Part shown: positions 1 to 64,000 of the stretch, in pieces
Position numbering within the stretch: the stretch's first letter is position 1
Layout of the letters: every line of letters begins with the position of its first letter
Assembly (NCBI GenBank): GCA_964349465.1
Contig: CAYGGC010000002.1
Coordinates: 28,841 to 92,840, forward strand
Origin: an uncultured Gammaproteobacteria bacterium
Lineage (GTDB): Bacteria; Patescibacteriota; Patescibacteriia; SBBC01; CAIJZX01
Direction: 5' to 3'
Length of the DNA stretch: 64,000 nucleotides
Notes under the pieces: model-generated
Database searches by the model: none
What the model was told of the DNA's origin: nothing
Seen by the model: the letters and a program-made list of their open reading frames with translations, nothing else
Position numbers and translations under genes: made by a program

Positions 1-313
1 GAAAAAACGAGCTTCAGGAATGTCGTCCAACTCGTCGCCCAGATGGTGGTCAGACCAGGAAAGATTCCGAGCACAGCCCACAGCAGCAGCGGAAAACTGA
101 TCAGCCGAAACGTATCCTTGCACGTTCCGCGAAGGTCGTCCGCGTTGAAGACCATCAGGAGGCAGCCGGTGCAAAGCAGAAGACCATACTGCCACACATT
201 CACCCAGCGGGGTCCGTTGAGGAATAGCTGAGTCCCGCTGAGAATCTCGACGGCACCAGCGATCGTAACCGCCAGTAGCGCCAACGTCAGTAAAACGTAC
301 AGTAGGAACTTCA
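1..313 (-). CDS. Membrane protein. The N-terminal ~104 aa are visible (start at 313) and the C-terminus lies beyond the left window edge.
   Basis: An ATG at 313..311 sits behind the AAAGGAGG motif 6 nt upstream. The frame translates to a hydrophobic multi-helix peptide (MKFLLYVLLTLALLAVTIAGAVEIL...) and stays open to position 1. This ORF is missing from the supplied track, probably because it runs off the edge. Confidence 0.45.
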
Positions 314-392
314 TAACGACCTCCTTTCGAGGGTCAGGGAAATGGAATGAGCAATCTCTCGGTAAGTAGAATTTTTTCTGCACACTGAGAGA

Positions 393-436
393 TGGTGGAG
401 CGAAGAGGTTGAATCCTCGCTCCACCTGGTTTTCAT
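393..436. terminator. GC-rich hairpin, with a T-run on the plus strand. Which strand it serves is unclear.
   Basis: GGTGGAGCGA...CGCTCCACC forms a 10-bp stem. On the plus strand it is followed by TGGTTTTC. Confidence 0.3.
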
Positions 437-451
437 CTTCGTCTCACCGAC

Positions 452-646
452 CTAGATCACCAAGTGATCGAGGTCCAGGCTGACCGCGTCGATGACACGG
501 TTGCCTAGCCAGACTCGCCGCCGAAAGTCAGTGATCGGTCGATCTGCGGGCGTGATAACGGCCTGTGTCACTTCGACCTCGGCCATTACCTCGAGATGAA
601 CTGCATCCGCCGCAAATAGCGGGACCAGAAACAGGGCACCAACCAT
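452..646 (-). CDS. Small hypothetical protein, 64 aa
   Basis: An ATG at 646 has AAGGAGGAGG immediately upstream. The track ORF 452..685 has an internal Met. No recognisable domain. Confidence 0.4.
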   Translation of the reverse strand: MVGALFLVPLFAADAVHLEVMAEVEVTQAVITPADRPITDFRRRVWLGNRVIDAVSLDLDHLVI

Positions 647-662
647 GACCTCCTCCTTGAGG

Positions 663-878
663 TTATGCAGCGACTTTACCACCACAGGGCGTCAGGATGA
701 CGCCAGGGTAACGACCGCGTCCCATCGAGCTGACCGAACGGCGGAGGCGCTTGACCTCCTCGACCTGAAGATCGAGGAATGCACAGGCATCCGTCAGATC
801 GGCGGCGGCCACCTTAGCACCATCCATGAACTTCTGGATGATTGCCTTGGCCCAGTTCTTCTGTTCGACTGCGCACAT
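663..878 (-). CDS. Small hypothetical protein, 71 aa
   Basis: The start at 878 (GTG then ATG) has GGGAGGG 5-8 nt upstream. It pairs with the next small ORF in an apparent two-gene unit. Confidence 0.4.
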   Translation of the reverse strand: MCAVEQKNWAKAIIQKFMDGAKVAAADLTDACAFLDLQVEEVKRLRRSVSSMGRGRYPGVILTPCGGKVAA

Positions 879-1399
879 CACTGAACCCTCCCTGGGTATC
901 CGGTCAACCCGACCGGTAGGTGTAACAACAGAAGATGAATGGCGAAGAACACATCAGGAGGCGAGCTGGCGAATAATTGATCGGACAAGCCAATCGAAAT
1001 TCGTAAATGCCCTACGCCTTTGACGCATCGAGTGAACCCAATGATGTCAAACGCTTCAGACGACCAGGTCATCATCACGTTACAAACGGTTGATGATACT
1101 GGCGCTCGTGCCAAGCACTCCTGCGCTGCAGTGGTGCTATGGCTCCCCTCCTTGTGTGTTCTTCGCCTGGTAAAAAGAACTTCGCTTGAGAATTCGATCG
1201 TGTTGGAGACTTGCGTCATTCCGCGATCAATCGAATACTCGAGTGAAACGGGGAACGACGATAGACGTGGTCTATGAATCGTTCCCCAAGGAATTCAGTT
1301 TCAGGCTTCCTTGGGCCTTTGGTTTGCAATGAGCGTTACGTCCAAGTCATGACGGCCTCATGGGCGGTGGCATGCTGGTGGTGCCCCTCTTGGCGGGGC

Positions 1400-1942
1400 T
1401 TAGGCGGCCTTACGACCGCGCTTCTCGTTCTTGGCCTTGGCGGCCTTCTCCTTCTTCGCCGGCTGCTGGGCGCCCGCGGACTTCTTCCGCTCGCCCTTCG
1501 CGACGTACCGCCGACTCGGCTTCTTCCCGGGACCCTTGCGATCCAGGTCCATCACGGTCTTCCCGTGGAAGCCAGCCGGCTGCTTGTCCGTCGGAGCCGA
1601 CGATACGGCGACGTACCGCCGACCGCTCGTCTCACCGATCTGCGTGCGGAGGTTCTTGATCTCCTGCTCGTGCTGGACGATCACGCCGAGCGTCTTCTCC
1701 TGACGCCCCAACGCGTACTCGACCTGCATCTGCATGCCAACCAGCCGATTTTCGGCCCAGGTCGTCCAGCGCGCGTTGTCGGTGCCGGCATCGACACGCT
1801 CGGCCATGGCGACCTCGTGCTCGGCGAGCTGGTCCCGGAGGATCCGCATGGAACGCTGCTCGCCCACGAGAAGCTCGTCGAGGCTCTTGATGAGCGCGAT
1901 GCGGTTGTTGATCTTCTCCTGCTGGGTCCAGTTGGACGACAT
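1400..1942 (-). CDS. Coiled-coil protein with a Lys/Ala-rich basic C-terminal tail, 180 aa. Possibly a nucleic-acid-binding or scaffold protein.
   Basis: An ATG at 1942 follows GGAGG (ggaggtacaccATG). The N-terminal two thirds are heptad-like (LIKSLDELLVGEQRSMRILRDQLAEHEV...). The tail is KKPSRRYVAKGERKKSAGAQQPAKKEKAAKAKNEKRGRKAA. Local GC is about 64%, against a window mean near 52%. Confidence 0.5.
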   Translation of the reverse strand: MSSNWTQQEKINNRIALIKSLDELLVGEQRSMRILRDQLAEHEVAMAERVDAGTDNARWTTWAENRLVGMQMQVEYALGRQEKTLGVIVQHEQEIKNLRTQIGETSGRRYVAVSSAPTDKQPAGFHGKTVMDLDRKGPGKKPSRRYVAKGERKKSAGAQQPAKKEKAAKAKNEKRGRKAA

Positions 1943-2303
1943 GGTGTACCTCCTTGCCCATCGTGGGCTCGGGTGTGCACTGCCTGTACAGCGTGTGAGT
2001 GATAGGGTTCCGAAGAACCGATCGGGAGGCAAGCGAACGGTCGGTGTGACGAGCAAGCTCATCGGACCGTCATATGCCTTCTCGAACTGGCGTTGGTAGT
2101 CGAAACCACCGTGGCTAGTTCTTGAATGCGGTTGGTGTCGTCCATGCTTGGCATTTCTCGACAACCAACGCTTTCCCCTCCCTGTCGGTTCTTTGGAACG
2201 TTGTAAGGTTCTGCTGTTTCGCTCTTTCGAGCTCATCAGGTGAGACACACATCTCACGACAGCGAGGGTTTTGTTAGACCAGTCCCACAACTGGTTGAAA
2301 CGG

Positions 2304-2654
2304 TTAGCGAGTTTCGCGTACCACCCGAGTTCCAGGGTAGTCGATTACCACCCTGCTCAGAGAGTCAGAAGCGATGATGAAGCGAGTGTAGTTGCTCAGT
2401 CGGTTGCTTTCGACGATGTGTCGAAACCTCGCCTGTGCATCCCGATACATCCGTTCCGACTCGATCGTCGGACCGCCCAGATGATCGGTATACTCGTGCC
2501 TCGCGACCATCACCATGATGGCAGCGTTCTGCAGCTGTTCGCCAGCGATGCCGACGCTGGCGTCGTACGTCACCGCGACCTTCGGGTCGATCTTCTGACC
2601 CGAACAACCAACGAGAGACATGAGCGCGAGCAGAACAATACCGAATCTGATCAT
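2304..2654 (-). CDS. Lipoprotein, 116 aa
   Basis: The start at 2654 has AAGGAGGAG upstream. The signal peptide is MIRFGIVLLALMSLVGC, with a LVGC lipobox. Confidence 0.55.
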   Translation of the reverse strand: MIRFGIVLLALMSLVGCSGQKIDPKVAVTYDASVGIAGEQLQNAAIMVMVARHEYTDHLGGPTIESERMYRDAQARFRHIVESNRLSNYTRFIIASDSLSRVVIDYPGTRVVRETR

Positions 2655-2964
2655 CTTCTCCTCCTTGCGCCTAAAGCGCTGTGAAGAACGACTGCCTTTC
2701 ATTTCACTGGTTCCTACAACCAGACACACGCGGCACCTGGCCGTAGAACCGGTAAAATGAAAAACGGATGAGGCGTATTGGAGACAACGTTGTCGACAAC
2801 ACACCTCACCCGTCTTGTCCCGTACGTACGACGGGAATGGATGATGGCTTGTTAGGTCGAACGCTCGCTCCTCAACGATTGTTCAGACGTGAATTGTATG
2901 GTGCGCTCGTCAGCCCTCCTTTTCGAGCGTGACTGAGTAGAATACTCCTCGACCTATAAAATGT

Positions 2965-2998
2965 CAAGAGCCCTCGGATGGACCAGGGCTCTTTTTGG
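2965..2998. terminator. Bidirectional intrinsic terminator
   Basis: AGAGCCCT-cggatggacc-AGGGCTCT is followed by TTTTT on the plus strand and has an A-run upstream. It lies immediately 3' of the minus-strand DUF4012 gene. Confidence 0.45.
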
Positions 2999-3028
2999 CT
3001 AACTTTAGGCTTTTTTTCTGTGGATATT

Positions 3029-5164
3029 TTACCTCGTCACGACGCCGAATACTCGAGTTTGGTCAGAGTTTGTCTGCCAAGTCGCCGCCCCGCGAACGCG
3101 CTCTCCCCCGCCAATCACCTCGCGAACTGATTCATTTCCACCCGGTTGATAGGTTACGGTCCAAGTTCGACGCGGCGCCCCAGGTTGTTTTTGCCACACC
3201 AGTGTCCAGGTATTGTTCGTCGGCAGTGGGGTGCTATAGGTATAGGTCAGCGTCTGTGTCTTTCCTGGTGGAAGAACGCTCCAGGCGCCAAACGTCTTTC
3301 GTCCTGTTTCCTCAGTCAAACGGACAGATCCAGCTTGTTCGAGTAACACGGTGCCTTCAGCGGCCAGAAGTTCCGCCGACAGCGCCGTATTGGCTGCAGG
3401 AGTTTTAAATATCCCGCTTGTTGGGCTCGCGCCATCAACGCTGATAAACTGAGCAGTTCGCGGTGCATAGACGCGGATAAATGATTGATTCTTCAGCCCA
3501 GCTAACGGATCGCTCGGCAAGCCGGAATGTCGCCGAGTAATCGCGACGGTATGGACGAGGCCCCGAGCTTCGGGGGTGACGGTCACGGCGACTGACTCAT
3601 CAATAACTCGGTCAGTCTTCCCGCCGCCAAGGTTACTTGTCACAACAGCCAAATAATCATCAGGAGCTTGTGCGAGTGCGCCGCTCCACCCTAAGTCACG
3701 AATCGATGTTTGCGTAACGGCATCATCACTATAGAACAGGAGATCGGCTTGATCAGCATGTTGCAGTGTCACGCCAGCCGCGAGCATCCCTTCCGTCGCA
3801 TCAAGCTTCGTCAACGCCGTCATTAAGGTTGGGACCATATCAAGCAGGAATTTTTTCGGATTATTTAAAGCTTTATTGTATTTAAACTCGACCTGCTCTT
3901 CCGTCGCGCGGACAAAATTATCGGCAGTAATATCCACCCCATAACCCTCCGGTCGAACCGGTCCGGTAATACGCAGTAATGATTCAATTAGGCCAGGCGT
4001 CAAATAGATAATCCCGTTCGGTTTAAAACCACGGGCTTGCTCATAAAAATCCAGGAGAAAGTTCGACGAGGTAGGTACATCAAGAAACCAGTTCGCGTCA
4101 TGAAACGTCCAATATGGCGCGACCGCTAAAATCGGTTGCGGCGGCATACTTGTTTGCGGAATTTGAACCGAGAGGTCGAACGGACCCGTGACCGGCGCAT
4201 CGAGGACTTTTAACACCCCTTTTTCAAATTTGACCATCATGAACGTACCAATAAATCCCCCGGTGGCACGGAGTTCATCATGGTTCTGAAAAACAATCAG
4301 CCATTCTTTTGTTTGATCGCCAGCCAACATACCGGTCAAAAAATCTGCCAGCTGTTCCCCGCGACCATCCGGCTCGGTGATGAATGGTTGCAGTTGTTGC
4401 CAGGTTCGCACAAACTCGGCGTAGGCCGGCGGAACCGCGTTGGGATCAACCGACCGTAACTCCTCTAAGGCCGTCATCAACGACGCTAGCCCCTGCCGGA
4501 AACTTTGCGGCTGTCGTAACATCGGCCCCAAAACTCCGACTGAACCTTGGACTACTCCACTCGTTTCAATCGTCACGCCCGACGTCACCGGCCGAACTCC
4601 GGTTAATGAAGTTGAGAGAATCGCCCCAGCTTTCGCAATGTGCCGAGCCGCTCGAATCGCCGCCAGACCGGTTTGGAATTTTTTTCCGACGACGGGCAAA
4701 CGACTGGCCATGCGGGTTTGCGACCAGACCGCGCCTTGTAATATTGTTTCTGCCTCTTGGAATGAGTTTTCGGCGTCTGAAAACGCAGTTGCAGCCGTAT
4801 CACTTTCGTACGCCACAATCGCGGCTCCCCCACGTTGCAGGGCAGTCGTACCAGTCGTCGCCAACGCCTCCGCTGTATTCGCCGCCCGAAGCATTCGTAG
4901 GCTGGCAAAAATACCAAGCACCGGAACACCCAAAATCGCCACCGCGACAATAAACTTCACCGCTTCGCGTCGTAGACGTGTCCACTCGACACGACGGGTC
5001 GGTGAGGCGTCGTGGAGGATTGGTGTTGCCGTTGGTTGCGACCGACGACGTAACCAGCTGGGGGCTCGTGGCGTCCGTCGGGCGGGAGTCGCCTCAGACG
5101 CTAAGAGTTCCCGCAGGTCGAGGATGTTTGAATCAGGAACGTTTTTTTGACGTGAGCTGGGCAT
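3029..5164 (-). CDS. Large cell-envelope protein, DUF4012-like. It has one N-terminal TM helix and a roughly 600-aa extracytoplasmic domain.
   Basis: 711-aa ORF. A TM helix (FIVAVAILGVPVLGIFASL) sits after a basic N-terminus. The ELRATGGFIGTFMMVKFEKG segment resembles the DUF4012 core as I recall it. It is co-oriented with the glycosyltransferase genes. The start may lie later than 5164. Confidence 0.55.
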   Translation of the reverse strand: MPSSRQKNVPDSNILDLRELLASEATPARRTPRAPSWLRRRSQPTATPILHDASPTRRVEWTRLRREAVKFIVAVAILGVPVLGIFASLRMLRAANTAEALATTGTTALQRGGAAIVAYESDTAATAFSDAENSFQEAETILQGAVWSQTRMASRLPVVGKKFQTGLAAIRAARHIAKAGAILSTSLTGVRPVTSGVTIETSGVVQGSVGVLGPMLRQPQSFRQGLASLMTALEELRSVDPNAVPPAYAEFVRTWQQLQPFITEPDGRGEQLADFLTGMLAGDQTKEWLIVFQNHDELRATGGFIGTFMMVKFEKGVLKVLDAPVTGPFDLSVQIPQTSMPPQPILAVAPYWTFHDANWFLDVPTSSNFLLDFYEQARGFKPNGIIYLTPGLIESLLRITGPVRPEGYGVDITADNFVRATEEQVEFKYNKALNNPKKFLLDMVPTLMTALTKLDATEGMLAAGVTLQHADQADLLFYSDDAVTQTSIRDLGWSGALAQAPDDYLAVVTSNLGGGKTDRVIDESVAVTVTPEARGLVHTVAITRRHSGLPSDPLAGLKNQSFIRVYAPRTAQFISVDGASPTSGIFKTPAANTALSAELLAAEGTVLLEQAGSVRLTEETGRKTFGAWSVLPPGKTQTLTYTYSTPLPTNNTWTLVWQKQPGAPRRTWTVTYQPGGNESVREVIGGGERVRGAATWQTNSDQTRVFGVVTR

Positions 5165-6272
5165 GCGTCGAGGTATAGAGGGCTAACGTTTCTTCGGCCA
5201 TCCGGCGCCAAGAAAATTCCTGAACGCGCGCGGCACCGGCGGCAATGAGTCGTTGTCGCTCTAGTGTATCATGAAGCGCTTGAGAAATCGATTGTGCAAT
5301 TGAGGTCGGATTCAGCGGATCAAAGTACGCCGCGGCCGGCCCAAACACCTCCGGCAAGCAACTCGCCCGGGCCGCAAAGACCGGCGTTCCCATTGACATC
5401 GCTTCAAGTCCCGGCAACCCAAAGCCCTCGGAGAGTGAAGGAAAAAAATACGCTTGCGCGTGTTGGTACAGCGCGGCTAGTTCCTGGTCCGAAGCGAATC
5501 CGTAAAAAAGAATATTCTTCATCCCCCGCTCATGCACTAACCGCTCGAGGCGACGGGAAAAATAATCTCGCTTACCAACTAACACGACCTGAAAATTCTC
5601 ACCTCGACGCTGGGCTAGTTCCACCCCGTCGAGAAAGCGCTCCAGGTTCTTATGCGGATACGAATTACCGACGTAGAGCAGATACGGGGTCTGAATTCCC
5701 CGTTCGCTCACACTCGACCATTCCGACGGATCTGGTAATGGATCAACCGATTCATACGTGACTGAGACGCGATCAGAGGAAACCGGAAATCGTTTCAAGA
5801 GTTCCTGTCGGCTATGTGAGGAAACAGTAATTACGTGCGCCGCTTGATTGATGGCGTGACGGATCGTCGCTTCGTAGGCTAGAAATTTTGCTCGAAAAAG
5901 AAACGGACCTAAGGTGCTGGCGCGCTCCGTCGGAAACTGGTTAAGAATGAGATCGTGAATCGTTACGACGAATGGACCGCTCCAAAACAGTGGTACATTA
6001 AAATGTGGAATGTGCCAAAGATCGACCCGGGCTGCGCGATACCGCGCGGGCATGCGGACTTGTTCGGCGAGGCTGTACCAACGCTCTGGAGCCAACCGTT
6101 TTGTCCAACGAGAGTTTTTTGGCTGCCACAAATCCCACGCTTTTGGCTGGAGCAAGAGCACGTACTCATTGTGCTGGTCAATCTGTTCGAGATGGGAAAT
6201 CAGCCGCTCAACATAGCGACCAATGCCGGTCTCTTGTGGTCCAAAAAATCGGGCATCAATCCCGAGGCGCAT
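5133..6272 (-). CDS. Glycosyltransferase, family 4 (GT-B fold)
   Basis: The N-terminus reads MRLGIDARFFGPQETGIGRYV. The C-terminal half carries the GT4 EGFGLP-type motif (SLSEGFGLPGLEAMSMGTPV). The start at 6272 is 4 nt after the stop of the upstream gene. Confidence 0.7.
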   Translation of the reverse strand: MRLGIDARFFGPQETGIGRYVERLISHLEQIDQHNEYVLLLQPKAWDLWQPKNSRWTKRLAPERWYSLAEQVRMPARYRAARVDLWHIPHFNVPLFWSGPFVVTIHDLILNQFPTERASTLGPFLFRAKFLAYEATIRHAINQAAHVITVSSHSRQELLKRFPVSSDRVSVTYESVDPLPDPSEWSSVSERGIQTPYLLYVGNSYPHKNLERFLDGVELAQRRGENFQVVLVGKRDYFSRRLERLVHERGMKNILFYGFASDQELAALYQHAQAYFFPSLSEGFGLPGLEAMSMGTPVFAARASCLPEVFGPAAAYFDPLNPTSIAQSISQALHDTLERQRLIAAGAARVQEFSWRRMAEETLALYTSTHAQLTSKKRS

Positions 6273-6276
6273 TGGA

Positions 6277-6885
6277 TTATTGGCGGAGATAATGCCGAGC
6301 GGCAGCGACGAGCAATGCCAAGCCAAAACTGAGGACCAGCACCGCACCCGCGTACAGCCAAGGATTTGGCTGGGCGGGGGCGATCACCGGCGTTGAGCCA
6401 ACGACCTCAAAAATTGATTTGTTATCGGCACTCCGGTTGAGTTGGGAGGTCCGCTCACCCATGACGCCGGCCATCCCGCGGACGAGAGCTTGAGCCCGAG
6501 CCTCATCTCGCTCAGTAAAGCGAACGACGATGTTTTGGGCCGAGTACTTTTTCACCCGAAAACGCGAGGGCAAACTGTCGACGGATTGAATTTCCGAATC
6601 AAGGTTGGCCCGTCCGTACATTTCCTGCAACACGGATGGCGTGCTGAACCAACTCACGACGGTTTGAGCAAACAAGTCGGTCGCCTGAAGAGCGTAGTAG
6701 CCGTCGTATTGATAATCCGGCGTCGCCTCTTTATTCACGCGGTTGACGGCGTAGGAAACTGACACACCGGTACGAACCGGCTGCGTCGCGGTCACAACAT
6801 ACGCGGCCACAGTTGCCACCAGGACGATACTACCAATCAGCCAACGCTGGGACCAGTACACTTTAAGATAATCGCGTAATTCCAT
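6277..6885 (-). CDS. Wzz/chain-length-determinant-like membrane protein (short form)
   Basis: An N-terminal TM helix (WLIGSIVLVATVAAYVV), a periplasmic region and a C-terminal TM helix (LYAGAVLVLSFGLALLVAAARHYLRQ). This topology is typical of Wzz/CapA-type co-polymerases. The start is uncertain (6885 or 6924). Confidence 0.45.
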   Translation of the reverse strand: MELRDYLKVYWSQRWLIGSIVLVATVAAYVVTATQPVRTGVSVSYAVNRVNKEATPDYQYDGYYALQATDLFAQTVVSWFSTPSVLQEMYGRANLDSEIQSVDSLPSRFRVKKYSAQNIVVRFTERDEARAQALVRGMAGVMGERTSQLNRSADNKSIFEVVGSTPVIAPAQPNPWLYAGAVLVLSFGLALLVAAARHYLRQ

Positions 6886-6893
6886 AGTCGTGG

Positions 6894-8012
6894 TTATTGT
6901 AACTGAGTTTGATGGTTTTTCCAAGCGGTATCGACCGCGGCACGAATCTGTTGTCGGAACTGTTCCGTACTAAATGTTTCGGCCCAGGCCCGAATTTTTT
7001 TGGGGTCAAACGCGTCGGGAGTGAAACGAATCACCGTGTCTGCCAGCGCTTCCCACTCTTGATCGTGGAACAACGTTCCGGTCACGCCTGGCTTGACTGT
7101 TTCGATTGCACCGCCAGCAGCATATGCGATGACCGGTCGGCCGGCCGCCATCGCCTCAATCACCGTAATACCAAAATCTTCTTCTTGTGGATTAATAAAC
7201 GCGATGGCTTGTCCGAAGAGCTTGCCCATTTCCGCGTCGTCTAACCGCCCGACAAATTCAATATTTGATTTCGCCATCGCCCGTAATTTTGGCTCAGCCG
7301 GACCAGAACCAAAAATCTTTAACGGTAAGCCTAGTCGGTTAAATGCTTCAATCACCAGGTCGAAATGTTTATACGGAACTAATCGACCACCGGTTAAATA
7401 ATAGGGACCAATTTTTTCCTGGATGGTAAACCGCTGAATATCAACCGGCGGATAAATCACCTGCCCGGACCGTCGGTAATACTTTTTCAAACGCTGACTG
7501 ACGAACTTGCTATTCACGATAAAGTGGTCAACCCGATCGGCCGCTAATCGATCCCATTGCCGCAAACGGGTCAGCGCAAACATCGCCACTACTTTCAGGA
7601 TTCGCGCGTAACGAAGATTATTGACATAGCTGATGGTGTCGTTCCAGAGATACCGCGTCGGCGAATGGAGATAGCACACATGGACAGTGTGCGGATCGGT
7701 AATCACGCCCTTAGCAAAACTCGCCGAACTAGATAAGACCACATCAAACCCGCGCAGGTCGTAGCGCTCAACGGCGGTCGGCATCAGCGGTAAATACCAT
7801 TGATAAAATCGTTGCGACCCTGGTAAGTGTTGAATGAATGAAGTCCGAATATCTTTCGTACGAAACCAAACATTCGCCTCATCGCGATTGTAGACAAGCG
7901 TGAAGACAGGCGCGTCTGGATACTCTTCCATAAACGCGCGGAGGACTCGCTCAGCCCCACCATCTTGGGCTAAGTGATCGTGGACCAGGGCGACGCGAAG
8001 ATTAGACGGCAT
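6894..8012 (-). CDS. Glycosyltransferase, family 4
   Basis: The N-terminus reads LRVALVHDHLAQDGGAERV. The EDFGITVIEAMAAGRPVIA motif is present. The start at 8012 overlaps the stop of the upstream gene by 11 nt. An alternative start is at 8048. Confidence 0.7.
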   Translation of the reverse strand: MPSNLRVALVHDHLAQDGGAERVLRAFMEEYPDAPVFTLVYNRDEANVWFRTKDIRTSFIQHLPGSQRFYQWYLPLMPTAVERYDLRGFDVVLSSSASFAKGVITDPHTVHVCYLHSPTRYLWNDTISYVNNLRYARILKVVAMFALTRLRQWDRLAADRVDHFIVNSKFVSQRLKKYYRRSGQVIYPPVDIQRFTIQEKIGPYYLTGGRLVPYKHFDLVIEAFNRLGLPLKIFGSGPAEPKLRAMAKSNIEFVGRLDDAEMGKLFGQAIAFINPQEEDFGITVIEAMAAGRPVIAYAAGGAIETVKPGVTGTLFHDQEWEALADTVIRFTPDAFDPKKIRAWAETFSTEQFRQQIRAAVDTAWKNHQTQLQ

Positions 8013-9387
8013 GTTTGGTGGAAAAAACGACCGTTGGAGTCTGGGCAATAATCCGTAGATCGAGGCTCAGTGACCAGTGCTCGATATACCACAAATCAAG
8101 TCGGACCTCATCTTCAAACGACAGCGTCGATCGACCCGAAACTTGCGCCATCCCGGTTAAGCCAGGTTTAATGGCTAGGAGTTTTTTATGTCGAGCTTCA
8201 TAGCGCGCAACTTCTTCTGGCTCATGCGGTCGCGGGCCAACTAAGCTCATTTCACCGCGCAAAACGTTATAGAGTTGCGGCAGCTCGTCGATACTCGTTT
8301 TCCGTAGCCAGCGCCCAATCCGCGTAATGCGCGGATCTCGAGAAATTTTAAACAGCGGCCCATCGGCGCGTTCATTTTTTTCGAGGAGCTGTGATTTCAA
8401 GGCATGTGCGTCACGAACCATCGATCGAAATTTATATAATGTGAACCTCCGCTGACGTTGGCCGACGCGGTCGAGTCGCACAAAAATTGGTCCAGCGGAA
8501 TCAATTTTAATCAGCACAGCGACGATCAGGCCGGGAATAAAAATGATGGCCAATCCAAGCGCCGAACCAAGAATGTCGACACCTCGTTTCAGAATCCTTC
8601 CCCAACCATCTAGGGGCGTGCGGCGAATGGTAATCATTGGTACACCGCCAATGTCACCAACATCGACATGGCCCGCTTGTGTGTCAAAAACATCAGCCGC
8701 ATAGCGGAAACTGATGCCATGCTCGTTGCAATGGTCAAGAATTTGCAAAGTTTGAGCTTTGCTGATAGCACTGTCCCCTTGCAAGACTTCATCGATGGTC
8801 CCTTGCTGCGCTAATTCATCCAATTGCGCTAAGGCGTCGAGCGCAACCTCCGGCCAATGCTTCACGACGCGGTATCCCAGCGTCGGCTGGGTATGAAACA
8901 TTTCGATCAAATCTTTGGTCGTTTGATCTTTACCAAAAACAACGAGCTGTCGAACGCCCAGGCCACGACGATAAAATTGCCGCTGAATTGAACGCACGAA
9001 TACATGGGTGCACCATAAAAAAATCAACGCGATGACCCAGCTCGCTAATATAATAAACCGCGAAGAAAAGAATTCACGCTGGAAAAAGATAGTAACAATA
9101 ATCAGCAAGACCGCCGTCGAGGTGCCGAAAAAAACTTTGCCAAGCTCGGCACTCAATCGAGTTTGCCGAATCGAAAAAACACCCGTGGCCGCGAGAACCG
9201 CCACCCAAAGCGCGGCCGCAATCAAGACTAACCGCATATAGCCGCCGAACGGGATCGTATCGACTGTCGGTAGCCACTGACTAAAACTACTAAACCGCAG
9301 GCTGTACGCTAACCACCCGGCCAAAACTAATGCCAGGTAATCAATCGGAACGAGAAGGCCAGCGAAAAATAAGTCAGAACGTTTCAT
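8002..9387 (-). CDS. Polyprenyl-phosphate sugar phosphotransferase (WbaP/WcaJ/EpsL family), the initiating transferase
   Basis: Four or five N-terminal TM helices are followed by a catalytic domain with SIDELPQLYNVLRGEMSLVGPRP and KPGLTGMAQVSGR. The start at 9387 (MKRSDLFF...) leaves the RNase P RNA clear of the coding sequence. Confidence 0.8.
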   Translation of the reverse strand: MKRSDLFFAGLLVPIDYLALVLAGWLAYSLRFSSFSQWLPTVDTIPFGGYMRLVLIAAALWVAVLAATGVFSIRQTRLSAELGKVFFGTSTAVLLIIVTIFFQREFFSSRFIILASWVIALIFLWCTHVFVRSIQRQFYRRGLGVRQLVVFGKDQTTKDLIEMFHTQPTLGYRVVKHWPEVALDALAQLDELAQQGTIDEVLQGDSAISKAQTLQILDHCNEHGISFRYAADVFDTQAGHVDVGDIGGVPMITIRRTPLDGWGRILKRGVDILGSALGLAIIFIPGLIVAVLIKIDSAGPIFVRLDRVGQRQRRFTLYKFRSMVRDAHALKSQLLEKNERADGPLFKISRDPRITRIGRWLRKTSIDELPQLYNVLRGEMSLVGPRPHEPEEVARYEARHKKLLAIKPGLTGMAQVSGRSTLSFEDEVRLDLWYIEHWSLSLDLRIIAQTPTVVFSTKHAV

Positions 9388-9451
9388 AGTATCGTATGCC
9401 CTGTCAGATCGCCTATAAGCCGAATTCTGTCCGCCTCCGCCCAAGAGTACA

Positions 9452-9890
9452 GCGGGCATCGCTCCGGTGAAGGAACTTGTCAGCTGGAATCTTGGACGAA
9501 AGTTGGATGATCATCTCTCTCGAACGGTCATTGCTGACCGCCTCTAGCGATCTACCCGTCTCGACGCTTGCGCGTGAGACCTATGCGATCTTGCACCGAA
9601 GAGGGTTTGCCCGCCGATTCAATCACTTGAACCAGCCGTGCGCTCTTACCGCACGATTTCGCCCTTACCGCATCTCGCGATGCGGCGGTATGTTTCTGTT
9701 GCACTCTTCGCCGCGTCAGACGCGGGCCCTAGGCTTGGCATGACATGGACGGTATACCCAGATCCACGTCACGTTACTCCCGGTTGCCGTTAGCAACTCT
9801 TCATATTCCCAACTGATTTCTCAGCTGAGCGGTGTTCGGACTTTCCTCCCCACCTTGCGATGGGGCGATCATCCAGCGATCTGTACAGAG
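9452..9890 (-). ncRNA. rnpB: RNase P RNA (bacterial)
   Basis: The minus strand reads GGAGGAAAGTCCGAACACC (CR-I). It also reads GTGCAACAGAAACATACCGCC (CR-II). GGTAAGGGCGAAATCGTGCGGTAAGAGCGCACGGCTGG matches CR-III. GGGTAGATCGCTAG and AGATGATCATCC resemble the CR-IV/P15-18 region. The 5' segment GATCGCTGG pairs with 3' CCGGAGCGATG to form P1. The ends are approximate. Confidence 0.8.
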
Positions 9891-9897
9891 CGCCAAG

Positions 9898-9926
9898 ACT
9901 ATACAACATTCTTCGATCCGAGTCAA
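9898..9926 (-). promoter_or_regulatory. Sigma70-type promoter for rnpB
   Basis: The minus strand reads TTGACT, a 17-nt spacer, then TATAGT. The predicted start lies about 7 nt downstream, at the modelled 5' end of the RNA. Confidence 0.55.
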
Positions 9927-9935
9927 GGTCGCCGC

Positions 9936-10337
9936 TTACCCGGCAGCATCAAGGGCGTGATTCACTAACGCATCCGCCGCGCTATTTTGTTCGCGAGGAA
10001 TGGCCGTGAACGTCACTCGGCCAATCTGGTTCACGAGTGACTGAATCCGAATAAACCACTGGGCTAAATCTTTATTTTTCATCTTGTATTCACCCCGGAG
10101 CTGCTTCACGACCAGTTCGCTATCGGCAAAGAGTTCCACCGACGTCGCACCTTGGGACTGGCACCACTGTAGCGCGGCATGAACCGCTTGATATTCGGCT
10201 TGGTTGTTCGTCGTTACACCAATCGTCTGATGAAGTTGATGAACCACGTTTCCGTCGGATTCAATTACCGCGCCAATCGCCGCTGGGCCTGGGTTACCGC
10301 GTGAACCGCCGTCAGTATGAACTTGAAACGTTTTCAT
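9936..10337 (-). CDS. rnhA: Ribonuclease HI
   Basis: MKTFQVHTDGGSRGNPGPAAIGAVI... followed by NNQAEYQAV...ELFADSELVVKQ, the RNase H type 1 core with its acidic residues. The ATG overlaps the recJ stop as ATGA. Confidence 0.75.
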   Translation of the reverse strand: MKTFQVHTDGGSRGNPGPAAIGAVIESDGNVVHQLHQTIGVTTNNQAEYQAVHAALQWCQSQGATSVELFADSELVVKQLRGEYKMKNKDLAQWFIRIQSLVNQIGRVTFTAIPREQNSAADALVNHALDAAG

Positions 10338-12058
10338 GATGTTGTTCGCCAATCGATAATCTTGAGCTGCCGCTCTTTTCGCCCGTTCCAAATATTCCAA
10401 GACACTTCGACGGCAAGATCCGCTTGAGACCCAGGCACCAATTCCGCAACACGATCCCCCAGACGAAACCCGATGCATTTTCCGAACTGATCCCCTTGCC
10501 CAACAATGATTTTCACATGCTGTCGTTTCGCCCCAACGACCTGCGCTTCGCGGATCGTCACGTTCGACAACAAAAATACTGGTCGCGGGTTTTGCTGACC
10601 GTACGGCGCGCAGACATCAATCATATCAATCGTGGTCGGGTCTAGTTCTTCCAACGTAGTCGATAAATCAAGCTGGACGGGTTTCAGCGTCCGATCGGCC
10701 GGCACAGTTTCGGCTGTATGCGCTTGGAACCAACGCTCAAACGTAGGTCGATGGTCAAGTGCAATAAGGGTAAACCCGCAGGCACCCGGATGTCCGCCAA
10801 ATCGTCGAAAATGTTCCGCCCCGGCATCAAGGGCAGACATAATGTCGTAGCCGGGTGTTGATCGGCCTGAACCAACAATCTCTTCGCCGTTCTGCGTCAT
10901 CACCAAGACCGGTCGCCAGACTCGCTCCACCAGTCGTCCAGCAATCAAGCCAATAATCCCGGGTGACCAATGGGGAGCAAACGCCGTGTAGGCGCTCTGT
11001 TCACCTTGTTGCTCAATTTGCTCCAAAGCTTCGTCAACCGCCATTTCGGTCAGATGCTGTCGTTCAGTGTTGATGGCTTGAAGCTGTTCGGCTAGTTGTC
11101 GACCTTGAGCAGCATCGCGGGTCAGTAATAATTCCAGTGCAATTGAGGCGTGTTGTAATCGACCCGCCGCATTAAGACGCGGAGCAATTTGAAAACCAAT
11201 CGTGGTTTCGTCGGCCGTTTCTATTTCAGAACCCATCACATCGAATAACGCTCGCAAGCCGGGTCGCCGTGTCTTTCGCAACACCACTAAACCATATTTT
11301 ACGAGTAGCCGATTCTCACCGACGAGTGGCATCATATCTGCCACGGTTGACAACGCCGTCAGGTCCAGTAACCATTTTTCCCAACCATCAGGAACACGGT
11401 GATTCAAGGTGGAACCATTATTCGTTGCTTGCAGTAACGCGCAAGCTACAGTAAAGGCCACGCCACCTGATGAATAATGCTGAAAGGACCGTGCTTCGCG
11501 TTCAAAGACCGGATTGATGATCGCTGCGGCCTCCGGAATCTCCGCTGGCTGATGGTGATGGTCGAGGACAACAACCGATATTCCCAGCTCGTTCGCCCGA
11601 GCGATTTCCGCCACGTTTGTTGATCCGCAATCGACGGTGATTAAAAACTGCGTTCCTTGAGCCGCCAATTCTTCGATGGCCCGGACATTTAGTCCGTAGC
11701 CTTCGGCTAACCGTTCCGGCAGGTACCAATTGACCTTCGCGCCGAGGGCTCGGAGCACCTCAACCATCGTCGCCGTGGCGGTTACGCCGTCGACATCGTA
11801 ATCACCATAGACCGTGATTTGTCGCTGGGCGGTAATAGCCGCGATGATGTGATCCACCGCTGTCTGCATCTGCGTAAACACAAACGGATCTTGCAAGTCT
11901 TGTTCGTATTCTGGTCGAAGAAATTGTTTGATCGCGGTCGCCGTTCGATACCCGCGTTGCCACAACAAGCGCACGACCACTGCCGGTAATTCCGGAAACT
12001 CGTCGACGCGTGAAATCGGCGGCTGGTCCGCCACTATCCAGGGCCGCTGATTCATCAT
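10334..12058 (-). CDS. recJ: Single-stranded-DNA-specific exonuclease RecJ
   Basis: DHH motifs are present (ITVDCGS, VVVLDHHHQP), with the DHHA1 motif GGHPGACGF. Length 574 aa. Confidence 0.85.
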   Translation of the reverse strand: MMNQRPWIVADQPPISRVDEFPELPAVVVRLLWQRGYRTATAIKQFLRPEYEQDLQDPFVFTQMQTAVDHIIAAITAQRQITVYGDYDVDGVTATATMVEVLRALGAKVNWYLPERLAEGYGLNVRAIEELAAQGTQFLITVDCGSTNVAEIARANELGISVVVLDHHHQPAEIPEAAAIINPVFEREARSFQHYSSGGVAFTVACALLQATNNGSTLNHRVPDGWEKWLLDLTALSTVADMMPLVGENRLLVKYGLVVLRKTRRPGLRALFDVMGSEIETADETTIGFQIAPRLNAAGRLQHASIALELLLTRDAAQGRQLAEQLQAINTERQHLTEMAVDEALEQIEQQGEQSAYTAFAPHWSPGIIGLIAGRLVERVWRPVLVMTQNGEEIVGSGRSTPGYDIMSALDAGAEHFRRFGGHPGACGFTLIALDHRPTFERWFQAHTAETVPADRTLKPVQLDLSTTLEELDPTTIDMIDVCAPYGQQNPRPVFLLSNVTIREAQVVGAKRQHVKIIVGQGDQFGKCIGFRLGDRVAELVPGSQADLAVEVSWNIWNGRKERQLKIIDWRTTS

Positions 12059-12924
12059 GCGAACGCAGCCAATAATGGACGAAGATCGACGGGTTCAAGA
12101 TGCTGATCCGCTAAGGCTCGATCTTTCAGCTGCGGCAATCCGTCTTGGTAGGTCGGGCGAGCGTGCTGGTAAAAAATCCCAATCGGAAATTTTTCACCCG
12201 TGCCGGTCGCTTGAAGCCAAGCCGCATTTTTATCATCCGTCGGATGACCTAGTTGATCAAGTTTAACGACGCGTTGATAAAACCAGGCGTACGTATTCAC
12301 ATGATTAAATGTCACGCAGGGTTGAAAAACATCGACCAGCGCAAAACCCGGATGAGCGATCGCCGCTGTCAGAATTTCCTGCAAATGTTTTAAATCGCCG
12401 GCAAATCCACGGGCCACGAAACTCGCGTCACCAGCCAAGGCTAAGGCAATCGGGTTCAGCGGCTCTTCAAGTGAGCCCGACGGCGTCGAATCCGAATGAA
12501 AACCTTGCATCGAGGTCGGCGAGGTCTGACCCTTCGTTAAACCATAGACCTGATTATCCTCGACTATATAGGTCACGTTCGGATTAGCGCGCATCGTGTG
12601 GAGAAAATGCGACAACCCTTCGCCATACCCAGCGCCGTCACCGCTAATCACAATTGTTTTTACTCGGTGGTTAGCGAGAGCCAGACCGGTCGCGAGGGGC
12701 AACGACCGCCCGTGGAGACCATGAAACGCATAGGTGTTAATAAAGTTGGAACCATTACCGGAGCAGCCAATATCAAAAACTACTACCACGTCATGCTGAG
12801 GAATAGTGCTATGTGCTAGAACATTCTTTACCGCAGTCCAAAGTGCTAAGTTTCCGCACCCCGGACACCAGGTTGGTGTTAGGCCAGTTTCGAAGTGTTG
12901 CGGCTGATGGGCTGGCGGCGTCAT
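12055..12924 (-). CDS. 2-oxoacid:ferredoxin oxidoreductase, beta (TPP-binding) subunit
   Basis: The N-terminal WCPGCGN motif, a GDG...E TPP motif (VISGDGAGYGEG) and a 289-aa size fit the two-subunit OFOR type. Confidence 0.8.
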   Translation of the reverse strand: MTPPAHQPQHFETGLTPTWCPGCGNLALWTAVKNVLAHSTIPQHDVVVVFDIGCSGNGSNFINTYAFHGLHGRSLPLATGLALANHRVKTIVISGDGAGYGEGLSHFLHTMRANPNVTYIVEDNQVYGLTKGQTSPTSMQGFHSDSTPSGSLEEPLNPIALALAGDASFVARGFAGDLKHLQEILTAAIAHPGFALVDVFQPCVTFNHVNTYAWFYQRVVKLDQLGHPTDDKNAAWLQATGTGEKFPIGIFYQHARPTYQDGLPQLKDRALADQHLEPVDLRPLLAAFA

Positions 12925-12925
12925 A

Positions 12926-14689
12926 TTACGTGCTCAGATGATGAATCTGCTCAGCAACTTCGTGGGCATCAAACGGACGACCGTCATACCGACGAAGGTC
13001 ATGGGTACAGCTCAATCCCGTGTGTTGTTTGATCAAGCCGCTCATCTGTCCACTTTGGTTCGCTTCCAGCATCACCGTCATTGGGGCTGACTGGAGAAGT
13101 CGTTGGACCGACGCCACCGGAAATGGATGAATCCATGTGAGTGGCAAGACATTTGTTGATCGATGGAAATAATTCGTCAAACGTTCAGCCGCCGCCAGTG
13201 CCGGACCAATACTCGATCCCCAACTGACAATCGTGATATCGGCTTTCGCTGGTCCAACCAATTTGGGTTCCGGAAGCTCGCGCTGCAGTGTTCGTTCTTT
13301 CCGGGCCCGTTTATTCATCTGCGCCAGTCGCTCCTCGCGCTCCTCCGTCGTAAAACCGGTCGGCTCGTGCTCATCGGAGTTTGCTAAAAACATTCCATCC
13401 GGCATACCCGGAAGTGTCCGAGGAGAAATGCCATCATCAACATCGGTTCGATAGCGAAGAAATCGCTGTTCGCCTGGAACGTCAGTAGGATGCACAATTT
13501 TTCCGCGATCAAGCGGGAGAGCCGCTGGTAACGCACTAATCGTCCAATGACCTTCAGCTAAGTATTTATCAGTCATAACAATCACCGGCGTTTGGTACCG
13601 TTCAGCAAGATTAAAGGCTTGTTGAATCATGGTAAAGCATTCCGTCGGATTTCCTGGCGCGAGAACAATCTTCAGGAAATCCCCTTGCGACGCGTGCAGC
13701 ACCTGACGAAGGTCGCCCTGTTCAGTCCAGGTTGGAAGACCAGTTGATGGGCCACCGCGCTGCGCTTCAATCACCACTATTCCTACCTCCGCCATACCGG
13801 CTAACCCGATCGCTTCGGTCATCAAGGCAAAACCGCCCCCTGCGGTGCCACACATCGCCCGAACTCCCGCCCAAGCCGCTCCAATCGTTTCGTTAATCAC
13901 GCCGATTTCGTCTTCCGCATGCCGGACCACCATTCCATACGCCGGTCCGTGAGCCGCCAAATACGATAGAACGCTCGAAGCTGGGGTCATCGGATAAGCC
14001 GCGTAAAAAAGACATCGCGCCTGAATCGCGCCAAGCGCCAGCGCTTCGTTCCCGGTCATCAGGAATCGCTGCGGGGCAGCAGATATCGGCTCGATCGACC
14101 ACGGAAAGGTTTCACGTTGCACTACCGGAATTGCGTCATACCCAGCCTGGAGTAAGCGAAGGTTCATCGCGACAACATCAGGACCTTTCGCCGTGAATGA
14201 CTCAGCGATAACAGCCGACGGAACAGTCGCATCAACCGACAAGAGCGCGAATGACGCCCCTAAGGCCACAGTATTTCGCATCAATTTTTGTCCCCCAGCA
14301 GCCCGGGCAATATCTTCAAAGGCTAATCCATGCCAACGCACATCCCGTCGAGTCATGGTTTCAGGCGCAAAGGATTTGAGGGTTGGATCGGACGAATCAA
14401 AAATTACAACTGCGCCCGGCGTCAATTCATCAAGATGTCGGTCAATCGTTTCACGATTCAGGGCTACCAACATATTGACCTCGGTGCGATGCGCGTGCAG
14501 CGGCCGGGAAGAAATAGCGACCTGATAGGTGTTGTGACCGCCCCGAATGAGCGAAGGATACTCTGAGTAATCGACGGCGAACAATCCGGCACGAACACAC
14601 GCCTTCGCGAACGCGGCACCGGTGGCCATGATGCCAAAGCCAGCTTCACCGCCGATTTTCCAACTCACGTCGTTAACGATATGCTGCAT
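12926..14689 (-). CDS. 2-oxoacid:ferredoxin oxidoreductase, fused alpha/gamma subunit
   Basis: 587 aa. The N-terminal gamma-like domain (KIGGEAGFGIMATGAAFAKA) is followed by an alpha-like domain. The gene sits immediately upstream of the beta subunit. Confidence 0.8.
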   Translation of the reverse strand: MQHIVNDVSWKIGGEAGFGIMATGAAFAKACVRAGLFAVDYSEYPSLIRGGHNTYQVAISSRPLHAHRTEVNMLVALNRETIDRHLDELTPGAVVIFDSSDPTLKSFAPETMTRRDVRWHGLAFEDIARAAGGQKLMRNTVALGASFALLSVDATVPSAVIAESFTAKGPDVVAMNLRLLQAGYDAIPVVQRETFPWSIEPISAAPQRFLMTGNEALALGAIQARCLFYAAYPMTPASSVLSYLAAHGPAYGMVVRHAEDEIGVINETIGAAWAGVRAMCGTAGGGFALMTEAIGLAGMAEVGIVVIEAQRGGPSTGLPTWTEQGDLRQVLHASQGDFLKIVLAPGNPTECFTMIQQAFNLAERYQTPVIVMTDKYLAEGHWTISALPAALPLDRGKIVHPTDVPGEQRFLRYRTDVDDGISPRTLPGMPDGMFLANSDEHEPTGFTTEEREERLAQMNKRARKERTLQRELPEPKLVGPAKADITIVSWGSSIGPALAAAERLTNYFHRSTNVLPLTWIHPFPVASVQRLLQSAPMTVMLEANQSGQMSGLIKQHTGLSCTHDLRRYDGRPFDAHEVAEQIHHLST

Positions 14690-14695
14690 GAGTAG

Positions 14696-15811
14696 TTAGT
14701 GTATCACGCGCTGAAGATCTTCAGCAATTGCCCGTTCTTCGTCGGTCGCAACAGTCAAGCACTTCACCCCACGCGGCACGTTCACGCCTCGCAAAATCAA
14801 TCGCTGAACAACGCGATTCTGCCCAACGGAACCAGTGAAAACTATCGCCCGTAAGTGTTGTGCTAATCCAACATAACTACTTAAATACCGTTGAATGTCA
14901 TAGCGAAAGATGTCGATCGCCAGCCGTGATTGCCGACGTTGCTGTGCGGACCACCGACGACGTGGCCAACCAGGCACCGCGTGCCCAGCCGCACCTAAGA
15001 CATCGCGAATATCATGTAGACCCGTCAATCCGTATAACCCCGATTGGTGATTGAGCATCTTCGTTACCTGCTGAACCGATAGCTTGGCTTGTGTTTGCAA
15101 AAAAAGCGGGATCATTGGATCAATATCGCCGGACCGGGTCGCCATTGTTAACCCCTCGAGCGGAGTAAAACCCATGGACGTATCAACGGGGTGTCCATGC
15201 TTCCACAGCGTCATACTATCCCCGGCCCCAAGATGAATAGTAATCATCGTCCTCGCCGACCGCGGAATCTTCAGTCGCTTCGCCGCTTGTTCAAGCGCCC
15301 AGGCGTGAGAAATTCCGTGAAATCCATATTTTCGGATGTTAAATTTTTTTGTGACCGCAATTGGTAAGGCGTAATTTCGAGCGGCCGCGGGTAGCTCGTG
15401 AAAGAGGCCTGTATCGAAAGCCGCCCACACCTCCGCCTGTGGCCACCGTTGTCGCCCCGCCCGCAGAACCTGAAGATTCCGTGGAACATGCAACGGCGCT
15501 AAAGGTGTGTAACTCGCGAGGGCTCGTTCCACGGCCGCCGTGACTCGAATCGGCTGAGAAAATTTTGGACCACCGTGAACCACGCGATGTGCGACAACCG
15601 ATGGAACAAATTTTTGTCGCTCAAGTTCACTAGCGATAACGCGAAGGGCAACGGTACTCGTCGGAGCTTTGATCTTTTGAACACGGCGATTGATATGGAG
15701 ACGCGACGCGCCGCCAATCTGTTCAACCTGACCACGGCAAACAAGGCGTCCGCCGATCCAGGCGGCAAACTTGAGTGACGATGAACCGGCGTTAAGGACG
15801 AGGAGATTCAT
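14696..15811 (-). CDS. ackA: Acetate kinase
   Basis: MNLLVLNAGSSSLKF is the N-terminal signature and HRVVHGG the second motif. 371 aa. Confidence 0.75.
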   Translation of the reverse strand: MNLLVLNAGSSSLKFAAWIGGRLVCRGQVEQIGGASRLHINRRVQKIKAPTSTVALRVIASELERQKFVPSVVAHRVVHGGPKFSQPIRVTAAVERALASYTPLAPLHVPRNLQVLRAGRQRWPQAEVWAAFDTGLFHELPAAARNYALPIAVTKKFNIRKYGFHGISHAWALEQAAKRLKIPRSARTMITIHLGAGDSMTLWKHGHPVDTSMGFTPLEGLTMATRSGDIDPMIPLFLQTQAKLSVQQVTKMLNHQSGLYGLTGLHDIRDVLGAAGHAVPGWPRRRWSAQQRRQSRLAIDIFRYDIQRYLSSYVGLAQHLRAIVFTGSVGQNRVVQRLILRGVNVPRGVKCLTVATDEERAIAEDLQRVIH

Positions 15812-16383
15812 GATTGGAGCACTTCTCCAGTTGTCGTTGCGCTGACGCCCAGCGCGTTTGCTTCATCCGTATCAAGATGTAATCGCCAAGAAAAATCAGG
15901 ATGGACGCGGACTAGTACATATTCAAGAACGCCGCCCCGTGGCCCATCAATGCGGACCGAAACTTCTTGACCTTCGTGAAGTCCAAAGGATTCACAATCT
16001 TTTGGGTGGGCGTGAATATGGCGACGCTGGAGAATCGCGGCCGGGACTTCGATCGAACCTTGTGGTCCGATGATAGTGACGGGCGCCGCGCCTTCAAGCT
16101 TTCCCGATTCAGACAAAGGTGGCGTTAAGCCAAGCTTGCGCGCATCGGTGGCTGCTAGCTCAACCTGGGTATACGTCCGGACCGGTCCAACGATTCCAAC
16201 GCGCCCCAACTCCCCTTTCGGTCCACGCAAGGTAACGCGTTCAGCAGCGAGGAATTGCGGGGGTTGAGAAATCGTCGCTCCAACCGTCATCGGTTGTTCT
16301 CCAAAAATTTTTTGCCAAGCGTCAGCCGACAGATGCACGTGACGAGCGGAAATTTCGATGGGTATATTAGACATAGTTTTCAA
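15808..16383 (-). CDS. pduL: Phosphate acyltransferase of the PduL type (PTA analogue)
   Basis: The duplicated PduL motifs are present: ISARHVHLS, then RRHIHAHP. The gene overlaps ackA by ATGA. Together the two form an acetyl-CoA to acetate ATP-yielding branch. Confidence 0.7.
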   Translation of the reverse strand: MKTMSNIPIEISARHVHLSADAWQKIFGEQPMTVGATISQPPQFLAAERVTLRGPKGELGRVGIVGPVRTYTQVELAATDARKLGLTPPLSESGKLEGAAPVTIIGPQGSIEVPAAILQRRHIHAHPKDCESFGLHEGQEVSVRIDGPRGGVLEYVLVRVHPDFSWRLHLDTDEANALGVSATTTGEVLQS

Positions 16384-17962
16384 AAATATTATGACCAGTC
16401 ATTTCGGGAGGAATCGGCAAACCGGCTAAGCCGAGTAACGTGGGCGCGACGTCGGCCAATACTCCAACCGGCGTTAACGATGAAAGATCGCGCATGGGCG
16501 CGCGAAAGCGTTCAACCAAAGATGCGGGCAGGTCGTCCGCGATAACAAATAATGGCACCGGGTTTGCGGAGTGTTCTTTTCCAACCGCGCCGGTCTGGCC
16601 ATCAATTTTATCTTCAGCGTTCCCGTGATCAGCCGTAATCATCACAAAACCATTCACCTCTAACGTTGCCTCAACAATTTGACCAATCAATGTGTCCACT
16701 GTTTCCACAGCTTTAATCGTCGCCGGAATGTTTCCAGTATGACCAATCATATCAGGGTTGGCAAAATTGACGACCATAAAGCTATAGGTACCGGTATTCA
16801 GTGCCGTGATCACTCGATCCGCCACCGCCCGCGCGCTCATCTCAGGTTTTTGATCATAGGATGCCAACGAAGGTGACGGCACCAAAATTCGTTCTTCACC
16901 AGGCCAGGCGCTTTCGACGCCACCGTTGAAAAAAAATGTGACGTGCGCATACTTCTCGGTTTCGGCGGCGTGCACCTGTTTTAAGCCAGCATCGCTAAAA
17001 ACTTTTGCTAATGGGGTAATGACTTTTTCAGGTGGAAAAGCGATCGTCACGGGTAAATCTTTTTCATATTCGGTCATCGTCACAAAAACCAAATTTTTCA
17101 GATACGCGCCCCGATCAAATTTCTCAAAACCAGGCAAGGTAAATGCTTTCGTTAATTCTCGGGCGCGATCGGAGCGATAATTAAAAAAGATGATGCTATC
17201 GCCGTCACCAACCGTACCAACTGGCTGCCCATCATGGACGATCACGGTCGGCACCATTTGTTCATCATACACACTCTTCGCGTAACTCGCCTCAATCGCC
17301 GCGATTGGGTCGGTCGCGGTTGGGCCGTCACCTTGAACCATCGCCGCATACACGGGAGCGATCCGATCCCAGTGATTATCACGATCCATAGCATAATATC
17401 GACCGCTAATCGTCGCGATCTCGCCGATACCAATCGTCACAATTTTTTTCTGTAATTTTGCGACCAGCGTCGCGCCGCTGTTGTACGGGCTATCGCGTCC
17501 ATCAAGAATAACGTGAATCACAACGCGCTTCACTTTAGACTTTTTACACAGTTCCAAAAGCGCGAATGCGTGTTCATCAAAACTATGTACCCCAGCCGCG
17601 CTAAACATACCGACGATGTGCAACGTGCTGGACGCGGTTTTCACATTCTCCAGCGCTTGCCCAAAGGCCGGATTCGTAAAAAACGACTTATCCATAATCG
17701 ACCGCGTAATCCGCGGCAAATCCTGGTAAATAACCTTACCCGCCCCAATCGTTAGGTGGCCAACTTCTGAGTTCCCCATTTCGCCCCATGGCAAACCAAC
17801 CGCATCCCCGGCCGCTTGCAACGTCATGGCCGGATATTGCTCAATGAGTCGATCGAGGACCGGCGTTTTCGCAAGAGCGATACAATTCCCCCGCGAGGGT
17901 GGTGCGACACCAAACCCATCGAGGATCAGTAATACCGCGGGATGACGTTTCGGCGTGGTCAT
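16367..17962 (-). CDS. gpmI: 2,3-bisphosphoglycerate-independent phosphoglycerate mutase (copy 1)
   Basis: LLILDGFG, MGNSEVGHLTIGAG and the C-terminal ITADHGN are all iPGM motifs. 531 aa. Confidence 0.85.
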   Translation of the reverse strand: MTTPKRHPAVLLILDGFGVAPPSRGNCIALAKTPVLDRLIEQYPAMTLQAAGDAVGLPWGEMGNSEVGHLTIGAGKVIYQDLPRITRSIMDKSFFTNPAFGQALENVKTASSTLHIVGMFSAAGVHSFDEHAFALLELCKKSKVKRVVIHVILDGRDSPYNSGATLVAKLQKKIVTIGIGEIATISGRYYAMDRDNHWDRIAPVYAAMVQGDGPTATDPIAAIEASYAKSVYDEQMVPTVIVHDGQPVGTVGDGDSIIFFNYRSDRARELTKAFTLPGFEKFDRGAYLKNLVFVTMTEYEKDLPVTIAFPPEKVITPLAKVFSDAGLKQVHAAETEKYAHVTFFFNGGVESAWPGEERILVPSPSLASYDQKPEMSARAVADRVITALNTGTYSFMVVNFANPDMIGHTGNIPATIKAVETVDTLIGQIVEATLEVNGFVMITADHGNAEDKIDGQTGAVGKEHSANPVPLFVIADDLPASLVERFRAPMRDLSSLTPVGVLADVAPTLLGLAGLPIPPEMTGHNIFENYV

Positions 17963-19503
17963 GCGAGCAAACTTTTTCCCGTCATATCAGCCGGTTGCGG
18001 CTGCCCCAGGATTGCCAAAACGGTCGGCGCGACATCGGCTAATCGACCGCCAGATCGGAGAGTCCGGGCCTTCACTGCTGGTCCCACGAGCCACAGCGGC
18101 ACCGGATTGGCCGAATGCTCAGTATCAACCTCACCGGTTTTGAGATTTTTCATCTCTTCCAAATTCCCATGATCACCAGTGACAACAAGCACGCCGTTGA
18201 CTGCCGTGACCGCCGCAGCGATACGCCCAAGCGCGGCATCGGTTGCCTCCATCGCCTGAATTCCAGCGGCTAAGTTGCCAGTATGAGCCACCATATCGGT
18301 ATTCGCAAAATTCATGACGATGACATCAAATTCTTTTTTTTCGATGGCGCCACACACCCGGTCGGTCAAGGCCACCGTACTCATGGCCGGAAGTTGGTCA
18401 TAGTATTTGACTGGCGGGGATGGAATCATTTCACGGTGTTCTCCGCCAACCGGATCCGGGTACCCACCGTTGAAGAAATACGTCACATGGGCGTACTTTT
18501 CGCTTTCGGCGATGTAGAGCTGTCGATGATTCCGTAACACCATCGGCAACGTATCGTTGATAGTCAAGGCTGGGAAGGCGCTCAGGAGGTCCCCTAAATC
18601 TGGACCAAAATCAGTCATCGTCACGAACAGCAGATCACGAATAACCCGAGATCGATGAAAAGCTTTCGTGGCCGCATTGGCCGTCTCAAAGTCCGGTTGA
18701 ACAAAGGCTTTCGAAATTTGACGGGCTCGGTCCGACCGAAGATTGAAAAAAATAATCGCGTCACCGTCATGCATCCCATCGTACCCATCAACAATTGTGG
18801 GCTTAATAAATTCATCGCTTTCGCCTCGGTTATACGCTTGCCCTACTGCGGCTAACGCATCATCGGCTTGGTGCTCCCCGCGACCTTGGGTAATGGCGTC
18901 GTACGCAAGCTGGGTTCGCTCCCATGTTTTATTCCGATCCATTCCGTAAAAACGACCCATCAATGTCGCGACGTGCGCATCACCAAAAAACGGAACCATC
19001 TTCGTTAACATTTCCCGCGCAAAAAATCGCGGTGAGTCGCGTCCATCGGTGAATAAATGCAGTTTCACGTCTTGGATTTTGTGATTTTGGACAAACATCA
19101 ATAGCGCCAATAAGTGATCTGGATCAGCATGAGCGCTTTCGTTGCTCCCAAGCATCCCCATAATATGCAGCCGCGACTGATGTTTACGAACGTGACGCAG
19201 CACCGCGAGAAAAGCTGGGTTCCGAAAAAAGGTACCGTTATTGATGGCGTTAGAAATTCGGACGCTTTCTTGCGGCACAACTCGACCGGCACCCAAGTTC
19301 ATGTGGCCAGCTTCCGAGTTTCCATCTTGCCCCGGATTTAATCCAACCTCAACACCGCTGGCGTAAAGCTCGGTCATCGGCCATTGGCCACGCCAGCTAT
19401 CGAGGACAGGCGTCTTCGCTTGAGTAATGGCGTTAGCGGGACTCGGCGGGGCAATTCCCCAGCCATCAAGCACCGCCAATACAACCGGACCAGGCTGGCT
19501 CAT
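17959..19503 (-). CDS. gpmI: 2,3-bisphosphoglycerate-independent phosphoglycerate mutase (copy 2, paralogue)
   Basis: VLAVLDGWG, GNSEAGHMNLGAG and VTGDHGN. 514 aa. The two copies have diverged but both look full-length. Confidence 0.85.
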   Translation of the reverse strand: MSQPGPVVLAVLDGWGIAPPSPANAITQAKTPVLDSWRGQWPMTELYASGVEVGLNPGQDGNSEAGHMNLGAGRVVPQESVRISNAINNGTFFRNPAFLAVLRHVRKHQSRLHIMGMLGSNESAHADPDHLLALLMFVQNHKIQDVKLHLFTDGRDSPRFFAREMLTKMVPFFGDAHVATLMGRFYGMDRNKTWERTQLAYDAITQGRGEHQADDALAAVGQAYNRGESDEFIKPTIVDGYDGMHDGDAIIFFNLRSDRARQISKAFVQPDFETANAATKAFHRSRVIRDLLFVTMTDFGPDLGDLLSAFPALTINDTLPMVLRNHRQLYIAESEKYAHVTYFFNGGYPDPVGGEHREMIPSPPVKYYDQLPAMSTVALTDRVCGAIEKKEFDVIVMNFANTDMVAHTGNLAAGIQAMEATDAALGRIAAAVTAVNGVLVVTGDHGNLEEMKNLKTGEVDTEHSANPVPLWLVGPAVKARTLRSGGRLADVAPTVLAILGQPQPADMTGKSLLA

Positions 19504-20759
19504 GAGGCGAGCTCCTCTTCAATTTCAAGTAGGCGGTTGTACTTCGCAACGCGCTCACCGCGGGCCGGCGCCCCGGCCTTCAAGAACGGCGCGCTCGACG
19601 CGACTGCGAGGTCGACGATAAACGCATCGGATGTTTCCCCGGAGCGATGTGAAATAACCACGGTGTACCCAGCTTCTTGGGCGCGGAGAATTGTATCGGC
19701 TGTTTCACTCACCGTTCCTATTTGATTGAGTTTGATTAATATCGCGTTGCCCGCCTTCGCTTCAATACCACGATTCAACCGACTGGCGTTCGTGACAAAT
19801 AAGTCGTCACCCACAACCATCGTTGCCTTCGGCACGGCCCCGGTTAGCTCGGTCCAAGCACTCCAATCATCCTCCGCCAATGGGTCTTCAATCGAGATCA
19901 GCGGGTAGGCTTTGAGCCACTCCAATAATGTCCCAATCATGCCCACACTCGCTAAGCCACCGGTCGTCTCTCCGAAGGCATACCGGGCCGTCGCGGGATC
20001 GTAGAATTCAGAAGCGGCCAGATCAAGCCCGAGAGCAACCTGCTTCGGCAACGTGTATCCAGCCGTCTGGACGGCCGTCATAACCAAATCAAGCGCCGCT
20101 CGATCGTTTGGTAAGGTTGGCGCGAAGCCACCCTCATCGCCCAGTAACGTTGAAAGTTTTTTTTCGCGCAAGACACGACCGAGGGTTTGATAAACATCAA
20201 CCCCACGGGCTACCCGAATCGCCGCGCTTGGGCCGTCAGGAATAACCATAAACTCCTGGATTTTTAGTCCATTATCCGCGTGTCGCCCGCCATTCAAAAC
20301 ATTCATCATTGGGCGAGGAAGTTTTTTACGCTGAATCTCCGGCCATCCAAACGTTTTTTGTAAACTCGCGTACAGTGGTTGCTTTTCGAGCGCCGCATGA
20401 GCCCGAGCGGCGGCCATCGATACAGACAAAATTGCATTCGCGCCCAGTTTCGATTTATTGACCGTGCCATCAAGCTCGAGCATGCACTGGTCGATCGCTC
20501 GTTGGTCCCGGATATCAAATCCATGGAGAGCTTTCGCAATCGGCCCGACGACATTGCTGATCGCATTGCGGACACTCTGACCGTTGTAGTCCTTCGGGTT
20601 ATCGTCGCGCAATTCTAGCGCTTCGTGACTGCCGGTTGAGGCGCCAGATGGAACAGCGGCCACACCACTCACTCCAATATCAAGATGAACCGCTGTTTCG
20701 AGCGTCGGCTTCCCCCGTGAATCAAGAATCTGTCGACTAGTAATTGAAGAGATGCGCAT
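19500..20759 (-). CDS. eno: Enolase
   Basis: ITSRQILDSRGKPTLETAV at the N-terminus, and SHRSGETSDAFIVDLAV. The internal start MRISS at 20759 lies 4 nt after the pgk stop. Confidence 0.9.
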   Translation of the reverse strand: MRISSITSRQILDSRGKPTLETAVHLDIGVSGVAAVPSGASTGSHEALELRDDNPKDYNGQSVRNAISNVVGPIAKALHGFDIRDQRAIDQCMLELDGTVNKSKLGANAILSVSMAAARAHAALEKQPLYASLQKTFGWPEIQRKKLPRPMMNVLNGGRHADNGLKIQEFMVIPDGPSAAIRVARGVDVYQTLGRVLREKKLSTLLGDEGGFAPTLPNDRAALDLVMTAVQTAGYTLPKQVALGLDLAASEFYDPATARYAFGETTGGLASVGMIGTLLEWLKAYPLISIEDPLAEDDWSAWTELTGAVPKATMVVGDDLFVTNASRLNRGIEAKAGNAILIKLNQIGTVSETADTILRAQEAGYTVVISHRSGETSDAFIVDLAVASSAPFLKAGAPARGERVAKYNRLLEIEEELAS

Positions 20760-20763
20760 AACG

Positions 20764-21933
20764 TTATTCAGCCACTGCCAATAAACCTGGTAAATGTTTT
20801 CCTTCGAGAAACTCCAACATCGCCCCACCGCCCGTTGAACACCATGTCACCCGGCGATCTTGTTTGGTCTTTTTTAGCGCATCAATCGTCTCCCCGCCGC
20901 CGACATAGCTTTTGGCAGTACTCGCGCCAACAGCTTGCGCCACCCGTCGCGTGCCGTGATCGAACGGCGGGACCTCGTAGAGCCCCATTGGGCCATTCCA
21001 AACGATGGTTTTCGCGGTGCGGAGGATGCGGCGATACATCGTCACGGTATCAGGGCCAATATCATAAATGCGTTCGCCCGCCCGAACCGCGCCAACCGCT
21101 CGGACCGTCCGCCGTGCTTTCGCCTGCAGCGAGGTCGCCACCACGACATCACAAGGAATCGTCAGGTGTTTATTTCGAACGGTTAGGCCACGCGCGGCAC
21201 GCAGCATGGTTGGCTCTGATAAGGATTTACCGATCGCCAGCCCTTCCGCTTGTAGAACGGTATTTGCTAAAGCACCACCTAATAACACCTTATCCGCGCG
21301 ACGCAAGAGCGTCTGGACGAGTTGCAGCTTTGTCGAAATTTTTGCGCCACCGAGAATCGCAACATATGGTCGGGCTGGATTTTTCTGCAACCTCGATAGC
21401 GCCGCCACTTCTTGCTGAACCAACAGGCCAGCGTAGGCTGGTCGGTACCGCGCCACCCCGACAATCGAAGCATGAGCACGATGGGAATCGGCAAACGCGT
21501 CATTCACAACAACGTCCGCGAACTGGGCCAATCGTTTCGACAAGCGCACGGTATTCGCCGCCTCGCCTGGTTCAAAACGAATATTTTCCAAGAGCGCGAC
21601 CTGGCCTCGCTGAAGAGTCAAAAGTTTTTTTGTCACCGACTCGGACCAGATAGCGTCTGGCACAAACATCACAGGGCGCTTCAGCAATCGACGTAACGGG
21701 GTAATAAAGGGTTGTAAACTCAAAGCCGCCGATCGCCGGTCCGGCCGTCCCCGATGACTAACGAGAATGACTATCGCCTGATGTTTCACTAGCCAAGCAA
21801 TTGTCGGGACAGTTTGAACAATCCGCGTCAAGTCGCGTGGCCGACCACGGCCATCCAGCGCAATATTGTAATCAACGCGAACTAGAACGCTTTTTCCTCG
21901 AACATTGATTTTTCGGATATCTCGAAGTCGCAT
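20764..21933 (-). CDS. pgk: Phosphoglycerate kinase
   Basis: KSVLVRVDYNIAL, with GGGDS/GGGAM-type motifs near the C-terminus. An alternative start at 21984 would add 17 aa and overlap the ndh stop by ATGA. Confidence 0.85.
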   Translation of the reverse strand: MRLRDIRKINVRGKSVLVRVDYNIALDGRGRPRDLTRIVQTVPTIAWLVKHQAIVILVSHRGRPDRRSAALSLQPFITPLRRLLKRPVMFVPDAIWSESVTKKLLTLQRGQVALLENIRFEPGEAANTVRLSKRLAQFADVVVNDAFADSHRAHASIVGVARYRPAYAGLLVQQEVAALSRLQKNPARPYVAILGGAKISTKLQLVQTLLRRADKVLLGGALANTVLQAEGLAIGKSLSEPTMLRAARGLTVRNKHLTIPCDVVVATSLQAKARRTVRAVGAVRAGERIYDIGPDTVTMYRRILRTAKTIVWNGPMGLYEVPPFDHGTRRVAQAVGASTAKSYVGGGETIDALKKTKQDRRVTWCSTGGGAMLEFLEGKHLPGLLAVAE

Positions 21934-21980
21934 ACGATGAAAGTATACCACGCCATTTTTTTCGACGCTACGCAACCGAA

Positions 21981-23237
21981 TCAATCATTCCGAAGATAGG
22001 CGCGGCCGCCGCGATACCAGACTCGAAACGCGTTACGAAAGCTGACGATCGAAAAAAAATACCGTAGGTCAACAAACTTCCGCATCATCCAACCGACAAA
22101 CCCACTGGCGCGGAAACCAATGGTACTGACCGCCCATCGCCCCCCGATCGGAAAAACATACCCGCTTTGGACCGGAATGTAGGGTTGCAGTGGGCGCCCA
22201 TCCATCCGCGCCACAATATTACGCGCCACGAGTCGCCCTTGCGCAACCGCGGCTGGCGCGACCTGTGGCACCGGCCGCTCCGTCGCGTGATCGAGAAAAA
22301 ACATGCTATCTCCGACGACCGACACGTGATCATGCCCAGGAACAGTCAAGGCATCGGACACGCCGATTTGGCGCTTCCCAATCAATGGTAGTCCCATGGT
22401 CGCCAACACCGCGTGGCCCTGAATACCGCCGCTCCAGACCAAGAGATCAAAACCCTGTGTCGTTCCATCTTTGAGAATCACCTGGCGAGGACCAACGCCA
22501 ATGATCGGGCGACCGGTCGTCACGACAACACCGAGCGACTGTAAACGACGTAGCGCCTGCGCTTGGGCCCAGGCGGACAGCCCAGGCAGAATTGTCGGTC
22601 CCGCTTCGAGCAGGTGCACCTCAAATTGCTGAGGCACAAGCCGCCCCTCTCGACCGAGTCGGAGAATATAATGACGTAACTCACCGGCCACCTCCACGCC
22701 GGAGACTCCAGCACCGCCGATCAGAATTTTTTTTACCTCGCCGGGGCGCACCGTTCGCAATAGCTGATCGATCCGCAAGTGAATTGCCAACGCGTCAGGT
22801 AACTCTTTCAAACTGACACTATGTTCAGCCAGCCCCGGAATATGAAAATCATTCGACTGGCTACCAAGCGCCACAACGAGTTCATCATACCGAACTTCAC
22901 CACCCTGCGCGACCTTAACGCGATTTTTTGTCACATCAATGCTGGTAACGGCGTCTTGCAAGACATAAATATTTTTTTTGAGAAAAATATCTTGCAGCGC
23001 TTTTATGCGAATACAAACACCGCTTTGTAACGCGAGAAGATCTTGCTCGGTAATATCAACCGCCGCGGTGGCAATCTCGTACAACAGCGCATGATACAAA
23101 TGATAGCAATTTTTATCGATGAGCGTGACATTAAAGGCTCGACTGGCCCGTCGCCGCTCAAGCTCCAAGGCAGCCGCCAACCCTGCAAACCCGCCGCCCA
23201 AAATGACAATAGAAGTTCGTTGATGTGTTTTTTTCAT
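21981..23237 (-). CDS. Type II NADH dehydrogenase (NDH-2) or related FAD-dependent pyridine nucleotide-disulfide oxidoreductase
   Basis: An N-terminal GxGxxG motif (IVILGGGFAGLAAA) and a second dinucleotide motif (KILIGGAGVSGVEVA). About 420 aa with a C-terminal amphipathic region. Confidence 0.65.
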   Translation of the reverse strand: MKKTHQRTSIVILGGGFAGLAAALELERRRASRAFNVTLIDKNCYHLYHALLYEIATAAVDITEQDLLALQSGVCIRIKALQDIFLKKNIYVLQDAVTSIDVTKNRVKVAQGGEVRYDELVVALGSQSNDFHIPGLAEHSVSLKELPDALAIHLRIDQLLRTVRPGEVKKILIGGAGVSGVEVAGELRHYILRLGREGRLVPQQFEVHLLEAGPTILPGLSAWAQAQALRRLQSLGVVVTTGRPIIGVGPRQVILKDGTTQGFDLLVWSGGIQGHAVLATMGLPLIGKRQIGVSDALTVPGHDHVSVVGDSMFFLDHATERPVPQVAPAAVAQGRLVARNIVARMDGRPLQPYIPVQSGYVFPIGGRWAVSTIGFRASGFVGWMMRKFVDLRYFFSIVSFRNAFRVWYRGGRAYLRND

Positions 23238-23272
23238 TTGCTCAAAGTATACCATATTCAAACCCACGCGAG

Positions 23273-23301
23273 TTGCTGGACGTACGAGCCTGTGCTATGC
23301 T
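23273..23301 (+). promoter_or_regulatory. Candidate promoter for the T-box leader and aspS
   Basis: TTGCTG, a 17-nt spacer, then TATGCT. This is a weak match. Confidence 0.3.
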
Positions 23302-23326
23302 CAACACACAAATTGAAAGGCGATGA

Positions 23327-23540
23327 CGCTGTTGACCCAGCCGAGCCGAGAGCAGAGTTCCTGGTCATTCAGGAAGGTAGATCTCTCCGGGATACGCCCG
23401 TAATCGCGTTGAGCCGCTGTAAGACGGTCATAAGGCCGAGCCAAGCTCGGCAAAGTAAGGTGGTACCGCGCGCCCTGCGCCCTTACGAAAGCCTCAATCA
23501 TCCGATTGATTCTTTCGTCAGGGCGCTGCTTTATTAACCA
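23327..23540 (+). promoter_or_regulatory. T-box riboswitch leader, probably Asp-specific
   Basis: The conserved T-box sequence AAGGTGGTACCGCGCG lies at 23456-23471. A GA-rich Stem I base (CGAGAGCAGAG) is present. A terminator helix GCGCCCTG...CAGGGCGC is followed by TGCTTTATT just 10 nt before the aspS ATG. A candidate specifier GAU-A is seen in GGGAUACG. Confidence 0.65.
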
Positions 23541-23550
23541 CCTATCGTCT

Positions 23551-24867
23551 ATGGAAACATACCTCCCGATCAACGAAGTCGGCGCCCACCTCGGCGAACC
23601 AATCATCATCCGCGGCTTTGCCCAAGTCATCCGCGATCAAGGCAGTATTAAATTCTTATTGATCCGCGATATCACCGGCCTGATTCAAGCGGTCGTGTTT
23701 AAAGATAAAGCCGAAGCTCTCAAAGTTGTCAGTGAGCTCAGCGTTGAATCAGTTGTCGCGATCCACGGTTCGGCTAAGGCAGAAAAACAAGCACCGGGCG
23801 GTTTTGAAATTGCCGTCGATACGGTCACGCTGCTCTCCCACGCCGATCCAGAACTCCCAATTCCAGTGATTGAAAAGGGGCAGGAGGAAACGAACATCAA
23901 CTCCCGTCTTGATTGGCGGTGGATCGATTTACGGAAACCAAAAAATACCCTGACCTTCAAGGTATGGACCCTCATGGAATCGGCCTTCCGCGAGTACTGG
24001 GTCAATAATAAGTATTTGGAAATCCATTCGCCAAAACTCATCGCGACCGCCAGTGAGTCTGGCTCCGAAGTCTTTGAGGTCAAATACTTCGAACGCAAAG
24101 CCTATCTCGCCCAATCGCCGCAATTCTACAAGCAAATGGCTATGGCGGCTGGGTTTGAGCGCGTCTTTGAAGTTGGACCTGTTTTCCGAGCCGAACCATC
24201 CTTCACCTCCCGGCATGCGACGGAATTCACCGGGTACGACGCGGAAATTTCCTATGTCACCTCACATTATGACGTGATGGCCGAAGAAGAGCGAGTCATC
24301 GCCTACGCTTTGCAAAAGGTGAAAGATGTCTACGGCGCGCAGATCAAGGAACTGTTCGGCCGCGATCTCGTTGTCCCAACCGTTCCGTTTCCAAAACTGA
24401 CGATGATTGAAGTCAAAAAAATTCTGGCCGACCTCGGCATTCCGGACGAACGGGACGGCGACCTTGCGCCGGAAGAAGAAAAGGCGATCTGCCAATATAT
24501 TCTTGAGAAAGAAGGTCATGAATTTGTGTTCATTACGGATTACCCCAGCAAAGTTCGTCCGTTCTATCATATGCGCGATGAAAAAGATCCGAACACCACC
24601 AAGAGTTTTGATTTACTCTGGGGTGGACTCGAGATTACGACCGGGGCCCAGCGGGAACATCGTTATGACGTGTTGATGGCCCAGGCCAAGGAAAAAGGGA
24701 TGGAAATTGAAAAAATCCAGTTCTATCTCAACTTCTTTAAATTCGGATGTCCCCCGCACGGCGGCTATGGGATGGGCCCGAACCGGATGATTATGAAATT
24801 GCTCGGTATTGATAATGTCCGTGAGGCAATGTTCCTGTTCCGCGGCGTCAAACGATTAGAGCCATAA
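23551..24867 (+). CDS. aspS: Aspartyl-tRNA synthetase, archaeal/type-2 form (possibly non-discriminating)
   Basis: Motifs IHSPKLIATASESGSEVF, KAYLAQSPQFYKQ, FRAEPSFTSRHATEF, QREHRYDVL and PPHGGYGMGPNRMIM match Pyrococcus-type AspRS almost block for block. Start at METYL. Confidence 0.85.
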   Translation: METYLPINEVGAHLGEPIIIRGFAQVIRDQGSIKFLLIRDITGLIQAVVFKDKAEALKVVSELSVESVVAIHGSAKAEKQAPGGFEIAVDTVTLLSHADPELPIPVIEKGQEETNINSRLDWRWIDLRKPKNTLTFKVWTLMESAFREYWVNNKYLEIHSPKLIATASESGSEVFEVKYFERKAYLAQSPQFYKQMAMAAGFERVFEVGPVFRAEPSFTSRHATEFTGYDAEISYVTSHYDVMAEEERVIAYALQKVKDVYGAQIKELFGRDLVVPTVPFPKLTMIEVKKILADLGIPDERDGDLAPEEEKAICQYILEKEGHEFVFITDYPSKVRPFYHMRDEKDPNTTKSFDLLWGGLEITTGAQREHRYDVLMAQAKEKGMEIEKIQFYLNFFKFGCPPHGGYGMGPNRMIMKLLGIDNVREAMFLFRGVKRLEP

Positions 24868-24875
24868 ATAAACGT

Positions 24876-24915
24876 AAAACACCACGGGGCCATGCTTGGG
24901 CTCGTGGTGTTTTAG
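24876..24915. terminator. Bidirectional intrinsic terminator between aspS and the response-regulator gene
   Basis: AACACCACG-(GGGCCATGCTTGGGCT)-CGTGGTGTT, with A-rich sequence before and TTTT after. Confidence 0.55.
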
Positions 24916-24930
24916 GGCCTCGTAAAATGC

Positions 24931-25356
24931 TTACTCCGAAAACGTGCTTTGATGTAAGACCTCTTCAACCTGCTGCTGCAAGTCGTGTGGGTCGAGGTTT
25001 GACTTCACCAAATACCGATCGGCCCCGAGTTTTTTCGCGGTCCGAACATGCTCATCCGAATCAAGGTTAGAAAGAATAATGACTCGCGTCATTGATAACG
25101 ACGGCGTATTTTTTACCAGCCGAAGAATCTCAAAACCCGTGGGCTCGTGATAATTCTCGCCATGGGTGTCACCCTTCGGATGCTTTGGGATCAGGAGGTC
25201 CAAGAGGACCACGTGCGGGCGGTTAACAATGATTTGCTCCTCCCCTGTTTGCGCATCAAGCGCGGCGTTCACTTCGTAACCTGACTTTGTTAACATCAGG
25301 GTATAGAGCGAGGAAATAATTGGTTCGTCTTCGATCAGCAAGATGCGAGTGGCCAT
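24931..25356 (-). CDS. Single-domain response regulator (CheY-like receiver only)
   Basis: MATRILLIEDEPIIS...VLLDLLIP... with the conserved Asp pocket and a lysine (LVKSNLD). There is no output domain. The start is 13 nt after the stop of the kinase gene. Confidence 0.7.
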   Translation of the reverse strand: MATRILLIEDEPIISSLYTLMLTKSGYEVNAALDAQTGEEQIIVNRPHVVLLDLLIPKHPKGDTHGENYHEPTGFEILRLVKNTPSLSMTRVIILSNLDSDEHVRTAKKLGADRYLVKSNLDPHDLQQQVEEVLHQSTFSE

Positions 25357-25369
25357 AGACGTAGGGTAA

Positions 25370-28192
25370 TTATGAACGAGGGCTAACCACGTGCGCAGCC
25401 GCTTGATGCGGATGTGCCTCGGGCGCGTCAGCATGCGGGACCAAGGGTAGAATAAATTGGAAGGTACTCCCCTTTCCTTCACCATCCGACTCGGCCCAAA
25501 TCCGCCCGCCGTGGGCGTCGATAATGGATTTCGCAATAAATAAACCAAGTCCCGATCCATCAGGATGGATTTGGGCGATCCCGCTCCCGCGCACAAACTT
25601 GTTAAACAACTCCGTCGCGTCCTGCGGCTTAATACCAATACCGGTGTCTTTCGCGCGGAAATGAATACGCTCGTCTTCCAGTTCGGCCGTGAGGGTGATT
25701 GAACCTTTATCGGTATATTTGATGGCGTTATCGATCAAATTAAGAATGACATCTTGAATTTTATCGGCGTCAACCATAACTTTCGGCAAGGGTGTTTTTG
25801 GAAGCTTATTGAGAATTTTCAAACCCTTATCGTTCGCCGCTTTCGTTACTTCCTTAATTTCACGCACCACTAAATCTTCAAACTGGACTGGCACTTTTGT
25901 ATATGTGAACTTGCCCGCCTCGATTTTTGAGACGTTTAAGAACTGGTTAATTAAGCGAATCATCCGCTGTGATTCAGCTAATAAATCGGTCAGAATTTTC
26001 AGGTGATCGGGTTTCATCTTCCCGAAATCTCCCTGGGTCATCATCGACAGATAGCCCATAATCCCGGTCATTGGCGTTCGGAGTTGATGGGACGCGATCG
26101 ACACAAATTCTGACTTCGCACGGTCGAGTTCTTGAAGATGCTTGTTCGCAACTTCGAGCTGTCCGTTCGTTTCCTTCAATTGCGAGAAAAGCGTTAAGTT
26201 CCGCGACACAATCCCGAGTTCGTCGGCCATCGATTGCATCGTCGCGATTTCTTGTGGGGTGATGTCGTGGATAGATTTTTGCAAACCGATCTCAATCACC
26301 CCGATGGTCCTTGATTCCGAAATGATCGGTACTAAAACCATCGATTTCAGGCCCATCAGTTTTTGGATACTCGCACATATAATTTTCGGCAGCGGCGGCG
26401 AGAGAACGTCGCTCATCGAGTCCGTGATTTTTATTTCTCCAGTGCGAATAACCTGATGCCCTAAAGAGTTAGAGGCCGGATCCATGATATCGCTGTGGTA
26501 CGTATCAAACCGCAACGGCAATAATCGCATCGCCTTCTTAGTCAGCGGTGTTTCGGTAATTGCGCGCGCCCGAACCGTCCGACCATCTTGGTCGAGGAAG
26601 ACTAGAATCGCGCCCAGATAGCCAAGCTCAGTTGCGACGCTATTGGCGATATTTTGGACGGCTTGGGAGAAATCGAGTGTTCGCGTGACTTCTTTGGTAA
26701 TATTTTGCAGGGTTTGCAACGAGACATTCCGATCTTCGAGCTTCTCGGTCGCTTCCTTTACTTTCACTTTCAAATTTTCACCAAACTCCCGAACTTCTTC
26801 GAAGAGGTTCGCCTTTTGAATCGCTGATCCAATTTGTGGCGACAGCACTTCAATCAAGTTCACGTCATCGTTGGAGAACGTATCCCCAGAGAGTTTAGAC
26901 CCGAGGACAAGTACGGCAATCAAGTGATCTTGCGCGTAGACCGGCGCAATTAAGGCCGCTCCAAGCTTTTCAAATTCTTCTTTCGACGCAAGCAACGGTC
27001 CGCGTAGCTCTTCTTTCGTATCGTCAATTTTCCGCTCAAGCGATTCATAAATGGCCGGATGACGGTGCTCGCGGAGATAATGCACGAGCTGACTCTCGTT
27101 TTGGAGCACCATGTTTGGGTATTTGCCCAAAAGTTCCGGCAAGGCCTCAAACCGATCCGTGCCGCCATGCGAAGTTCGGCGCAGGAGCGTCGCCGCAAAC
27201 TTGATTTTGAGCTCTTGGGTTAGGGTCGTCCGCAGATCGGTAATCAGTTTTGTCTGATCAAGTTCGAAACTGAGGGTTTCGGAAAGTTTGCGGAGAATCG
27301 CTTGATAATCAATCTTTGCCTTGAAAAAGACTTTGTCGGTTGCTCGTGAAAGAAGCCGCTTGAGTGGATCAAGGCCGAAGACGATGAGAGCGGCGACGAG
27401 GAAGGCTATTGAATTTTGACTAACTTGGCTCTTTTCAAAGAAACGCGCGGAGGTAAACGTAATAAAAACGAAAGAGAGTGTGACGAGGGTCAACAGCAAA
27501 CCATAGATTAATGAACGTGTGGCGACTAGACGGATATCTAGTAGCCTATGCCTTACAATTGCGTAACTAACTAATACAACGAGAAAAAGTGTGCCGAGCG
27601 GTCCAAGGGCAACCAGACTACCGATCCCGATTACCGGCAGTAAAATATTAGTAATAATGCCAAAAAGAGCGGTAATTGCGACTCCAGCAAAAACGTACCT
27701 TATCTGTTGCTTAACTAACCCCGAGGAGCTTAAATATTTTCTAATAAAACTGTAAATCGAAAAAATTATTCCTCCAAAGAAATATAGTAAGAAAAAATAG
27801 TACCCTGGCGCATAAGTTAACTTTGCAGGAAAGATTGTGTTATCTACAGATTCAACAAGGTATCCAAAAAAAATAGTTGGCAACAAAACAATAAATCCCA
27901 CTAAAAAAAATACCAATACTGGTTTTCTTGGGTTAACACCAAACGGGAAGAGATAGCTAAAAAAAAGTATAGATGGAATCATTAGTACCGGTCCAAGAAA
28001 AGTCATTTTTGCCCAAAAAAGCGACCTATTCGGATCAAAGTCAACCAAATAGTTAGCAATTGCCCAAATTGCCAAGGATATCGCGAGGGAGAAAAAAGAA
28101 ATATTTATTTTGGATTTGTGATTTCTGTTTAGAATTAAGAATCCTAAAAAAATAATTGAAGCCGAGACAAAAAGAACTGACAATAGGTACAT
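25370..28192 (-). CDS. Sensor histidine kinase with 7TM, GAF, GAF, HisKA and HATPase domains
   Basis: About 220 aa of multi-pass membrane domain, then two GAF-like regions, an H-box (FVSIASHQLRTPMTGIMGY), an N-box (LNLIDNAIKYT) and G-boxes (DTGIGI, GSGLGL). 940 aa. The 5' roughly 500 nt are strongly AT-rich. Confidence 0.8.
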   Translation of the reverse strand: MYLLSVLFVSASIIFLGFLILNRNHKSKINISFFSLAISLAIWAIANYLVDFDPNRSLFWAKMTFLGPVLMIPSILFFSYLFPFGVNPRKPVLVFFLVGFIVLLPTIFFGYLVESVDNTIFPAKLTYAPGYYFFLLYFFGGIIFSIYSFIRKYLSSSGLVKQQIRYVFAGVAITALFGIITNILLPVIGIGSLVALGPLGTLFLVVLVSYAIVRHRLLDIRLVATRSLIYGLLLTLVTLSFVFITFTSARFFEKSQVSQNSIAFLVAALIVFGLDPLKRLLSRATDKVFFKAKIDYQAILRKLSETLSFELDQTKLITDLRTTLTQELKIKFAATLLRRTSHGGTDRFEALPELLGKYPNMVLQNESQLVHYLREHRHPAIYESLERKIDDTKEELRGPLLASKEEFEKLGAALIAPVYAQDHLIAVLVLGSKLSGDTFSNDDVNLIEVLSPQIGSAIQKANLFEEVREFGENLKVKVKEATEKLEDRNVSLQTLQNITKEVTRTLDFSQAVQNIANSVATELGYLGAILVFLDQDGRTVRARAITETPLTKKAMRLLPLRFDTYHSDIMDPASNSLGHQVIRTGEIKITDSMSDVLSPPLPKIICASIQKLMGLKSMVLVPIISESRTIGVIEIGLQKSIHDITPQEIATMQSMADELGIVSRNLTLFSQLKETNGQLEVANKHLQELDRAKSEFVSIASHQLRTPMTGIMGYLSMMTQGDFGKMKPDHLKILTDLLAESQRMIRLINQFLNVSKIEAGKFTYTKVPVQFEDLVVREIKEVTKAANDKGLKILNKLPKTPLPKVMVDADKIQDVILNLIDNAIKYTDKGSITLTAELEDERIHFRAKDTGIGIKPQDATELFNKFVRGSGIAQIHPDGSGLGLFIAKSIIDAHGGRIWAESDGEGKGSTFQFILPLVPHADAPEAHPHQAAAHVVSPRS

Positions 28193-28197
28193 GTAAA

Positions 28198-28503
28198 TTA
28201 TAGTCTGTTAAAAATACGAAAGATGCCAATTATAACGAGTACCAAAAAAATTAAATATACATATGACGGCAGTTTTTTTGCAAAAAAGAAAACATAGATA
28301 TACGGCACTAGGAATACTATGAGAGTTAATCCAGCTCGTACAATAATCTCAAAAGTCGAGACCTTCAGTGCTACCCCCACAACTAGCCAAGCCATTAGAG
28401 CATAGAAAACGGGCCAGGTTCCAAAGTATAGAATTCCAAAAATTCTGCCATCTAGACCATATTTATTGATTTGCTGATTTTTTTTTCGCAAAAAGTCTAA
28501 CAT
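28198..28503 (-). CDS. Small membrane protein, 101 aa, 3 TM helices
   Basis: Hydrophobic ORF lying 2 nt downstream of the acyltransferase stop and 6 nt upstream of the kinase start. About 33% GC. Confidence 0.5.
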   Translation of the reverse strand: MLDFLRKKNQQINKYGLDGRIFGILYFGTWPVFYALMAWLVVGVALKVSTFEIIVRAGLTLIVFLVPYIYVFFFAKKLPSYVYLIFLVLVIIGIFRIFNRL

Positions 28504-28505
28504 GA

Positions 28506-29213
28506 TTAATGCAAAGAATACCTATAATCTTTCCCATGAGGAGAAAGGGAGCCATTAGATAAAAATTTTAATAGTGATCTATTTTTTTCGTACATCTTTT
28601 CTTCAAACTCATTAACATGGATTACATAAGGAGCTGTAATGCCTTGAAATATTTTGGATTTCCCAATGCGTGTAATTGGGATATTAAACTCTTCGAGGTT
28701 CGGTGTTAGCTTATCATCTAAGACGCAGAAAATATTGTTTAAGTGTCTTTCTTTTACCAGCAAATAAATGCCCTTAATTAATACTAGAAGTAGGTGTTTT
28801 CTTCGATAATTTCTTGCGACTATTAATCTAGAAATTTCTGCGACCTGATTTACATCAACTGGTTGAAGACGATAATCAATTTCGAAATTTCTGAGTATGG
28901 GCAATCCATCATCTGAACCGAGAATAAGCCTAGCTGTTGCAGCGAGATCTCCTGAATTATGTCTTACTACAAGATGAATGGAGTGACGATCAAAAATATC
29001 TTGTTCTCTTTTATTTGGGTAATCTCTGTAGTCTAAGTATCTATATTCTTCACAGTAAACTTTGTAACGAATTCTATAAATTTCTTCTAACTCGTCATGC
29101 TCTGAAGTTGTGTAGAAAGTAAAATTTTTATAGACACTTCTTTCTGCTAATCTTAAATTTATCCCCCCAAAGAAAGGACTCTTTACCAATGCTTTCAAAA
29201 AAATGGAGGGCAT
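28506..29213 (-). CDS. GNAT-fold N-acyltransferase of the autoinducer-synthase/N-acyl-amino-acid-synthase/OlsB superfamily
   Basis: RIRYKVYCEEYRYLDYRDYPNKREQDIFDRHSIHLVV matches the LuxI/FeeM block R..VF..E..W.....E.D.FD..S.HLVV. ATARLILGSDDGLPI...AEISRLIV matches the E.SRL.V block. The start at 29213 overlaps the upstream stop as TAATG. Confidence 0.6.
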   Translation of the reverse strand: MPSIFLKALVKSPFFGGINLRLAERSVYKNFTFYTTSEHDELEEIYRIRYKVYCEEYRYLDYRDYPNKREQDIFDRHSIHLVVRHNSGDLAATARLILGSDDGLPILRNFEIDYRLQPVDVNQVAEISRLIVARNYRRKHLLLVLIKGIYLLVKERHLNNIFCVLDDKLTPNLEEFNIPITRIGKSKIFQGITAPYVIHVNEFEEKMYEKNRSLLKFLSNGSLSPHGKDYRYSLH

Positions 29214-29890
29214 TATTTTTTCAAAACAATATAAGTTGTAGTGGCAAACCAAATCACTGAACTAAGAACGCCATAAAGGAAATTTGGAACAAAGTCGGGG
29301 GAAAAAATAGGCCAAATCAGATCGATAAATACCGCGGGCAATCCACCGATGATCACAGACAAAAGGACTAAAAAAACATTTTTGCCGTTTAACCCATCGT
29401 TTCTTTTTGATTGCTTGAATAGCAGTCCTACTGCTAATAAGTAGAGAGAGAGTAAAAGCACATTGTAAAAAGGGAGTAGAGGTCCTGCGACTACCCTCCC
29501 TACGTTTGTTGTAGAGGCAACATAATCCAACTCTATAGTTCGTGTTGTAAGAGCGATTATTGAAAATAGTGCTGCGGGCAAATACATCAATGTTCTATGA
29601 AGTCTATCCAAATGAACTAGCGGAAGTGGAAATACAATGGCCAAATGGACTAGTGACGTAAGTAAAAAAATTCCAAAAACATACACAAAGGAATTGATTA
29701 TGAGAGATGCTTCTAGGCTGTAGGCCAACAAGCCGCTGAAAATCACCCACAACCCCGTACTCAAAGCCAACAACGCCATCACCTTCCGAATTTCACTCTT
29801 CGAGTGCGTCACCCAAAAGAAAATTGCGAGGATTAACTCCCCAATCCCAACAAGGTAGGTGGCTGTAAGTAAAAAGGTTTTCATTTCCAT
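29213..29890 (-). CDS. Stand-alone 7TM membrane protein, paralogue P1 of the kinase sensor domain
   Basis: 225 aa with seven predicted TM helices. It shares MK...ATYLxGxGE..L..FFW.T, FPLP, GGLP and a terminal YIVLKK with P2 and P3. Confidence 0.6.
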   Translation of the reverse strand: MEMKTFLLTATYLVGIGELILAIFFWVTHSKSEIRKVMALLALSTGLWVIFSGLLAYSLEASLIINSFVYVFGIFLLTSLVHLAIVFPLPLVHLDRLHRTLMYLPAALFSIIALTTRTIELDYVASTTNVGRVVAGPLLPFYNVLLLSLYLLAVGLLFKQSKRNDGLNGKNVFLVLLSVIIGGLPAVFIDLIWPIFSPDFVPNFLYGVLSSVIWFATTTYIVLKK

Positions 29891-29891
29891 A

Positions 29892-30566
29892 TTATTTCTT
29901 CAACACAATATAGGAAGTTACGCCAAGCCATACAAGTGTCGCTGAGGTGCCGTACAGAGGATCTTTAGCATACCCCGTAAACAAAGGAATGATCAGGTCA
30001 TTAATGACTCCCGGAAGACCCCCTAGGACAAAGGACAAAGCCACTGGCAGAAGGGTGTGACGATATGTGACATCAGCTTTTCTCAATCGGTATAACAATA
30101 TTCCAATAGCCAGTGTATACAGTGCGATAAGGTATATATTGTAATACTGGAAGAGCGGACCGCCGTGCCAGGCGCCCTGAAATGTTGAGGAGGAAACGTA
30201 ATAATTGAGGACAGTATTCGTTCCAAAAATCTCGAAAGAAAAAATAATGGCCGGGATAAAGAGCAGAAAAATATGAAAGCGATCTATACGAATTATTGGT
30301 AATGGAAAAAGGAGAGAAAAAAGCAAAACGGCGGTTACCATGAAAACTCCAAAGGCGTATGTCAGTCGAGGTAATAGGTTTTGCGCCGTAGCATTTTCAG
30401 TATACGCAGCGCCAACGGTTGAGAGTACCCATGCGCCTGTTACGATCGCAAGGAAACCAAGTATCTTTCGAATAATTTGGTTTCCATTCGTTTTCCAAAA
30501 AAACAATCCGAGGAGAACTTCTCCTAGTCCAATCAGATACGTTGCAATGATTGCGAGTTCTTTCAT
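29892..30566 (-). CDS. Stand-alone 7TM membrane protein, paralogue P2
   Basis: Start MKELAIIATYLIGLGE. It ends SYIVLKK. Its ATG overlaps the P3 stop as ATGA. Confidence 0.6.
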   Translation of the reverse strand: MKELAIIATYLIGLGEVLLGLFFWKTNGNQIIRKILGFLAIVTGAWVLSTVGAAYTENATAQNLLPRLTYAFGVFMVTAVLLFSLLFPLPIIRIDRFHIFLLFIPAIIFSFEIFGTNTVLNYYVSSSTFQGAWHGGPLFQYYNIYLIALYTLAIGILLYRLRKADVTYRHTLLPVALSFVLGGLPGVINDLIIPLFTGYAKDPLYGTSATLVWLGVTSYIVLKK

Positions 30567-31222
30567 TTCTTCACCAAAATATATCCGGTCAAGCACAGCC
30601 AAACCGAGGTAAACAACGATCCAATAAAACCGTATTTCGTGGCCGCATTCAACGGCAAGGCGATATCAAACACCGCCGAAACCACAAGCGAGACCACGAT
30701 ACCGATCGTCACCAGCTGGGTATTTCGACGATGCAACCCGTCGGCCCGCCGCCAGGCGCGCACCAAGTTCACCAACGACCACAGCCAATACAGCCCGAAA
30801 ACGACGATCAGGAGCCAGAACAACTCGCCGGTTGCTGTCGCGTACCCAGGGCCGAAGGCAACAATACTTGAACGAGCGACAAAAATATCGGTCAGCAGGA
30901 GCCCTGGAATGAAGATCGCCGCTGGCCACAGTACCCAGGGAACGAGCTCATGATTTCCCCTCGTCGGTAGAGGGAAGGAAAAGCTAAAGGGTAAGAACAG
31001 CACCGCAGTCATCAATCCCCCGGTCCAAGCCAAGTGCTCGGCGGTGTCGCCACTGATCCACTGTCCAAGATACCCAAGCCCGTTCGCCCCCACATATAGG
31101 GCAACCGCGAAGCAAAACAAGCCATACCACATGGTCGCCTGGTTTTTCTGGTATTTCGTTAGGAACCAAAAGCCCAGCCAAACTTCAGCCAGGGCGATCA
31201 CGATTAACAGCCAGCCAATCAT
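30563..31222 (-). CDS. Stand-alone 7TM membrane protein, paralogue P3 (GC-normal copy)
   Basis: 219 aa. Contains FSFPLP and ends GYILVKK. Its GC is about 55%, unlike P1, P2 and the acyltransferase. Confidence 0.6.
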   Translation of the reverse strand: MIGWLLIVIALAEVWLGFWFLTKYQKNQATMWYGLFCFAVALYVGANGLGYLGQWISGDTAEHLAWTGGLMTAVLFLPFSFSFPLPTRGNHELVPWVLWPAAIFIPGLLLTDIFVARSSIVAFGPGYATATGELFWLLIVVFGLYWLWSLVNLVRAWRRADGLHRRNTQLVTIGIVVSLVVSAVFDIALPLNAATKYGFIGSLFTSVWLCLTGYILVKK

Positions 31223-31422
31223 AGGCTCTGACAGAAAACAAACCCACGGCCAGTGGATTGGGTTTTTTTGCTACCCTGATAAATTGTCGATTTCCCGCGA
31301 GAAAATTCCGTCACGGTGGATGTATAAAAAGTCCACCGCTACTATAGCAGATTTGGTCTAAATGCGCAACTTGATAGCCCTTGTGCTATCAGCCTCGAAA
31401 ATTGCTCCAAGAATTTCCTCTG

Positions 31423-32085
31423 CTACTGAGAAAAGCTAGTGAGGGCTTTCTGCATGTCCGCATCAGAAATATCGGCGGATCCGAAGGAAATGAGATATTT
31501 CGGGGTAATAAAGAGATAGTAATAGCCATACGGCCAAGCATCTGTGTCTCGTTGTACGGTACGAAAAACCTGTTGACCGTTCAGTGTCAGTACATCAGAC
31601 GTGAGCACTCCCCGATCCCACATATACTGATCGAGAATTGTTGCCTGAGATTGGCTATCAAGATTCGTGAGGTTATTATTGTTTGGGTATACCTCAAGTA
31701 CAATTTCATCACTTGGGTTAGGATTAAATCCTACCAATGTATCTCGATTGCGTTCAATCCCCGTATTCAAATTCTGCCGACTAAATCTAGCCGCATACGC
31801 AGCCTTTTCTCCGCCGGGAAAATGCGTCATCGAAAAACTCTTATCAAGTTCCAACGAAAAACCATATTTCTCGCTAACATATTTTGTATACCCCGGTAAA
31901 CTTTCAACTGTTGACGTTTTAAGATCTTTTTCGGAACCCCATACTTTTTGTGTAGTCGTATTACTCGTAGTGTTACTATGTAACGATTTGTCTGTGGTTT
32001 TTGCCGTTTGCCGCGTAAACACAAAAACGAACAGAGCAATACAAAGAGTAGCTCCAATGGTTGCAAGGTAAATTATTTTTTTCAT
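31423..32085 (-). CDS. Membrane-anchored secreted protein, Ser/Thr/Asn-rich linker
   Basis: N-terminal TM/signal anchor (IIYLATIGATLCIALFVFVF). No recognised domain. Translationally coupled to the gene upstream. Confidence 0.5.
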   Translation of the reverse strand: MKKIIYLATIGATLCIALFVFVFTRQTAKTTDKSLHSNTTSNTTTQKVWGSEKDLKTSTVESLPGYTKYVSEKYGFSLELDKSFSMTHFPGGEKAAYAARFSRQNLNTGIERNRDTLVGFNPNPSDEIVLEVYPNNNNLTNLDSQSQATILDQYMWDRGVLTSDVLTLNGQQVFRTVQRDTDAWPYGYYYLFITPKYLISFGSADISDADMQKALTSFSQ

Positions 32086-32777
32086 TGTCCGTCCCCCATC
32101 ATTAATCGAACGATCGCGTCGAATGTATTTCTGTACATTGAAACCCGTAGCTCAACACCATCGGACTGATTATACCAGCTCCCAAGTAAAGAATATGCCG
32201 ACCCGTCAGATAGAGTTACCTTACAGACTCGGTCGAATTTAGTGTTAAAGCAGCTAATCGTTCGATTATTCTTGCTACCATAGATTTCGTCAGAAGTCAC
32301 TTGATCTTGTATAAAGGACAGGGGTAAAAAAATTGTAGTGTATGCAGGTGGTGTAGGCACAGTCTCGCCATCTGCTGGTATCTTTTGAACTACAAACACT
32401 GGCGCGTCATTGAGGCCTTCGCATTGCGTAACGCCTTCCATAAGGTAGACAGTGTCCTCATCCAGAGACGAGGGGCAGGCAAAGAAGGAGGTCGAGTATT
32501 TAAAACAAATTGAATCATTCACGCAGTATTTCCGGAAGCCTTTTGTGTCAGGAGTGGAAAAAGAGTTTTCATAAGGGATTTGCTTACCCGACGCTATGAC
32601 GGCTGGACCACGTTCGCGCTGATCAGTTGTGTTGATATTATTGAACGACTCGACATTTTTGTCAGACGATACATTATTAGTTAAATGTGTCTCTTCTTTT
32701 TGGGATAACAAAATTCCACCGGTGATGGTTATCAATAATAGAAGTAATCCGATAGGGATATAAGTGTTTGCTTTCAT
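32082..32777 (-). CDS. Membrane-anchored, Cys-rich secreted protein
   Basis: N-terminal anchor (IPIGLLLLLITITGGILL). Ten Cys in the extracytoplasmic part. No recognised domain. Confidence 0.5.
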   Translation of the reverse strand: MKANTYIPIGLLLLLITITGGILLSQKEETHLTNNVSSDKNVESFNNINTTDQRERGPAVIASGKQIPYENSFSTPDTKGFRKYCVNDSICFKYSTSFFACPSSLDEDTVYLMEGVTQCEGLNDAPVFVVQKIPADGETVPTPPAYTTIFLPLSFIQDQVTSDEIYGSKNNRTISCFNTKFDRVCKVTLSDGSAYSLLGSWYNQSDGVELRVSMYRNTFDAIVRLMMGDGQ

Positions 32778-32802
32778 ACCGAATGAATGAGAATAGAGTT
32801 GT

Positions 32803-32849
32803 TATTGAAAAAATTACCGGGTACAAGAGTATAGTACCCTTGTACCCGG
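32803..32849 (-). terminator. Intrinsic terminator 3' of the CHAP lipoprotein gene
   Basis: On the minus strand, CCGGGTACAAG-ggtactatact-CTTGTACCCGG is an 11-bp stem followed by TAATTTTTTC. Confidence 0.55.
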
Positions 32850-32863
32850 CGACTGTGAAGGCG

Positions 32864-33649
32864 TCAGTATCCGAGGTTCAAAGCCCTGTAATTCGCCAGG
32901 TTGCCCACTCCGGACCCGGACGTCACGGCGATGACATGCATCCCGATTTCCTCGTCGCCGATGAAGTTCGAGTCGACGACAACCACCTTCCGAACCGAGG
33001 ACCCGGCGGCACCTTCCACGATACCGACTACGATGGCCGTGTGGCCGTTGACCGTATTCGTTTCGATGACGTCACCGACACGAATCTGGTAGTACGGTCT
33101 GGCCGAGCCGCCGTAGGCCGGAAGCTTACTATTCCGAACACCCGCGCGGTACAGGATCAGTGCCGCAAAACTCCGGCACTGCCCGCCGTGGGAACGAACC
33201 GTGCCGGTGTTCTGTCCGGAGCGATTCAAGCTCGTCCATGAGTAGACGTCCATGTTCGAGTAATAGCTCGGCCACCCGGTCCAGAGGGAAGCGTTAACCC
33301 CGTACCAGTCATTGCCCTTGATGACATTGTGAGCATTCGGGTCGCTCAGTAGATACGCCCAGTTACTGCGCTGGACCGTTCCATCCGCCGACAACTGCCA
33401 GTACATATAGCCCCAGTTCTGACGGAGCGCGTAGTAGCACTCGTACTGAATGGCGATACGGTTGTCGGGATGCAGTCGACTCGGCTCCACGCCCGGCTTC
33501 CCGATCCGGCCCGACATCGTGTCGGCCGGCGAAATGGTCTGCTCAGTCGTGATCGACGGCTGCACGGGGTTATCCTTCCCGCAGCTCGTCAGCGTCATCG
33601 GCACCAGTGCCAGCGCAAGCGCCAGCCCCACCACCAGAAACTTCTTCAT
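32864..33649 (-). CDS. Lipoprotein with a C-terminal CHAP-like (Cys/His amidase/peptidase) domain, CHAP-1
   Basis: The start at 33649 (MKKFLVVGLALALALVPMTLTSC, lipobox LTSC) has AGGAAG 8 nt upstream. The catalytic-looking region is GGQCRSFAALILYRAG...GDVIE...GHTAIVVG. Confidence 0.6.
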   Translation of the reverse strand: MKKFLVVGLALALALVPMTLTSCGKDNPVQPSITTEQTISPADTMSGRIGKPGVEPSRLHPDNRIAIQYECYYALRQNWGYMYWQLSADGTVQRSNWAYLLSDPNAHNVIKGNDWYGVNASLWTGWPSYYSNMDVYSWTSLNRSGQNTGTVRSHGGQCRSFAALILYRAGVRNSKLPAYGGSARPYYQIRVGDVIETNTVNGHTAIVVGIVEGAAGSSVRKVVVVDSNFIGDEEIGMHVIAVTSGSGVGNLANYRALNLGY

Positions 33650-34068
33650 TGCACACTTCCTGTTCTGCTCCATGACGGAGCTAGAGGGTTTGGTCGCTGA
33701 GGATCACCTCCTCAGGTGTTCTTGATGAGCTACCGTGAAACGGGCGACGAACTGCCGTTCTGGATCACCTCCCTTCCCTCGCACCAGTTGTTGAATTTGA
33801 GTGCTGAGGTTTTTGAATTGTAATGTGCGTCACGAACCATGATGGTCTTTTTTTGGCGTACACAAAGCACGACTATCAACGCCCACTTTCTGCGTTGAGC
33901 CGTCAGTCCTCACCAAGCATGGTGATATGCCACAGCACCAACTACTCACGAGTGGTGCTGGGCAAGCAAAAACCAGCGGCCCAACTCTCGACACTTTGTC
34001 AGGTTAACAACGTATGAACGTTGTCAGCCCGAGCGAAGTCGAGGGCCAAGCCACTGGTTCGTATGTTC

Positions 34069-34096
34069 ATTGTACTTGACGGAATAGCTGCGTCAA
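34069..34096 (-). promoter_or_regulatory. Promoter plus conserved leader, copy A (drives the long 5'UTR of CHAP-1)
   Basis: On the minus strand, TTGACG, a 16-nt spacer, then TACAAT. The transcript begins with GAACATACGAACCAGTGGCTTGG, which is conserved with copies B and C. Confidence 0.5.
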
Positions 34097-34109
34097 GTGG
34101 AAAACTTGT

Positions 34110-34730
34110 TTATTGTACTACTGCTGATTTGACCACCTTATCTAAAATAGCCATCACATCGCCTCTTCCCTGATTGTATTCAATTTCTACCGTTGGGCGA
34201 TGATCAGAATACCAATAGGTCATCGAGTAACCCACATTGGTCGTCACTTCGATATAGCGCCACTGCTGTTCATGGATTTGCTCGCTACCTTCACGAACAA
34301 TACGTTGACCTGCGGGAAGAGTGGCTTTTATCGACTGAACGAGTTCGACCGCTGAATCAAATTCGTGCTGCATGAACAGTAAACTCGGACTGTCTGGGTA
34401 GCTCACCGGAAATGACCAAGACACCGCGCCTGCCCCTTCGGACTTCGTCATATTTTTTGGGATGGCAAAAGTAAATCCACTATACGGGAAATCTTGCGTG
34501 TCGACCGCCTGAGCAACGACTGTATCCCACGCTCGACTTACATCTGTAGATACATTACCGTTTGCATTGCTGTTTTTTTGTTTCGTGTTCGTCACTGGAG
34601 TATAAAAATTTTTCAATCCAAACCAAACGCCACCTCCGATGACAATAAGCGCGACGATGACCATGAAATTTTTCATACGTAATTGACCAATGATACAAAT
34701 AAAAAAGAAAATAGGGAACAGAGAAATCAT
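34110..34730 (-). CDS. Membrane-anchored secreted protein
   Basis: The start at 34730 has GAGGGGAG 7 nt upstream. An internal MKNFMVIVALIVIGGG start is also possible. No recognised domain. Confidence 0.5.
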   Translation of the reverse strand: MISLFPIFFFICIIGQLRMKNFMVIVALIVIGGGVWFGLKNFYTPVTNTKQKNSNANGNVSTDVSRAWDTVVAQAVDTQDFPYSGFTFAIPKNMTKSEGAGAVSWSFPVSYPDSPSLLFMQHEFDSAVELVQSIKATLPAGQRIVREGSEQIHEQQWRYIEVTTNVGYSMTYWYSDHRPTVEIEYNQGRGDVMAILDKVVKSAVVQ

Positions 34731-34761
34731 ACTCTGCTCCCCTCTTTATGAGAAGGCGCCA

Positions 34762-35658
34762 TCAGTACCAGATACCCGCGCCAGAGACACAACGCCACTT
34801 CGTACCGTTGATCTGGGCGTTGGTCACATAGTGCCGGCCGATCGTCTCATACGCCAGGTAATTGGAATCGCCCACTGTCATCCCGCCACTATCCTTCGTG
34901 ACGCAGACACCAATATGCTGATTCCCGGTCCCGTTGTTGTAGTAGACTATGTCACCTACCTGAGCGCTCAGGGCTGACTGATCGCTGGTAGACGTGTGAG
35001 CCGCCCAGCTCCAGTTTAGTTTGTAACTGCCCCCGGTCGCTCGGTAGAGCAACATAGCCACAAACGCGACGCACTGCGTCCCGCGACCATAACCACCTCT
35101 CATCGCGTAACTATCGGCACTGAGATAGTTAACCCAGTACTCGACCGTGTTCTGCGGCGATGCCATCAGCCCCGGCTTGTCGATACGGCAACAGTTGCAG
35201 ACCGGCGGAATGTCATCCGAGACGCAGGTCTGGAAGGTGTTGAGCGCATAGCGGAGGCCGTTTGCATTCGCATCCGCCGCCGTCGACAACCAGTTCCAGT
35301 TCGACTTCGGACCTGAAGGGCCGACGGTATCGTCCGGCTTAGTCAACCAGGAACGGTTCAGCGAGTACCAGAACTCGTTCCGCACAAAGTACCGTCTCGA
35401 GCCGATCGAGTACGGCTGCATCGACGACTTCCGCAGGGCAGCTGCGGTCGACTCCGCACGAGTGGTGGTGTACGTCAGCGGCGTGAGACCCCGGTAGATC
35501 GACTTGACCGCACCCCAGCTCGTCCGGAGAACTTCATGCTGCAGCGTGGCATTGGCAGCGTAGTCTGGAGTCTGGTCAGTTCCAGCAACGGCTGGTTTCA
35601 CCCACACTGACATAGTTGCCAGCACGATGAGCGACAGGACCATCATCAGCTTTTTCAT
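34762..35658 (-). CDS. Secreted CHAP-like domain protein, CHAP-2 (paralogue of CHAP-1)
   Basis: Signal peptide MKKLMMVLSLIVLATMSVWVKPAVAG. The Cys/His region is GTQCVAFVAMLLYRATG...GDIVYY...QHIGVCV. Confidence 0.6.
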   Translation of the reverse strand: MKKLMMVLSLIVLATMSVWVKPAVAGTDQTPDYAANATLQHEVLRTSWGAVKSIYRGLTPLTYTTTRAESTAAALRKSSMQPYSIGSRRYFVRNEFWYSLNRSWLTKPDDTVGPSGPKSNWNWLSTAADANANGLRYALNTFQTCVSDDIPPVCNCCRIDKPGLMASPQNTVEYWVNYLSADSYAMRGGYGRGTQCVAFVAMLLYRATGGSYKLNWSWAAHTSTSDQSALSAQVGDIVYYNNGTGNQHIGVCVTKDSGGMTVGDSNYLAYETIGRHYVTNAQINGTKWRCVSGAGIWY

Positions 35659-35950
35659 TGCCGATTTCCATTTCTGCTCGAAGAACGAGCAAAGAGTTTT
35701 TGAGATGAGACAATCTCATCTCGATGTGACCATCACGTCTATTCCCACGGTACTACAACCTCGAACGCCTCCTTTTTGGATTGGAATGAACAACCCGAAC
35801 CAGGTTTGTCGTAACTCAAGCACATAAAACAAGCGGTTCAAGCCGCGGTTTTCTCACCTGTGTGGTTTACGAAAAACCAGCAGCTCGACGCTGAACTGTT
35901 CTCCCCTGTTTCGGAGAGAGTTCAGAACCAAGCCACTGATTCGTACATGT

Positions 35951-35978
35951 ATTTTACTCCGGTAAAAAGTAATGTCAA
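35951..35978 (-). promoter_or_regulatory. Promoter plus conserved leader, copy B (about 285-nt 5'UTR of CHAP-2)
   Basis: On the minus strand, TTGACA, a 16-nt spacer, then TAAAAT. The transcript begins with ACATGTACGAATCAGTGGCTTGG. Confidence 0.5.
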
Positions 35979-36318
35979 GTGCATAAAATCGAGCTTGTCC
36001 CGAGATCCTGAGTTTGTCGAAGGGCGAGGGATCAAGTGGATAAGTACATACCTACCCTCTCCCCATCGCCCGATCCACTGATCCCGATAGACAAAGTATT
36101 GGTGGTTCCCGATACTTAGTAAAAAGTAGCGGATTCCTGGGACCAATGTGCTGGTACGACGGAGAGGGGGCAGCCCCGCACCGTCCGACCTCCCCTTTGA
36201 CCCTCCCCCTACGAGGAGGGATCGGAATGGTCGAGCCAATTTCTTGGCGGACGGTGCGGCGGACTATTCGTTACCGAGATGCTTCGCGCCTCTCTCCGGC
36301 GCTCAGCATGGAAAACGA

Positions 36319-36732
36319 CTAGTCGTTTTCCACCTCATCAACGTCAACATCCTCTTTCACGAGTTTCGTGTTCACTGAATCCCCGCCCTTCGCCTTGGTA
36401 GTTCGATGGCCAAGCATAATCATATTATCAGCGACAATTTCCTTGACACTCCGTTTTCCACCATCGCGGGTCACATACTTACGCGTCGCCAAACGACCCT
36501 CAACATAGATCTTGCTTCCCTTTTTGACGTACTGACGAACAATATCGCCAAGCTTGCCCCAAGCAATGACGTCATGGAAGTCGACGGCCTCTCGCTTCGC
36601 TTTCGTTTTCGCGTCTTGCCAGGCGTAATTCGTCGCCAAGCTAAACCGAGTAATCTGCTGACCTGATGGCAGCGTTTTCCCTTCTGGATCGCGAACCATG
36701 TTCCCGATCAACGTGACCTTGTTGAGGTCCAT
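36319..36732 (-). CDS. ssb: Single-stranded DNA-binding protein
   Basis: OB-fold N-terminus (MDLNKVTLIGNMVRDPE...TRFSLATN...HDVIAWGKL). The acidic tail ends EDVDVDEVEND rather than the canonical DDDIPF. The stop codon sits in the loop of a perfect 10-bp palindrome. Confidence 0.8.
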   Translation of the reverse strand: MDLNKVTLIGNMVRDPEGKTLPSGQQITRFSLATNYAWQDAKTKAKREAVDFHDVIAWGKLGDIVRQYVKKGSKIYVEGRLATRKYVTRDGGKRSVKEIVADNMIMLGHRTTKAKGGDSVNTKLVKEDVDVDEVEND

Positions 36733-36894
36733 ACAAAAATCCTTTCTTGCCCCGCGCCGATACGGCGCGGTGGCTTATCCAGCACTTCAATCCTGAGCTA
36801 GCCGAAGGATTGTGGTGCTGGGCGCCAAGCCCGCGATCTGTCTTCGTCCCCGCCCACCAATCGCGCGGAGATGAGGACGGATTTTTTGCCTCGC

Positions 36895-37374
36895 TCACTG
36901 ATGACTGCCGTGTTCGTACACTACCCACCGAAAAGAAAGATGCCCACCGAGAAGTCCGATCAAAGGTGCAACAAGAGAAATTATTCCCAGTTGAAAACTT
37001 TTTGCATGCTGTATATATTTTGCTGAGTTTCCAGTAGTCATCATGACGAGCGGCGGGTTGAAAATTAATATGGCACTTGAAGTAAGGGCGAATAGTATGG
37101 CAATTGTGTATATTTTCAACTTCATTTTTGGATGACCGCTTGAGAGAAGACCCGCGAGTATTGCAACGAGAATCATAGTTGCACACACTGACAGGTAGCG
37201 TAAATAGAATTCACCGTTGGCTGAAGAAAGTTTTGTATGTGCGCAAACACTTTCAATAGAAGGTGTTTTACTATCGCAATAGACAGCTCCTTGGCGAATA
37301 AATCCCGGGGAAAAGTATGTAATAAATCCCAGCAGGATCAGAAGGCCAAATAAATGTTTTCTTGGTGTGGTCAT
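36895..37374 (-). CDS. Multi-pass membrane protein (hypothetical)
   Basis: Hydrophobic ORF starting MTTPRKHLFGLLILLGFI in an AT-rich region. An overlapping ORF in another frame (36641..37186) was rejected. Confidence 0.4.
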   Translation of the reverse strand: MTTPRKHLFGLLILLGFITYFSPGFIRQGAVYCDSKTPSIESVCAHTKLSSANGEFYLRYLSVCATMILVAILAGLLSSGHPKMKLKIYTIAILFALTSSAILIFNPPLVMMTTGNSAKYIQHAKSFQLGIISLVAPLIGLLGGHLSFRWVVYEHGSHQ

Positions 37375-37445
37375 AGAGTATATTGACATACTATCAGACG
37401 TTCACGCTTGATCCTGTCAAACAAGTGCGTCTGAAATCGAAACGA

Positions 37446-37841
37446 CTACGCTACAAGATTGCAAATGATAAATGGGAAATCAGGTTCCCAAACTTGAACT
37501 ACTGTAAAGGAAATGCCTGCAACGATAATTACTATCAGAAGTATCAGTCGTAAATATTTTGGCAAAGGCTTTCGCAAGCCACTTGCCCAGACCAGGAGAG
37601 AAATAAGAATCAGTAAAAAAGTACTAGACACAAACACGCTCATAAAATTTGCCAGGCCTGGCGCAGTAATGGTTTTGCAGATCTTTTGAATAGCTACCGG
37701 ATCGCCATTTGTCACTGCAAGACTTTGTTGAATTTCTGGGTGTTGTTGTGCATACCCATCGTATGAAAATGCTGAAAGCAATAGCCCCAGCGTGCTCATT
37801 GTGAGTATTGGGAGAACAATAGCATGAAGTTTTTTTATCAT
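37446..37841 (-). CDS. Membrane protein (hypothetical), 131 aa
   Basis: An N-terminal signal/anchor and two further TM segments. AT-rich. Confidence 0.45.
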   Translation of the reverse strand: MIKKLHAIVLPILTMSTLGLLLSAFSYDGYAQQHPEIQQSLAVTNGDPVAIQKICKTITAPGLANFMSVFVSSTFLLILISLLVWASGLRKPLPKYLRLILLIVIIVAGISFTVVQVWEPDFPFIICNLVA

Positions 37842-37866
37842 ATGATTAACATGTAGTATAGCAGAA

Positions 37867-37897
37867 AAAGTCTGGAGGAAACGACTAGCATAGTCGT
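37867..37897 (-). terminator. Intrinsic terminator 3' of the secreted-protein gene
   Basis: On the minus strand, GGAGGAAACGACTA-TGC-TAGTCGTTTCCTCC is a 14-bp stem followed by AGACTTTTTCT. Confidence 0.55.
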
Positions 37898-37908
37898 TTC
37901 CTCCATTA

Positions 37909-38424
37909 CTAGTAGGAGTACGTCGTCCAGAGCCAGAAGTACCGTGAAAATTCCCAGTCCGTCAGATAGCCGTACTGAATGCGCAGAGTCTTCGGGATAA
38001 TCAACCGGCAGTCATCCCACCCGTTACCAAGATTCGTGCGGGCCAGAATCCAGTTGTTCAGACCGCCTTCGCAACAGGACGTCGGGATGCCTGCGGACCG
38101 AGTAATCCCGTAGGTGGAATGGGGGATCCGGAACACGATCGTGAAATGCGGCCCCTTCCAGTCCCACTGCCAGTCAGTCCGATAGGCCTGGTAGCCCGTG
38201 TTCTGAACCGCACTCATCTCCGCTCCCGGCCGTACGATCGCGCGACCAGTCTCACTCGAGATGGTCTGAGTCGGAACCGTCTCCGCGGGGGTAGGCACCG
38301 GCTGTGCAAACCTCGTCTTGAGCGCGCCCCAGGTCGTCTTCGTGACGGTCGGTTCCTGCGCGAACGACGGGAACGTGAACAACGTGGCGACAAGCAAAAC
38401 AAGCAACGTGACCAGCCGCTTCAT
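37909..38424 (-). CDS. Secreted protein, 171 aa
   Basis: Signal peptide MKRLVTLLVLLVATLFTFPSFAQE. AAAGGAG lies 5 nt upstream of the ATG. The N-terminal block TTWGALKTRFAQP resembles one in CHAP-2. Confidence 0.5.
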   Translation of the reverse strand: MKRLVTLLVLLVATLFTFPSFAQEPTVTKTTWGALKTRFAQPVPTPAETVPTQTISSETGRAIVRPGAEMSAVQNTGYQAYRTDWQWDWKGPHFTIVFRIPHSTYGITRSAGIPTSCCEGGLNNWILARTNLGNGWDDCRLIIPKTLRIQYGYLTDWEFSRYFWLWTTYSY

Positions 38425-38603
38425 GGCGCTACTCCTTTTGGTAACCCTGAATCAGGTTCAGGGTCTGTAAGGTGCAACAAGCACACGTCGATGTGACGTC
38501 GCTTGCTTCGACATACGCGATCTGCGCATGTCAAAAAATCGGCGACTCGACGGCCAACGGGTTTTCCACCGTCAGCGACCAAGCCACCGATTTCTATGTC
38601 TCT

Positions 38604-38631
38604 AGTTTACTCTTCTGAAACCAACTGTCAA
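38604..38631 (-). promoter_or_regulatory. Promoter plus conserved leader, copy C (upstream of the 37909..38424 gene)
   Basis: On the minus strand, TTGACA, a 16-nt spacer, then TAAACT. The transcript begins with ACATAGAAATCGGTGGCTTGG. Confidence 0.5.
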
Positions 38632-39057
38632 GATCTTCATTTGCGCTTTGACCTAAAGAGCTTATCGTTTACGAAAACTATGTTCAAGATACTCCTTGGG
38701 CTATGTCCAAGTTATATCCAAACCATGAAAACCATCCAAAAAAACCAAAAAGCAAAGATGCTAGCTTGAATGAATTTTCCCGCTTCTCTTTTTACCAATG
38801 TACTACGCACGATGATAGCGACGGTTATGAGGCTCACCATGATCAACAAAAGATCTGTCAAAAGCCCTAAGGAATTTCGTTAATATGAGGACCGTCCGAT
38901 CAAGATAAAAATATTCTCGGCCAAAATCGTTCCGCCAATCGAAATACTTAATACTAATGAAACGAGACGGCCGACTAGTGTCAACATATTATTAACACGG
39001 ATGTTTTTAAAAATTTTCACATTATTCGACCATTGTTGATTACTCATAGTTTATTTC

Positions 39058-39402
39058 TTACTTGATCTCTTCAATATTCAATAATTGGATGACAATTCCC
39101 CAATCGCCCCCAATAACATCTTGGATTTGATACTCAATCACAACGCGCTGACCATCATGCTGCCGAGCGCTTGGGAGATCGGCAAAACGAAATTTTTGCT
39201 TCAATGGATGTGCTAGGCTACGATCGGTTTGAAACCCCCATGCTGGGACAGAGTTGACCGTAATAACCTGGATGCGACCAATAGCCTTGTGGGTCACGGC
39301 GCCTGATTGTAGCGACTGGGTGTAGGCAACGATTGCAAAAACGCCGTAGAGTATTATTAGGCCAACCGTGGTAACAAGAATATATAGGTATCGTTTTGTC
39401 AT
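39058..39402 (-). CDS. Small membrane-anchored protein, 114 aa
   Basis: N-terminal TM helix (YLYILVTTVGLIILYGVFAIVAY). No recognised domain. Confidence 0.45.
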   Translation of the reverse strand: MTKRYLYILVTTVGLIILYGVFAIVAYTQSLQSGAVTHKAIGRIQVITVNSVPAWGFQTDRSLAHPLKQKFRFADLPSARQHDGQRVVIEYQIQDVIGGDWGIVIQLLNIEEIK

Positions 39403-39412
39403 GGGTAGATTT

Positions 39413-39718
39413 TTACATCAGGTTTCCCGAAAACCCCAGGAGTAAGATCCAAACAATTGGAAACAGCACAAATAACGCCCATCCCAGGATCATTCCTAGC
39501 CCAAAGTTTCGGTTTTTCTTCCGTAACCAAATCGCAACTGCGAGTAGCGTGATACAAAAAATCCATTGCAAAAGAAAACTTGTAGCTGGTGAAGGCTCAA
39601 CAGTTACCATCAATATAAACCCGATCGCGCCGAGCAATGGAATAAGCAAGACACCGCGGTAAAAGTTTCGTTCTTTTAGGATGTGAGCTGGCTGGTGTGT
39701 CGGTACGCCATTGATCAT
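39413..39718 (-). CDS. Small membrane protein (2-3 TM helices)
   Basis: Hydrophobic. The start is uncertain (39718 or 39757). Confidence 0.4.
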   Translation of the reverse strand: MINGVPTHQPAHILKERNFYRGVLLIPLLGAIGFILMVTVEPSPATSFLLQWIFCITLLAVAIWLRKKNRNFGLGMILGWALFVLFPIVWILLLGFSGNLM

Positions 39719-39734
39719 TGGTTCGGAACCAAAA

Positions 39735-40262
39735 TTAATTATTACTTTTTTGTGCAATACAGTTCGTGATAAAAAATGTTCGGGGAATGCCTTTCATGTC
39801 AGGAGCATTCTCGTTGAATTGCCGGAGATGGGTAATTTTTAAGGAAGACAGATTCTCTTGCAATGCTTCAGCTGTATATCGTGAAATCAACGGACGCTCG
39901 AATGACGGTTCTGGGTCTTGAAAAAAAGTTTGAAGAGCGAATATTCCGTGTGGATCAAGGTGTTGAAGAGCAGTGGGAAAGAAACTCTTTTTCACCCATT
40001 CGCCAGAAAGAAATTGGATGAGATTTCGAGAAAAAATAATGTCGTAGCTTTCCTGCGTCGGCCAATTTGCAACGAACGAAACTACATCTTGCTTGATCCA
40101 TCGTAGACCGGAAAGTTCCTGCGGCGCATCTTTCAGATCAACAGCTGTCACGACCGCGCCACGTTCCACCGCTTGGCGCGCAAACCAACCATTTCCAGCC
40201 CCAAGATCGAGGACGCGGCTACCTGGTTGGACGTAGTGCAATGTTGTTTCAGCGAAGGTCAT
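39735..40262 (-). CDS. Class I SAM-dependent methyltransferase, small-molecule/RNA type
   Basis: Motif I is VLDLGAGNGWFARQAV. Length 175 aa. There are no DNA-MTase motifs. Confidence 0.6.
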   Translation of the reverse strand: MTFAETTLHYVQPGSRVLDLGAGNGWFARQAVERGAVVTAVDLKDAPQELSGLRWIKQDVVSFVANWPTQESYDIIFSRNLIQFLSGEWVKKSFFPTALQHLDPHGIFALQTFFQDPEPSFERPLISRYTAEALQENLSSLKITHLRQFNENAPDMKGIPRTFFITNCIAQKSNN

Positions 40263-40328
40263 AGTGAAAAAATATTGGGAGGGTCTGTAGAGTCTACCAT
40301 ACCCCTCCCAAGGTATTCCGGACGGAGG

Positions 40329-40781
40329 CTAATCCCACTCGGAACAGCCGGTACAGTTGCAGGGATCAGCCTGACAGTCGGCGTTCTCCGGCATTGCCCA
40401 GGCGACGAGGTCGAACACGATACCGTGTTCTTCCATGAACCGCCTGGTCCGGAGCGCCCCGCCCTTCGGAGGCAGAACATCCAGTTCGTCGACCGGGACG
40501 TGGTGGATGTACGGCCGGTTGAGCAACCGGCAATACGCTGCGTAGGGCCGGGTGAAGAGGATGAACTCGTGCCAGGCGAGGTCGACTTCCTGGGACGGGA
40601 CAAACTCGTGCCCCGGAAACTGGGCCGCCAGCGTCATGAAGTGACAGGCGGCGTCGAGCATGCGTTCGGCTTCGGTCATCGCGACGTTGTGTTCGCGGCT
40701 GATTCGCGCCGCCACAATGCGCCGGACCTTTTCCGGCAACGGTGGCACGGCCAGCGTCTGGGTACGAACGTTCGTTTCCAT
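40329..40781 (-). CDS. Hypothetical protein with a C-terminal Cys cluster (CNCTGC), possibly DUF1399/GRDP-like
   Basis: The start at 40781 has AGGAGA 7 nt upstream. The VDLAWHEFILFTRPYAAYC block resembles the GRDP-like DLxWHxHxL motif as I recall it. Local GC is about 62%. Confidence 0.45.
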   Translation of the reverse strand: METNVRTQTLAVPPLPEKVRRIVAARISREHNVAMTEAERMLDAACHFMTLAAQFPGHEFVPSQEVDLAWHEFILFTRPYAAYCRLLNRPYIHHVPVDELDVLPPKGGALRTRRFMEEHGIVFDLVAWAMPENADCQADPCNCTGCSEWD

Positions 40782-41452
40782 GATGGTCTCCTGTTGCGAA
40801 GGGACTGCAGTGAACAGCGCGGCCGAAACGTTGGTTCTTCCTTTCCTGTAAAGGGCAATCTTCTGGAGCGGAATCATTCGTTCATCCTCTCCCATCTCCC
40901 CACCGGCGCGGTATAGACAAATTTTGGTGGCTTGGCAATTGGTGATGGAAGGTTCGCCGCGCCGATGGAGAGGTGGGAAAGAACGTTGTTCTACGGAATC
41001 ATCACCTCCCAGCGCCCAGGCGCCACCCCGAGTAGACGACGACCTCGCGGAGGTGAAGCGAGGTCGACAACGGGACGATGAAAATGAGTGGTGAGCTTGG
41101 CCCAGAATCGCGGCCAGCCGGAAAAGCGAAAGATACTCGCCGGACGGCGCTTTTTCTTGATGACGAATTGGTCAATCGATCGATTCATAGACACGATAGT
41201 GAAGTTATCCACGTTGATGGCGACGGCGCTCGAGTGCGACGGCGCAACCTGTCGGGCGTCGATTCGTTGCGTAATACTGGAGTGAACGATGAGATTCATA
41301 CCTGGGCGATGTGTGTTTTAGCGCCGTCGCTATTTTTTGAGACGGCTCATTTATAAATAAATTTTAGCGCGATGATTTTTTTTCGTCAAGATTTTGTACA
41401 TAAAAAAATCAGGGAATGTGTTCCCTGATAACTATCCTACCCAACAATGCTC

Positions 41453-41710
41453 TTAGTCCCCCGCCCGCAGAATGTGTTCACCACTGGTAGCACATCTGAT
41501 GACCGCACAGTGGCAGTCGTCGCATTCCCATCTCGCAGCCAGCTGACCCTCAAACACCTCGTTTGCCTTGAAGAACAGTGCGCCCGGGCAACCCTCCTCA
41601 GGACACGCATCGGCAAACAAGCGGCGACGCCAGCGACGAAGCCTTTGTGAAAGAAGTGCACAGCCAGTAATCGCAATCGTAACAACGCTGAGTAGAAAGG
41701 ACAATTCCAT
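41453..41710 (-). CDS. Small membrane-anchored Cys-rich protein, 85 aa
   Basis: An ATG at 41710 has GGGAGGTG 6 nt upstream. A TM helix is followed by CPEEGCPG...CDDCHC...C, a zinc-ribbon-like arrangement. Confidence 0.45.
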   Translation of the reverse strand: MELSFLLSVVTIAITGCALLSQRLRRWRRRLFADACPEEGCPGALFFKANEVFEGQLAARWECDDCHCAVIRCATSGEHILRAGD

Positions 41711-41789
41711 GTCGCACCTCCCATACAATATCGCGGACCGAACCACGCTGCGAACCAACAGAACCTACGCCCAGAATCGGATTTCGTCA

Positions 41790-41822
41790 AGACACAAAGA
41801 CCGGCCGAGGTATCTCGGCCGG
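41790..41822 (-). terminator. Intrinsic terminator 3' of typA
   Basis: On the minus strand, CCGGCCGAG-atac-CTCGGCCGG is followed by TCTTTGTGTCTTG. Confidence 0.5.
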
Positions 41823-41842
41823 TGAAGGCTCGAAAACGTCGC

Positions 41843-43660
41843 TTAATTCTTCCCGGCGCGTTTCCGCTCGTTCGAATCAAGAATACGTTTACGAATCCGA
41901 ATCACGTTTGGCGTGACTTCGACGAATTCATCTGGTCCGATATATTCCAACGCTAATTCCAGCCCCATCTCGCGCGGTGGTGCAAGCAGAATCGCTGCAT
42001 CGGACGCTTTCGAACGCATGTTGGAAAGCTTCTTTTCCTTACAGACATTAATTTCCATGTCTTCATCGCGGGAGTTTTGCCCAACCACCATCCCAGCATA
42101 GACTTCATTCCCCGGACCGATAAACAGCGTGCCGCGTTCTTGCGCGGTGTCGAGGGCATAGCCAGTACTTTGGCCGTTTTCAAAAGCGATCAGCGAACCA
42201 TGATTATTCGCGTTGATCAAGTCGGCCTGGAACGGTTCATATTTGTTGAACAAATGGTTGACCATCGCTTGACCCCGGCACTTGGTCATCAAGGCGGATT
42301 TCAAACCGATAACGCCGCGGGTCGGCATGTCGTATTCAATATGGAGTTCACCGGTTGGGGTTGTTTCCATGGTCAACAGATTCCCCTTTCGTTGGCCACA
42401 TTCTTCAATAATGATTCCCTGGAATTCCGACGGGACATCAATCGACACCAATTCGTATGGTTCCATTTTCTGCCCATCTTTTTCATGCATGATCACTTGC
42501 GGTTGCGAAACTTGCAGTTCAAATCCTTCGCGACGCATTTGCTCGATTAACACCGCTAAGTGCAATTCGCCTCGACCGGAAACGAGGAACGCATTGTCGT
42601 TTTCGGTATCTTCAACGCGCAAGGCCACGTTCGTTTCCAATTCCTTCATGAGCCGGGCGTGAATCTGTCGCGAGGTCACGAGTTTTCCGTCTTGCCCAGC
42701 AAACGGCGAGGTGTTAACCCCGAAGGTCATCTGGACCGTCGGTTGATCAACTTCAACGGTTGGAAGCTGGATCGGGTTTTCCGGATCAGCGATCGTTTCA
42801 CCAATCGCGATGTTTTCAATTCCCGCGACAGCGATGATTTCTCCAGCCGCGGCTTCGTCGACCGCGACTTGCTTCAAGCCTTCGTAGATCATGATGTCGG
42901 TCACTTTACTTTTCACGATCGTGCCGTCGATTTTGATTTCGGCGATCGGCTGGCCCTTCATAATCTTTCCCGCCGCAATTTTGCCGATTCCCATCTTGCC
43001 TTTGTAGTTGTCGTACATTAAGGCTAAGACCAATAACTGTAATGGGTCGTTGGCTTTTACTTCTGGAGCTGGAACCTTTTCAAGAATCATCTCGAACAAC
43101 GGTTTCAGGTCCGTACCGGGCTGGTTGAAATCAAGCGTCGCCGTTCCGGCTACAGCGGAGGTATAGATAATCGGAAAATCGAGCTGTTCGTGCGTCGCGT
43201 TTAAATGAGAAAAGAGATCGAAGGTTTTGTTGACCGCTTCGTCCGGATCGGCGTCGGGCTTATCAATTTTATTAACGACAACAATGGCGTTCAGACCAAG
43301 CTCAAGCGCTTTCCGTAACACAAATTTCGTTTGTGGCATCGGCCCTTCTTTCGCGTCGACGAGCAGCAACACGCCGTCGGCCATGCGCAGGGTTCGCTCA
43401 ACTTCTCCGCCAAAATCAGCGTGGCCAGGCGTATCAACAATATTGATTTTCACACCGTTATAGACGATTGAAGCGTTCTTCGCTTTAATCGTAATCCCCC
43501 GTTCTCGCTCTTGATCCATCGAGTCCATAATCAAAGCACCCATCGCGTCCAAATTGCGAGCAGCTTGAGTCTGTTTCAGCATCGCATCAACCAAGGTCGT
43601 CTTTCCGTGGTCGACGTGAGCAATAATAGCGATATTTCGAATGTCGGTGCGGCGGTCCAT
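41843..43660 (-). CDS. typA: Translational GTPase TypA/BipA
   Basis: Start [25 protein letters not shown] (G1). [12 protein letters not shown] and NKIDK motifs are present. About 605 aa with EF-G-like domains. The track ORF extends 73 aa further upstream with a non-conserved peptide. Confidence 0.9.
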
Positions 43661-43700
43661 AAATGTTGTTGATGACAAAAAGCGCCAAAGGCGCCTGATG

Positions 43701-43729
43701 ACTATACTATAACCCTTCAAGAACGTCAA
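43701..43729 (-). promoter_or_regulatory. Candidate typA promoter
   Basis: On the minus strand, TTGACG, a 17-nt spacer, then TATAGT. The leader contains GGCGCC-TTT-GGCGC followed by TTTTT about 20 nt before the ATG. Confidence 0.45.
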
Positions 43730-43958
43730 TGGAGCCGGGCTGCTCTCGACTTGACGGGACACTGCTTTCGCTATAGTGTTCGCGGCGCTGCGGAGATAAT
43801 GGTTTGGTAGCTCAGGCAGACATGCGTCCTTTCCCTGGGCACTCTCGAACCAGATGTCGGCTGAGGGCCTGCCTTTCACTCTTTCTAGTCGAACAGGTCG
43901 GCCTCAAACTCGCTGAGCCCAGGGGCACGGCTCGGCTTATCAGCTCGATTCTTCTGCA

Positions 43959-43992
43959 CACCCGTTCGACTCTGAACGGGTTTCTTTTTTAT
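43959..43992 (+). terminator. Plus-strand intrinsic terminator with no annotated plus-strand gene upstream
   Basis: CACCCGTTC-gactctg-GAACGGGT is followed by TTCTTTTTTAT. Confidence 0.5.
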
Positions 43993-44020
43993 CTTCGGCC
44001 AGTCAACATTGATACCGATT

Positions 44021-44812
44021 TTAACTCGCCTCTTCAGACAAAAGAACTTCCGGCTTCTGAGGGAGTGGTAGGGTCGTAAGCACAAGCGACTCATCAGATT
44101 CAGTACGAGCTGACAGCGCGGCATGGAGTTGCGGGTCAACCTCACCAACGATGATATATCGTAACGGCTGGTCGCTAGAAAATCGCTCACCAAAACCATG
44201 ATCGCTCCGAGCTATCCCATCGACAAACGCAACTGTTTTAGTTACTTCGTCGACAGAAATTCCAGCCGTGCTAACCACAAAGCCCGGCGGTAAACGCTCA
44301 ACTGTCCGTTGTTTAAAGGTCTGAGTGCCAACATCGCCGACGATATAGACTACCCCGGCCTCATGATACTCAACTGGGCGTTGCAATTCATCCGCTGATT
44401 GGTGGGAGGCGCGAATCCCCGCTTTCGCTGCGACCTCCTCGGCCCAGGCCCGAGCAAAGGCATTAATGTCCGTTTGTGAAACCGTCGCGTCTACCGGCAA
44501 ACCATGTTCACGATAGTAGGCACTCTTAGCCGCTCCACAATGATCATGGCTACTCACCTCGGTAACGCCTTGCTCGCGCAACAATGCAGCGACAGCTTCG
44601 GCGCCGCCAGGATGCGAAATGCCCGCGCCCGCTAAACGGACTTTCCCGTCTTTCGCGCCTTCATCAACGCACGAACAAACATTCGTCGGCTCAGTCTCAA
44701 AAGCGGCAGCAAGCGTTTCCGGTTCAAGCTCATGAACGTGAGCCGCCTTATCTTGGACTTCAGCAAACTGAAGATCGAGTTCAAGTTGTGGTCCGAGGTC
44801 AGGGCTTGTCAT
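44021..44812 (-). CDS. Hypothetical protein, 263 aa
   Basis: Long ORF without a recognised domain. Cys/His-containing blocks are present (SHDHCGAAKSAYY). Confidence 0.45.
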   Translation of the reverse strand: MTSPDLGPQLELDLQFAEVQDKAAHVHELEPETLAAAFETEPTNVCSCVDEGAKDGKVRLAGAGISHPGGAEAVAALLREQGVTEVSSHDHCGAAKSAYYREHGLPVDATVSQTDINAFARAWAEEVAAKAGIRASHQSADELQRPVEYHEAGVVYIVGDVGTQTFKQRTVERLPPGFVVSTAGISVDEVTKTVAFVDGIARSDHGFGERFSSDQPLRYIIVGEVDPQLHAALSARTESDESLVLTTLPLPQKPEVLLSEEAS

Positions 44813-44819
44813 GGAGTTA

Positions 44820-45242
44820 TTATGCGGGTCGGTGAAAGTCTGCCGCCCGATGGAGCAATCGTCGAAATCTCGGATTCATCGCAAAGTCGTCAATGCGCGT
44901 GGACGACACCCAGACATATTCCTCAAAGCCCTCGCTGCTATCGGTCGCAATCCACTGAAAATTTGGCTTGGCTGGTAGATCTAACAGGTAGCCAACCGTA
45001 ATGCGGTGCGTCCCCTCATCATCATTCACATGCGTCCAGGCCCCTAAGGCGATTGGTTCGGCTGGTAACGTATACCCCATCTCTTCCAGTAACTCACGCT
45101 GAAGCGCGGCTAACGGCTGCTCACCGTATTCCAAATGTCCGCCCGGAAGATAATGATGACCATCATGGGCGCGGAACATTAACAACTCCGAACCGACGCG
45201 AAAAACAATTTTAGCATTAACGTAGGTGTGGAGTTTGTGCAT
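44820..45242 (-). CDS. NUDIX hydrolase
   Basis: Nudix box GGHLEYGEQPLAALQRELLEEMGY. The start at 45242 (MHKLHTY...) is chosen, but earlier in-frame starts exist. Confidence 0.6.
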   Translation of the reverse strand: MHKLHTYVNAKIVFRVGSELLMFRAHDGHHYLPGGHLEYGEQPLAALQRELLEEMGYTLPAEPIALGAWTHVNDDEGTHRITVGYLLDLPAKPNFQWIATDSSEGFEEYVWVSSTRIDDFAMNPRFRRLLHRAADFHRPA

Positions 45243-45332
45243 ACGACGACGAAGAAAATATTCCTGGCCACGCCGATGTGGCCCGTCTAGAAATTTATGG
45301 TAGCAAACGTGGTAAAAAAAGGCCAGTCGGGG

Positions 45333-45361
45333 AAAACTGGTCTTGACAATATTCATTTTTT
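45333..45361 (+). promoter_or_regulatory. Near-consensus sigma70 promoter with no assigned plus-strand product
   Basis: TTGACA, a 17-nt spacer (atattcattttttcctg), then TATTAT. The first roughly 330 nt downstream, as far as the minus-strand tRNA-Gln, hold no convincing ORF. Confidence 0.55.
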
Positions 45362-45714
45362 CCTGTATTATGAACATTCTAAAAAAATATTCTTCGTCGC
45401 GAGTTGTCCGGAAAACATTTTCCGAACGCGAACCCGCCTGGCTGGTTTTTCGTCTACTTCATGGAACTTGTTGTCATTATCCCTTGGTATTTCTTCGACG
45501 CAAATCGACCGGAATTGCCGCGCGTCCTCGTCGAACCCGGACGATATCCGGTCGAAACAATCGCCAATCCGCTCGGGCAATCCGCCCAACCATGAATCGT
45601 TCTCCGCGGCACAAAAATTGGATCGAATGCAGAATTTATCCGGACGATGAGCCGATCCGGCTGGGGTGACTTTGCATTGCGCCTAGATATTCGCCATAGC
45701 TAACAAGCGCAAAG

Positions 45715-45785
45715 CTCCGGGACCTGGATTCGAACCAAGATAGCCAGGTCCAGAACCTGGAGTCCTACCATTAGACGATCCCGGA
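45715..45785 (-). tRNA. tRNA-Gln (anticodon CUG)
   Basis: The minus strand reads UCCGGGA uc GUC-uaauggua-GAC u CCAGG-UUCUGGA-CCUGG cuauc CUUGG-UUCGAAU-CCAGG UCCCGGA g. This gives a 7-bp acceptor stem with a U1:A72 pair. The T-loop is UUCGAAU and the anticodon-loop is UUCUGGA. Confidence 0.75.
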
Positions 45786-45862
45786 GCTTTAAGCTCGTTG
45801 GCTTTCAAAAAACCTAGATTGATCTAAGAACGCGAAGAGTATACGAAAAAAAACTGCCGTGG

Positions 45863-47503
45863 TCAACTGAAACTCGCTACGACTTGATCCCAGAGTTCAT
45901 TTTTCGGCGCATCGTTCTTTAGTCCACTGGGCGCTGTCCCACCAGCCACTGGCTCGACCGGTGTCGGTTTCACTGGGGCAAGCTCTGGAACTTCTTCCGA
46001 TTGAATGACGACCAGTGTAATAGGCTGGCCAATCGCCTCGCTCAGCAATTCAGATAAGTGTGCTCGCTGGGTCGGCGTGTTCAACCGCTCGACATGGAGT
46101 TTAAATGGGGCAGCAATGGTAATTTGCTGCTGGTCAATTTCGTGAATATGCGCGAGTTTAATTGACAACGCTAAGCTCGGATGGTCAGCCGCCGCCTGTT
46201 GCTGTACCTTCGACCACGCTGCCTGAACCGCGGCGAGGTCAATATCACCTTTCGCTACTGCTTTTTTCGGGGTAGGCTTTTTTGGCGCAACGGGCGCAGC
46301 CTCCACGACAGGTTGATTCGTTGACGTGGCGATCGGGACCGAGGGCTCCGGGACGGTTGGGGTGGCTGAAGGCCGATCGGATTGGCGCTCGAGGCGTTCA
46401 GGACCAGTCGACCCGCCCAATGCGATAATAGCAATCTCGAGCGGAAACTCTGGGAGTAAACCGTGCTGAGTCAATCGTTCCGCTTCTAGAAATTTTTCGG
46501 CCATGAGCACGAAGAATTCAGTTGGCCGTAGCGCCGCGAGAGCGCCGATCGCTGTCATTGTCGGGGCGTCTTCAGTCTGCATCGCCTCTTCCATTAGCCG
46601 GTGGTCGATACTGGCCAACATCACCGCCCGACTCATGGTCACTAACTCGTGAATAAAAATGGGGACATCGCCGCCATCATCACTAAAGGTATGGAGGTGC
46701 GTAATTGCTTCGGCCGACTGTCCACGGATAACCGCTTCGGTCAACGCTAAGAGCGTCGCCCGATCAGTGCGCGGTAAAACCACATCTGCAACCTCTAAGG
46801 TGATGGTCTTGTCCGGAAAGGAAAATAGCTGCGTCAACATGCTTTCAGCATCGCGCAAACTTCCGTCTGAAGCCCGGGCGATTCGATCGGCCACGCCGGA
46901 CGCCAACTGTCGCTTTTCGGCGACCGTCAATTTTTCTAATCGGGTCACGATATCGGCTAACGGAATCTTTTTAAAATCAAAACGCTGGGTTCGTGAAATA
47001 ACCGTTTCCGGCACGCGATGAAGCTCGGTAGTCGCTAAAATAAACAACGCGTGGGCCGGCGGTTCCTCTAAGAGTTTAAGAAGGGCGTTAAAGGCTGAGG
47101 TCGACAACATGTGGACCTCATCAATAATGAACACTTTGTATTTCCCTTGCGCCGGAATGGAGCGAGCACTTTGAATAATATTTTCACGAACGTTATCAAC
47201 GCCCGTTTGCGAGGCGGCGTCGATTTCCACCACATCTAACGAGGCGCTCGTGAGTTGGGCAGTGCACGACGCGCAGGCGTTACAAGGTTCGGCTGATTTC
47301 GGTGACCGGGCCAGACAATTAACCGCGCGAGCAAATACACGCGCCACGGTTGTTTTACCAACCCCGCGCGGACCGGTAAAGATATAGGCGTGTGCTACAC
47401 GGTCTTGGACGAGGGCGTGTTCGAGGGTGATCCGAACATGTCGCTGATCGACCAGATCGGCGAAGGTGGTTGGGCGGTAACGTCGGTAGAGGGTATCGGC
47501 CAT
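45863..47503 (-). CDS. dnaX: DNA polymerase III subunit gamma/tau
   Basis: YRRYRPTTFADLVDQ...FTGPRGVGKTT, then the zinc module C..C..C, then a sensor/arginine region. 546 aa. Confidence 0.85.
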   Translation of the reverse strand: MADTLYRRYRPTTFADLVDQRHVRITLEHALVQDRVAHAYIFTGPRGVGKTTVARVFARAVNCLARSPKSAEPCNACASCTAQLTSASLDVVEIDAASQTGVDNVRENIIQSARSIPAQGKYKVFIIDEVHMLSTSAFNALLKLLEEPPAHALFILATTELHRVPETVISRTQRFDFKKIPLADIVTRLEKLTVAEKRQLASGVADRIARASDGSLRDAESMLTQLFSFPDKTITLEVADVVLPRTDRATLLALTEAVIRGQSAEAITHLHTFSDDGGDVPIFIHELVTMSRAVMLASIDHRLMEEAMQTEDAPTMTAIGALAALRPTEFFVLMAEKFLEAERLTQHGLLPEFPLEIAIIALGGSTGPERLERQSDRPSATPTVPEPSVPIATSTNQPVVEAAPVAPKKPTPKKAVAKGDIDLAAVQAAWSKVQQQAAADHPSLALSIKLAHIHEIDQQQITIAAPFKLHVERLNTPTQRAHLSELLSEAIGQPITLVVIQSEEVPELAPVKPTPVEPVAGGTAPSGLKNDAPKNELWDQVVASFS

Positions 47504-47600
47504 AAGAGGGACAATAAACCGCCAGATGTTCGAGGCCCTGGGCGGGTTACGGAACGTCGATAGTCTACCCTATCCGGGACCACCTCGGCAAGACGCTCGT

Positions 47601-48215
47601 TTAGACGAGGCTCGTATCAGCGTCAGTGACGCCGTGTTTAATGATGTTCTCAACCGCGGCCCAGCGCGCTTCGCCATCGGGCGGGACAAGAATCACCACT
47701 TCGTCACCAATCTCACCTTTAAAATACGTGATTGAAGCGAGTAATACTTTATACCCGCGGCCATCAACGATGACTTTAAATTCGCCGGTATTTTCGTCGC
47801 GGACTAATTCGCCAATCAAACGCTGACGCTGAATCGGACCAATCTGTTTATAGATGAAGGATCCATCACGCGTAATCGTTAACTTTAACACATCACCTTC
47901 AACGAGTTTAGATTTCGACGCATAGTTGGCCGGAACCGAATATTGCTTCCCATCGGGGCCAACCATATTCTGCCCATCGAACGCCCCTTCGATCACGCGC
48001 ATCCCATCTTCATCACCGGCCGCTGTTGCGCTCGGCGCCGACCGCGGACGACTCCGAACGGTCGCCAGAAGCTCCGGCTGATCACTGACCATATGACGAA
48101 TCCGCGCTAACTTTGCGTTGACGTCGTCAAGTAATTCTAAAAACTCACTGGCCGCATCAGGGGCGGTGTCAGTGACAAGTTCTTGATCGCTGGTAAGAAG
48201 TGTTTGGTCGTCCAT
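47601..48215 (-). CDS. Hypothetical protein
   Basis: Start MDDQTLL. A candidate minus-strand promoter (TTGACG, 17 nt, TAGACT) lies about 40 nt upstream. The N-terminus is acidic. No recognised domain. Confidence 0.4.
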   Translation of the reverse strand: MDDQTLLTSDQELVTDTAPDAASEFLELLDDVNAKLARIRHMVSDQPELLATVRSRPRSAPSATAAGDEDGMRVIEGAFDGQNMVGPDGKQYSVPANYASKSKLVEGDVLKLTITRDGSFIYKQIGPIQRQRLIGELVRDENTGEFKVIVDGRGYKVLLASITYFKGEIGDEVVILVPPDGEARWAAVENIIKHGVTDADTSLV

Positions 48216-48374
48216 ATGTTTGGATTTCGGTTCGATGTATTTTTTTCGCTCATCTAGCGATGCAGGCAGTCTAGCAAAAAGCCGATTTGGCGTCAATGCG
48301 TGCCGCCCATCGCACCGCGAGGGCTAAAATGGCCTGAACACTAAAAGTGTTCACACTGCATTCACGGTGAGGCC

Positions 48375-48899
48375 TCAGACGCGATAGACCCAAACAGTCA
48401 TACGTTTTGGATCTGGTTTATCTTTTCTGATCGGGGTCCAACCTGGGATAGAAAAGGCGTAGGACAGCACACGGGTGCCGGGGCGTAATTCTCGACGAAG
48501 CTTCGGAGCGAGTTTGGCCATCGCCCGTGGTGTTAAAAAACAAATAACCACATCGGCCTGCGAGAGGTCCTGATGAAAAAAGTCTCGATAGAGAATTTTT
48601 GCCCGCCCCTGTGTCCGCGTGAGACGGATCCGCATCCAAGCCGCGAGCCAAGCTAAGGCGGTAATTTCATACCCAACTGCGCGGGCGTCAAATCGGCGAA
48701 CAGCTTCAACGAGATAGCATCCGTCCCCTGCCCCAAGATCTAGCACCAGCTCATTCGGTTGAATCTCGGCTAACTCCAATACTCGCCGGACGTCACGTCG
48801 CCAGGTTGGAACATACGGAGCAGCCGAAATCGAGGCCCAGGCCGCTGTCCCAGCCGCCACAAGTACGACACCGAGAAGTGCAATCCAGAAAACGTCCAT
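48375..48899 (-). CDS. Class I SAM-dependent methyltransferase with an N-terminal TM anchor
   Basis: Motif I is LVLDLGAGDGCYLVEA, preceded by an N-terminal hydrophobic helix. 174 aa. Confidence 0.55.
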   Translation of the reverse strand: MDVFWIALLGVVLVAAGTAAWASISAAPYVPTWRRDVRRVLELAEIQPNELVLDLGAGDGCYLVEAVRRFDARAVGYEITALAWLAAWMRIRLTRTQGRAKILYRDFFHQDLSQADVVICFLTPRAMAKLAPKLRRELRPGTRVLSYAFSIPGWTPIRKDKPDPKRMTVWVYRV

Positions 48900-48904
48900 A
48901 CTGT

Positions 48905-51424
48905 TTATCGTGACGCTTCCGCTGTTGGCACTGACGCAACGGTCGCCGGTGAACCAAGTTGTGTTCGTTCAAGAATCTCGGCTTCAACAATGCGCCGTTC
49001 TTTGCCGTAGCGTAATCGTGAATATTGCTTGATCGCCTCGGCCATTGTTGAGCTCCCTTTGAGTGGTGGGTAGGTTTGCATATGGAACGGGGTCGCCGCC
49101 GTATTATTAATCAACAAGCGCACATAGGCAGTGTATTGTTCTTGATTGACGAGATCAAAAGCCGAGAAGGTTGGGGCAAACTGACGTTCCAGAATTTCCG
49201 CGTCTTCGACACCAATCCGGAACGCCGCGACGGTTCCGACGTTGCCGAGCACCGCATCGCGTACTTTTGTATCACCACCGGACGACAGTTGACCCATATA
49301 TTGATGGGCCATGGTTAAGTTTAATTTGTATTTACGCGCTTCGGAGAGAATGACCGCGATTGAGTCGGTAATGAAATTTTGGAATTCATCAATATACAGG
49401 AAGAAGTCACTCCGCTCGGCTTCCGGGATGTCCGCGCGTGATAACGCCGCCATCTGGAGTTTCGACACGATAATCAAGCCCAACAGTGCGGAGTTCACTT
49501 CACCAATTTTTCCTTTCGAAAGATTCACGAGGAGGATTTTTTTCTTATCCATGATGTCTCGCAGGTTGAATCCGGATTTCGGCTGGCCAATAATATTGCG
49601 CATCTGAGCATTCTCGACAAATCGTCCGACTTTCGAGATCAGGTAGCCCAGCATTTCCGATTTATGGAAGTCGCTGGTCTTCGCCATTTCTTTCTCCCAG
49701 AAGGCGCGGACCACTGGGTCGGTGACCTTGCTAACCTTATACTGCTGAAAGGCCTTGTCGGTAAACATCCGCGGAATATCAGCGATCGTCCCGGGGAATT
49801 CTTCATCGGCCATCAACGTCAGCATCGCATTACGCATGTTATGCTCGAACATCGGACCAATCATCTCCGGCGGGAACAGCTTCATAAAAATCGCGATCAT
49901 TTCCTGCACCGCCATATCGCGCTCATCCGGTGTTCGCGCCTCCAACATATTCAGTCCGAGTGGCCGCTCAAAATCTGATGGATCAAAAATTACCACGTCG
50001 TGCATTCGTTCTTGCGGCACTCCAGCCAAAACATCTTCCACTAGACCGCCGTGCGGATCAACGACGCACACGCCGTGGCCGGCCTGGATGTCTTGAATCG
50101 CCATGTTGCTCATCAACACCGATTTACCAGATCCGGTCGTCCCGACGATGTAGACATGGCGACGGCGATCAACGGTTTTGAGTCGCACTACGGTATCACT
50201 CCCACGATACTGGTTATGCCCGAGGATGACGCCTTCCGTCGGCATCTGCACCGGCGCCGAACTTTTTTTCGCGCTCAGCCATTGAATATTTGGCGTTTCA
50301 GTTTGGGCCAAGGGAAAATGATAAACCGAATTAATTTCCTCGCTATTGAGGATCATCGCGTGGGCGTTGTCGAAATGACGATAGATAAAATCATAGACAA
50401 GTTCACCACCACGAGCGACGTGGCCGCGCTTAAACTGGTTACCGGATTCGGGCGCTTGGAACTGACTGAAGGCGTTGACGATATTTTCTAAGTGGACACT
50501 AGCGTTCGCCTCGAGGGGTGATGAGGTGACGATCCGGATGTTTGTGTCGAAGCCCGGCTTGCCGGACTTTTCTTCGAGACCACGAATGAGCTCCTGCTCC
50601 ATCGGCGTGATGTTTGGCAAACCACGATATTGCCGCTCTTTCGCTTGCCCGGTTTTGAAAACACTCCCAATCGATAAACCAGTTCCCGAAATCGCCTGAT
50701 TAATTTTATCGCCCTCTTGCATTTTGTGGGCAATCTCGCGCCCACGTCGTTGCCACCCGTTCGCCTTCGGGCGGATCAGCACCTGGATCGCCGCGCCTTC
50801 GCCCGGCTGGACTTTACTGAGGACGTTCGTTAACGCGTTGAGCGGATCAGTGTCAAGCCGTTTATAGGAGCGAATCGGGAAAAAGAATTGTTTCGTCAAT
50901 TTCAACATCGTGCCGCGAATGTGCGATTGCGGCGTGAATAAATTGTAATCCTCAACCTCTTCGATTTGGGCTTGCGGATATTGCGCTTGAATTTGTAATT
51001 CAACAAGTTGCTGATTCGATCGCGGTACGGCAATGTAAAAATGGATCTGGCCGCTATGGGCGACGATCTCAAAAGCCAGGTGGTCATGATGTCCAAACCA
51101 AAACTTCTGCCAAGCCGCGCGGGCTCCGCCGGCGGAAAACTTGATTCCACCTAACGTCACAAACAACGTTTCAAACGCCGCCAAGGTTTCACGCCAATCT
51201 CGCTGACCCTGTGCAGCTGCCATCGATTCTTTCGGGAGCAACACCTGCAGGACCGTGTACATCAACGCGCGCGGAACTTTATTCTTCCGGTGAAACTGTC
51301 GGCGGAGGGCCCAAACGACGAGAGTCACTAGTCCGGCAAGAATAATCCCGATCAGCGCCCACCCAAGCGGACCATTCGTGAACAGGGCGGAATCATCCGC
51401 AGAAAAAATTGAGACTTGGAGCAT
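48905..51424 (-). CDS. Membrane-anchored P-loop ATPase of the VirD4/TraD/TraG (type IV coupling protein) family, with a roughly 400-aa N-terminal extension
   Basis: Walker A is GTTGSGKS, followed by VVDPHGG, which resembles the T4CP DPKG motif. Walker B is FLYIDEFQNF. The C-terminus has EARKYKLNLTMAHQYMGQL, typical of the TraG-D_C region. An N-terminal TM helix is present. Confidence 0.6.
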   Translation of the reverse strand: MLQVSIFSADDSALFTNGPLGWALIGIILAGLVTLVVWALRRQFHRKNKVPRALMYTVLQVLLPKESMAAAQGQRDWRETLAAFETLFVTLGGIKFSAGGARAAWQKFWFGHHDHLAFEIVAHSGQIHFYIAVPRSNQQLVELQIQAQYPQAQIEEVEDYNLFTPQSHIRGTMLKLTKQFFFPIRSYKRLDTDPLNALTNVLSKVQPGEGAAIQVLIRPKANGWQRRGREIAHKMQEGDKINQAISGTGLSIGSVFKTGQAKERQYRGLPNITPMEQELIRGLEEKSGKPGFDTNIRIVTSSPLEANASVHLENIVNAFSQFQAPESGNQFKRGHVARGGELVYDFIYRHFDNAHAMILNSEEINSVYHFPLAQTETPNIQWLSAKKSSAPVQMPTEGVILGHNQYRGSDTVVRLKTVDRRRHVYIVGTTGSGKSVLMSNMAIQDIQAGHGVCVVDPHGGLVEDVLAGVPQERMHDVVIFDPSDFERPLGLNMLEARTPDERDMAVQEMIAIFMKLFPPEMIGPMFEHNMRNAMLTLMADEEFPGTIADIPRMFTDKAFQQYKVSKVTDPVVRAFWEKEMAKTSDFHKSEMLGYLISKVGRFVENAQMRNIIGQPKSGFNLRDIMDKKKILLVNLSKGKIGEVNSALLGLIIVSKLQMAALSRADIPEAERSDFFLYIDEFQNFITDSIAVILSEARKYKLNLTMAHQYMGQLSSGGDTKVRDAVLGNVGTVAAFRIGVEDAEILERQFAPTFSAFDLVNQEQYTAYVRLLINNTAATPFHMQTYPPLKGSSTMAEAIKQYSRLRYGKERRIVEAEILERTQLGSPATVASVPTAEASR

Positions 51425-51429
51425 GGAGA

Positions 51430-51897
51430 CTATTGGCGCGTTTTGAGCGCGATGATTTTATCGGTTTTAATTTTGGCTTCCTGTTCGAAAAAAAACACGT
51501 TCATTCCAGGAATAATTCGTAACCACGCGACCAGGAGTTCAACGATTTTCTTGGCCTGACTTTTTCCGGACTGCAGGAGTTGAGAAATTTTTCCAGCCGT
51601 TATTTCACCACTGGTTTTAAACTTGGCTTGGGTTGCTGGATCCATCTGCGCATAGGCGTCAGCGAGCCCGTCAGACATCACATCCTCGACTTGGCGCTGA
51701 AGCGGTGTTCCGGTTGGTTGCAGTGGCACGGGGCCGTCAATCGGTGCTGGCAACGGTTGAATAACCGGCATCACCGTTTCCGGTCGTTCACCGCGATGAT
51801 CAATGGTCGTCTGTGGAGCGTGTTCCGGGGAAAGCGTTTCCGCTGTTTCGGGCAAGCTCCGCGATAAGTCAGGATTGAGTATCGGGAGTTCAGGCAT
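51430..51897 (-). CDS. Hypothetical protein, 155 aa. Probably a leaderless mRNA.
   Basis: The ATG at 51897 is 6 nt downstream of an extended -10 element (TGGTATAAT). The track ORF's N-terminal 24 aa fall inside the promoter. Confidence 0.4.
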   Translation of the reverse strand: MPELPILNPDLSRSLPETAETLSPEHAPQTTIDHRGERPETVMPVIQPLPAPIDGPVPLQPTGTPLQRQVEDVMSDGLADAYAQMDPATQAKFKTSGEITAGKISQLLQSGKSQAKKIVELLVAWLRIIPGMNVFFFEQEAKIKTDKIIALKTRQ

Positions 51898-51903
51898 AAA
51901 AAA

Positions 51904-51931
51904 ATTATACCATTTTACTCTGAACACGTCA
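51904..51931 (-). promoter_or_regulatory. Promoter with an extended -10 element for the 51430..51897 gene
   Basis: On the minus strand, TGACGT, a 16-nt spacer ending in TGG, then TATAAT. This is followed by TTTTTT and then the ATG. Confidence 0.5.
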
Positions 51932-51940
51932 CGGCGGCTC

Positions 51941-51969
51941 TTGACAAAATGGGAATTGTATGGTAGCAT
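51941..51969 (+). promoter_or_regulatory. Divergent promoter for the GC-rich lipoprotein pair
   Basis: TTGACA, a 17-nt spacer, then tgg-TAGCAT. It lies about 80 nt before the ATG at 52050, which has AGGAGG 7 nt upstream. Confidence 0.5.
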
Positions 51970-52049
51970 CTTCGGTCAACGATTCACCTGAATCCACGAC
52001 ATCAACCGTAGTCACGCTTCACCGTGACACCTACCATAGGAGGTAGCTG

Positions 52050-52493
52050 ATGAACCGGATTGTTCGTTTCACTTTCATGATGCTGATGTGCTTCGTCACC
52101 TCCGCGATCGTTGCTGGCTGCAAATGGCCAACCGGTCCGGAAATCGCCGATGCGATCAGTCCGCCCCCGGCTGAACGCTGGTACGACGGCGCCGTCTTCT
52201 ACGGCGGCTCGATCTCGTTCGAAGTCCGGATCCATCCGGACTACACCGACCCCAAACATCGGGACTACGCCAACTGGGTGTTGCTCGACGCGACGCCCAG
52301 CGGCCAGTTCAGTTCGGCCGCGTACTACCTGCACGCTCGGGCCTACAAGCTCGAGTTCCGTAACGCGAACACGAAGGCACTTGTTCGGACCGTGATCGTC
52401 ACGCCGAACAACGAAGAGAACGAGCGGGTGTACGAATACCTGTCTCAGCTCGACTGGCTGTACGACTACAACGCCAAACGCGTCGCGCCCTAA
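52050..52493 (+). CDS. Lipoprotein, 147 aa
   Basis: MNRIVRFTFMMLMCFVTSAIVAGC with an IVAGC lipobox. Strong SD. About 62% GC. Confidence 0.6.
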   Translation: MNRIVRFTFMMLMCFVTSAIVAGCKWPTGPEIADAISPPPAERWYDGAVFYGGSISFEVRIHPDYTDPKHRDYANWVLLDATPSGQFSSAAYYLHARAYKLEFRNANTKALVRTVIVTPNNEENERVYEYLSQLDWLYDYNAKRVAP

Positions 52494-52512
52494 GCGCGGA
52501 AAGGAGTGGTCC

Positions 52513-53016
52513 ATGCGTACCATGCTGAAGCTCTCGTTCGCGCTCATCGCGACCATCCTCATCACTGGTTGTGCCCCGGGACAGTTTCTCCGGATGCCGC
52601 CGCCGAACGTGACCGTCGATGCTAACGGGAATGTCCAGACGTACATCCCGAACGCGACGCACGCGATGGCCCGAGCGGTTCGTGGGATGAATGGTCCGAT
52701 TCTGTACGAACGGACCCGCGACGGTGGCAACGAGCTGTCGGACGGCTGGATCGAATTCCAGTCCGACCAGTCAACGGCCACGTTTGTGCTCGACCCGCAA
52801 GGCGACGTCGCCTCCGCGTACGTCAAGTACAAGAGCGGCGTCGTCGTCCGTCGCCTGCGTGCCCCGAACTGGACGTTCAAACTTCCGAACGCCTACAACT
52901 CGGGCACACGCGACTACGAACTGTACGTCCGTCGCGAGGACGAGTCGGAAGAGCTGCTCATGACCATCACGGTCGTCAGCAGCCCGCCGGCCTCGCTACG
53001 CAGTCGTCGACGCTAG
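52513..53016 (+). CDS. Lipoprotein, 167 aa
   Basis: MRTMLKLSFALIATILITGC with an ITGC lipobox. SD is AAAGGAG. About 62% GC. Confidence 0.6.
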   Translation: MRTMLKLSFALIATILITGCAPGQFLRMPPPNVTVDANGNVQTYIPNATHAMARAVRGMNGPILYERTRDGGNELSDGWIEFQSDQSTATFVLDPQGDVASAYVKYKSGVVVRRLRAPNWTFKLPNAYNSGTRDYELYVRREDESEELLMTITVVSSPPASLRSRRR

Positions 53017-53040
53017 CCCAAGACGCATCATGTTTCACCG

Positions 53041-53074
53041 GCGAGGTTCCCCCAAACCTCGCCGTTTCTTTTTA
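53041..53074 (+). terminator. Intrinsic terminator after the lipoprotein pair
   Basis: GCGAGGTT-cccccaa-ACCTCGC is followed by CGTTTCTTTTTA. Confidence 0.6.
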
Positions 53075-53085
53075 TCCAAGAAATG

Positions 53086-53114
53086 TTGACAAGAGACAAA
53101 AAATGTGCTAAAAT
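53086..53114 (+). promoter_or_regulatory. Near-consensus promoter
   Basis: TTGACA, a 17-nt spacer, then TAAAAT. The A-rich, SD-less leader (about 40 nt) runs to the ATG at 53157. Confidence 0.55.
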
Positions 53115-53156
53115 ACGCATAGACAAATACAAAACCAAAGAAAAAACACATAACAA

Positions 53157-53843
53157 ATGGCTTACACAGAACTCCACACGGCGGCTCTTCGGTTGGTGCA
53201 CGTCAATCGCCCATCCGACCGTGACATGGATTATCTCACCCGCGAATTTCATCTGACCCCGACGGATACCGAGGCAATTCTTGGCGTCGCCGAACAAAAT
53301 TCTATCTCGCAAACAGACGCCTATCGCCGCCTCACGATCCAATGGCCAATGCCCACGCGACGCGGCATCGTTCTGACGGACGTACATTGCCTGGTCGGAT
53401 CCGGCTGGGTCGCCGTGATTGACCACGGAAACTTCCCGGCCGCGCAGGAACTTATCCAAGAATTGCAAAACGTTCCGGCCGAACGACTTTGGCAAGACGG
53501 TCCGATGATGATGCTGTATGAACTCTGGCGTCGAGCGATTCGCGACTTACAAAACTTTGACCACGCCCTCGGATCCGCTCAACTGTTATCGTTTGTCCGA
53601 ACACGAACGGCCGTCGGCGAAACCCTAAAACATTTCGCTGAAAGCTCGCCTTCTACCTCTGATCACGACGATGTTGTACGTGGTTTTTCCTTTCTCGCGT
53701 TCACGTTGAGTCACGTTAATCCGGCTGGCGCACGCGCTCCGGTTATGGCCACCTCAAAATTACCAATCACGGTTCGCGGTTACGCGGCAGTTTCGACCGC
53801 CGTCGCTGTGCTCACGCTGATCGTTATCAGTCGAACACTGTAA
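53157..53843 (+). CDS. Hypothetical protein with a C-terminal TM helix, 228 aa
   Basis: ORF lying behind the consensus promoter. The C-terminus YAAVSTAVAVLTLIVISRTL is hydrophobic. No recognised domain. Confidence 0.5.
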   Translation: MAYTELHTAALRLVHVNRPSDRDMDYLTREFHLTPTDTEAILGVAEQNSISQTDAYRRLTIQWPMPTRRGIVLTDVHCLVGSGWVAVIDHGNFPAAQELIQELQNVPAERLWQDGPMMMLYELWRRAIRDLQNFDHALGSAQLLSFVRTRTAVGETLKHFAESSPSTSDHDDVVRGFSFLAFTLSHVNPAGARAPVMATSKLPITVRGYAAVSTAVAVLTLIVISRTL

Positions 53844-53850
53844 ATATTTT

Positions 53851-53991
53851 ATGAAGCGCCCGGTCGCTATCGCCACACAAACCACCACCAGTCGCGCCGT
53901 CCGGGTGTCGGTCGCCTTTGTGATTATTACCGCGGCGATCACCAGCCTGATTGGCGTCGTCGCTATCATCAGTCGCCTGCTCTCAAAATAA
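53851..53991 (+). CDS. Possible small membrane protein, 46 aa
   Basis: [49 protein letters not shown]. It fills the gap between two genes and its stop lies 4 nt before the next ATG. Confidence 0.3.
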
Positions 53992-53995
53992 TTCT

Positions 53996-55009
53996 ATGTT
54001 CGAGCTCATCGACAATCTCGCGACTCCCGGCGGCCTCATCGCTCTGCTCGCCTTCGGAGGATTGTTTATGTATTTTGGCATCGTCCTCCTCAAGGAAAAT
54101 ACGAAAGAAAAAATCCGCGGTTCGATTTTGTCCCTCTACTCACAAGACCTGACCCAACTTGCCCGGATGGGTAAACTCGATCCGGTCATCGGACGTGATC
54201 ACGAAATTGAACGCGTCATTCAAATTCTCTCTCGCCGCACAAAAAATAATGCGGTCCTCGTCGGCGATTCCGGCGTCGGTAAAACGGCGATCGTCGAAGG
54301 TCTGGCTGGAAAGATTGCGGCCGGCACCGTCCCCGATCCGATCAAGCACAAGCGAATTCTGTCGCTCGACTTATCAGGTCTCGTCGCCGGCACAAAGTAT
54401 CGCGGCGAATTTGAAAAGCGGTTGAAAACAATTCTGGATGAAGTCATCGCCTCGCAACGTCAAATTATTTTATTTATCGATGAGCTTCACACCCTCGCCC
54501 AAGCCGGCGAAGCCACCGGCGCCATCGACGCTGCCGATATTCTGAAACCCGCCCTCGCCCGTGGCCAGCTCCAAGCCATCGGCGCGACGACCAAGAAAGA
54601 GTATGAAGGGTACATCCTAAAAGACATCACGCTCGAACGTCGATTCCAACCAGTCCTCGTGAACGAGCCAACACCGGCCGAAACCTTAACCATCATCGAG
54701 GGCTTACGCACCAACTACGAACGTCATCACAAAGTTCGTATCAGCGATGAAGCACTCGCCGCCTCGGTAACGCTCGCCGGCCAACTCCTCCCCGACCGCC
54801 ACTTCCCGGATAAAGCCATTGACGCCATGGATGAAGCGGCCGCAAAAGTTCGCCTCGGATCGATTCGCCATCATGACGATAAAACCGATTTCCCGATTGT
54901 CACCGCAGATGATGTAAAAGTTGTACTGGAAGAATGGGCGAAAGATCTCGAGTGCTTTCGACAAGATCATACAACCAAAGGTCGACCTTCCTTGCCAGCC
55001 GACGCGTGA
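53996..55009 (+). CDS. Membrane-anchored AAA+ protein consisting only of a ClpB/ClpC-type D1 module. Truncated relative to canonical Clp/Hsp100.
   Basis: A TM helix ([21 protein letters not shown]) replaces the Clp N-domain. The canonical D1 blocks are all present: [84 protein letters not shown] and [17 protein letters not shown]. The ORF stops where D2 would begin. No D2 follows. Confidence 0.65.
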
Positions 55010-55171
55010 GCGACTGGACGGAAGCTTATTCACCCACTCACCACACCCTCCTCCTTCGAGGTCGGTCCCTCGGCTTCGAGGTTCCAAACCATTCAGGCCT
55101 GAGAATCTCCAAGCTCTGAGACTACGTCGAGACGAGATCGGGTGCCGAAAAAAATACAAAACAAAAAATCT

Positions 55172-55375
55172 ATGGAAAATAACGCCGTTATGCCATCCGT
55201 CCTCAAGATGGATGAGCCAACAACGACCCCAGCTCCTTCAGAACCAACTCCAGCCCTCAAAAAGAAAGACCATTGGCTGGTTGAAGTCGTCGGTGGCGTC
55301 ACTGTCGCCGGTACGATGTTGTCCGCTCTTTCGATGTGGTATTTGATGCTCACCTACGTCATCCTGCCGTCATAG
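55172..55375 (+). CDS. Possible small tail-anchored protein, 67 aa
   Basis: MENNAVMPSV...HWLVEVVGGVTVAGTMLSALSMWYLMLTYVILPS, with an A-rich leader. Weak support. Confidence 0.3.
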   Translation: MENNAVMPSVLKMDEPTTTPAPSEPTPALKKKDHWLVEVVGGVTVAGTMLSALSMWYLMLTYVILPS

Positions 55376-55461
55376 TCGACGAATCAATCATCACGTCCCT
55401 CCCCTATGGCCTCCAGTCATGGGGGTTTTCTTTTCCCGCAAAAACCGATAGACTGCTGAGT

Positions 55462-56895
55462 ATGGCTGACCTGAAACTCTATAATACAAGGAAGCGAAAA
55501 CTCGAGCCCTTCACCCCGATCCATAAGGATCAGGTCGGATTGTATACCTGTGGCCCAACCGTCTATGGCACGGCCCACCTAGGAAATTTACGGACGTATA
55601 TCTTTGAGGATATTCTCCATCGAACGCTGGTCCTGAACGGATACAACGTCAAGCATGTCATGAACATTACCGACGTTGGTCATCTGACCGGCGATGGCGA
55701 TATGGGCGAGGATAAGATGGAGCTGAGTGCGAAACAAGAGAAAAAAAGCGCCTACGATATCGCCGCTCAGCATGAACGGGAGTTTTTTGCTGATCTTCAG
55801 AAACTCAACATCCTGACCCCGGACGTTATTCTGCATGCAACAAAAACAATTGATCTTCAGATTGATCTCATCAAGCGCCTGGAAGACCGAGGGGTGACGT
55901 ATACAACCTCCAACGGTATCTATTTCGACACTTCAAAATTCCCTCGCTACGGCGAGTTAAGTGGCCAGAAATCCGCCGACAAGAAGGCCGGAGCGCGCGT
56001 TGAGGTAAACGACGAGAAAAAGCACCCGACCGACTTTGCCCTCTGGAAATTCTCGAACCCCGAGGACAAACGCCAGATGGAATGGCCGAGTCCGTGGGGC
56101 GTCGGTTTTCCTGGGTGGCACATCGAGTGTTCAGCCATGAGTATGCATGAGCTCGGCGAGCAGTTTGATATTCATACCGGCGGGGTTGATCACATTGCCG
56201 TGCACCACGAAAACGAAATCGCCCAAAGCGAAGCTGCAACCGGTAAGCATCCGTTTGTGAATGTTTGGATGCATGGTGAGTTTTTGGTATTGCCAGGGAA
56301 ACGGATGGGAAAATCTGAGGGAAATAGTATTACCCTCTCAGAGATTATTGATAAGGGAATTGATCCACTCGCTTTCCGCTATCTGTGCTTGCAGTCGCAC
56401 TACCGGAAGCCGTTATCGTTTACATGGGAGTCTTTAGAAGCTGCTCAAAGAGGTCTTACCAGTCTTTGGCAAGAAATCAACAAAATACATTCACAATCTA
56501 AGCTTTCACTAACAACCAATGTACCGGTTGATGAAAATAATAACGCTCGGTATGATGAAATTTTTTTTGAAGCAGTTGGTCAGGATATAAATACTGCCGC
56601 AGCTCTAGCAATCGTTCATGAGAGCCTTGATTCCGACATTTCTGCGAAAGCAAAAATAGAACTCCTTTCGTTTTTTGAACAAGTTCTTGGACTCGATCTC
56701 ACTCCTGAAGCAGCCGCCAAACATCTCATTCAATCTGAAGAAGTCATTGGCCACGAATCCGATCTCAAAGACTACGAAACGGCCCGTGCCGAAAAACGCT
56801 ACGCCGACTCCGATAAAATCCGTCAGCAATTCGCTGATATGGGTCTCACCGTTGAAGATCTTCCGGACGGCACCTCGCGGTTGCGAAAGAAATAA
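55462..56895 (+). CDS. cysS: Cysteinyl-tRNA synthetase
   Basis: YTCGPTVYGTAHLGN is the HIGH region and KMGKSEGN the KMSKS region. CysRS-type zinc residues (C, C/H) are present. The start position is within about 1 nt. Confidence 0.85.
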   Translation: MADLKLYNTRKRKLEPFTPIHKDQVGLYTCGPTVYGTAHLGNLRTYIFEDILHRTLVLNGYNVKHVMNITDVGHLTGDGDMGEDKMELSAKQEKKSAYDIAAQHEREFFADLQKLNILTPDVILHATKTIDLQIDLIKRLEDRGVTYTTSNGIYFDTSKFPRYGELSGQKSADKKAGARVEVNDEKKHPTDFALWKFSNPEDKRQMEWPSPWGVGFPGWHIECSAMSMHELGEQFDIHTGGVDHIAVHHENEIAQSEAATGKHPFVNVWMHGEFLVLPGKRMGKSEGNSITLSEIIDKGIDPLAFRYLCLQSHYRKPLSFTWESLEAAQRGLTSLWQEINKIHSQSKLSLTTNVPVDENNNARYDEIFFEAVGQDINTAAALAIVHESLDSDISAKAKIELLSFFEQVLGLDLTPEAAAKHLIQSEEVIGHESDLKDYETARAEKRYADSDKIRQQFADMGLTVEDLPDGTSRLRKK

Positions 56896-56919
56896 AAACA
56901 CGCTATAGTCGTCCCTCTC

Positions 56920-57900
56920 ATGCCTAGTAATTTTTGGTTACAACTCAAGAAACCCATTCTCGCTTTAGCGCCAATGGAAGGGGTCACCGACCGAGCCTAT
57001 CGCCTCCTCTGTAAAGAATATGGCGCTGATGTCGTCTATACCGAATTCATGCCCGCGGACGGTATTTTTCACCGCGCCCGTAAGGTTCTCGAGAAAATGA
57101 AGCGAGGTGATGATGAGCGACCGGTTATCTGCCAAATCTTCGGCAAGGACCCGGTCAAATTCGCTGACGCGGCGAAGTTTATTGAAGAGGCCGGTTTTGA
57201 CGGGGTCGATCTGAATTTTGGCTGTCCGGCAAAGAAAGTGATTGGAAGCGGCGGTGGTGTCGCGCTCTTACGAAACCCGGACCATGCGCGACGCCTGGTC
57301 GAAGCGGCACTCGAAAAGATTTCTATCCCCCTCTCGATTAAAGTCCGAACGAGTATCCGCAAAGAACGAAAAGAAATTTCCCCCGGTGAACCAGAACGAT
57401 ATACTGCCCTCGATCTCGTTGAATCAATAAAAGGACTTCCGGTCGCCGCCATCATGGTCCACGGTCGCTCATTCGAGCAAGGTCATGCTGGCAACGTTGA
57501 CACGGATATGATCCGCCAGGTCAAGGAAAAGTTTCCGGGCCTCGTGCTCGCAAATGGTGGAATTCAAACACCTCAGGACGCAGCAACCATGCTAGAAGCA
57601 ACCGGCGCTGATGGTGTCGGTATCGCCCGTGGAAGTTGGGGCAAGCCCTGGATCTTCCGCCAAACACGTGAACTACTCGAGACAGGCCATGTCACAGCCT
57701 TAACGACCGATGAACTGAAAGCCGCGATTCTCCGGCATGCCGGTCTGCTTCTAGAGCACAAAGGTCCGCACGGGCTGATTGAGTTTCGCAAACATTTCGC
57801 ACATTTCATCTCCGGTCGACCAGGCGCGGCGCAAATGCGAGCAGCGGCGGTGCGCGTTTCAACCCTGGATGATGTCCAAAAACTCGTACAGCAGTTATAA
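56920..57900 (+). CDS. tRNA-dihydrouridine synthase (Dus family)
   Basis: LAPMEGVTDRAYRLLCKEYGADVVYTEFM...GFDGVDLNFGCPAKKV, a TIM-barrel Dus signature with a catalytic Cys. Confidence 0.8.
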   Translation: MPSNFWLQLKKPILALAPMEGVTDRAYRLLCKEYGADVVYTEFMPADGIFHRARKVLEKMKRGDDERPVICQIFGKDPVKFADAAKFIEEAGFDGVDLNFGCPAKKVIGSGGGVALLRNPDHARRLVEAALEKISIPLSIKVRTSIRKERKEISPGEPERYTALDLVESIKGLPVAAIMVHGRSFEQGHAGNVDTDMIRQVKEKFPGLVLANGGIQTPQDAATMLEATGADGVGIARGSWGKPWIFRQTRELLETGHVTALTTDELKAAILRHAGLLLEHKGPHGLIEFRKHFAHFISGRPGAAQMRAAAVRVSTLDDVQKLVQQL

Positions 57901-57938
57901 AAAACAACAGCATCCTCGTTGAACGAGGATGCTGTTTA
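57901..57938. terminator. Bidirectional intrinsic terminator
   Basis: AACAGCATCCTCGTT-gaa-CGAGGATGCTGTT, preceded by AAAA and followed by TACGG. Confidence 0.55.
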
Positions 57939-57946
57939 CGGAATAC

Positions 57947-58654
57947 TTATTTAACCGAGATTGATCGCGCTTCGAGCGTGTTCGTGGTCGCATTCCAGCG
58001 GCCGATCACTTTTCCGTGATCGCCATTCATGACCACTCCGAGTGAAATAACCCCGACCTGCTTCTTGGTAATAACCGTCTGGGCATCAACCGTCACATTC
58101 GTCATTTTCCCTAAGCCGCTTGGTCGACGTGTTACGGTAAACGAGTTTGTTCCGGCATTCACATTCTGAAAGAATCCTTTCACTTCGACAAGACGAATGG
58201 CCTTATCTTCAATTTTTAACGCGACGCCGTTTGTGCGTGATGTCGCCCGGACCGTCACGCGGTCGCCGACCTGAATGTCGCTCACGCGAGCGCGGCGGCT
58301 GTGCTTCCCGATCACAATCGTCGACTCATTGATTGCAAGAGTTGTTACGACCGGCGTTACGACGCTGTTCGTATTTCCGTTACTATTTCCATTCGTATTG
58401 CTGTTGTCGTCGGAATTCGTATTGCCATTCTGATTACCATTGTGGTTATCTTCGACGCGTGGGGCGCCAGTAACCGTTATGGATGTGGCTGAGACTGCTG
58501 TAACGACCCCACGAACCCGAACCGTCTGGACTGCGACCGAACGATGCGATTCGCGTTCGAACTGACCTTGACCATCTTTAGCTAAACCAACCAGCGGCAT
58601 GGCAACTAAACTGGCAACGACGCCAGCTATTACTATCCCTTTGCTCATTTTCAT
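57947..58654 (-). CDS. Secreted protein with an Asn/Gly/Thr-rich low-complexity repeat
   Basis: Signal peptide MKMSKGIVIAGVVASLVAMPLVGLA. NGNQNGNTNSDDNSNTNGNSNGNTNS repeat. Shares the VTAVSATSITV block with the next gene. Confidence 0.5.
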   Translation of the reverse strand: MKMSKGIVIAGVVASLVAMPLVGLAKDGQGQFERESHRSVAVQTVRVRGVVTAVSATSITVTGAPRVEDNHNGNQNGNTNSDDNSNTNGNSNGNTNSVVTPVVTTLAINESTIVIGKHSRRARVSDIQVGDRVTVRATSRTNGVALKIEDKAIRLVEVKGFFQNVNAGTNSFTVTRRPSGLGKMTNVTVDAQTVITKKQVGVISLGVVMNGDHGKVIGRWNATTNTLEARSISVK

Positions 58655-58725
58655 ACATTCCTGATATTACCTAATAAGGACGTTGTACTACATGAACCGG
58701 CCCTTACAGAAAAGTGTTACAAAAG

Positions 58726-58753
58726 AAAAAACCGGCCAAAAAGGCCGGTTTTT
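58726..58753. terminator. Bidirectional intrinsic terminator between the two secreted paralogues
   Basis: AAAAAACCGGCC-aaaaa-GGCCGGTTTTT. Confidence 0.55.
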
Positions 58754-58765
58754 GTGAGCGGGAAT

Positions 58766-59527
58766 TTACTGTGTGATGGTAACTTTGCTAGCCAAGAAAT
58801 ACTTGCCAACGCTGTTCCAACTACCGCGCACCGTTACCTTCTTTTCGGCGTTCATGGCCGCGGTCAGGTCATCGAACGTGGCGGCGGTCACCGGCTCGGT
58901 CCCGAACCAGTAGGTCGTGCCTTCATGGGTTTTTACCAGGGCCGAAACGGTCTTGGTCAACCCGCTTTCCGTTTGCTTTTGTCGCAGGACCAGTTTAAAG
59001 GTCTTGGCGGTCGTGTTCACGTCGGTAATGGTGCCCTTGATTTGCCCCCACCAGATCGACTTGTCCCAGATGAGCTTGGCGATACCTCCTTCAAACTTCG
59101 TGCCCCAAACCTTCACGGTATCACCAACGGCAACTTCGGTAATCGAAGCAGTGCCCTTGAATTTTCGAAGAACCTTCGTCGTCGCGTCAACACCAAAGGT
59201 GTATGAAGTCGTGACGATCGCGTCGTCCGATGAGGTGTTCGTGTTTTCTGTTTGAGCGCTGACTTCAGCCTTTTTACTTCGAACGGCGACCGTAATCGAA
59301 GTCGCGCTGACGGCGGTCACTTTGCCGTTGGCGTAGACCATCGTCTTATTTTCTTCGAGTCGCTTGAACATTCCAATCCCATTGCGATCGCCTTTACCAT
59401 CCAAGGCAGATTCTTCGCCATGGAGGAATTTTGGCAAACCCTTCGACGAGGTTTTCGCTTCGGCCGACGGCCCGAGAAGCATGGTGACGATCGCGATCAG
59501 CGGGAGAACTAAGAATGCTTTTCTCAT
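58766..59527 (-). CDS. Secreted protein, paralogue of the 57947..58654 gene
   Basis: Signal peptide MRKAFLVLPLIAIVTMLLGPSAEA. Contains the shared VTAVSATSITV block. Confidence 0.5.
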   Translation of the reverse strand: MRKAFLVLPLIAIVTMLLGPSAEAKTSSKGLPKFLHGEESALDGKGDRNGIGMFKRLEENKTMVYANGKVTAVSATSITVAVRSKKAEVSAQTENTNTSSDDAIVTTSYTFGVDATTKVLRKFKGTASITEVAVGDTVKVWGTKFEGGIAKLIWDKSIWWGQIKGTITDVNTTAKTFKLVLRQKQTESGLTKTVSALVKTHEGTTYWFGTEPVTAATFDDLTAAMNAEKKVTVRGSWNSVGKYFLASKVTITQ

Positions 59528-59616
59528 AGTAGTATCTACTTTAATGATAAACCCCTTTATATAGTATTTCGAAAACGGGCGCGGCGTGTTACATCAGGCT
59601 CGTCAAGAACAGAGAG

Positions 59617-60198
59617 TTAGATTTCGTATTTGTACTTTTTATCACTACTGCCGCCACGGATCAGAATCATCGATACAATCGGCGCGACAATCCAGAAGAA
59701 ACGTGCGTTATCCTGAGCGAAAAGTCGCTGGGTAATTGGCGCCAAATTCGCCGTCGCGGAATCGGGTAAAAACGAGAGCGTGATCGAGACCAATAACCCA
59801 ACATGCAAAAAACTAAAGAGAAGAACTTGCCACCAGGAACCGGCGCTATCCGATTTTGCCACGGTCGCCAATAAAGCTGAGCGTGACATCAAGAAGAAGA
59901 GGGCGACAAAAACGACAACAAAGGTCGAAACCCGAACGACAAAAAACTGATTGACGCCCACGTCGGCCGTAAAGCTCCCGATATACGGCGCAAAGTTTAC
60001 GACCGCCAGCGCCATATAGACCGAAATCAGAATCGTAATAACTCGATCACGTCCTAGGCTAAGTCCATATAACAACGCGGCCACCACGAAAAATAGGATA
60101 ATAAACAAATCCCAGCTGGGCTGGGCCCAGTTGATGTTCGCCACGAAGCTTTTTGCTTCGGTCGTGGTTTGGGTCAGGTTGACCGCCAAAAGTGGCAT
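59617..60198 (-). CDS. Multi-pass membrane protein (hypothetical), 193 aa
   Basis: Five or six predicted TM helices. The ORF ends KKYKYEI. Confidence 0.5.
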   Translation of the reverse strand: MPLLAVNLTQTTTEAKSFVANINWAQPSWDLFIILFFVVAALLYGLSLGRDRVITILISVYMALAVVNFAPYIGSFTADVGVNQFFVVRVSTFVVVFVALFFLMSRSALLATVAKSDSAGSWWQVLLFSFLHVGLLVSITLSFLPDSATANLAPITQRLFAQDNARFFWIVAPIVSMILIRGGSSDKKYKYEI

Positions 60199-60270
60199 GA
60201 GAAATACTTATGTTTTACTTTGGTATTTGTAGTATAGCACAAAATTACCGAATTGGCAACTTCAGCTGTA

Positions 60271-61356
60271 CTAGACGCCTTCGTCGGCTAATTCTTTTAA
60301 AAGCTTTTTGGCCTTGCCGCTGAGCTGCTTCGGAATCGCGATGGTGACCGTCGCGAGATGATTGCCGCGCCCACGACCGCGTAACTGGGTAATCCCCTTG
60401 CCTTTCAGTGAAAAGGTTTTACCACTTGGGGTACCGGCTGGAATTTTCAAGGTCACTGGACCGTCTAACGTTTCCACGCTGACCGTGCCACCAAGGGCCG
60501 CGGTCGTTAACGGAATAACGACGTCACTCAACACATCATCTTCTTCGCGGGTGAACTGTGGATCGGGCGCGATAGAAATATCAAGATAGAGATCGCCGGT
60601 CGGCACACCGCGACGCCCCGCCTCGCCTTTGCCGGTTAGTTTGATCCGTTGACCAGCATCAATGCCGGCTGGAATTTTGACCGTAATAGATTCCGTTTCT
60701 TCGCGCCGACCGTCACCATGACAACGCTGACACGGATCGGACACGATTGTCCCCTCGCCATCGCAGGTCGGACAGACACCAACAGATTGGACGGCACCGA
60801 GAAAGGTTTGCTGAACACGTTGAACTTGCCCCCGCCCGTTGCAGGTTGAACATTGCTTCGCGCTTGTCCCCGATTTGGCACCACTGCCGGCACATTCGGT
60901 ACAACGAACATGATGGCGCACTTGAATCACTTCTTCTCCGCCAAACGCGGCGAGGCGGAATGGAACCCGAAGGTCGGCTCGGATATCCGCACCACGAGAC
61001 GGTCGAGCTGAGCCACGTCGGCCGCCGCCAAAACCAAATAAGTCGCCGAACATATCGCCCAGATCACCCATGTCGACGTTACCCGAAAATCCGCCACCAA
61101 ACGGGCCCGCGCCGCCGGCTGGTCCCCCGCCCTGTCGGCGGGCTTGATCAAACGTTTGCCCGTACTGGTCATACTGCTGGCGTTTTTCAGCGTCACTAAG
61201 GACCTGATAGGCTTCGTTGATTTTTTTGAATTGCTCAGCATCCCCGGTGGATTTATCCGGGTGAAACTGGTGAGCCTTGGTCCGAAAGGCTTTTTTAATC
61301 TCGTCCGCCGAGGCAGTCCGGCTTACGCCAAGTAAATTGTAGTAGTCGTCAGCCAT
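60271..61356 (-). CDS. dnaJ: Chaperone DnaJ
   Basis: J-domain MADDYYNLLGVSRTASADEIKKAFR...HPDK, a G/F region, and four CxxCxGxG zinc-finger repeats (CTECAGSG, CSTCNGRG, CPTCDGEG, CQRCHGDG). Confidence 0.85.
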   Translation of the reverse strand: MADDYYNLLGVSRTASADEIKKAFRTKAHQFHPDKSTGDAEQFKKINEAYQVLSDAEKRQQYDQYGQTFDQARRQGGGPAGGAGPFGGGFSGNVDMGDLGDMFGDLFGFGGGRRGSARPSRGADIRADLRVPFRLAAFGGEEVIQVRHHVRCTECAGSGAKSGTSAKQCSTCNGRGQVQRVQQTFLGAVQSVGVCPTCDGEGTIVSDPCQRCHGDGRREETESITVKIPAGIDAGQRIKLTGKGEAGRRGVPTGDLYLDISIAPDPQFTREEDDVLSDVVIPLTTAALGGTVSVETLDGPVTLKIPAGTPSGKTFSLKGKGITQLRGRGRGNHLATVTIAIPKQLSGKAKKLLKELADEGV

Positions 61357-61414
61357 AGTCGCGAATCACCATACCAAATTAGCACTCGCTTTGCAAGAGT
61401 GCTAAATCTGGAAA

Positions 61415-62683
61415 CTATCCTCGGCCACCCACGAGCCACTGTTCATCCCGACGCGGATCGGCCAACAGAATCTTGACGGCCCGTTCGAGGCGACTCGCAT
61501 ACCTTGACCCTTTAAAGAGCAACGCGTCGCCGGCCTGAATCAATGGTCGAATCGTTGTGGCCGCGGCCTCGGCCGTCGGCACATTAAAGATGCGGGCATT
61601 TGGAAAACGTTTGAGATGGGCCGCGTCACCAATCCGCTTCGCTAACGGACCAACCGTAATAATCGTTTCAATGACCTGTGGTGATAATAATGCGCCAATC
61701 TGATCATGCGCCTCGGCCGCGCTCGCGCCGAGTTCGGACATTTGCCCAAGGATAACGTGTTTCTTCCCAGGCACAGTCAGATCAATCAAGGTTGTCACGG
61801 CCGCCTGCATCGCTGCCGGCGAAGCGTTATAGGTATCATCAATAATAACCGTCCCTTCAACGCCGGGAAAAACGCGCATCCGACCGGGCGGGACACGGTA
61901 ATGACTTAGTCGTTGGACGCTTTCAAACACCTCGTCACCGCAAGCGACCGCTACCGTTAAGGCCGCGGCGATTGGATACGCCTGATGACGACCAATCACC
62001 CCCGGCAAGGCGACCGGGATAACACTCCCGGCCACCGCGACCTTGATGATTTGCCCGGTTGGCAAGCCATGCTGATCGGTGGTTAAACGCACTTGGTCAA
62101 TCCGAACGTCGGCCGTCATGTCCCATCCGTACGTCATGACTCGGCTACGCAACGAGGATCGAATTTTTTTGCTATGTGGGTCGTCGAGGTTCAGAATTGC
62201 CGTGCCGTCGGACTGAAGTAATCGCACCACGAGCGACTCTTCGGCGACGACCGCTTCAAGCGAATCAAAAAATTCCATGTGCTCGGGAGTGAGCGCGGTC
62301 AAAATCCCAATCTTCGGGCGGGCCAGTTCAACCAACGGACGCAAGTCACCTGGCTTATCCGCGCCAAGTTCTAAAACAACTGCCGCCGGGTATGGGCGCC
62401 GCGCGAGCAACTGCGTCAGCCCCGCGACTAGCACCATCCCCCATTGCCAGAGGCTGGTCGGTGCCGTACCACCGGTCATAATCGTCAACGGGACCCCAAT
62501 TTCGCCATTAAAATTTCCAACAGTTTGTCGTAACGTCCGCGTTGACGTTGCTAACGCGGCCGCGACCGCTTCTTTTGTTCCGGTCTTCCCGACCGACCCG
62601 GCCACCGCCACAACCAACGGGCGCTCACGTCGCAAAATCCCCCGAGCGATTGACCGAAATATAAAGCGAACAAAAAATTTCAT
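61415..62683 (-). CDS. murF: UDP-N-acetylmuramoyl-tripeptide--D-alanyl-D-alanine ligase
   Basis: The Mur ligase P-loop VAVAGSVGKTGTKE, the central GQMSELG-type motif and the C-terminal domain are present. The start at 62683 is 1 nt after the PBP stop. Confidence 0.7.
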   Translation of the reverse strand: MKFFVRFIFRSIARGILRRERPLVVAVAGSVGKTGTKEAVAAALATSTRTLRQTVGNFNGEIGVPLTIMTGGTAPTSLWQWGMVLVAGLTQLLARRPYPAAVVLELGADKPGDLRPLVELARPKIGILTALTPEHMEFFDSLEAVVAEESLVVRLLQSDGTAILNLDDPHSKKIRSSLRSRVMTYGWDMTADVRIDQVRLTTDQHGLPTGQIIKVAVAGSVIPVALPGVIGRHQAYPIAAALTVAVACGDEVFESVQRLSHYRVPPGRMRVFPGVEGTVIIDDTYNASPAAMQAAVTTLIDLTVPGKKHVILGQMSELGASAAEAHDQIGALLSPQVIETIITVGPLAKRIGDAAHLKRFPNARIFNVPTAEAAATTIRPLIQAGDALLFKGSRYASRLERAVKILLADPRRDEQWLVGGRG

Positions 62684-62684
62684 G

Positions 62685-64000
62685 TTATTGGTTGGCCGTA
62701 TCAGCCGGCGGGACGCCCATATAGAGCAAAAGGAATTTCGCAATATCACCGAACAGTGGCGCGGCTGATGATTCGGCGAATTGGACGTCGCGTGGGCGCA
62801 CGAGTTGAACCACCATCACAAAGCGTGGATTTTCGACCGGTGCAAAGCCTGCAAAGGTCCCAATCGTTTCGTTCTCATGGTAGGCACCGGTTTTCGGATC
62901 AGGAATCTGGGCCGTCCCGGTTTTTCCAGCCACAAAGTATCCAGGCACACCGGCCTTTTTCCCGTGTCCGTTTTGGACAACCCGAACCAGCATCGCGCCA
63001 ATCGTGGCCGATGTTTTCGCGCTCAACACTTGGCGGACAAGTTTAGGCTGTGTCGTGGTCGACGTCCCATCAGACTTTTTGACGGTATCAACCAGGTACG
63101 GTTGCATCAATTTACCACCATTGGCTAGCGCGCCGTATGCGGCCGCGAGTTGTAACGGCGTGACCGTTAGCCCCTGACCAAACGAACCGGTCATGGCATA
63201 AATATCTTTGCCCTTCGTTAAAGAGCTGATATTACCGGTCGACTCACTCAGCTCGACACCCGTCGGCGCGCCAAACCCATAAGCTTGAACATATCGCTCG
63301 AAGGTCGTTGGCCCTATTTGCTGCATCGCGTATATCGCGCCAGTGTTCAGAGATTTTTCAAGCACCTCGTACATCGTCTGGACACCATTCGATTTCTTGT
63401 CAGAGTTCCGAATCGTAAAGCTACCGACTTTTACCTCTCCGGTATCGGTATAGGTTGTGTCCGGGGTGAGCGCGTCTTCATTGAGGGCTGCCGCCATCGT
63501 AAAGGGCTTGAACACCGAACCAGGTTCATATGACTGGGTCGCTGGGTTCACGAACGTCTTAACGTCTTTAACATCAGCGTAGCTGTTTGGATCAAAGTCC
63601 GGCGCGCCACACATCGCCAGTACCGCGCCAGTTTGTGGGTCAAGAATAACGACACTGCCACCATCGGCGCCATGTTTTTTCACCGCCTCATTTAACGACC
63701 GGCACGCTTCAAATTGAATCGTCCGATCAATCGTAAGCACAAAATCCGACCCATCAATGGCCGGCTGCCACAGCTGTGCCGCCGTCGCGATCAACTGACC
63801 GGAGGCGTCTTTTTCCGCTTGTAAATATCCTTGGCGTCCGGCTAACTCAGTTTCATGCGCACCTTCAAGCCCGTAGCGACCAACTTTCTTTTTATCATCA
63901 AACCCAACGAACCCAAGAATATGTGATCCAATGCTTTTTTCCGGGTAATACCGAGTATTTTCATCGGCGAAATAGAGTCCCGGGATTTTTAGGGCCAGAA
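62685..64000 (-). CDS. Penicillin-binding protein, class B transpeptidase (FtsI/PBP2-like). 5' partial because the N-terminus lies beyond the right window edge.
   Basis: KTGTA motif (VAGKTGTAQIP) and an S-x-x-K region. The frame remains open to position 64000 and encodes ...GRYGLEGAHETELAGRQGYLQ. Confidence 0.75.
   Translation of the reverse strand, partial: LALKIPGLYFADENTRYYPEKSIGSHILGFVGFDDKKKVGRYGLEGAHETELAGRQGYLQAEKDASGQLIATAAQLWQPAIDGSDFVLTIDRTIQFEACRSLNEAVKKHGADGGSVVILDPQTGAVLAMCGAPDFDPNSYADVKDVKTFVNPATQSYEPGSVFKPFTMAAALNEDALTPDTTYTDTGEVKVGSFTIRNSDKKSNGVQTMYEVLEKSLNTGAIYAMQQIGPTTFERYVQAYGFGAPTGVELSESTGNISSLTKGKDIYAMTGSFGQGLTVTPLQLAAAYGALANGGKLMQPYLVDTVKKSDGTSTTTQPKLVRQVLSAKTSATIGAMLVRVVQNGHGKKAGVPGYFVAGKTGTAQIPDPKTGAYHENETIGTFAGFAPVENPRFVMVVQLVRPRDVQFAESSAAPLFGDIAKFLLLYMGVPPADTANQ

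Follow-up and report, generated by a model that had tools for sequence, protein, structure and literature searches.

In the agr groups of Staphylococcus and the blp and com loci of Streptococcus, a hypervariable centre takes in the genes for signal processing together with the kinase's sensor half. The receptor varies in step with the signal in these loci, and conserved flanks permit allelic replacement. They have peptide signals, HPK10-type kinases, and LytTR regulators, and free paralogs of the sensor are absent. The comQXPA system of Bacillus subtilis comprises a signal-making enzyme, a membrane histidine kinase, and a response regulator encoded in a single operon. Variability there extends over the signal genes and the kinase's multi-helix N-terminal sensor, and the cytoplasmic part of the kinase is conserved, as is the regulator (PMC4008528); in particular, ComP's N-terminal domain varies far more than the cytoplasmic part does (PMC4008528). 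HisKA_7TM has already been described as a sensor domain of histidine kinases (PMC5847659). We found no description in the literature of tandem free HisKA_7TM copies beside a kinase with the same domain and bordering a variable module, and no account of the present locus in the literature on HisKA_7TM, Kerfeldbacteria, or Patescibacteria quorum sensing.

The window analyzed here (the whole DNA stretch of 64,000 nucleotides) contains seven genes in the order P3, P2, P1, FeeM-type acyltransferase, small membrane protein, 7TM-GAF histidine kinase, and single-domain receiver (Table 1). The genes are tightly packed, with overlaps of 4 nt (as called between the P2 start and the P3 stop, although the mechanical ORF of P2 reaches to 30602) and gaps of 1-5 nt, and the same packing was found in the identical contigs L001 and L002. 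Scans for promoters and terminators gave counts not above those in shuffled sequence. The architecture is kept in L003-L017, L076-L081, and other loci of Candidatus Kerfeldbacteria; on the basis of this comparison, the three free-standing 7TM genes are part of a predicted operon conserved across Candidatus Kerfeldbacteria (Patescibacteria/CPR).

Table 1. Features of the 7TM-kinase locus, with positions in the window.
Feature	Coordinates	Strand	Basis
P3, free-standing 7TM protein, 219 aa	30563..31222	(-)	Pfam HisKA_7TM, 33.8 bits
P2, free-standing 7TM protein, 224 aa counted from ATG	29892..30566	(-)	HisKA_7TM, 30.4 bits
P1, free-standing 7TM protein, 225 aa	29213..29890	(-)	HisKA_7TM, 35.4 bits
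FeeM-type GNAT, 235 aa, predicted N-acyl amino acid synthase	28506..29213	(-)	Pfam FeeM, Acetyltransf_5; NCBIfam TIGR03694
Orphan membrane protein, 101 aa, 3-4 hydrophobic segments	28198..28503	(-)	Hydropathy, phmmer
Histidine kinase, sensor (7TM) part, aa 1-240	27473..28192	(-)	HisKA_7TM, 49.7 bits
Histidine kinase, cytoplasmic body (two GAF, HisKA, HATPase_c)	25370..27472	(-)	Pfam
Single-domain response regulator, 141-aa receiver without output domain	24931..25356	(-)	Pfam Response_reg

P1, P2, P3, and the N-terminus of the 940-aa kinase all scored above the Pfam gathering score of HisKA_7TM (PF16927, 28.6 bits); with the first 220 aa of the kinase as query, which gave the score in Table 1, the match spans aa 7-220. 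A preliminary description of this DNA had proposed a tandem triplet of stand-alone kinase-sensor-domain genes and a fourth 7TM copy in the kinase, and both were borne out. Its placement of the triplet directly 5' of the kinase was incorrect, since the GNAT gene and the gene for the 101-aa membrane protein intervene. The kinase and the neighbouring receiver carry the domains of a two-component system (HisKA, 61.8 bits; HATPase_c, 89.7 bits; Response_reg, 52.4 bits), and a receiver gene is also found downstream of the kinase in relatives, with 58-82% identity. The kinase sensor additionally matched the N-terminal 210 positions of the model for the LIC10906 family of stand-alone membrane proteins, below its cutoff. 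The AF2 model of P3 has seven helices (pLDDT 92.8). A Foldseek search of the PDB with this model retrieved generic GPCR-like 7TM bundles only (E ~1e-3, TM 0.5-0.66, rmsd 6-7 A), and the PDB contained no sequence relative.

The 235-aa GNAT exceeded the cutoffs of both TIGR03694 (PEP-CTERM/exosortase-associated acyltransferase; 126.8 bits, curated cutoff 111.95) and Pfam FeeM (41.3 bits, threshold 27). The FeeM fold family is akin to LuxI-type autoinducer synthases, and a weak Autoind_synth match was found in relatives. No exosortase gene was present among those called in the compared loci. Identity of the kinase as a PrsK/PEP-CTERM kinase was considered and rejected, as no PrsK model occurred among the best 25 of 82 NCBIfam matches to the full kinase or among all 5 NCBIfam matches to its aa 1-680. 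The 101-aa protein had no Pfam or NCBIfam match and no homolog in any related locus; in a phmmer comparison, it was unrelated to the membrane proteins of 150-160 aa that occupy the same slot elsewhere. Those of L004 and L009 are related to each other.

The GC contents of P3, P2, and P1 were 0.544, 0.426, and 0.401, matching the gradient of about 55, 42, and 40% given previously. The difference persisted at third codon positions (GC3 0.68, 0.41, and 0.42; chi-square p = 1e-9). An effect of amino-acid composition or of membrane proteins was therefore ruled out as its source, since GC3 differs as well and P3, itself a 7TM protein, has a high GC3. Downstream of P1, GC3 was 0.27 in the GNAT gene (the minimum of the window), 0.32 in the 101-aa gene, and 0.34 in kinase aa 1-240, confirming that everything from P2 and P1 down to the kinase N-terminus is AT-rich, and about 0.55 in the rest of the kinase. 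The maximum-likelihood change point of GC3 lies at kinase codon 231 (window ~27499). P3, on the other hand, is not merely genome-like as had been stated, because its GC3 exceeds the 90th percentile of the 42 long ORFs in the window (median 0.54, 10-90% range 0.43-0.67).

The same profile was found in relatives. In all 19 loci examined, GC3 declines along P3, P1/P2, and the enzymes as far as the kinase sensor and then rises abruptly, with a mean body-minus-sensor difference of 0.30 (range 0.12-0.51); sensor and body GC3 were weakly correlated (r = 0.44, p = 0.06). Within the kinase gene, the step runs from 0.32 to 0.56 in the window and, at its largest, from 0.31 to 0.81 in a relative, making it a clean natural case for the coupling of recombination, divergence, and base composition. 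The AT-rich stretch, which begins at P2/P1 and reaches kinase codon ~231-266, is hypervariable in 19 of 19 loci. Its right edge is the end of the seventh helix of the kinase and its left edge lies behind P3. The GC gradient is thus the signature of a hypervariable AT-rich module.

The kinase body of the window is 62-95% identical to its orthologs, while the sensor (aa 1-200) is just 17-32% identical to that of every ortholog, including P0042 with a body identity of 95%. No relative of this sensor allele exceeded ~39% identity, and the sensor alone as query retrieved one weak match and missed its own parent protein. Among 46 full-length orthologs, similar bodies carry dissimilar sensors (body/sensor identities of 95/27, 94/27, 92/29, and 90/34%), and similar sensors occur on more distant bodies (62/65, 60/60, and 56/57%). 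This comparison shows that, at the level of sequence, the sensor is decoupled from the body in both directions. Nucleotide similarity to L075 and L003 begins at kinase codon ~266 (window ~27397) and that between L076 and L077 at codon ~223; the latter two loci have non-homologous enzyme genes between flanks that are 80-85% identical.

The genes of the module are diverse, and the enzymes are all of amino-acid or small-molecule chemistry. Across relatives, they encode FeeM-type GNAT, ThiF, SAM methyltransferase, pyruvoyl decarboxylase-like protein, aminotransferases, amino-acid dehydrogenase, glycosyltransferase, and small membrane proteins. All of the seven pairs with the highest sensor identity have a homologous gene directly upstream, at similar identity (64/60, 56/60, 45/39, 44/40, 43/41, 37/43, and 37/43%). 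The FeeM gene is phylogenetically incongruent, being absent from L003, 38% identical in L004, and 64-70% identical in the more distant L006, L009, and L011. In these last three loci, the sensors are only 24-28% identical to that of the window; synthase and sensor are therefore not strictly linked, and the module is itself a mosaic.

These patterns could arise with no exchange at all, if the sensor, the nearby free copies, and the enzymes evolved in place under weak or diversifying selection. Very divergent DNA stops recombining and would therefore lack GC-biased gene conversion, so that it would drift toward AT while the conserved flanks stay GC-rich. The closest available pairs, which allow comparisons between lineages only, have a dS of 0.9-1.6 (1.6, with a dN of 0.026, for the kinase body against L075); because of this age, relaxed constraint on a weakly constrained domain could lower sensor identity to about 30%, including the ~27% observed, without replacement, and these pairs are too old for divergence alone to prove replacement. 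Among the compared loci, none formed a pair from one species with nearly identical flanks. Evolution in place would also agree with the shared ranking of rate and AT content (kinase sensor, then P1/P2, then P3) and with the gradual, not stepwise, climb of the identity profile over aa 160-280. Nevertheless, point substitution cannot put non-homologous enzyme genes into the same slot between conserved flanks, sensor identity does not follow body identity monotonically (57-65% at bodies of 56-62%, and 27% at a body of 95%), and the sensor type appears to co-vary with the adjacent gene. In addition, the estimated dS of the sensor is higher than that of the body of the same gene, an estimate that is weak because it depends on an alignment at 30% identity. 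We therefore consider evolution in place rather unlikely and prefer replacement of the module.

The free 7TM copies help to define what may be exchanged. P1 and P2 are 39-40% identical, and the identity of P3 to P1, P2, and the kinase sensor is no more than about 20-24%, so that the earlier term "clearly paralogous" suits the first two and not P3. P3 has 40 stand-alone homologs of about 220 aa (45-97% identity), and its orthologs hold the same operon position in L003, L004, L006, and others; by this comparison, P3 is the conserved left anchor of the locus. P1 orthologs in relatives are 46-65% identical, and among 1.84 billion representatives the P1 family accounts for no more than 81 clusters, almost all of about 220 aa. 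P2 does not occur in L082, L003, and L004, the closest relatives, P3 being followed directly by a P1 ortholog in L082, where P3 is 83% identical; the best P2 homolog, with 44% identity, comes from L012, a distant locus. P2 therefore has the appearance of a lineage-specific gain, barring independent losses in several relatives. Loci differ in how many free 7TM genes they have, from 1 to 4. The tree built from 44 copies places the kinase-fused sensors in a clade of their own, apart from the P3-type and P1/P2-type clades, and none of 53 kinase sensors was nearer to a free copy than to another kinase sensor. The tree and the orthologs in other genomes show that P3, the P1/P2 type, and the kinase sensor are three ancient paralog lineages.

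The preliminary description had read the free genes as serially acquired sensor cassettes available for exchange onto the GAF-kinase body, P3 possibly being the displaced original sensor. The sharp GC3 differences among the free copies, the lineage specificity of P2, and the exchanged or very divergent kinase sensors of close relatives would all be expected from such swapping. It is contradicted by the conservation of P3 as a free gene of ~219 aa across the clade, at a fixed operon position, and by the separate clade of kinase sensors. Moreover, the free copies are complete ORFs with 19-24% identity to the kinase sensor of the window, and no shared DNA blocks or cassette-type repeats were found between the free genes and the kinase; the sole repeat, 40 nt long and with ~70% similarity, lies at the 3' ends of the free 7TM genes themselves. 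A transfer from free genes to the kinase is thus extremely improbable. Serial acquisition or duplication holds insofar as the copies do not descend from one old event with a uniform history, and fails insofar as all four are ancient paralogs with orthologs. Likewise, alternative sensor-kinase junctions do exist (bodies 90-95%, sensors 27-34%). Because of the tree, the absence of any kinase sensor nearest to a free copy, and the lack of shared DNA, exchange would take place between alleles of the kinase sensor and the adjacent enzymes.

Two further explanations concern the function of the module. FeeM-family enzymes were originally discovered through their production of long-chain N-acyl amino acid antibiotics, and the module might be a variable cluster for an antagonistic compound (e.g., an N-acyl amino acid antibiotic), with the free 7TM proteins for immunity or export and a kinase regulating production as in blp and similar bacteriocin loci. 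The variable gene content, small membrane proteins among it, and the changing number of free 7TM genes are in line with this proposal. We regard it as improbable, as the free 7TM genes have their homology with a kinase sensor domain rather than with any known family of immunity or export proteins, and the conservation of P3 while the enzymes change is a poor match to compound-specific immunity. Patescibacteria live attached to hosts, and variation of the cell surface driven by phages or by an episymbiont's host cell, with exposed 7TM loops as the targets and the enzymes as bystanders, could also be proposed; lineage-specific secreted proteins of mosaic composition upstream of P3 would fit it. 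Since cytoplasmic enzymes belong to the variable block and appear to co-vary with the sensor, and P3 is exposed at the surface to the same degree and is yet conserved, this possibility seems highly improbable.

The explanation that we favour, with modest confidence, is that the conserved operon holds a strain-specific cassette for signal synthesis and sensing, akin to comQXP and agr pherotype loci. The module would be replaced as a block by recombination, with one crossover at the junction of the sensor and cytoplasmic parts of the kinase and the other inside or behind the free 7TM genes, at a position that varies. Its enzymes may make an amino-acid-derived, probably lipidic signal, which in the window would be an N-acyl amino acid. 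Detection would be the task of the cognate 7TM sensor; lineages would therefore use different pairs of signal and receptor, as in comQXP, agr, and blp. The weakest point of this model concerns the free 7TM proteins, which would most likely be accessory, receptor-like membrane partners of the kinase. More tentatively, and as a possibility that we would not expect to hold in full, Kerfeldbacteria might communicate chemically in lineage-specific dialects, with a swappable cassette of small-molecule enzymes and matching 7TM sensor whose diversity is upheld by balancing selection and whose spread between lineages is due to recombination, and with free P3-type and P1/P2-type proteins as co-receptors or modulators of the same kinase.

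Genomes of CPR/Patescibacteria are tiny and encode few regulators, and little is understood of how these bacteria interact with other cells and with hosts. If the favoured explanation is true, the locus is a concrete and testable candidate for strain-specific chemical signalling in these bacteria, and N-acyl amino acids and other amino-acid derivatives become a candidate ligand class for the uncharacterised HisKA_7TM domain.

The locus has the layout of a pherotype locus, in which signal-synthesis genes and the sensor are variable and the catalytic part of the kinase and the regulator are conserved. It shares with comQXPA the single operon with signal-making enzyme (here a predicted one), membrane histidine kinase, and response regulator, a variable stretch over the signal genes and the multi-helix N-terminal sensor, and the conserved cytoplasmic part and regulator; with agr and blp/com, it shares the hypervariable central segment over signal genes and the sensor half of the kinase, and conserved flanks at which alleles could be replaced. 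Silent-cassette gene conversion, as in pilS/pilE and vls, was rejected as a model, because the free copies have full ORFs and conserved orthologs, and no repeat links them to the kinase. The differences from comQXPA are substantial. The window locus has neither a peptide pheromone gene nor an isoprenyl transferase, and carries small-molecule and amino-acid enzymes of changing type; its kinase has a HisKA_7TM sensor and two GAF domains; its regulator lacks a DNA-binding domain; and one to four extra free sensor paralogs are present in these loci. Furthermore, the present comparison documents variation among lineages (dS about 1), as opposed to variation within a species. The family features of agr and blp/com (peptide signals, HPK10, and LytTR) are also absent. 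The encoded enzymes (GNAT, ThiF, methyltransferase, decarboxylase, and aminotransferases) are not those of a ribosomal peptide pheromone with its modifying or processing enzyme. The locus would thus resemble the pherotype family in its working, and it is not a member of it, because it has no genes for a peptide pheromone or its processing. If the more tentative reading of lineage-specific dialects is correct, it would be a non-peptide counterpart of the Gram-positive pherotype systems, and the first described in CPR bacteria.

The genes from P3 to the receiver on the minus strand of the window (see table) form one operon, since they are separated by gaps of 1-5 nt or overlap by 4 nt. Independent gene calling on a pair of identical metagenome contigs gave the same genes. 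The three tandem sensor-domain genes of the preliminary description are real: P3, P2, and P1 were found as open reading frames, and all three, as well as residues 1-220 of the kinase, exceeded the gathering score of the Pfam HisKA_7TM model. They do not adjoin the kinase as first described, since the GNAT gene and a gene for a small membrane protein intervene. The receiver is a bare domain without a DNA-binding or enzymatic output domain, and its orthologs are 58-82% identical across the clade; the output of the pathway must therefore use protein-protein contacts or a phosphorelay.

Features of the operon, its upstream region, and related loci (coordinates are window positions unless a related locus, L-number, is named; GC3, third-position GC)
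Feature	Coordinates	Strand	Length	GC3
P3	30563-31222	minus	219 aa	0.68
P2	29892-30566	minus	224 aa (from its ATG)	0.41
P1	29213-29890	minus	225 aa	0.42
GNAT	28506-29213	minus	235 aa	0.27
Membrane protein	28198-28503	minus	101 aa	0.32
Histidine kinase	25370-28192	minus	940 aa	0.34 (aa 1-240); about 0.55 (rest)
Receiver (response regulator)	24931-25356	minus	141 aa	
Five predicted secreted or membrane-anchored proteins	31423-35658	minus		0.38, 0.43, 0.78, 0.44, 0.73
GC3-rich protein	32864-33673	minus	269 aa	
GC3-rich protein	34762-35658	minus	298 aa	
HisKA_7TM protein, L015	5718-7067		449 aa	
YcaO/nitroreductase fusion, L080	3349-5601		750 aa	
Radical SAM protein, L003	15980-17374			

By comparing the contigs of P3 homologs and the loci fetched with the kinase body (the conserved cytoplasmic part), we found the same operon in many genomes titled Candidatus Kerfeldbacteria or Patescibacteria. 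In these relatives, one to four free 7TM genes are followed first by enzyme or small membrane genes, again one to four in number, and then by the 7TM-GAF kinase; in most loci the receiver is the next gene after the kinase, and in L003, L004, and L081 it lies a few genes farther downstream. No description of this operon was found in the literature on HisKA_7TM, Kerfeldbacteria, or Patescibacteria and quorum sensing. Directly downstream of the kinase, L080 carries a YcaO/nitroreductase fusion and L003 a radical SAM gene, both typical of peptide natural-product maturation, which hints at modified peptides in some versions of the locus.

The kinase sensor (its N-terminal 7TM part) varies independently of the body. 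Compared with the window, the cytoplasmic part was 62-87% identical in the fetched loci, while residues 1-240 were 30-42% identical in all of them. Among 46 full-length orthologs (four-digit P-numbers, distinct from the genes P1-P3), the identities of body (aa 261-920) and sensor (aa 1-200) were decoupled in both directions. Similar bodies carried dissimilar sensors in the pairs window/P0042 (body 95%, sensor 27%), P0059/P0062 (94%, 27%), P0079/P0081 (92%, 29%), and P0050/P0056 (90%, 34%), and, conversely, far more similar sensors sat on more divergent bodies in P0056/P0074 (62%, 65%), P0061/P0071 (60%, 60%), and P0052/P0080 (56%, 57%). For the window, DNA similarity to L003 and to L075 (the locus encoding P0042) began at the same point, about kinase codon 266 (window position about 27397); for L076 and L077 it began at about codon 223. 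The identity profile climbs gradually across residues 160-280, a pattern that crossovers at varying sites near the end of helix 7 could produce. A word-indexed search with the 240-aa sensor returned one weak match and missed the parent protein, and its negatives are untrustworthy for such helix-rich, low-complexity queries.

The hypervariable module also takes in genes upstream of the sensor. L076 and L077 carry blocks that cannot be aligned, flanked by free 7TM genes of about 80% identity and kinase bodies of 84.5% identity: in L076 a methyltransferase, a FeeM-type GNAT, and the sensor, and in L077 a protein of 150 aa, a distinct GNAT, and another sensor. Across loci, the same slot holds FeeM-type GNATs, ThiF-like enzymes, SAM methyltransferases, a pyruvoyl (HDC-like) decarboxylase, class I/II and class IV aminotransferases, Glu/Leu/Phe/Val dehydrogenase, a nitroreductase-like protein, a glycosyltransferase, and small multi-helix proteins. 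In each of the seven locus pairs with the highest sensor similarity (7/7), the genes directly upstream of the kinase are homologous and of matching identity, suggesting that sensor and adjacent gene travel together. The module of the window is itself a mosaic. The FeeM gene shows 64-70% identity to its counterparts in L006, L009, and L011 and 38% to the one in L004, and has no counterpart in the closest relative, L003; the sensor of the window matches that of none of them.

The closest available pairs are not recent, with a dS of the kinase body of 1.6 (window and L075) and 0.89 (L076 and L077), so that a weakly constrained domain could have reached about 30% identity by divergence in place; dN in these pairs was 0.026-0.039 for the body versus 0.77-0.79 for the sensor. 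Replacement of the module as a block is favoured because one slot holds genes that are not homologous, sensor identity does not change monotonically with body identity, and sensor type co-varies with the adjacent gene. A higher estimated dS for the sensor than for the body points the same way, but weakly, as sequences at 30% identity align poorly.

Sensor exchange, proposed in the preliminary description, is borne out in another form, and the mechanism first suggested is mostly refuted. In that mechanism, the free 7TM genes would be cassettes exchanged with the kinase, and P3 could be its displaced original sensor. Both ideas are ruled out, since none of 53 kinase sensors had a free copy as best match and no DNA blocks common to the free genes and the kinase were found; the sole repeat comprised the 40-nt 3' ends of the three free genes (about 70% similar). 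None of 40 P3 homologs (45-97% identical; 217-229 aa, save one 189-aa call) was fused to a kinase. Neighbour-joining placed 44 copies from 14 loci in three deep groups: every kinase-fused sensor; P3-type proteins with a sister type in L009, L011, and L014; and P1/P2-type proteins with P2-like and P1-like subgroups. Orthologs of every window copy exist in other loci, which makes the paralogy ancient. P1 and P2 are 39-40% identical, and P3 is about 20-24% identical to both and to the kinase sensor. The P1-type family is small, with 81 clusters out of 1.84 billion representatives and a length of about 220 aa in nearly all of them. In L082, the closest relative with data (P3 83% identical), P3 is followed directly by a P1 ortholog whose available 59 aa are about 88% identical. 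P2 is missing there and in L003 and L004, and its best homolog, in the distant locus L012, is 44% identical, indicating a lineage-specific gain or repeated loss. A third architecture for the HisKA_7TM domain occurs in the distant relative L015, where a protein with this domain at its N-terminus and a C-terminal half of unknown nature, without kinase domains, is encoded just upstream of a glycosyltransferase and the kinase.

The reported GC gradient of the triplet was reproduced (0.544, 0.426, and 0.401 for P3, P2, and P1) and persists in GC3 (p = 1e-9); the contrast is therefore not an amino-acid effect. More than just genome-like, P3 has a GC3 above that of 90% of the long ORFs of the window (median 0.54). 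Downstream of P1, GC3 drops further, to 0.27-0.34 in the GNAT gene, the membrane protein gene, and kinase residues 1-240, and it is about 0.55 in the remaining kinase; the maximum-likelihood change point is at codon 231 (window position about 27499). In 19/19 loci, GC3 declines along the operon (P3 ortholog, other free copies, enzymes, sensor) and then jumps upward within the kinase by a mean of 0.30 (range 0.12-0.51). Sensor GC3 is 0.17-0.50 irrespective of body GC3 (0.30-0.81; r = 0.44, p = 0.06). The gradient is a property of the hypervariable module, and evolutionary rate and AT content follow the same ranking, with the sensor first, P1/P2 next, and P3 last. A common AT-rich allele pool may explain the low GC, as may the loss of GC-biased gene conversion from DNA that has diverged too far for recombination. 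In L003, L078, L079, and L081, the conserved genes flanking the module often exceed their neighbours in GC3 by a wide margin (P3 orthologs 0.65-0.70, kinase bodies up to 0.81); speculatively, this would fit GC-biased gene conversion at recombination anchors beside a hypervariable island.

Upstream of P3 lie genes for five lineage-specific predicted secreted or membrane-anchored proteins, whose GC3 alternates. The AT-rich orf220 and orf231, which adjoin P3, have no counterpart in related loci, where an unknown protein of 380-420 aa is found instead. P3 is thus a conserved GC3-rich island between two variable stretches. The two GC3-rich proteins have in common a C-terminal region of about 90 aa (30% identity, E 2e-8), in which a conserved G-x-QC motif is reminiscent of the catalytic Cys region in hydrolases of the NlpC/P60 or CHAP type. 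No Pfam match was obtained for the 269-aa protein.

P3 was modelled confidently with seven helices and has many invariant Trp, Gly, Pro, Asn, and Asp residues; a fold search returned only generic GPCR-like bundles, and there is no solved relative. Our preferred guess is that the free 7TM proteins are accessory or co-receptor partners of the kinase, the main alternative being immunity or export proteins for a variable antagonistic compound.

The window GNAT scored above the curated TIGR03694 cutoff and also matched Pfam FeeM, the N-acyl amino acid synthase family, whose fold is akin to that of the LuxI-type autoinducer synthases. With its variable small-molecule enzymes, a membrane sensor that appears to co-vary with them, and a conserved kinase core and receiver, the locus matches the layout of comQXPA and other pherotype loci; the agr and blp loci are arranged similarly. 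In ComP of comQXPA, the N-terminal membrane domain is likewise far more variable than the cytoplasmic part (PMC4008528). On the basis of this layout, we propose lineage-specific signal and receptor pairs, in which the module enzymes would make a signal, in this window an N-acyl amino acid, and the cognate sensor would receive it. Unlike the pherotype families, the locus has no peptide pheromone, its sensor is from a different family, and its receiver is without an output domain; it is not a member of the comQXPA, agr, or blp families, and no PrsK model was among the 25 best-scoring of 82 NCBIfam matches of the full kinase or among the 5 matches of its residues 1-680. The locus is best filed as a polymorphic signal/receptor locus, found in a CPR lineage and distinguished by non-peptide chemistry and additional free paralogs of the sensor.

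Follow-up and report, generated by a model that had tools for sequence, protein, structure and literature searches.

Predicted CHAP-type hydrolases and a conserved structured leader RNA in an internally variable surface locus

What do the exported proteins encoded in one gene block of a bacterial chromosome act upon, and how is their expression arranged? The question is raised by a minus-strand block in a 64,000-nt stretch of DNA (the window), whose carrier is plausibly a Kerfeldbacteria-like (Patescibacteria/CPR) groundwater bacterium with a small genome. The small genome, supposed from the start, is plausible as the closest genome match is a Candidatus Kerfeldbacteria MAG (contig of 857 kb). 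The block holds the following genes.

31423..32085, minus: g1, 220 aa, N-terminal membrane anchor (residues 1–26 hydrophobic) and Asn/Thr-rich linker (ORF)
32082..32777, minus: g2, 231 aa, membrane-anchored, 6 Cys (ORF, hydropathy)
32864..33649, minus: g3, 261 aa, predicted lipoprotein-type CHAP-like hydrolase (lipobox, paralogy with g5)
34110..34676, minus: g4, about 188 aa, membrane-anchored, likely start MKNFMVIV at 34676 in an ORF reaching 34730 (ORF, hydropathy)
34762..35658, minus: g5, 298 aa, predicted Sec-secreted CHAP-like hydrolase (Pfam, PcsB alignment, AlphaFold, Foldseek)
36319..36732, minus: ssb, cytoplasmic housekeeping single-strand DNA-binding protein (Pfam SSB, E 7.5e-34)
36895..37389, minus: g7, 164 aa, multi-pass membrane protein with 4–5 hydrophobic segments (ORF, hydropathy)
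37446..37841, minus: g8, 131 aa, signal peptide and two C-terminal membrane helices (ORF, hydropathy)
37909..38424, minus: g9, 171 aa, predicted secreted, signal peptide ending ...PSFA|QE (ORF, N-terminal signal)

The original prediction took this block for eight consecutive exported genes free of housekeeping functions. The N-terminal hydrophobic signals are there in g1, g2, g3, g4, g5, g7, g8 and g9, called by hydropathy, lipobox pattern, AXA-like sites and family conservation, but the genes are not consecutive, ssb lying between g5 and g7. The uniform eight-gene island fails because ssb is both embedded and syntenic, with copies 76–81% identical at the equivalent position in the related contigs L003, L004, L008, L010 and L011. 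Instead of a single island, the locus consists of several independent transcription units and an adjoining conserved signalling array.

The run of membrane and secreted genes is wider than first noted, spanning about 25.4–39.8 kb. An N-terminal hydrophobic segment occurs in 15 of the 17 genes there, compared with about 9 of 40 in the rest of the window, and this clustering of exported and membrane genes is non-random. Direct reading of the sequence agrees that several proteins are linker-bearing (Asn/Ser/Thr-rich in g1, g2 and g4) or Cys-rich (6 Cys in g2 and 7 in g5).

The minor members vary in their conservation. For g1, no match was found in Pfam, NCBIfam or PHROG, and the related loci showed no homologue. 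Weak homologues exist for g7 in L010 and for g8 in L004, the latter downstream of a g9 homologue. The TTWGALK and RPG motifs at the g9 N-terminus are similar to those of g5 and g3, and its C-terminal domain of about 95 aa is Trp-rich; no known fold was assigned to g9, for which 5.8 billion proteins yielded only 7 relatives, some of them bearing lipoboxes.

The two central genes, g3 and g5, carry the Cys and His motifs read in them originally, QCRSFA/GHTAIV and TQCVAF/QHIGVCV, respectively. The g3 start at 33649 agrees with the database protein P0010 (100% identity). Their candidate catalytic residues are encoded as follows.

33176-33178, minus: g3 C158
33041-33043, minus: g3 H203
32966-32974, minus: g3 D226 and N228
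32936-32938, minus: g3 H238
35071-35073, minus: g5 C196
34915-34917, minus: g5 H248
34861-34869, minus: g5 D264 and N266
34831-34833, minus: g5 H276

The proposed mutual paralogy holds, with 30% identity over 92 aa by BLASTP (E 2e-8) and a family alignment that is homologous across the entire mature protein. In this 24-sequence alignment the two families are only about 20% identical to each other, and E95, D129, C196, R206, G235, H248, D264, N266 and H276 (g5 numbering) are invariant.

The HMM searches support the CHAP arrangement in part. The g5 protein matches Pfam CHAP at 27.2 bits (cut-off 26) and NlpC_P60 at 23.2 bits (cut-off 23), scores that are marginal and barely at threshold, while g3 alone falls below every Pfam threshold. 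CHAP matches appear in 16 of the 24 family members at E<=0.1. A combined profile of both families matches the PcsB CHAP structures at E 5.9e-6 with gH, (D/E)SN and IGxH aligned, the Asp-Ser-Asn motif of g3 and g5 being the counterpart of Glu-Ser-Asn in PcsB. By pairwise alignment, counting from 4cgk residue 311, g5 H248, D264 and N266 fall on PcsB residues 343, 360 and 362, which we take to be catalytic.

The g5 AlphaFold model has a pLDDT of about 90 over residues 83–297 and places C196 at the N-terminus of a helix (196–208) and H248 where a strand begins (247–256). The best 20 Foldseek matches in the PDB are all CHAP/NlpC-P60 wall hydrolases (PlyGRCS, Ly7917, Tae2, MepS, LytE and Acd24020), at E-values that are all at least 0.003. 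The CHAP core of g5 (about 190–298) is preceded by a family-specific helical extension (about 83–190) with no structural match, which could therefore alter the substrate or function. Glutathionylspermidine amidase is also among the weak Foldseek matches, and CHAP/NlpC-P60 folds take non-peptidoglycan substrates as well.

Judged by sequence, g3 and g5 are thus two diverged paralogous CHAP-type Cys-His hydrolases with predicted export. In each, an export signal and a disordered linker would be followed by the family-specific helical stretch of about 110 aa, in which a Glu and an Asp are invariant, and then by a papain-like CHAP-type domain. The putative catalytic set is a Cys nucleophile beginning a helix, a His on the next β-strand and the Asp-Ser-Asn motif. 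From homology and the model, we infer that both would hydrolyse amide or peptide bonds of peptidoglycan outside the cytoplasmic membrane.

The two enzymes are probably exported differently. The g3 lipobox LTSC has its Cys at position 23 (33581-33583), invariant in 15 relatives, and the protein would be tethered via a lipid anchor. The g5 signal peptide ends ...KPAVA|GT with an AXA-type site, and the protein would be released following signal-peptidase cleavage. A Tat-type lipoprotein signal is used by relatives.

Behind each hydrolase gene comes one that encodes a membrane-anchored extracytoplasmic protein: g3-family genes have a g2-family partner, and g5 has g4. The g3–g2 pairing is found in 5 genomes, and in L003, L005, L006 and L007 a g2 homologue comes immediately after the g3-family gene. 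In L003 the g5 homologue is immediately followed by a g4 homologue (47% identical, with conservation beginning at MKNF). From gene position, the partner may be a cognate modulator, either an inhibitor or immunity protein or an activator.

Synteny of the locus extends to about ten related contigs from metagenomes and to one Candidatus Kerfeldbacteria MAG. The shared order is [g9-g8-g7]-ssb-[hydrolase and membrane-anchored partner]-HisKA_7TM array-FeeM-histidine kinase, kept in L002–L007, L011, L012 and L015. The hydrolase slot itself differs between relatives and can be occupied by CHAP, by a lipoprotein of the Peptidase_M23 type (81.5 bits) or by an M10 metalloprotease. In the database relative P0024 a g3-type lipoprotein N-terminus is fused to an M23 domain, and a 254-aa protein of L005 joins a g9-like N-terminus to a CHAP C-terminus. 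The predicted secretome module for wall cleavage thus gains from the M23 or M10 enzymes in the equivalent slot and from the M23 fusion, though not as a uniform eight-gene island.

Whose wall would be cut? We lean slightly towards the cell's own, and consider a host's wall unlikely. An alternative that we hold doubtful is that the CHAP paralogues, with M23 and M10 in the relatives' slot, are lytic effectors of an episymbiotic CPR cell against a host or prey wall, and g2 and g4 are immunity proteins for the producer's wall. Both families are extremely scarce (9 and 15 relatives in 5.8 billion proteins) and evolve fast, with paralogues about 20% identical; close relatives differ in slot content, and N-terminal modules are swapped among catalytic domains as in P0024 and the L005 protein. 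The strict pairing of hydrolase and partner genes, the T6SS amidase effector Tae2 among the fold matches and the obligate epibiont life of cultivated Patescibacteria also suit such weapons.

Against them, g3 and many relatives are lipoproteins anchored in the producer's membrane, the locus contains neither secretion-apparatus genes nor toxin-delivery domains, and no host is known. Monoderm autolysins likewise diversify and have dedicated inhibitors (LytE–IseA, among the fold matches), and g3 and g2 are separated by a terminator.

The CHAP genes could also be endolysins of a prophage or mobile-element remnant, with g7 and g8 as holins and ssb as a phage replication gene. The best fold matches are indeed CHAP endolysins, and the block's G+C content (0.47–0.51) is below that of the flanks (0.53–0.55). 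The SSB matches phrog_44 (E 1.4e-40), simply because SSB is universal, and g8 matches Phage_holin_2 very weakly (E 0.21). There is no integrase, capsid, tail or terminase gene, g5 has no protein match in the phage genome collection, and g1–g5 and g7–g9 have no PHROG match except one meaningless weak one. Unlike most endolysins, the hydrolases have export signals of the Sec, lipoprotein or Tat type, and the gene order and chromosomal position beside the HisKA_7TM/FeeM/kinase array are kept across genomes even with hydrolases 25–57% identical. For the sampled part of the 116.9-kb contig the remnant is largely refuted, and we regard it as highly improbable.

The expression of g3, g5 and the unrelated g9 follows a common plan. 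Each forms a monocistronic cassette, in which a strong σ70-like promoter and a long, conserved 5′ UTR precede the coding sequence and a terminator closes the unit. The block's three best promoter matches and three flanking terminators agree with this layout.

34069..34096, minus: g3 promoter, σ70-like, TTGACG, 16-nt spacer, TACAAT, conserved in the upstream-region alignment
35951..35978, minus: g5 promoter, σ70-like, TTGACA, 16-nt spacer, TAAAAT, 11/12 positions, the top match in 31–42 kb
38604..38631, minus: g9 promoter, σ70-like, TTGACA, 16-nt spacer, TAAACT
32816..32850, minus: intrinsic-terminator-like hairpin, 16 bp and T-run, directly after the g3 stop codon
34713..34742, minus: terminator-like hairpin after g5
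37873..37905, minus: terminator-like hairpin, 15 bp and T-run, after g9

The 5′ UTR opens at about +1 with a long hairpin (23–30 bp) and a U-run, and the 5′ arm GGUGGCUUGG is invariant. The leader has exactly three copies in the window, upstream of g3, g5 and g9, where 1.5 would be expected even allowing two mismatches.

33650..34064, minus: g3 leader, hairpin and U-run 34064-33966, 50.3 bits with covariance model R1 (E 2.9e-17, this copy left out of model building), fold −53.4 kcal/mol, z −6.8; downstream blocks GCUUUGUGU, UUACAAU and two GGAGGUGAU sites lacking a start codon (33772-33764, 33711-33703)
35659..35946, minus: g5 leader, hairpin and U-run 35946-35870, R1 69.8 bits, fold −40 kcal/mol, z −6.3; second hairpin, then an SD-like GGAGGCG about 114 nt upstream of the ATG
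38425..38597, minus: g9 leader, hairpin and U-run 38597-38532, R1 69.3 bits, fold −35.6 kcal/mol, z −4.3
36050..36172, minus: element 2 copy A, conserved and structured, between ssb and the g5 promoter (alignment, consensus fold)

RNAalifold predicts 23 pairs, with compensatory changes in 9, and R1 scores 50–78 bits on the sense versus 14–31 bits on the antisense strand. The leader has no match in Rfam and is a previously undescribed conserved structured RNA. An extended Shine-Dalgarno without start codon, GGAGGUGAU, lies in most hydrolase leaders including that of g3, while g5 has the weaker GGAGGCG and g9 none. The sequence GGAGGTGAT occurs 3 times in the window, 2 of them in the g3 leader, and almost every related hydrolase leader has it too, 54–190 nt ahead of the start codon. 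The leader also stands upstream of ssb in L010/L011 and therefore is not specific to secreted hydrolases. Element 2 has outer arms CCCCCUCUCCGUCG and CGAUGGGGAGAGGG around a core CCACCAAUACUUUGUCUAU, with a counterpart downstream of ssb in L011.

The leader is nearest in likeness to Gram-positive 5′ mRNA stabilisers and may be such a stabiliser or a high-expression module. The hairpin would occlude the 5′ end, and a ribosome bound at the start-codon-less site would obstruct the 5′-exonuclease. A pure stabiliser would not need the invariant, intrinsic-terminator-like run of at least 4 U after the hairpin.

The main alternative to a stabiliser, which we consider possible at most, is a conditional attenuator at which transcription terminates by default. 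A trans-acting factor recognising the 5′ arm would then keep the hairpin from forming and switch on g3, g5 and g9 jointly. It could be a complementary RNA, or an RNA-binding antiterminator in the manner of GlpP on glpD. The glpD leader is a precedent for combined antitermination and stability control (PMC3997798).

All 11 leader copies have the G+C-rich stem directly followed by at least 4 U, and the 3′ arm drifts via G-U pairs against an invariant 5′ arm, as expected if the latter doubles as a recognition site. The conserved loop CCAAGCCACC of another conserved hairpin (window 40927-40936, minus-strand sense, three genomes) is exactly complementary to the 5′ arm, but the other element 2 copy lacks the complementary 9–10-mer, and one extra 9-mer match would not be surprising in 128 kb (probability about 0.4).

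The hairpin's start at about +1 leaves no space for a cis sensor, the stems of 23–30 bp are well beyond typical terminators, and the U-run pairs partly with a 5′ A-run, merely lengthening the stem to the 5′ end of the transcript. A default-off ssb is not expected under the same leader in L010/L011.

In summary, we hold with good confidence the combined account of enzymes, partners, cassettes, stabilising leader and locus. The region is part of a conserved, internally variable surface/secretome locus. The chemistry of both predicted enzymes is ordinary, and the new part is their expression cassettes with the leader.

The minus strand at 31423-38631, described in the original prediction as eight consecutive genes without housekeeping function, holds nine genes. 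The sixth of them is ssb, which encodes a canonical single-strand DNA-binding protein. The genes are as follows.

Genes of the block
31423-32085, minus strand, g1, with an N-terminal membrane anchor
32082-32777, minus strand, g2, with an anchor and 6 Cys
32864-33649, minus strand, g3, with a lipobox LTSC
34110-34676, minus strand, g4, with an anchor; its ORF reaches 34730
34762-35658, minus strand, g5, with a signal peptide ...KPAVA/G
36319-36732, minus strand, ssb (Pfam SSB, E 7.5e-34)
36895-37389, minus strand, g7, with 4-5 membrane helices
37446-37841, minus strand, g8, with a signal peptide and two helices
37909-38424, minus strand, g9, with a signal peptide ...PSFA/Q

The start of g4 is probably at MKNF, given the conservation with its homologue in a Candidatus Kerfeldbacteria MAG (L003 among the related loci numbered L002 to L016) and the terminator at 34742-34713. 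The proposed enrichment in secreted and anchored proteins is real and its extent had been set too small. It spans 25.4-39.8 kb, where 15 of the 17 genes encode an N-terminal hydrophobic segment, vs about 9 of the 40 in the rest of the window, as counted on a crude non-overlapping ORF set.

Almost every gene of the window lies on its minus strand. The ssb gene is solitary inside the secretome block, away from any rpsF or rpsR, and is syntenic at that place in all relatives; its product ends in an acidic C-terminus (...DVDVDEVEND) lacking the usual DDDIPF tip. A bacterial class A RNase P RNA is encoded at 9400-9884 on the minus strand, and its 485 nt against the 367 positions of the model (193.7 bits) imply sizeable insertions. 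A tRNA-Gln(CTG) gene lies at 45714-45785, also on the minus strand.

The Cys and His motifs quoted earlier are present, as C158 and H203 in g3 and C196 and H248 in g5, and the two proteins are indeed mutual paralogues with 30% identity over 92 aa (E 2e-8). A third copy of this type is absent from the window. The CHAP-type call was right, though unsurprising, by HMM, motifs and fold class. Of the two proteins, just g5 passes the profile cut-offs, matching Pfam CHAP PF05257 marginally at 27.2 bits (cut-off 26; E 5.6e-6; profile positions 4-81 of 81) and NlpC_P60 PF00877 at 23.2 bits (cut-off 23). By itself, g3 passes neither and has no Pfam match, and none of the nine proteins of the block matches NCBIfam.

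Database searches among 5.8 billion clustered proteins gave 9 relatives for g5 and 15 for g3, and precomputed PF05257 annotation is present on database relatives. In the joint alignment of 24 sequences, CHAP is matched by 16 members at E<=0.1 and NlpC_P60 by 7, and homology covers the whole mature protein, beyond the catalytic domain. Both families have the N-terminal motifs E-x-(W/Y)-Y-(A/S)-L and S-N-W-x-(Y/W)-L...D-x-N-A. The 24 sequences share nine invariant residues, which in the g5 numbering are E95, D129, C196, R206, G235, H248, D264, N266 and H276.

The CHAP signature is a Cys near the domain N-terminus and a His about 50-65 residues later, both invariant. Such a pair was found in C196/H248 of g5 and C158/H203 of g3, invariant in the 24 sequences. 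An E/D-x-N motif about 16-18 residues past the His follows as D264-S-N266 in g5 and D226-S-N228 in g3, with its D and N invariant. These motifs appear to fit CHAP better than NlpC/P60 with its Cys-His-His/Asn/Gln triad; as both families are members of one clan, the choice concerns just which subfamily is nearest.

Run through HMMER against all 1.84 billion representatives, the joint profile matched 366 clusters, 185 of them at E<=1e-10. Most of the 366 are 240-300 aa long and match the profile from position ~55 to the end, so the extension-plus-CHAP arrangement is a real but small architecture family. As judged from these comparisons, g3 and g5 form a divergent subfamily of the CHAP/NlpC-P60 clan, and the extra conserved domain that they carry is in neither Pfam nor NCBIfam. 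Our literature searches turned up nothing on Patescibacteria hydrolases of the CHAP or NlpC type.

The AlphaFold model of g5, built from the 24-sequence alignment, has a pLDDT of ~90 over residues 83-297. In it, C196 is the first residue of helix 196-208 and H248 opens strand 247-256, a Cys-helix/His-strand order that would be the papain-like arrangement. The top 20 Foldseek matches in the PDB are all CHAP or NlpC-P60 wall hydrolases (PlyGRCS, Ly7917, Tae2, MepS/Spr, Acd24020 and LytE among them), weak at E >= 0.01 and aligned over ~100-126 columns, which is the catalytic core alone. The viral library gives the same picture. The helical extension of ~110 aa has no structural match in these searches.

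With the joint-alignment profile, the best solved structure is the PcsB CHAP domain of Streptococcus pneumoniae (9r6w, E 5.9e-6), with the gH, (D/E)SN and IGxH motifs aligned. The motifs gH(v/t)A, (E/D)-S-N-y and I-G-x-H keep their order and spacing in PcsB (4cgk, 9r6w), and g5 H248, D264 and N266 fall on its residues 343, 360 and 362 (counted along the 4cgk alignment), which we take for its catalytic His and Glu. Like PcsB, a secreted division-site peptidoglycan hydrolase, g3 and g5 are predicted to be Sec-exported and extracytoplasmic in a monoderm-type envelope. The identity is low, however, and just the C-terminal half aligns; the acidic triad residue is Asp in g3/g5 but Glu in PcsB, and the ~110-aa helical extension with its invariant Glu and Asp sets g3/g5 apart. 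The N-terminal domain of PcsB is a long coiled coil, and the enzyme acts together with FtsEX; no ftsEX lies near g3/g5.

The NlpC/P60 D,L-endopeptidases E. coli MepS/Spr and B. subtilis LytE belong to the same papain-like fold class (Foldseek 8xud, 2k1g, 8i2d and 8i2e), and MepS is a lipoprotein as g3 is predicted to be. LytE has a dedicated proteinaceous inhibitor, IseA, which parallels the hydrolase-plus-partner gene pairs here. Unlike these enzymes, g3 and g5 carry a CHAP-like third catalytic residue and ESN-like motif.

The phage CHAP endolysins (PlyGRCS 8xyf, Ly7917 5d74, LysK/CHAPk) and the T6SS amidase effector Tae2 (6win) are the top structural matches of the catalytic core. They differ from the window proteins, which have signal peptides or lipoboxes and a conserved chromosomal context, and lack SH3b/LysM-type wall-binding domains. 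A prophage or endolysin origin was rejected: there is no sequence-level match in 50,697 phage genomes, PHROGs give just the universal SSB, and the chromosomal synteny is conserved.

As to export, g3 has a lipobox L-T-S-C at residues 20-23 behind a positively charged N-region and a hydrophobic core (pattern applied, [LVI][ASTVI][GAS]C), and the lipobox Cys is the sole invariant N-terminal residue among 15 g3 relatives. By inspection and hydropathy alone, g5 and g9 have putative Sec signals, MKK-hydrophobic-KPAVA/G and MKR-hydrophobic-PSFA/Q, respectively. We read both enzymes as CHAP-type cysteine hydrolases that would be exported and would cleave peptidoglycan, with g3 held at the membrane and g5 set free. 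Each would have a cognate membrane-anchored partner (g2 and g4, respectively). The enzymes are ordinary in chemistry.

Their genomic setting recurs. A g5-family alignment scan found a relative in just one GTDB species-representative genome, the groundwater Candidatus Kerfeldbacteria MAG (JACPSJ010000001.1, 857 kb). Its SSB is 81% identical, and the order is as in the window: ssb, then the homologues of g5-g4 and of g3-g2, then a HisKA_7TM array. On the contigs found via homologues, the recurrent order is g9-like and small membrane proteins, ssb, and an exported hydrolase with a membrane-anchored protein once or twice, followed by 2-5 stand-alone HisKA_7TM, a FeeM/autoinducer-synthase-like GNAT, and a 7TM-GAF histidine kinase with a response regulator. 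We found no paper describing this locus organisation.

The signalling array of the window lies at 25370-31222 on the minus strand and consists of three tandem stand-alone HisKA_7TM, a FeeM-like N-acyl amino acid synthase, a 7TM-GAF histidine kinase of 940 aa and a response regulator made up of one domain. The same order is seen in L003, L004, L006, L007, L011, L012 and L015, and the array always adjoins the hydrolase slot. The G+C content of 28-30 kb is just 36%, compared with ~53% for the window.

The hydrolase slot varies between relatives among CHAP, M23 and M10. In L011 it holds a Peptidase_M23 lipoprotein (81.5 bits) followed by a Cys-rich anchored protein, and in L003 an M10 metalloprotease in addition. 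The partners are kept in place: a g2-family gene directly follows a g3-family gene in five genomes, and g4 follows g5 in two. Neither g2 nor g4 has detectable similarity to any known family in Pfam or NCBIfam.

N-terminal modules are exchanged among different catalytic domains. A database relative of g3 (P0024) has the g3-type lipoprotein signal and linker fused to an M23 domain, a 254-aa protein of L005 (2121-2885) joins a g9-like N-terminus to a CHAP C-terminus, and both paralogues of L003 start with an identical Tat-type lipoprotein signal, MSLNRRQFVRLA... This identity, together with 52 identical nt around the start codons (7877-7928 / 10859-10910), suggests gene conversion of the 5' region in L003. 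The g3 homologue there (10641-11723) is in two frames, 10641-11384 and 11418-11723, by a frameshift or an assembly error. The g3, g5 and g9 families have two motifs in common, (T/S)(T/S)WGx(L/V)K after the signal and K/RPG (g9 residues 30-40 vs g5 residues 46-57).

Which wall the enzymes cut can be argued both ways. We lean toward the organism's own wall and a role in housekeeping autolysis, given the lipid anchoring, the likeness to PcsB, MepS and LytE, and the stable synteny beside ssb. The slot swapping and module shuffling, the extreme rarity, the rapid divergence and the strict hydrolase-partner gene pairing speak instead for conflict-type effectors against the host wall with the partners as immunity proteins, a possible but clearly less probable reading. 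A substrate other than peptidoglycan is left with a small share of our expectation.

Unusually long gaps precede g3 (436 nt), g5 (660 nt) and g9, which prompted a comparison of the three upstream regions. All open with CTTGAC-N16/17-TAnAnT, and no sigma-70-like match in 31-42 kb is better than these three and a fourth site near 41.4 kb. A long hairpin starts 7-10 nt past the -10 hexamer in all copies, contains the invariant GGUGGCUUGG in its 5' arm and ends in a U-run. In the window, the 14-mer AAYCRGTGGCTTGG has exactly three occurrences, all of them at the g3, g5 and g9 leaders, against 1.5 matches expected even with two mismatches allowed. A strong terminator-like hairpin lies 5-20 nt past each of g3, g5 and g9, and with these terminators of their own the three genes are separate monocistronic units.

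Leader copies, promoter plus hairpin
33966-34096, window, minus strand
35870-35978, window, minus strand
38532-38631, window, minus strand
6023-6121, L002
7578-7676 and 10595-10696, L003
3024-3127, L004
1822-1920, L008, minus strand
2042-2141, L009
1147-1245 and 2615-2677, L011

In the Kerfeldbacteria MAG the element lies upstream of both CHAP paralogues, and in L002 and L004 upstream of their CHAP genes. Four more loci came from a pattern scan of JGI metagenomes, with the element ahead of a 212-aa lipoprotein and of ssb (L010/L011). The leader precedes unrelated exported proteins: CHAP, M23, g9 type and the 212-aa lipoprotein. RNAalifold on nine distinct hairpins gave 23 pairs, 9 of them with compensatory double changes, and with its many G-U pairs the structure exists on the sense strand only. 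The covariance model R1 finds the g3 copy, left out of training, at 50 bits and a diverged copy upstream of the L011 M23 gene at 41 bits; it scores 50-78 bits on the sense vs 14-31 bits on the antisense strand. The sense-only G-U pairs and the sense vs antisense R1 scores make an RNA structure likelier than a DNA operator as the reading of GTGGCTTGG.

Short-read contigs of several samples (L005, L006, L007, L012, L015 and L016) stop 110-266 nt short of the CHAP genes on their upstream side, and the first base of L012 is within the leader hairpin. Being a multi-copy repeat, the leader thus appears to interrupt short-read assembly right before these genes, which may be under-represented or truncated in MAGs.

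The UTR runs 107-336 nt beyond the hairpin. Most hydrolase leaders have in common a hairpin starting with GCUUUGUGUUG, a UUACAAY block and GGAGGUGAU(C), an extended Shine-Dalgarno with complementarity to the 3' end of 16S rRNA. This site precedes the real start codon by 54-190 nt in nearly all hydrolase leaders and is followed by no usable one. It is found in the leaders of L002, L003, L004, L005, L006, L007, L008, L011, L012 and L015, usually preceded by UUACAAY and the GCUUUGUGUUG hairpin. The g3 leader has two copies.

Sites of GGAGGUGAU(C) in the g3 leader
33703-33711, minus strand
33764-33772, minus strand

The second GGAGGUGAU copy in the g3 leader is itself within a small hairpin (CUGAGGAGGUGAUCCUCAG). 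Two of the three GGAGGTGAT occurrences in the 64-kb window are in the g3 leader. A leader peptide started from the internal GGAGGUGAU was rejected, as 7 of 8 leaders have no start codon at a usable distance; in L002, the exception, the ORF that begins at an ATG 14 nt from GGAGGUGAU is out of frame and was judged fortuitous.

For bacteria that lack RNase E, the review PMC3997798 names two determinants of long-lived mRNAs, a 5' stem-loop and a strong SD without a start codon. The leader layout matches both, and by this analogy we tentatively favor a 5' mRNA stabiliser. The occurrence ahead of ssb in a relative would fit a general high-expression module too. In layout alone, not in sequence, the leader resembles the B. 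thuringiensis cryIIIA STAB-SD and the B. subtilis aprE leader, with a stem-loop at what would be the extreme 5' terminus of the mRNA, a strong SD lacking a start codon, and a long 5' UTR before a highly expressed exported protein. It differs from them in its much longer hairpin, invariant 5' arm and conserved U-run, and in its extra conserved blocks (the GCUUUGUGUUG hairpin and UUACAAY), common to several unrelated genes in one genome.

The invariant U-run and 5' arm argue against a pure stabiliser and suggest termination and factor recognition. Every copy has a G+C-rich stem followed by at least 4 U, as in a predicted intrinsic terminator. A conditional attenuator is therefore a second possibility, to which we give less credence than to the stabiliser supported by the two matching determinants. 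Other roles, as an RNase III site or a protein operator, take the rest of the probability.

Several Rfam families offer leads: the c-di-AMP ydaO riboswitch and the lysM-TM7, lysM-Actino and lysM-Prevotella motifs precede peptidoglycan-related secreted proteins, one of them in a CPR lineage. The leader resembles them as a conserved structured 5' UTR before such a protein and, unlike them, has no Rfam 15 match, neither at gathering thresholds in the whole window nor, meaningfully, at E<=5 in 33.5-39.1 kb. A known riboswitch or RNA motif upstream of wall hydrolases was rejected on these negative searches. We found no paper on these leaders.

A second conserved structured element (element 2) has C-rich CCCUCUCC... 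and G-rich ...GGGGAGAGGG outer arms and a core CCACCAAnAnUUUGUCUAU.

Copies of element 2
~36050-36172, window, minus sense, copy A
~40878-40990, window, minus sense, copy B
~2525-2635, L003
~215-320, L004
~1850-2000, L011

One subtype lies after ssb and the other upstream of the 188-aa gene at 40329-40895, whose Shine-Dalgarno region is contained in the 3' arm. Element 2 has no Rfam match at gathering thresholds, the one search that covered copy B (~40.9 kb), and copy A gave no meaningful match at E<=5 either. The copy B loop (40927-40936, gene-sense) is CCAAGCCACC, exactly complementary to the leader arm GGUGGCUUGG at 34046-34059, 35928-35941 and 38579-38592. This loop is conserved in three genomes and its adjacent bases vary.

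The CCAAGCCACC/GGUGGCUUGG match could reflect an RNA-RNA contact or chance. Since the other copy of element 2 lacks the complementary 9-10-mer, pairing of leader arm and element 2 is kept as a low-probability idea. In an improbable joint reading, the leader would mark a co-regulated exported wall-degrading set in Kerfeldbacteria (CHAP, M23 and g9 type), its hairpin being a default-off terminator and GGUGGCUUGG the target of a trans-acting factor, for which the CCAAGCCACC loop in the structured RNA at 40.88-40.99 kb is a possible candidate. This would link expression to the adjacent, always-syntenic HisKA_7TM/FeeM-like/7TM-GAF kinase array, with the hydrolases directed at the host and the partners serving as immunity proteins.

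Patescibacteria depend on contact with other cells, and to our knowledge almost nothing is known of how they remodel their own wall or breach that of a host. Beyond the enzyme call, the analysis adds a conserved hydrolase slot of variable content, the pairing with partner genes and a new leader RNA. The lineage-specific CHAP subfamily, the fixed partner genes and the slot swapping CHAP, M23 and M10 are concrete candidates for the cell-contact interface. More unexpected than the enzymes is the leader. This structured 5' UTR is present in several copies, covaries, lacks an Rfam counterpart and delimits independent expression cassettes in a lineage that has not been cultivated. If an attenuator, it would mark out a regulon. 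If a stabiliser, it would extend the STAB-SD/5'-hairpin logic beyond Firmicutes and could serve as a CPR expression tool.

Follow-up and report, generated by a model that had tools for sequence, protein, structure and literature searches.

Three genes for secreted proteins on the minus strand of a 64-kb stretch of bacterial DNA (64,000 nucleotides, hereafter the window) are each preceded by a copy of one element (copies A, B and C), in which a promoter leads directly into a terminator-like hairpin, H1. Each copy heads a transcription unit of one common plan that comprises, 5' to 3', an optional DnaA-box-like TTATCCAC at or beside the -35, a sigma-70 promoter close to consensus, the hairpin, a leader and a gene whose product is a secreted peptidase or another secreted protein (Table 1). 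The combination of promoter and terminator-like hairpin is a control element hitherto undescribed, and an Rfam search with it returned no match, even at E <= 10. We tentatively read it as a promoter-proximal terminator gate, passed with the help of a trans-acting factor or by leaky read-through, and give this reading a little less than an even chance. If it is true, three secreted cell-wall-degrading-enzyme genes of an ultra-small bacterium (Patescibacteria) share one on-switch.

An earlier note on this DNA had described three minus-strand sites with promoter hexamers and a shared leader start, all of which are confirmed; the observation was correct, and understated. The layout TTGACN-16 nt-TANNNT is common to A, B and C. 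A search of 32500-39500 for promoter-like sites places all three among its top four minus-strand matches (10-11 of 12 positions). Transcription is predicted to start 7 nt past the -10. Counted from there, the long 5'UTRs claimed in the note hold, at ~173 nt (A), ~286 nt (B) and, according to the ATG chosen, 389-413 nt (C). The true start of the 269-aa CHAP-like protein behind copy C is probably MKKFLVV at 33649. The promoter region of copy C begins 13 nt past the stop codon of an upstream 206-aa gene, and an ortholog (L009) carries an exact TTATCCAC at the position of the DnaA-box-like TTTTCCAC of copy C.

Table 1. Features of the three units, in window positions.
Feature	Position	Strand	Details
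Copy A promoter	38604..38631	-	TTGACA 38631-38626, 16-nt spacer, TAAACT 38609-38604; 10/12 consensus; predicted start ~38597
Copy A hairpin H1 and U-run	38533..38595	-	5' arm 38593-38578, with core CGGTGGCTTGG (38589-38579); 3' arm 38551-38536; U-run 38538-38533; MFE -35.6 kcal/mol, z -5.2; covariance model 58.4 bits; helix = columns 9-24:99-114 of alignment A2
Rest of leader A	38425..38532	-	Second hairpin; CCTTACAG (38472-38465); real Shine-Dalgarno AAAGGAG; from leader alignment
171-aa secreted protein	37909..38424	-	Signal peptide, TWGALK motif; own terminator 37905-37873
Copy B promoter and box	35951..35986	-	TTGACA 35978-35973, 16-nt spacer, TAAAAT 35956-35951; 11/12; predicted start ~35944; DnaA-box-like TTATGCAC (35986-35979) abuts promoter; exact TTATCCAC nearby (36043-36036)
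Copy B hairpin H1 and U-run	35872..35944	-	5' arm 35942-35927, with core CAGTGGCTTGG (35938-35928); 3' arm 35889-35874; U-run 35876-35872; MFE about -39 to -40 kcal/mol, z -6.2; covariance model 61 bits
Rest of leader B	35659..35871	-	Hairpin 2 and UUGUUUUAUGUG (35848-35821); CATTCCAAT (35788-35780); AAGGAGG (35774-35768); last hairpin ahead of start codon; from leader alignment
298-aa secreted CHAP/NlpC-P60 protein	34762..35658	-	Pfam CHAP 5.6e-06, NLPC_P60 7.1e-05; own terminator 34742-34713
Copy C promoter and box	34069..34104	-	TTGACG 34096-34091, 16-nt spacer, TACAAT 34074-34069; predicted start ~34062; DnaA-box-like TTTTCCAC (34104-34097) abuts promoter
Copy C hairpin H1 and U-run	33968..34062	-	5' arm 34060-34045, with core CAGTGGCTTGG (34056-34046); 3' arm 33985-33970; U-run 33972-33968; MFE -53.4 kcal/mol, z -6.9; covariance model 62.7 bits
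Rest of leader C	33674..33967	-	CACCATGCTTGGTGAGG hairpin; hairpin 2 and GUGCUUUGUGUAC (33870-33858); CATTACAAT (33825-33817); GGAGGTGAT twice (33772-33764, 33711-33703), no start codon behind either; from leader alignment
269-aa secreted or lipoprotein CHAP-like protein	32864..33673	-	Followed by terminator 32850-32816

The similarity extends beyond the promoter hexamers. In A, B and C alike, the common leader start AAYCRGUGGCUUGG forms the 5' arm of a long hairpin that ends in a T-run. The 17-mer ACGAAYCRGTGGCTTGG is exact in B and C and has two mismatches in A, while GTGGCTTGG occurs four times in the window (0.48 expected). The conserved transcribed segment is real: it is a hairpin arm, with compensatory and wobble-compatible changes in the opposite arm. 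In all copies the helix starts 1-6 nt past the predicted start site, with A/G-U pairs that lengthen it to the extreme 5' end. Because the stem ends in a U-run, H1 looks like an intrinsic terminator, and the ordinary 3'-end terminators of the same genome (Table 1) are likewise long stems with a T-run. Such a structure would be predicted to terminate transcription, with read-through into the gene.

The folding and covariation check suggested in the note gave a stable hairpin in all three leaders and a statistically supported helix; other copies folded into H1-type hairpins with T-runs in the same way. The 16 pairs of the lower helix are 91.6% paired, compared to 31-51% when the partners are slid, and the helix score was reached by none of 500 shuffles. 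One pair, 14:109, covaries: 12 copies have G-C and 10 have A-U. About 120 of the 382 cells in the helix are G.U (about 31% wobble); therefore, the opposite strand would fold less well, and matches of the covariance model on the reverse strand score 20 bits versus 50. The pairing and wobble evidence points to a conserved sense-strand RNA structure under RNA-level selection. Most copies were retrieved by a pattern that requires the motif, which inflates its apparent invariance. Variants retrieved without this pattern retain the pairing, as at L064:3955-4026, where a G to A change in the 5' arm is matched by a compensating U. In nine copies retrieved without the motif pattern, the 3' arm (22.2 bits) is nearly as conserved as the 5' arm (26.2 bits), which makes it less convincing that the 5' arm by itself is recognised as a single strand. 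Among copies, the hairpin apex is hypervariable. An alternative 5' hairpin (GAACC/GGUUC) that would display the motif was unsupported, being 68% paired and equalled by 123 of 500 shuffles.

At least 26 copies were found across MAGs of Patescibacteria (Ca. Kerfeldbacteria and others) and metagenomes, while a covariance-model scan of the window yielded only the three described here. Every long locus has 2-3 copies per ~5 kb island adjoining ssb; in an 857-kb Kerfeldbacteria contig, the two 8-kb stretches examined contain three copies, all within the ssb island. Nearly all 26 copies have the TTGACN-16-TANNNT layout, among them three that only the covariance model retrieved (one copy has an 18-nt spacer), and the distance from the -10 to the helix start is 8-13 nt. 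The element is always in the sense orientation, directly ahead of a gene. The genes behind it encode CHAP/NlpC-P60, M23 (three), C39-like (two), M10 and unknown secreted proteins, and in some genomes it precedes ssb itself; proteins behind different copies are at most 30-40% identical. The secretome regulon proposed in the earlier note therefore stands as a small set of mostly signal-peptide genes, chiefly for peptidases. It is a local island and not genome-wide, and the ssb product is not secreted. The note's proposal of a common cis-regulatory RNA pointed in the right direction and overlooked the terminator-like hairpin with its U-run at the 5' end of the transcript.

In the window, the 269-aa and 298-aa CHAP proteins are related (BLASTP 2e-08, 30% identity across 92 aa), and the 171-aa protein, to which no Pfam family was assigned, shows 22% identity with only the N-terminus compared. 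A sensor module adjoins the island, consisting of three HisKA_7TM proteins, a FeeM-like synthase and a 7TM-GAF-histidine kinase, and we count its presence in favor of the gate. The leaders past the hairpin (100-350 nt) follow a general plan of hairpin 2 with YUGUUUYGUGU, then CYUUACAAY, and AAGGAGGUGAU without a start codon, and these blocks are kept between distant copies. The GGAGGTGAT box has three occurrences in the window (0.34 expected) and recurs without a following start codon in the leaders of many genomes.

In the proposed gate, the hairpin and U-tract would span about +3 to +70/+105 as an intrinsic terminator and act as an attenuator, with an RNA of 65-105 nt as the default for most transcripts. 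A promoter-match scan of 32500-39500 found no promoter-like site between hairpin and coding sequence. With no second promoter and no room ahead of the hairpin for a cis antiterminator, the gene would be expressed only via read-through. A putative trans-acting factor may recognise the conserved 5' arm in one of two forms, as nascent RNA or, like an ops-type site, as non-template DNA; the factor could be a NusG-family protein or another antiterminator. By allowing RNA polymerase to pass, it would activate the island's hydrolase genes jointly. H1 may also terminate the transcript of the upstream gene, and the read-through mRNA would keep a base-paired 5' end, which may slow 5'-end-dependent decay.

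The strongest competitor, to which we assign a real but distinctly smaller likelihood, is a constitutive hairpin without a dedicated regulator, which serves as terminator or insulator of the upstream gene and, because the next promoter fires just ahead of it, as the 5'-terminal stem-loop of the mRNA that follows. Read-through would occur in a fixed fraction of transcripts, and the stem-loop, together with the strong Shine-Dalgarno-like GGAGGUGAU box, would protect them from 5'-end-dependent decay. Stabilising 5' stem-loops and STAB-SD elements, as in the aprE leader of B. subtilis and in B. thuringiensis cryIIIA, shield Bacillus mRNAs from such decay. The likeness consists of a stem-loop a few nucleotides from the 5' end of a secreted-enzyme mRNA and a strong Shine-Dalgarno-like box far from any start codon. 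The extreme 5' position of the helix in all copies and the recurrence of the rare GGAGGTGAT in leaders favor this explanation, as does the empty regulator search: no antiterminator candidate, extra NusG-type protein or response regulator was detected in the 64-kb window. In most loci, moreover, the co-directional gene upstream lacks a terminator of its own and either stops no more than ~35 nt from the -35 or overlaps the promoter (a few loci have gaps of 100-150 nt); this arrangement also suits the gate. An ssb-linked Kerfeldbacteria copy retains only a short 8-bp hairpin with a poor U-run, a variant more in keeping with a 5' hairpin than with a strong terminator. However, structure alone would suffice for such a role, yet GTGGCTTG is near-invariant, even in copies found by homology or the model alone. 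The Bacillus elements, in contrast, are defined by structure or position, with no conserved arm sequence and no U-run behind, and a stabiliser would not need a conserved T-run right behind a GC-rich stem base. A strong terminator right behind a near-consensus promoter would also be a wasteful design.

Promoter, hairpin and U-run could instead make up a complete small-RNA gene, one member of a multicopy family whose RNAs of 65-105 nt share the 5' arm and would act in trans (e.g. by base pairing or as decoys that an RNA-binding protein recognises), with the genes behind merely syntenic or reached by incidental read-through. This is unlikely, although the compact, very stable hairpin is bracketed by a strong promoter and a terminator, and each genome has several copies with a conserved part and a variable apex. 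The 11-nt GGTGGCTTGGC also recurs inverted in a conserved element, X2 (window 40925-40935), whose minus-strand RNA would be complementary to the 5' arm of H1. However, the genes behind have no other promoter-like site, the leader blocks conserved in distant copies are what a single continuous 5'UTR would show, the conserved sequence lies inside a helix and not in the open like a seed, and the element invariably has the sense orientation directly ahead of a gene.

The operator for one regulator that the earlier note had offered fares worse still. Here the conserved 11-14 bp at +8 to +20 would be bound as double-stranded DNA by a repressor or activator, which may be a protein that reads the TTATCCAC boxes, and the hairpin would be secondary. 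The fixed placement relative to the promoter is consistent with it, as are the strong enrichment of TTATCCAC, whichever its orientation, at the -35 (found there in 11 of 26 copies, versus only 20 occurrences in 154 kb) and the inverted GGTGGCTTGGC that three genomes carry upstream of another gene. A plain DNA operator nevertheless leaves the strand-specific pairing unexplained, both the co-varying complementary 3' arm 32-65 nt away and the wobble pairs on one strand only, as well as the T-run, and we consider it improbable. Lastly, a functionless remnant of paralogous cassettes that recently underwent duplication or gene conversion, or a MITE-like or attC-like mobile repeat, would suit the clustering of the copies and the distant paralogy and common leader blocks of the genes behind, but is largely refuted by the comparative data and very improbable: local identity between the coding regions is only 22-30%, which excludes the recent segmental duplication that the note had named as an alternative, the element is retained before non-homologous genes (M23, M10, C39-like, ssb) in Ca. 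Kerfeldbacteria and other Patescibacteria MAGs, its 2-3 copies per genome are constant in place and orientation, unlike a MITE, the arms do not fit the consensus of attC core sites, and an IMG/VR search found no copy in viral contigs.

Among known systems, the terminator gate resembles the late region of lambdoid phages, where promoter PR' is followed by terminator tR' and antiterminator Q reads through. Both have a strong promoter with a close intrinsic terminator and a short default RNA (here predicted), genes for cell-wall lytic enzymes behind the gate, and a conserved initially transcribed region as a candidate factor-loading site. They differ in that no Q-like protein was identified here, the conserved segment has no -10-like pause element, 2-3 separate gates lie in a cellular island rather than one gate per long operon, and the viral contigs of IMG/VR lack the element. 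Proteins also mediate antitermination at leader terminators in the HutP, LicT/SacY RAT, GlpP and CspA-family systems, the last with the cspA 'cold box'. These leaders likewise have a conserved sequence overlapping the 5' half of the terminator, and several genes with a common leader start and long 5'UTRs. However, the repeated UAG-type triplets are absent here, the alternative hairpin tested was unsupported and there is no space for an antiterminator hairpin because just 1-6 nt precede the stem. The ydaO (c-di-AMP) riboswitch of Actinobacteria is another cis-RNA found in the long leaders of genes for secreted hydrolases of the NlpC/P60 and related types; unlike it, our element has no Rfam counterpart and, since the apex is hypervariable, no conserved ligand pocket.

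In favor of the gate, the sequence CGGTGGCTTG matches the E. coli ops element CGGTAGCGTG at 8 of 10 positions, including C3, G4, G5, T6 and G8 (PMC5995543), and the likeness includes the T11-G12 pause dinucleotide. Against it, G1 and G2 fail to match, and A7 is replaced by G; an A7T change in ops abolishes RfaH recruitment in E. coli (PMC5995543). RfaH is proteobacterial, and the element here, unlike ops, is embedded in a long RNA hairpin. Shared with RfaH/ops and the ops-like sites of plasmid RfaH paralogs is a short conserved 5'-leader element close behind a promoter (PMC5995543, PMC11880322); as in RfaH/ops, terminator-like signals lie behind it and the regulated genes have surface or secreted functions.

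The three minus-strand promoters described in the earlier note lie exactly where it placed them, with the same −35 and −10 hexamers (Table), and all rank among the top four minus-strand promoter-like matches in 32500–39500 (10–11 of 12 positions). They precede genes for secreted proteins of 171 aa (copy A), 298 aa (a CHAP protein, copy B) and 269 aa (CHAP-like, copy C). Counting from a start predicted 7 nt past the −10, the 5′UTRs measure ~173 nt (A), 286 nt (B) and 389–413 nt (C), close to the roughly 170, 285 and 410 nt estimated before. A promoter-like site was looked for between the hairpin and each of the three coding sequences, and none was found. The conserved transcribed leader segment that the note had proposed (AGAAATCGGTGGCTTGG in A, ACGAATCAGTGGCTTGG in B and ACGAACCAGTGGCTTGG in C) is real and extends beyond the hexamers, but only one half of a larger hairpin had been seen. 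In each copy, the segment forms the 5′ arm of a long hairpin whose 3′ arm runs straight into a T-run. Its shared sequence, GTGGCTTGG, occurs four times in the window against 0.48 expected; the fourth occurrence belongs to a different element.

Coordinates and sequences of the element, its surroundings and further features of the island. Positions refer to the window unless a related contig or locus from MAGs or metagenomes (L number) is named.
Feature	Position	Strand	Remarks
Copy A promoter	TTGACA 38631–38626, TAAACT 38609–38604; predicted start ~38597	−	16-nt spacer
Copy B promoter	TTGACA 35978–35973, TAAAAT 35956–35951; predicted start ~35944	−	16-nt spacer
Copy C promoter	TTGACG 34096–34091, TACAAT 34074–34069; predicted start ~34062	−	16-nt spacer
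Copy A hairpin arms			AAAUCGGUGGCUUGGU ... GUCGAGUCGCCGAUUUUUU; U-run 38538–38533
Copy B hairpin arms			GAAUCAGUGGCUUGGU ... GUCGAGCUGCUGGUUUUU; U-run 35876–35872
Copy C hairpin arms			GAACCAGUGGCUUGGC ... GUUGGGCCGCUGGUUUUU; U-run 33972–33968
Fourth GTGGCTTGG	40927	+	
Gene-end terminators	32850–32816, 34742–34713, 37905–37873		one after each hydrolase/secreted-protein gene
DnaA-box-like TTATGCAC	35979–35986	−	copy B, one mismatch
DnaA-box-like TTTTCCAC	34097–34104	−	copy C, one mismatch
DnaA-box-like box	36043–36036	−	exact
Leader block 1			short GC hairpin, then YUGUUUYGUGU
Leader block 2			GYWCYUUACAAY
Leader block 3			AAGGAGGUGAUMC, no start codon after it
Leader block 4			YUGUYCAC
Leader block 5			final hairpin with real Shine-Dalgarno sequence
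GGAGGTGAT	33703–33711, 33764–33772, 41001–41009	−	two in leader C, one next to X2
Carriers of the N-terminal motif	37909–38424, 34762–35658		
Sensor/signal cluster	25370–31222	−	
Low-GC segment	28198–29252		33–34% GC
Methyltransferase	39735–40262	−	also L106; L005 2019–2603
Family X	36030–36190 (X1), 40860–40990 (X2)	+	
Family X, relatives	L001 1525–1680; L015 2860–3010, 5790–5920; L064 4640–4800; L074 11615–11750		
GGTGGCTTGGC in X2	40925–40935	+	also L015 ~5853–5863, L074 ~11681–11691
RNase P RNA	9400–9884	−	
RNase H/RVT_3-type protein	9936–10478	−	

RNA folding and covariation, by which the earlier note had hoped to judge the leaders, both support a paired helix. All three leaders fold, with energies of −35.6 (A), −39.4 (B) and −53.4 (C) kcal/mol (z of −5.2, −6.2 and −6.9 against shuffles). 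In an alignment of 24 copies (A2), in which a 16-bp basal helix was scored, 91.6% of the cells are paired, compared to 31–51% when the partners are slid by 1–3 columns, and the observed covariation score was reached by none of 500 shuffles. Pair 14:109 shows a clean compensatory change, with G-C in 12 copies and A-U in 10, while changes on the 3′ side of other pairs keep the pairing (C or U opposite G, G or A opposite U). About 120 of the 382 helix cells (~31%) are G·U wobbles, as for example U21·G102 in 23 of the 24 copies. These would be A·C mismatches on the complementary strand, where R1, a covariance model of the hairpin, scores only ~20 bits as opposed to ~50 on the sense strand. Both features point to a structure of the sense RNA or sense single strand, rather than a palindrome in duplex DNA.

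In most copies, UUUUU or a U-rich tract comes directly after the stem base (...GCCGCCGG); a few have weaker U-runs. The element therefore has the form of a promoter, a 5′-terminal hairpin and a U-run, with the shape of an intrinsic terminator at approximately +3 to +70/+105; as judged by sequence, its GC-rich stem base abutting the U-run is that of a Rho-independent terminator. Ordinary gene-end terminators of the same style follow the genes (Table). The apex of the hairpin is hypervariable, ranging from ~10 to ~75 nt without conserved sequence, and thus offers no conserved pocket. The test for a riboswitch found only the basal helix conserved, and no conserved ligand core surrounded by covarying helices. 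Nine copies were found independently of the motif pattern. In these the 5′ core GTGGCTTG hardly varies, and the 3′ arm is also well conserved (22.2 bits versus 26.2 bits for the 5′ arm). The apparent contrast between an invariant 5′ arm and a free 3′ arm is partly an ascertainment effect.

R1 detects exactly three copies in the 64-kb window (58–63 bits), followed by a 21-bit match to a plain bidirectional terminator at 58721. All three lie in one island and in one orientation, as they do in other genomes, which does not fit a MITE or an integron attC-type repeat; with 31% wobble pairs, the arms would also make poor DNA inverted repeats. Identity between the two CHAP proteins is only 30% over 92 residues, and the third protein has just an N-terminal motif in common with them, so that recent segmental duplication including the coding regions, which the earlier note had raised as a possible source of the similarity, is excluded. 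Nothing in the literature or in accession records pointed to a metatranscriptome origin of the Logan contigs; where contigs end at the element (L008, L006), assembly breaks at the repeat are the simpler explanation.

The 298-aa CHAP protein has few homologs (9 among 5.8 billion clusters), and their contigs carry the element (L001–L004, L005, L008, L009, L146, and L011, whose 5′ end is cut and whose copy is a variant without CTTGG). A 50%-identical CHAP homolog in another genomic context (L145) has no copy. A pattern scan over one genome per species identified true copies in only four MAGs: a "Patescibacteria group bacterium" (L014, 2 copies), a Ca. Kerfeldbacteria MAG (L015/L016, on the 857-kb contig JACPSJ010000001.1), a 1.5-kb contig labelled FCPU426 (L012) and a contig labelled Gammaproteobacteria (L022). 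A looser metagenome scan matched at least 120 stretches, mostly by chance; those listed added L030, L035, L037, L053, L054 (2), L064/L087, L074/L140 (2 each) and L106 (2). R1 reached further copies beyond the pattern in L035, at L064:3955–4026, which carries CGAUGGCUUGG with a compensating U in the 3′ arm, and at L022:7168–7234, which carries CGGUGACUUGG. The ssb-linked copy of L064 is an ortholog of copy A, with the same promoter flank and the same apex. L022 (CAYLHT010000010.1) and L012 (JANLXT010000186.1) contain the ssb-hydrolase island and the element as in Patescibacteria MAGs, with an ssb ~85% identical by eye. The "Gammaproteobacteria" label of L022 is doubtful, since both its ssb and its gene order match those of this island; both labels are probably the result of mis-binning.

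The island is the same in every long locus. It includes ssb and two or three element-led genes, which are GC-rich and encode signal-peptide proteins, and behind each of these lie AT-rich genes encoding small membrane proteins; beyond them come two or three stand-alone HisKA_7TM proteins together with an FeeM-like N-acyl amino acid synthase. The element-led proteins comprise CHAP/NlpC-P60, Peptidase_M23 (three), Peptidase_C39-like (two), an M10 matrixin-like protease and several without a family, and in L015 and L064 the element precedes ssb itself. In most loci, the upstream co-directional gene ends no more than ~35 nt from the −35 or overlaps the promoter, so that the hairpin is the first terminator met by upstream transcription. 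The gap is 100–150 nt in a few loci (L074, L015), and copy B in the window follows ssb and X1.

TTGACN, a 16-nt spacer and TANNNT recur in nearly all of 26 copies, one spacer being 18 nt. The 8-mer TTATCCAC corresponds to the core of the classical DnaA box TTATCCACA. In 11 of the 26 copies it overlaps the −35 or sits just before it, in either orientation (GTGGATAA in L074), and it has only 20 occurrences in 154 kb of source sequences. Exact or near matches are present in promoters of L001, L009, L014, L022, L030, L035, L053, L054, L064 and L074. These boxes look like a DNA-level regulatory site separate from the hairpin, and their enrichment suggests a DNA-binding regulator, DnaA or not. The hairpin motif itself is not a DnaA box, as it agrees with the relaxed consensus at only 5 of 9 positions.

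Beyond the hairpin, the leaders of distant copies contain ordered common blocks with variable hairpins in between (Table). The ssb-linked copies lack these blocks, and the promoter-hairpin module can thus occur apart from the remainder of the leader. GGAGGTGAT is perfectly complementary to the 3′ end that 16S rRNA usually has in bacteria, and GGAGGUGAUC is a candidate perfect anti-Shine-Dalgarno complement in this lineage. GGAGGTGAT occurs only three times in the window and is thus not the routine ribosome-binding site of this genome; it recurs in hydrolase leaders of L001, L005, L008, L011, L014, L037 and L106, far from start codons. ORFs that begin at the TTG within the motif ("MVLKF...") in five leaders were considered as leader peptides and rejected, as there are frameshifts between close copies, and TTACAA and GGAGGTGAT fall in differing frames. 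Long-range pairing of the 5′ arm with a distal GUCCAC block was also rejected: it is good in L037 and L054, but across all leaders only CAC is conserved.

Known families do not account for the element. Rfam 15 returned only RNase P and one tRNA from the whole window at the gathering threshold, only chance-level matches elsewhere and none to the element in 33500–38800 at E≤10, and only a tRNA from 52 kb of related loci at E≤1. IMG/VR yielded no element copy; its two pattern matches do not fit R1, and a phage origin was rejected. The helix starts 8–13 nt past the −10, that is, ~1–6 nt past the predicted start site. With so little preceding the stem, no cis antiterminator can form, and attenuators of the T-box, RAT, ANTAR and leader-peptide types are rejected. 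An alternative 5′ hairpin, GAACC-loop(GGUGGCUU)-GGUUC, which as an antiterminator would expose the motif, is not supported: about two-thirds of copies could form it, its pairing is 68%, and it was equalled by 123 of 500 shuffles. As to its kind, the element falls in a known class, leader terminators/attenuators that have a sequence-specific arm. Its particulars (promoter-fused, no cis antiterminator, wobble-rich and restricted to a hydrolase-ssb island in bacteria of the candidate phyla radiation, CPR) appear to be undescribed, and our literature search found no such element in Patescibacteria.

Having no other promoter, the downstream genes would be expressed only by read-through of a terminator-like hairpin. 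The explanation that we favor, tentatively, is a promoter-proximal gate, whose conserved arm may be read by a trans-acting factor that suppresses termination. We infer the transcript starts, ends and regulation alike: the factor would recognize the arm as nascent RNA or as non-template DNA and suppress termination at the hairpin, and the hairpin would also end transcription arriving from upstream and leave read-through mRNAs with a base-paired 5′ end.

The main alternative, rather unlikely in our estimate, is that the hairpin would serve, with no regulator, as a constitutive terminator of upstream transcription and 5′ stabilizer, the GGAGGUGAU box being a second stabilizer. Analogous stabilizers are the 5′ stem-loops and STAB-SD sequences of Bacillus. 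Such stabilizers have a stem within ~4 nt of the 5′ end and a Shine-Dalgarno-like box lacking a start codon. The geometry would fit if transcription starts at the predicted site, 7 nt past the −10, and GGAGGUGAU stands without a start codon in many leaders. This alternative leaves the sequence invariance and the U-run unexplained. A stand-alone small-RNA family has the promoter and the terminator-like hairpin in its favor; it is unlikely, and no independent downstream promoter was found. An operator in duplex DNA is highly improbable given the wobble pairs.

For the promoter-proximal gate, the ops site of E. coli (GGCGGTAGnnTG/CGGTAGCGTG) provides a lead. The element sequence CGGTGGCTTG matches it at 8 of 10 positions (7 of the 10 defined ones in the test for an RfaH-type ops element), including C3, G4, G5, T6 and G8, which form or contact the ops hairpin, and T11-G12, the pause dinucleotide (PMC5995543). 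The element differs from RfaH-type ops sites in that A7 is G, and G1 and G2 are absent; the A7T substitution abolishes RfaH recruitment (PMC5995543). We regard the resemblance as a lead, short of family membership. Pfam scans of the 29 window proteins detected no response regulator, ANTAR, CAT/PRD or extra NusG/KOW protein, and no specialized NusG paralog was seen in the 64-kb window. In a more specific version of the gate, which we consider quite unlikely as a whole, the element would be the cis half of an undescribed, Patescibacteria-specific antitermination switch, an ops-like/5′-arm site fused to a terminator gate. A dedicated factor (NusG-family or another RNA-polymerase- or RNA-binding protein) would release peptidoglycan-degrading enzymes, and sometimes SSB, at one step, perhaps under the 7TM/FeeM/GAF-kinase module, in a host-attack or DNA-acquisition program of episymbionts.

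Patescibacteria (CPR) are mostly uncultured and have tiny genomes. To our knowledge, very little is known of their gene regulation, and few regulators or known regulatory RNAs are recognizable in them. The element is a compact, easily recognized control module for which a covariance model now exists. The secreted CHAP, M23, C39-like and M10 peptidases are plausibly used by such cells on their own or the host's wall. If the gate is regulated, it defines a co-controlled "lytic enzyme" island and offers a way to search for the missing regulator and for its signal. If it is no more than a terminator and 5′ stabilizer, it nevertheless represents a new design, defined by sequence, by which a minimal genome insulates genes and raises their expression.

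Several other features of the region were observed. A short (T/S)WGA(I/V/L)K..(Y/F)R motif, common to many element-led secreted proteins, is located some 10–50 residues past the signal peptide (~10 in the 171-aa protein), whatever the catalytic domain, in two window proteins and in L012, L014, L022 and L074; it may be a sorting or anchoring tag. Within 28000–38500, GC content alternates by gene, at 58–60% for the secreted hydrolases, each with the element in front and its own terminator behind, and 40–44% for the membrane-protein genes that follow. The sensor/signal cluster, which flanks the island, contains three stand-alone HisKA_7TM proteins, an FeeM-like GNAT and a 940-aa 7TM-GAF-GAF-HisKA-HATPase kinase, with no response regulator nearby; its synteny extends to L005, L011, L016 and L074. 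The synteny of the island includes a small class-I SAM methyltransferase (Methyltransf_23/11/25), which in L106 directly precedes both element copies.

A second conserved non-coding hairpin of ~100–130 nt, family X, is closed by CTCTCCCC.../...GGAGAGGG, has the invariant core ATAGACAAA-N2-3-TTGGTGG, and is best read on the plus strand. It has no Rfam match. One copy (X1) lies between ssb and the copy B promoter, and the second (X2) upstream of a conserved 150–190 aa protein without a Pfam family. In X2 of three genomes, the apical part carries GGTGGCTTGGC, which in a minus-strand transcript is a 10–11 nt perfect complement of the element 5′ arm. It is absent from the paralogous X1 copies, and the match may thus belong to the conserved core of X itself; chance, a common DNA site and an antisense partner are all possible. 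Elsewhere in the window, a bacterial class A RNase P RNA (193.7 bits) has insertions of ~100 nt and ~60 nt relative to the model and is adjoined by a 180-aa RNase H/RVT_3-type protein.
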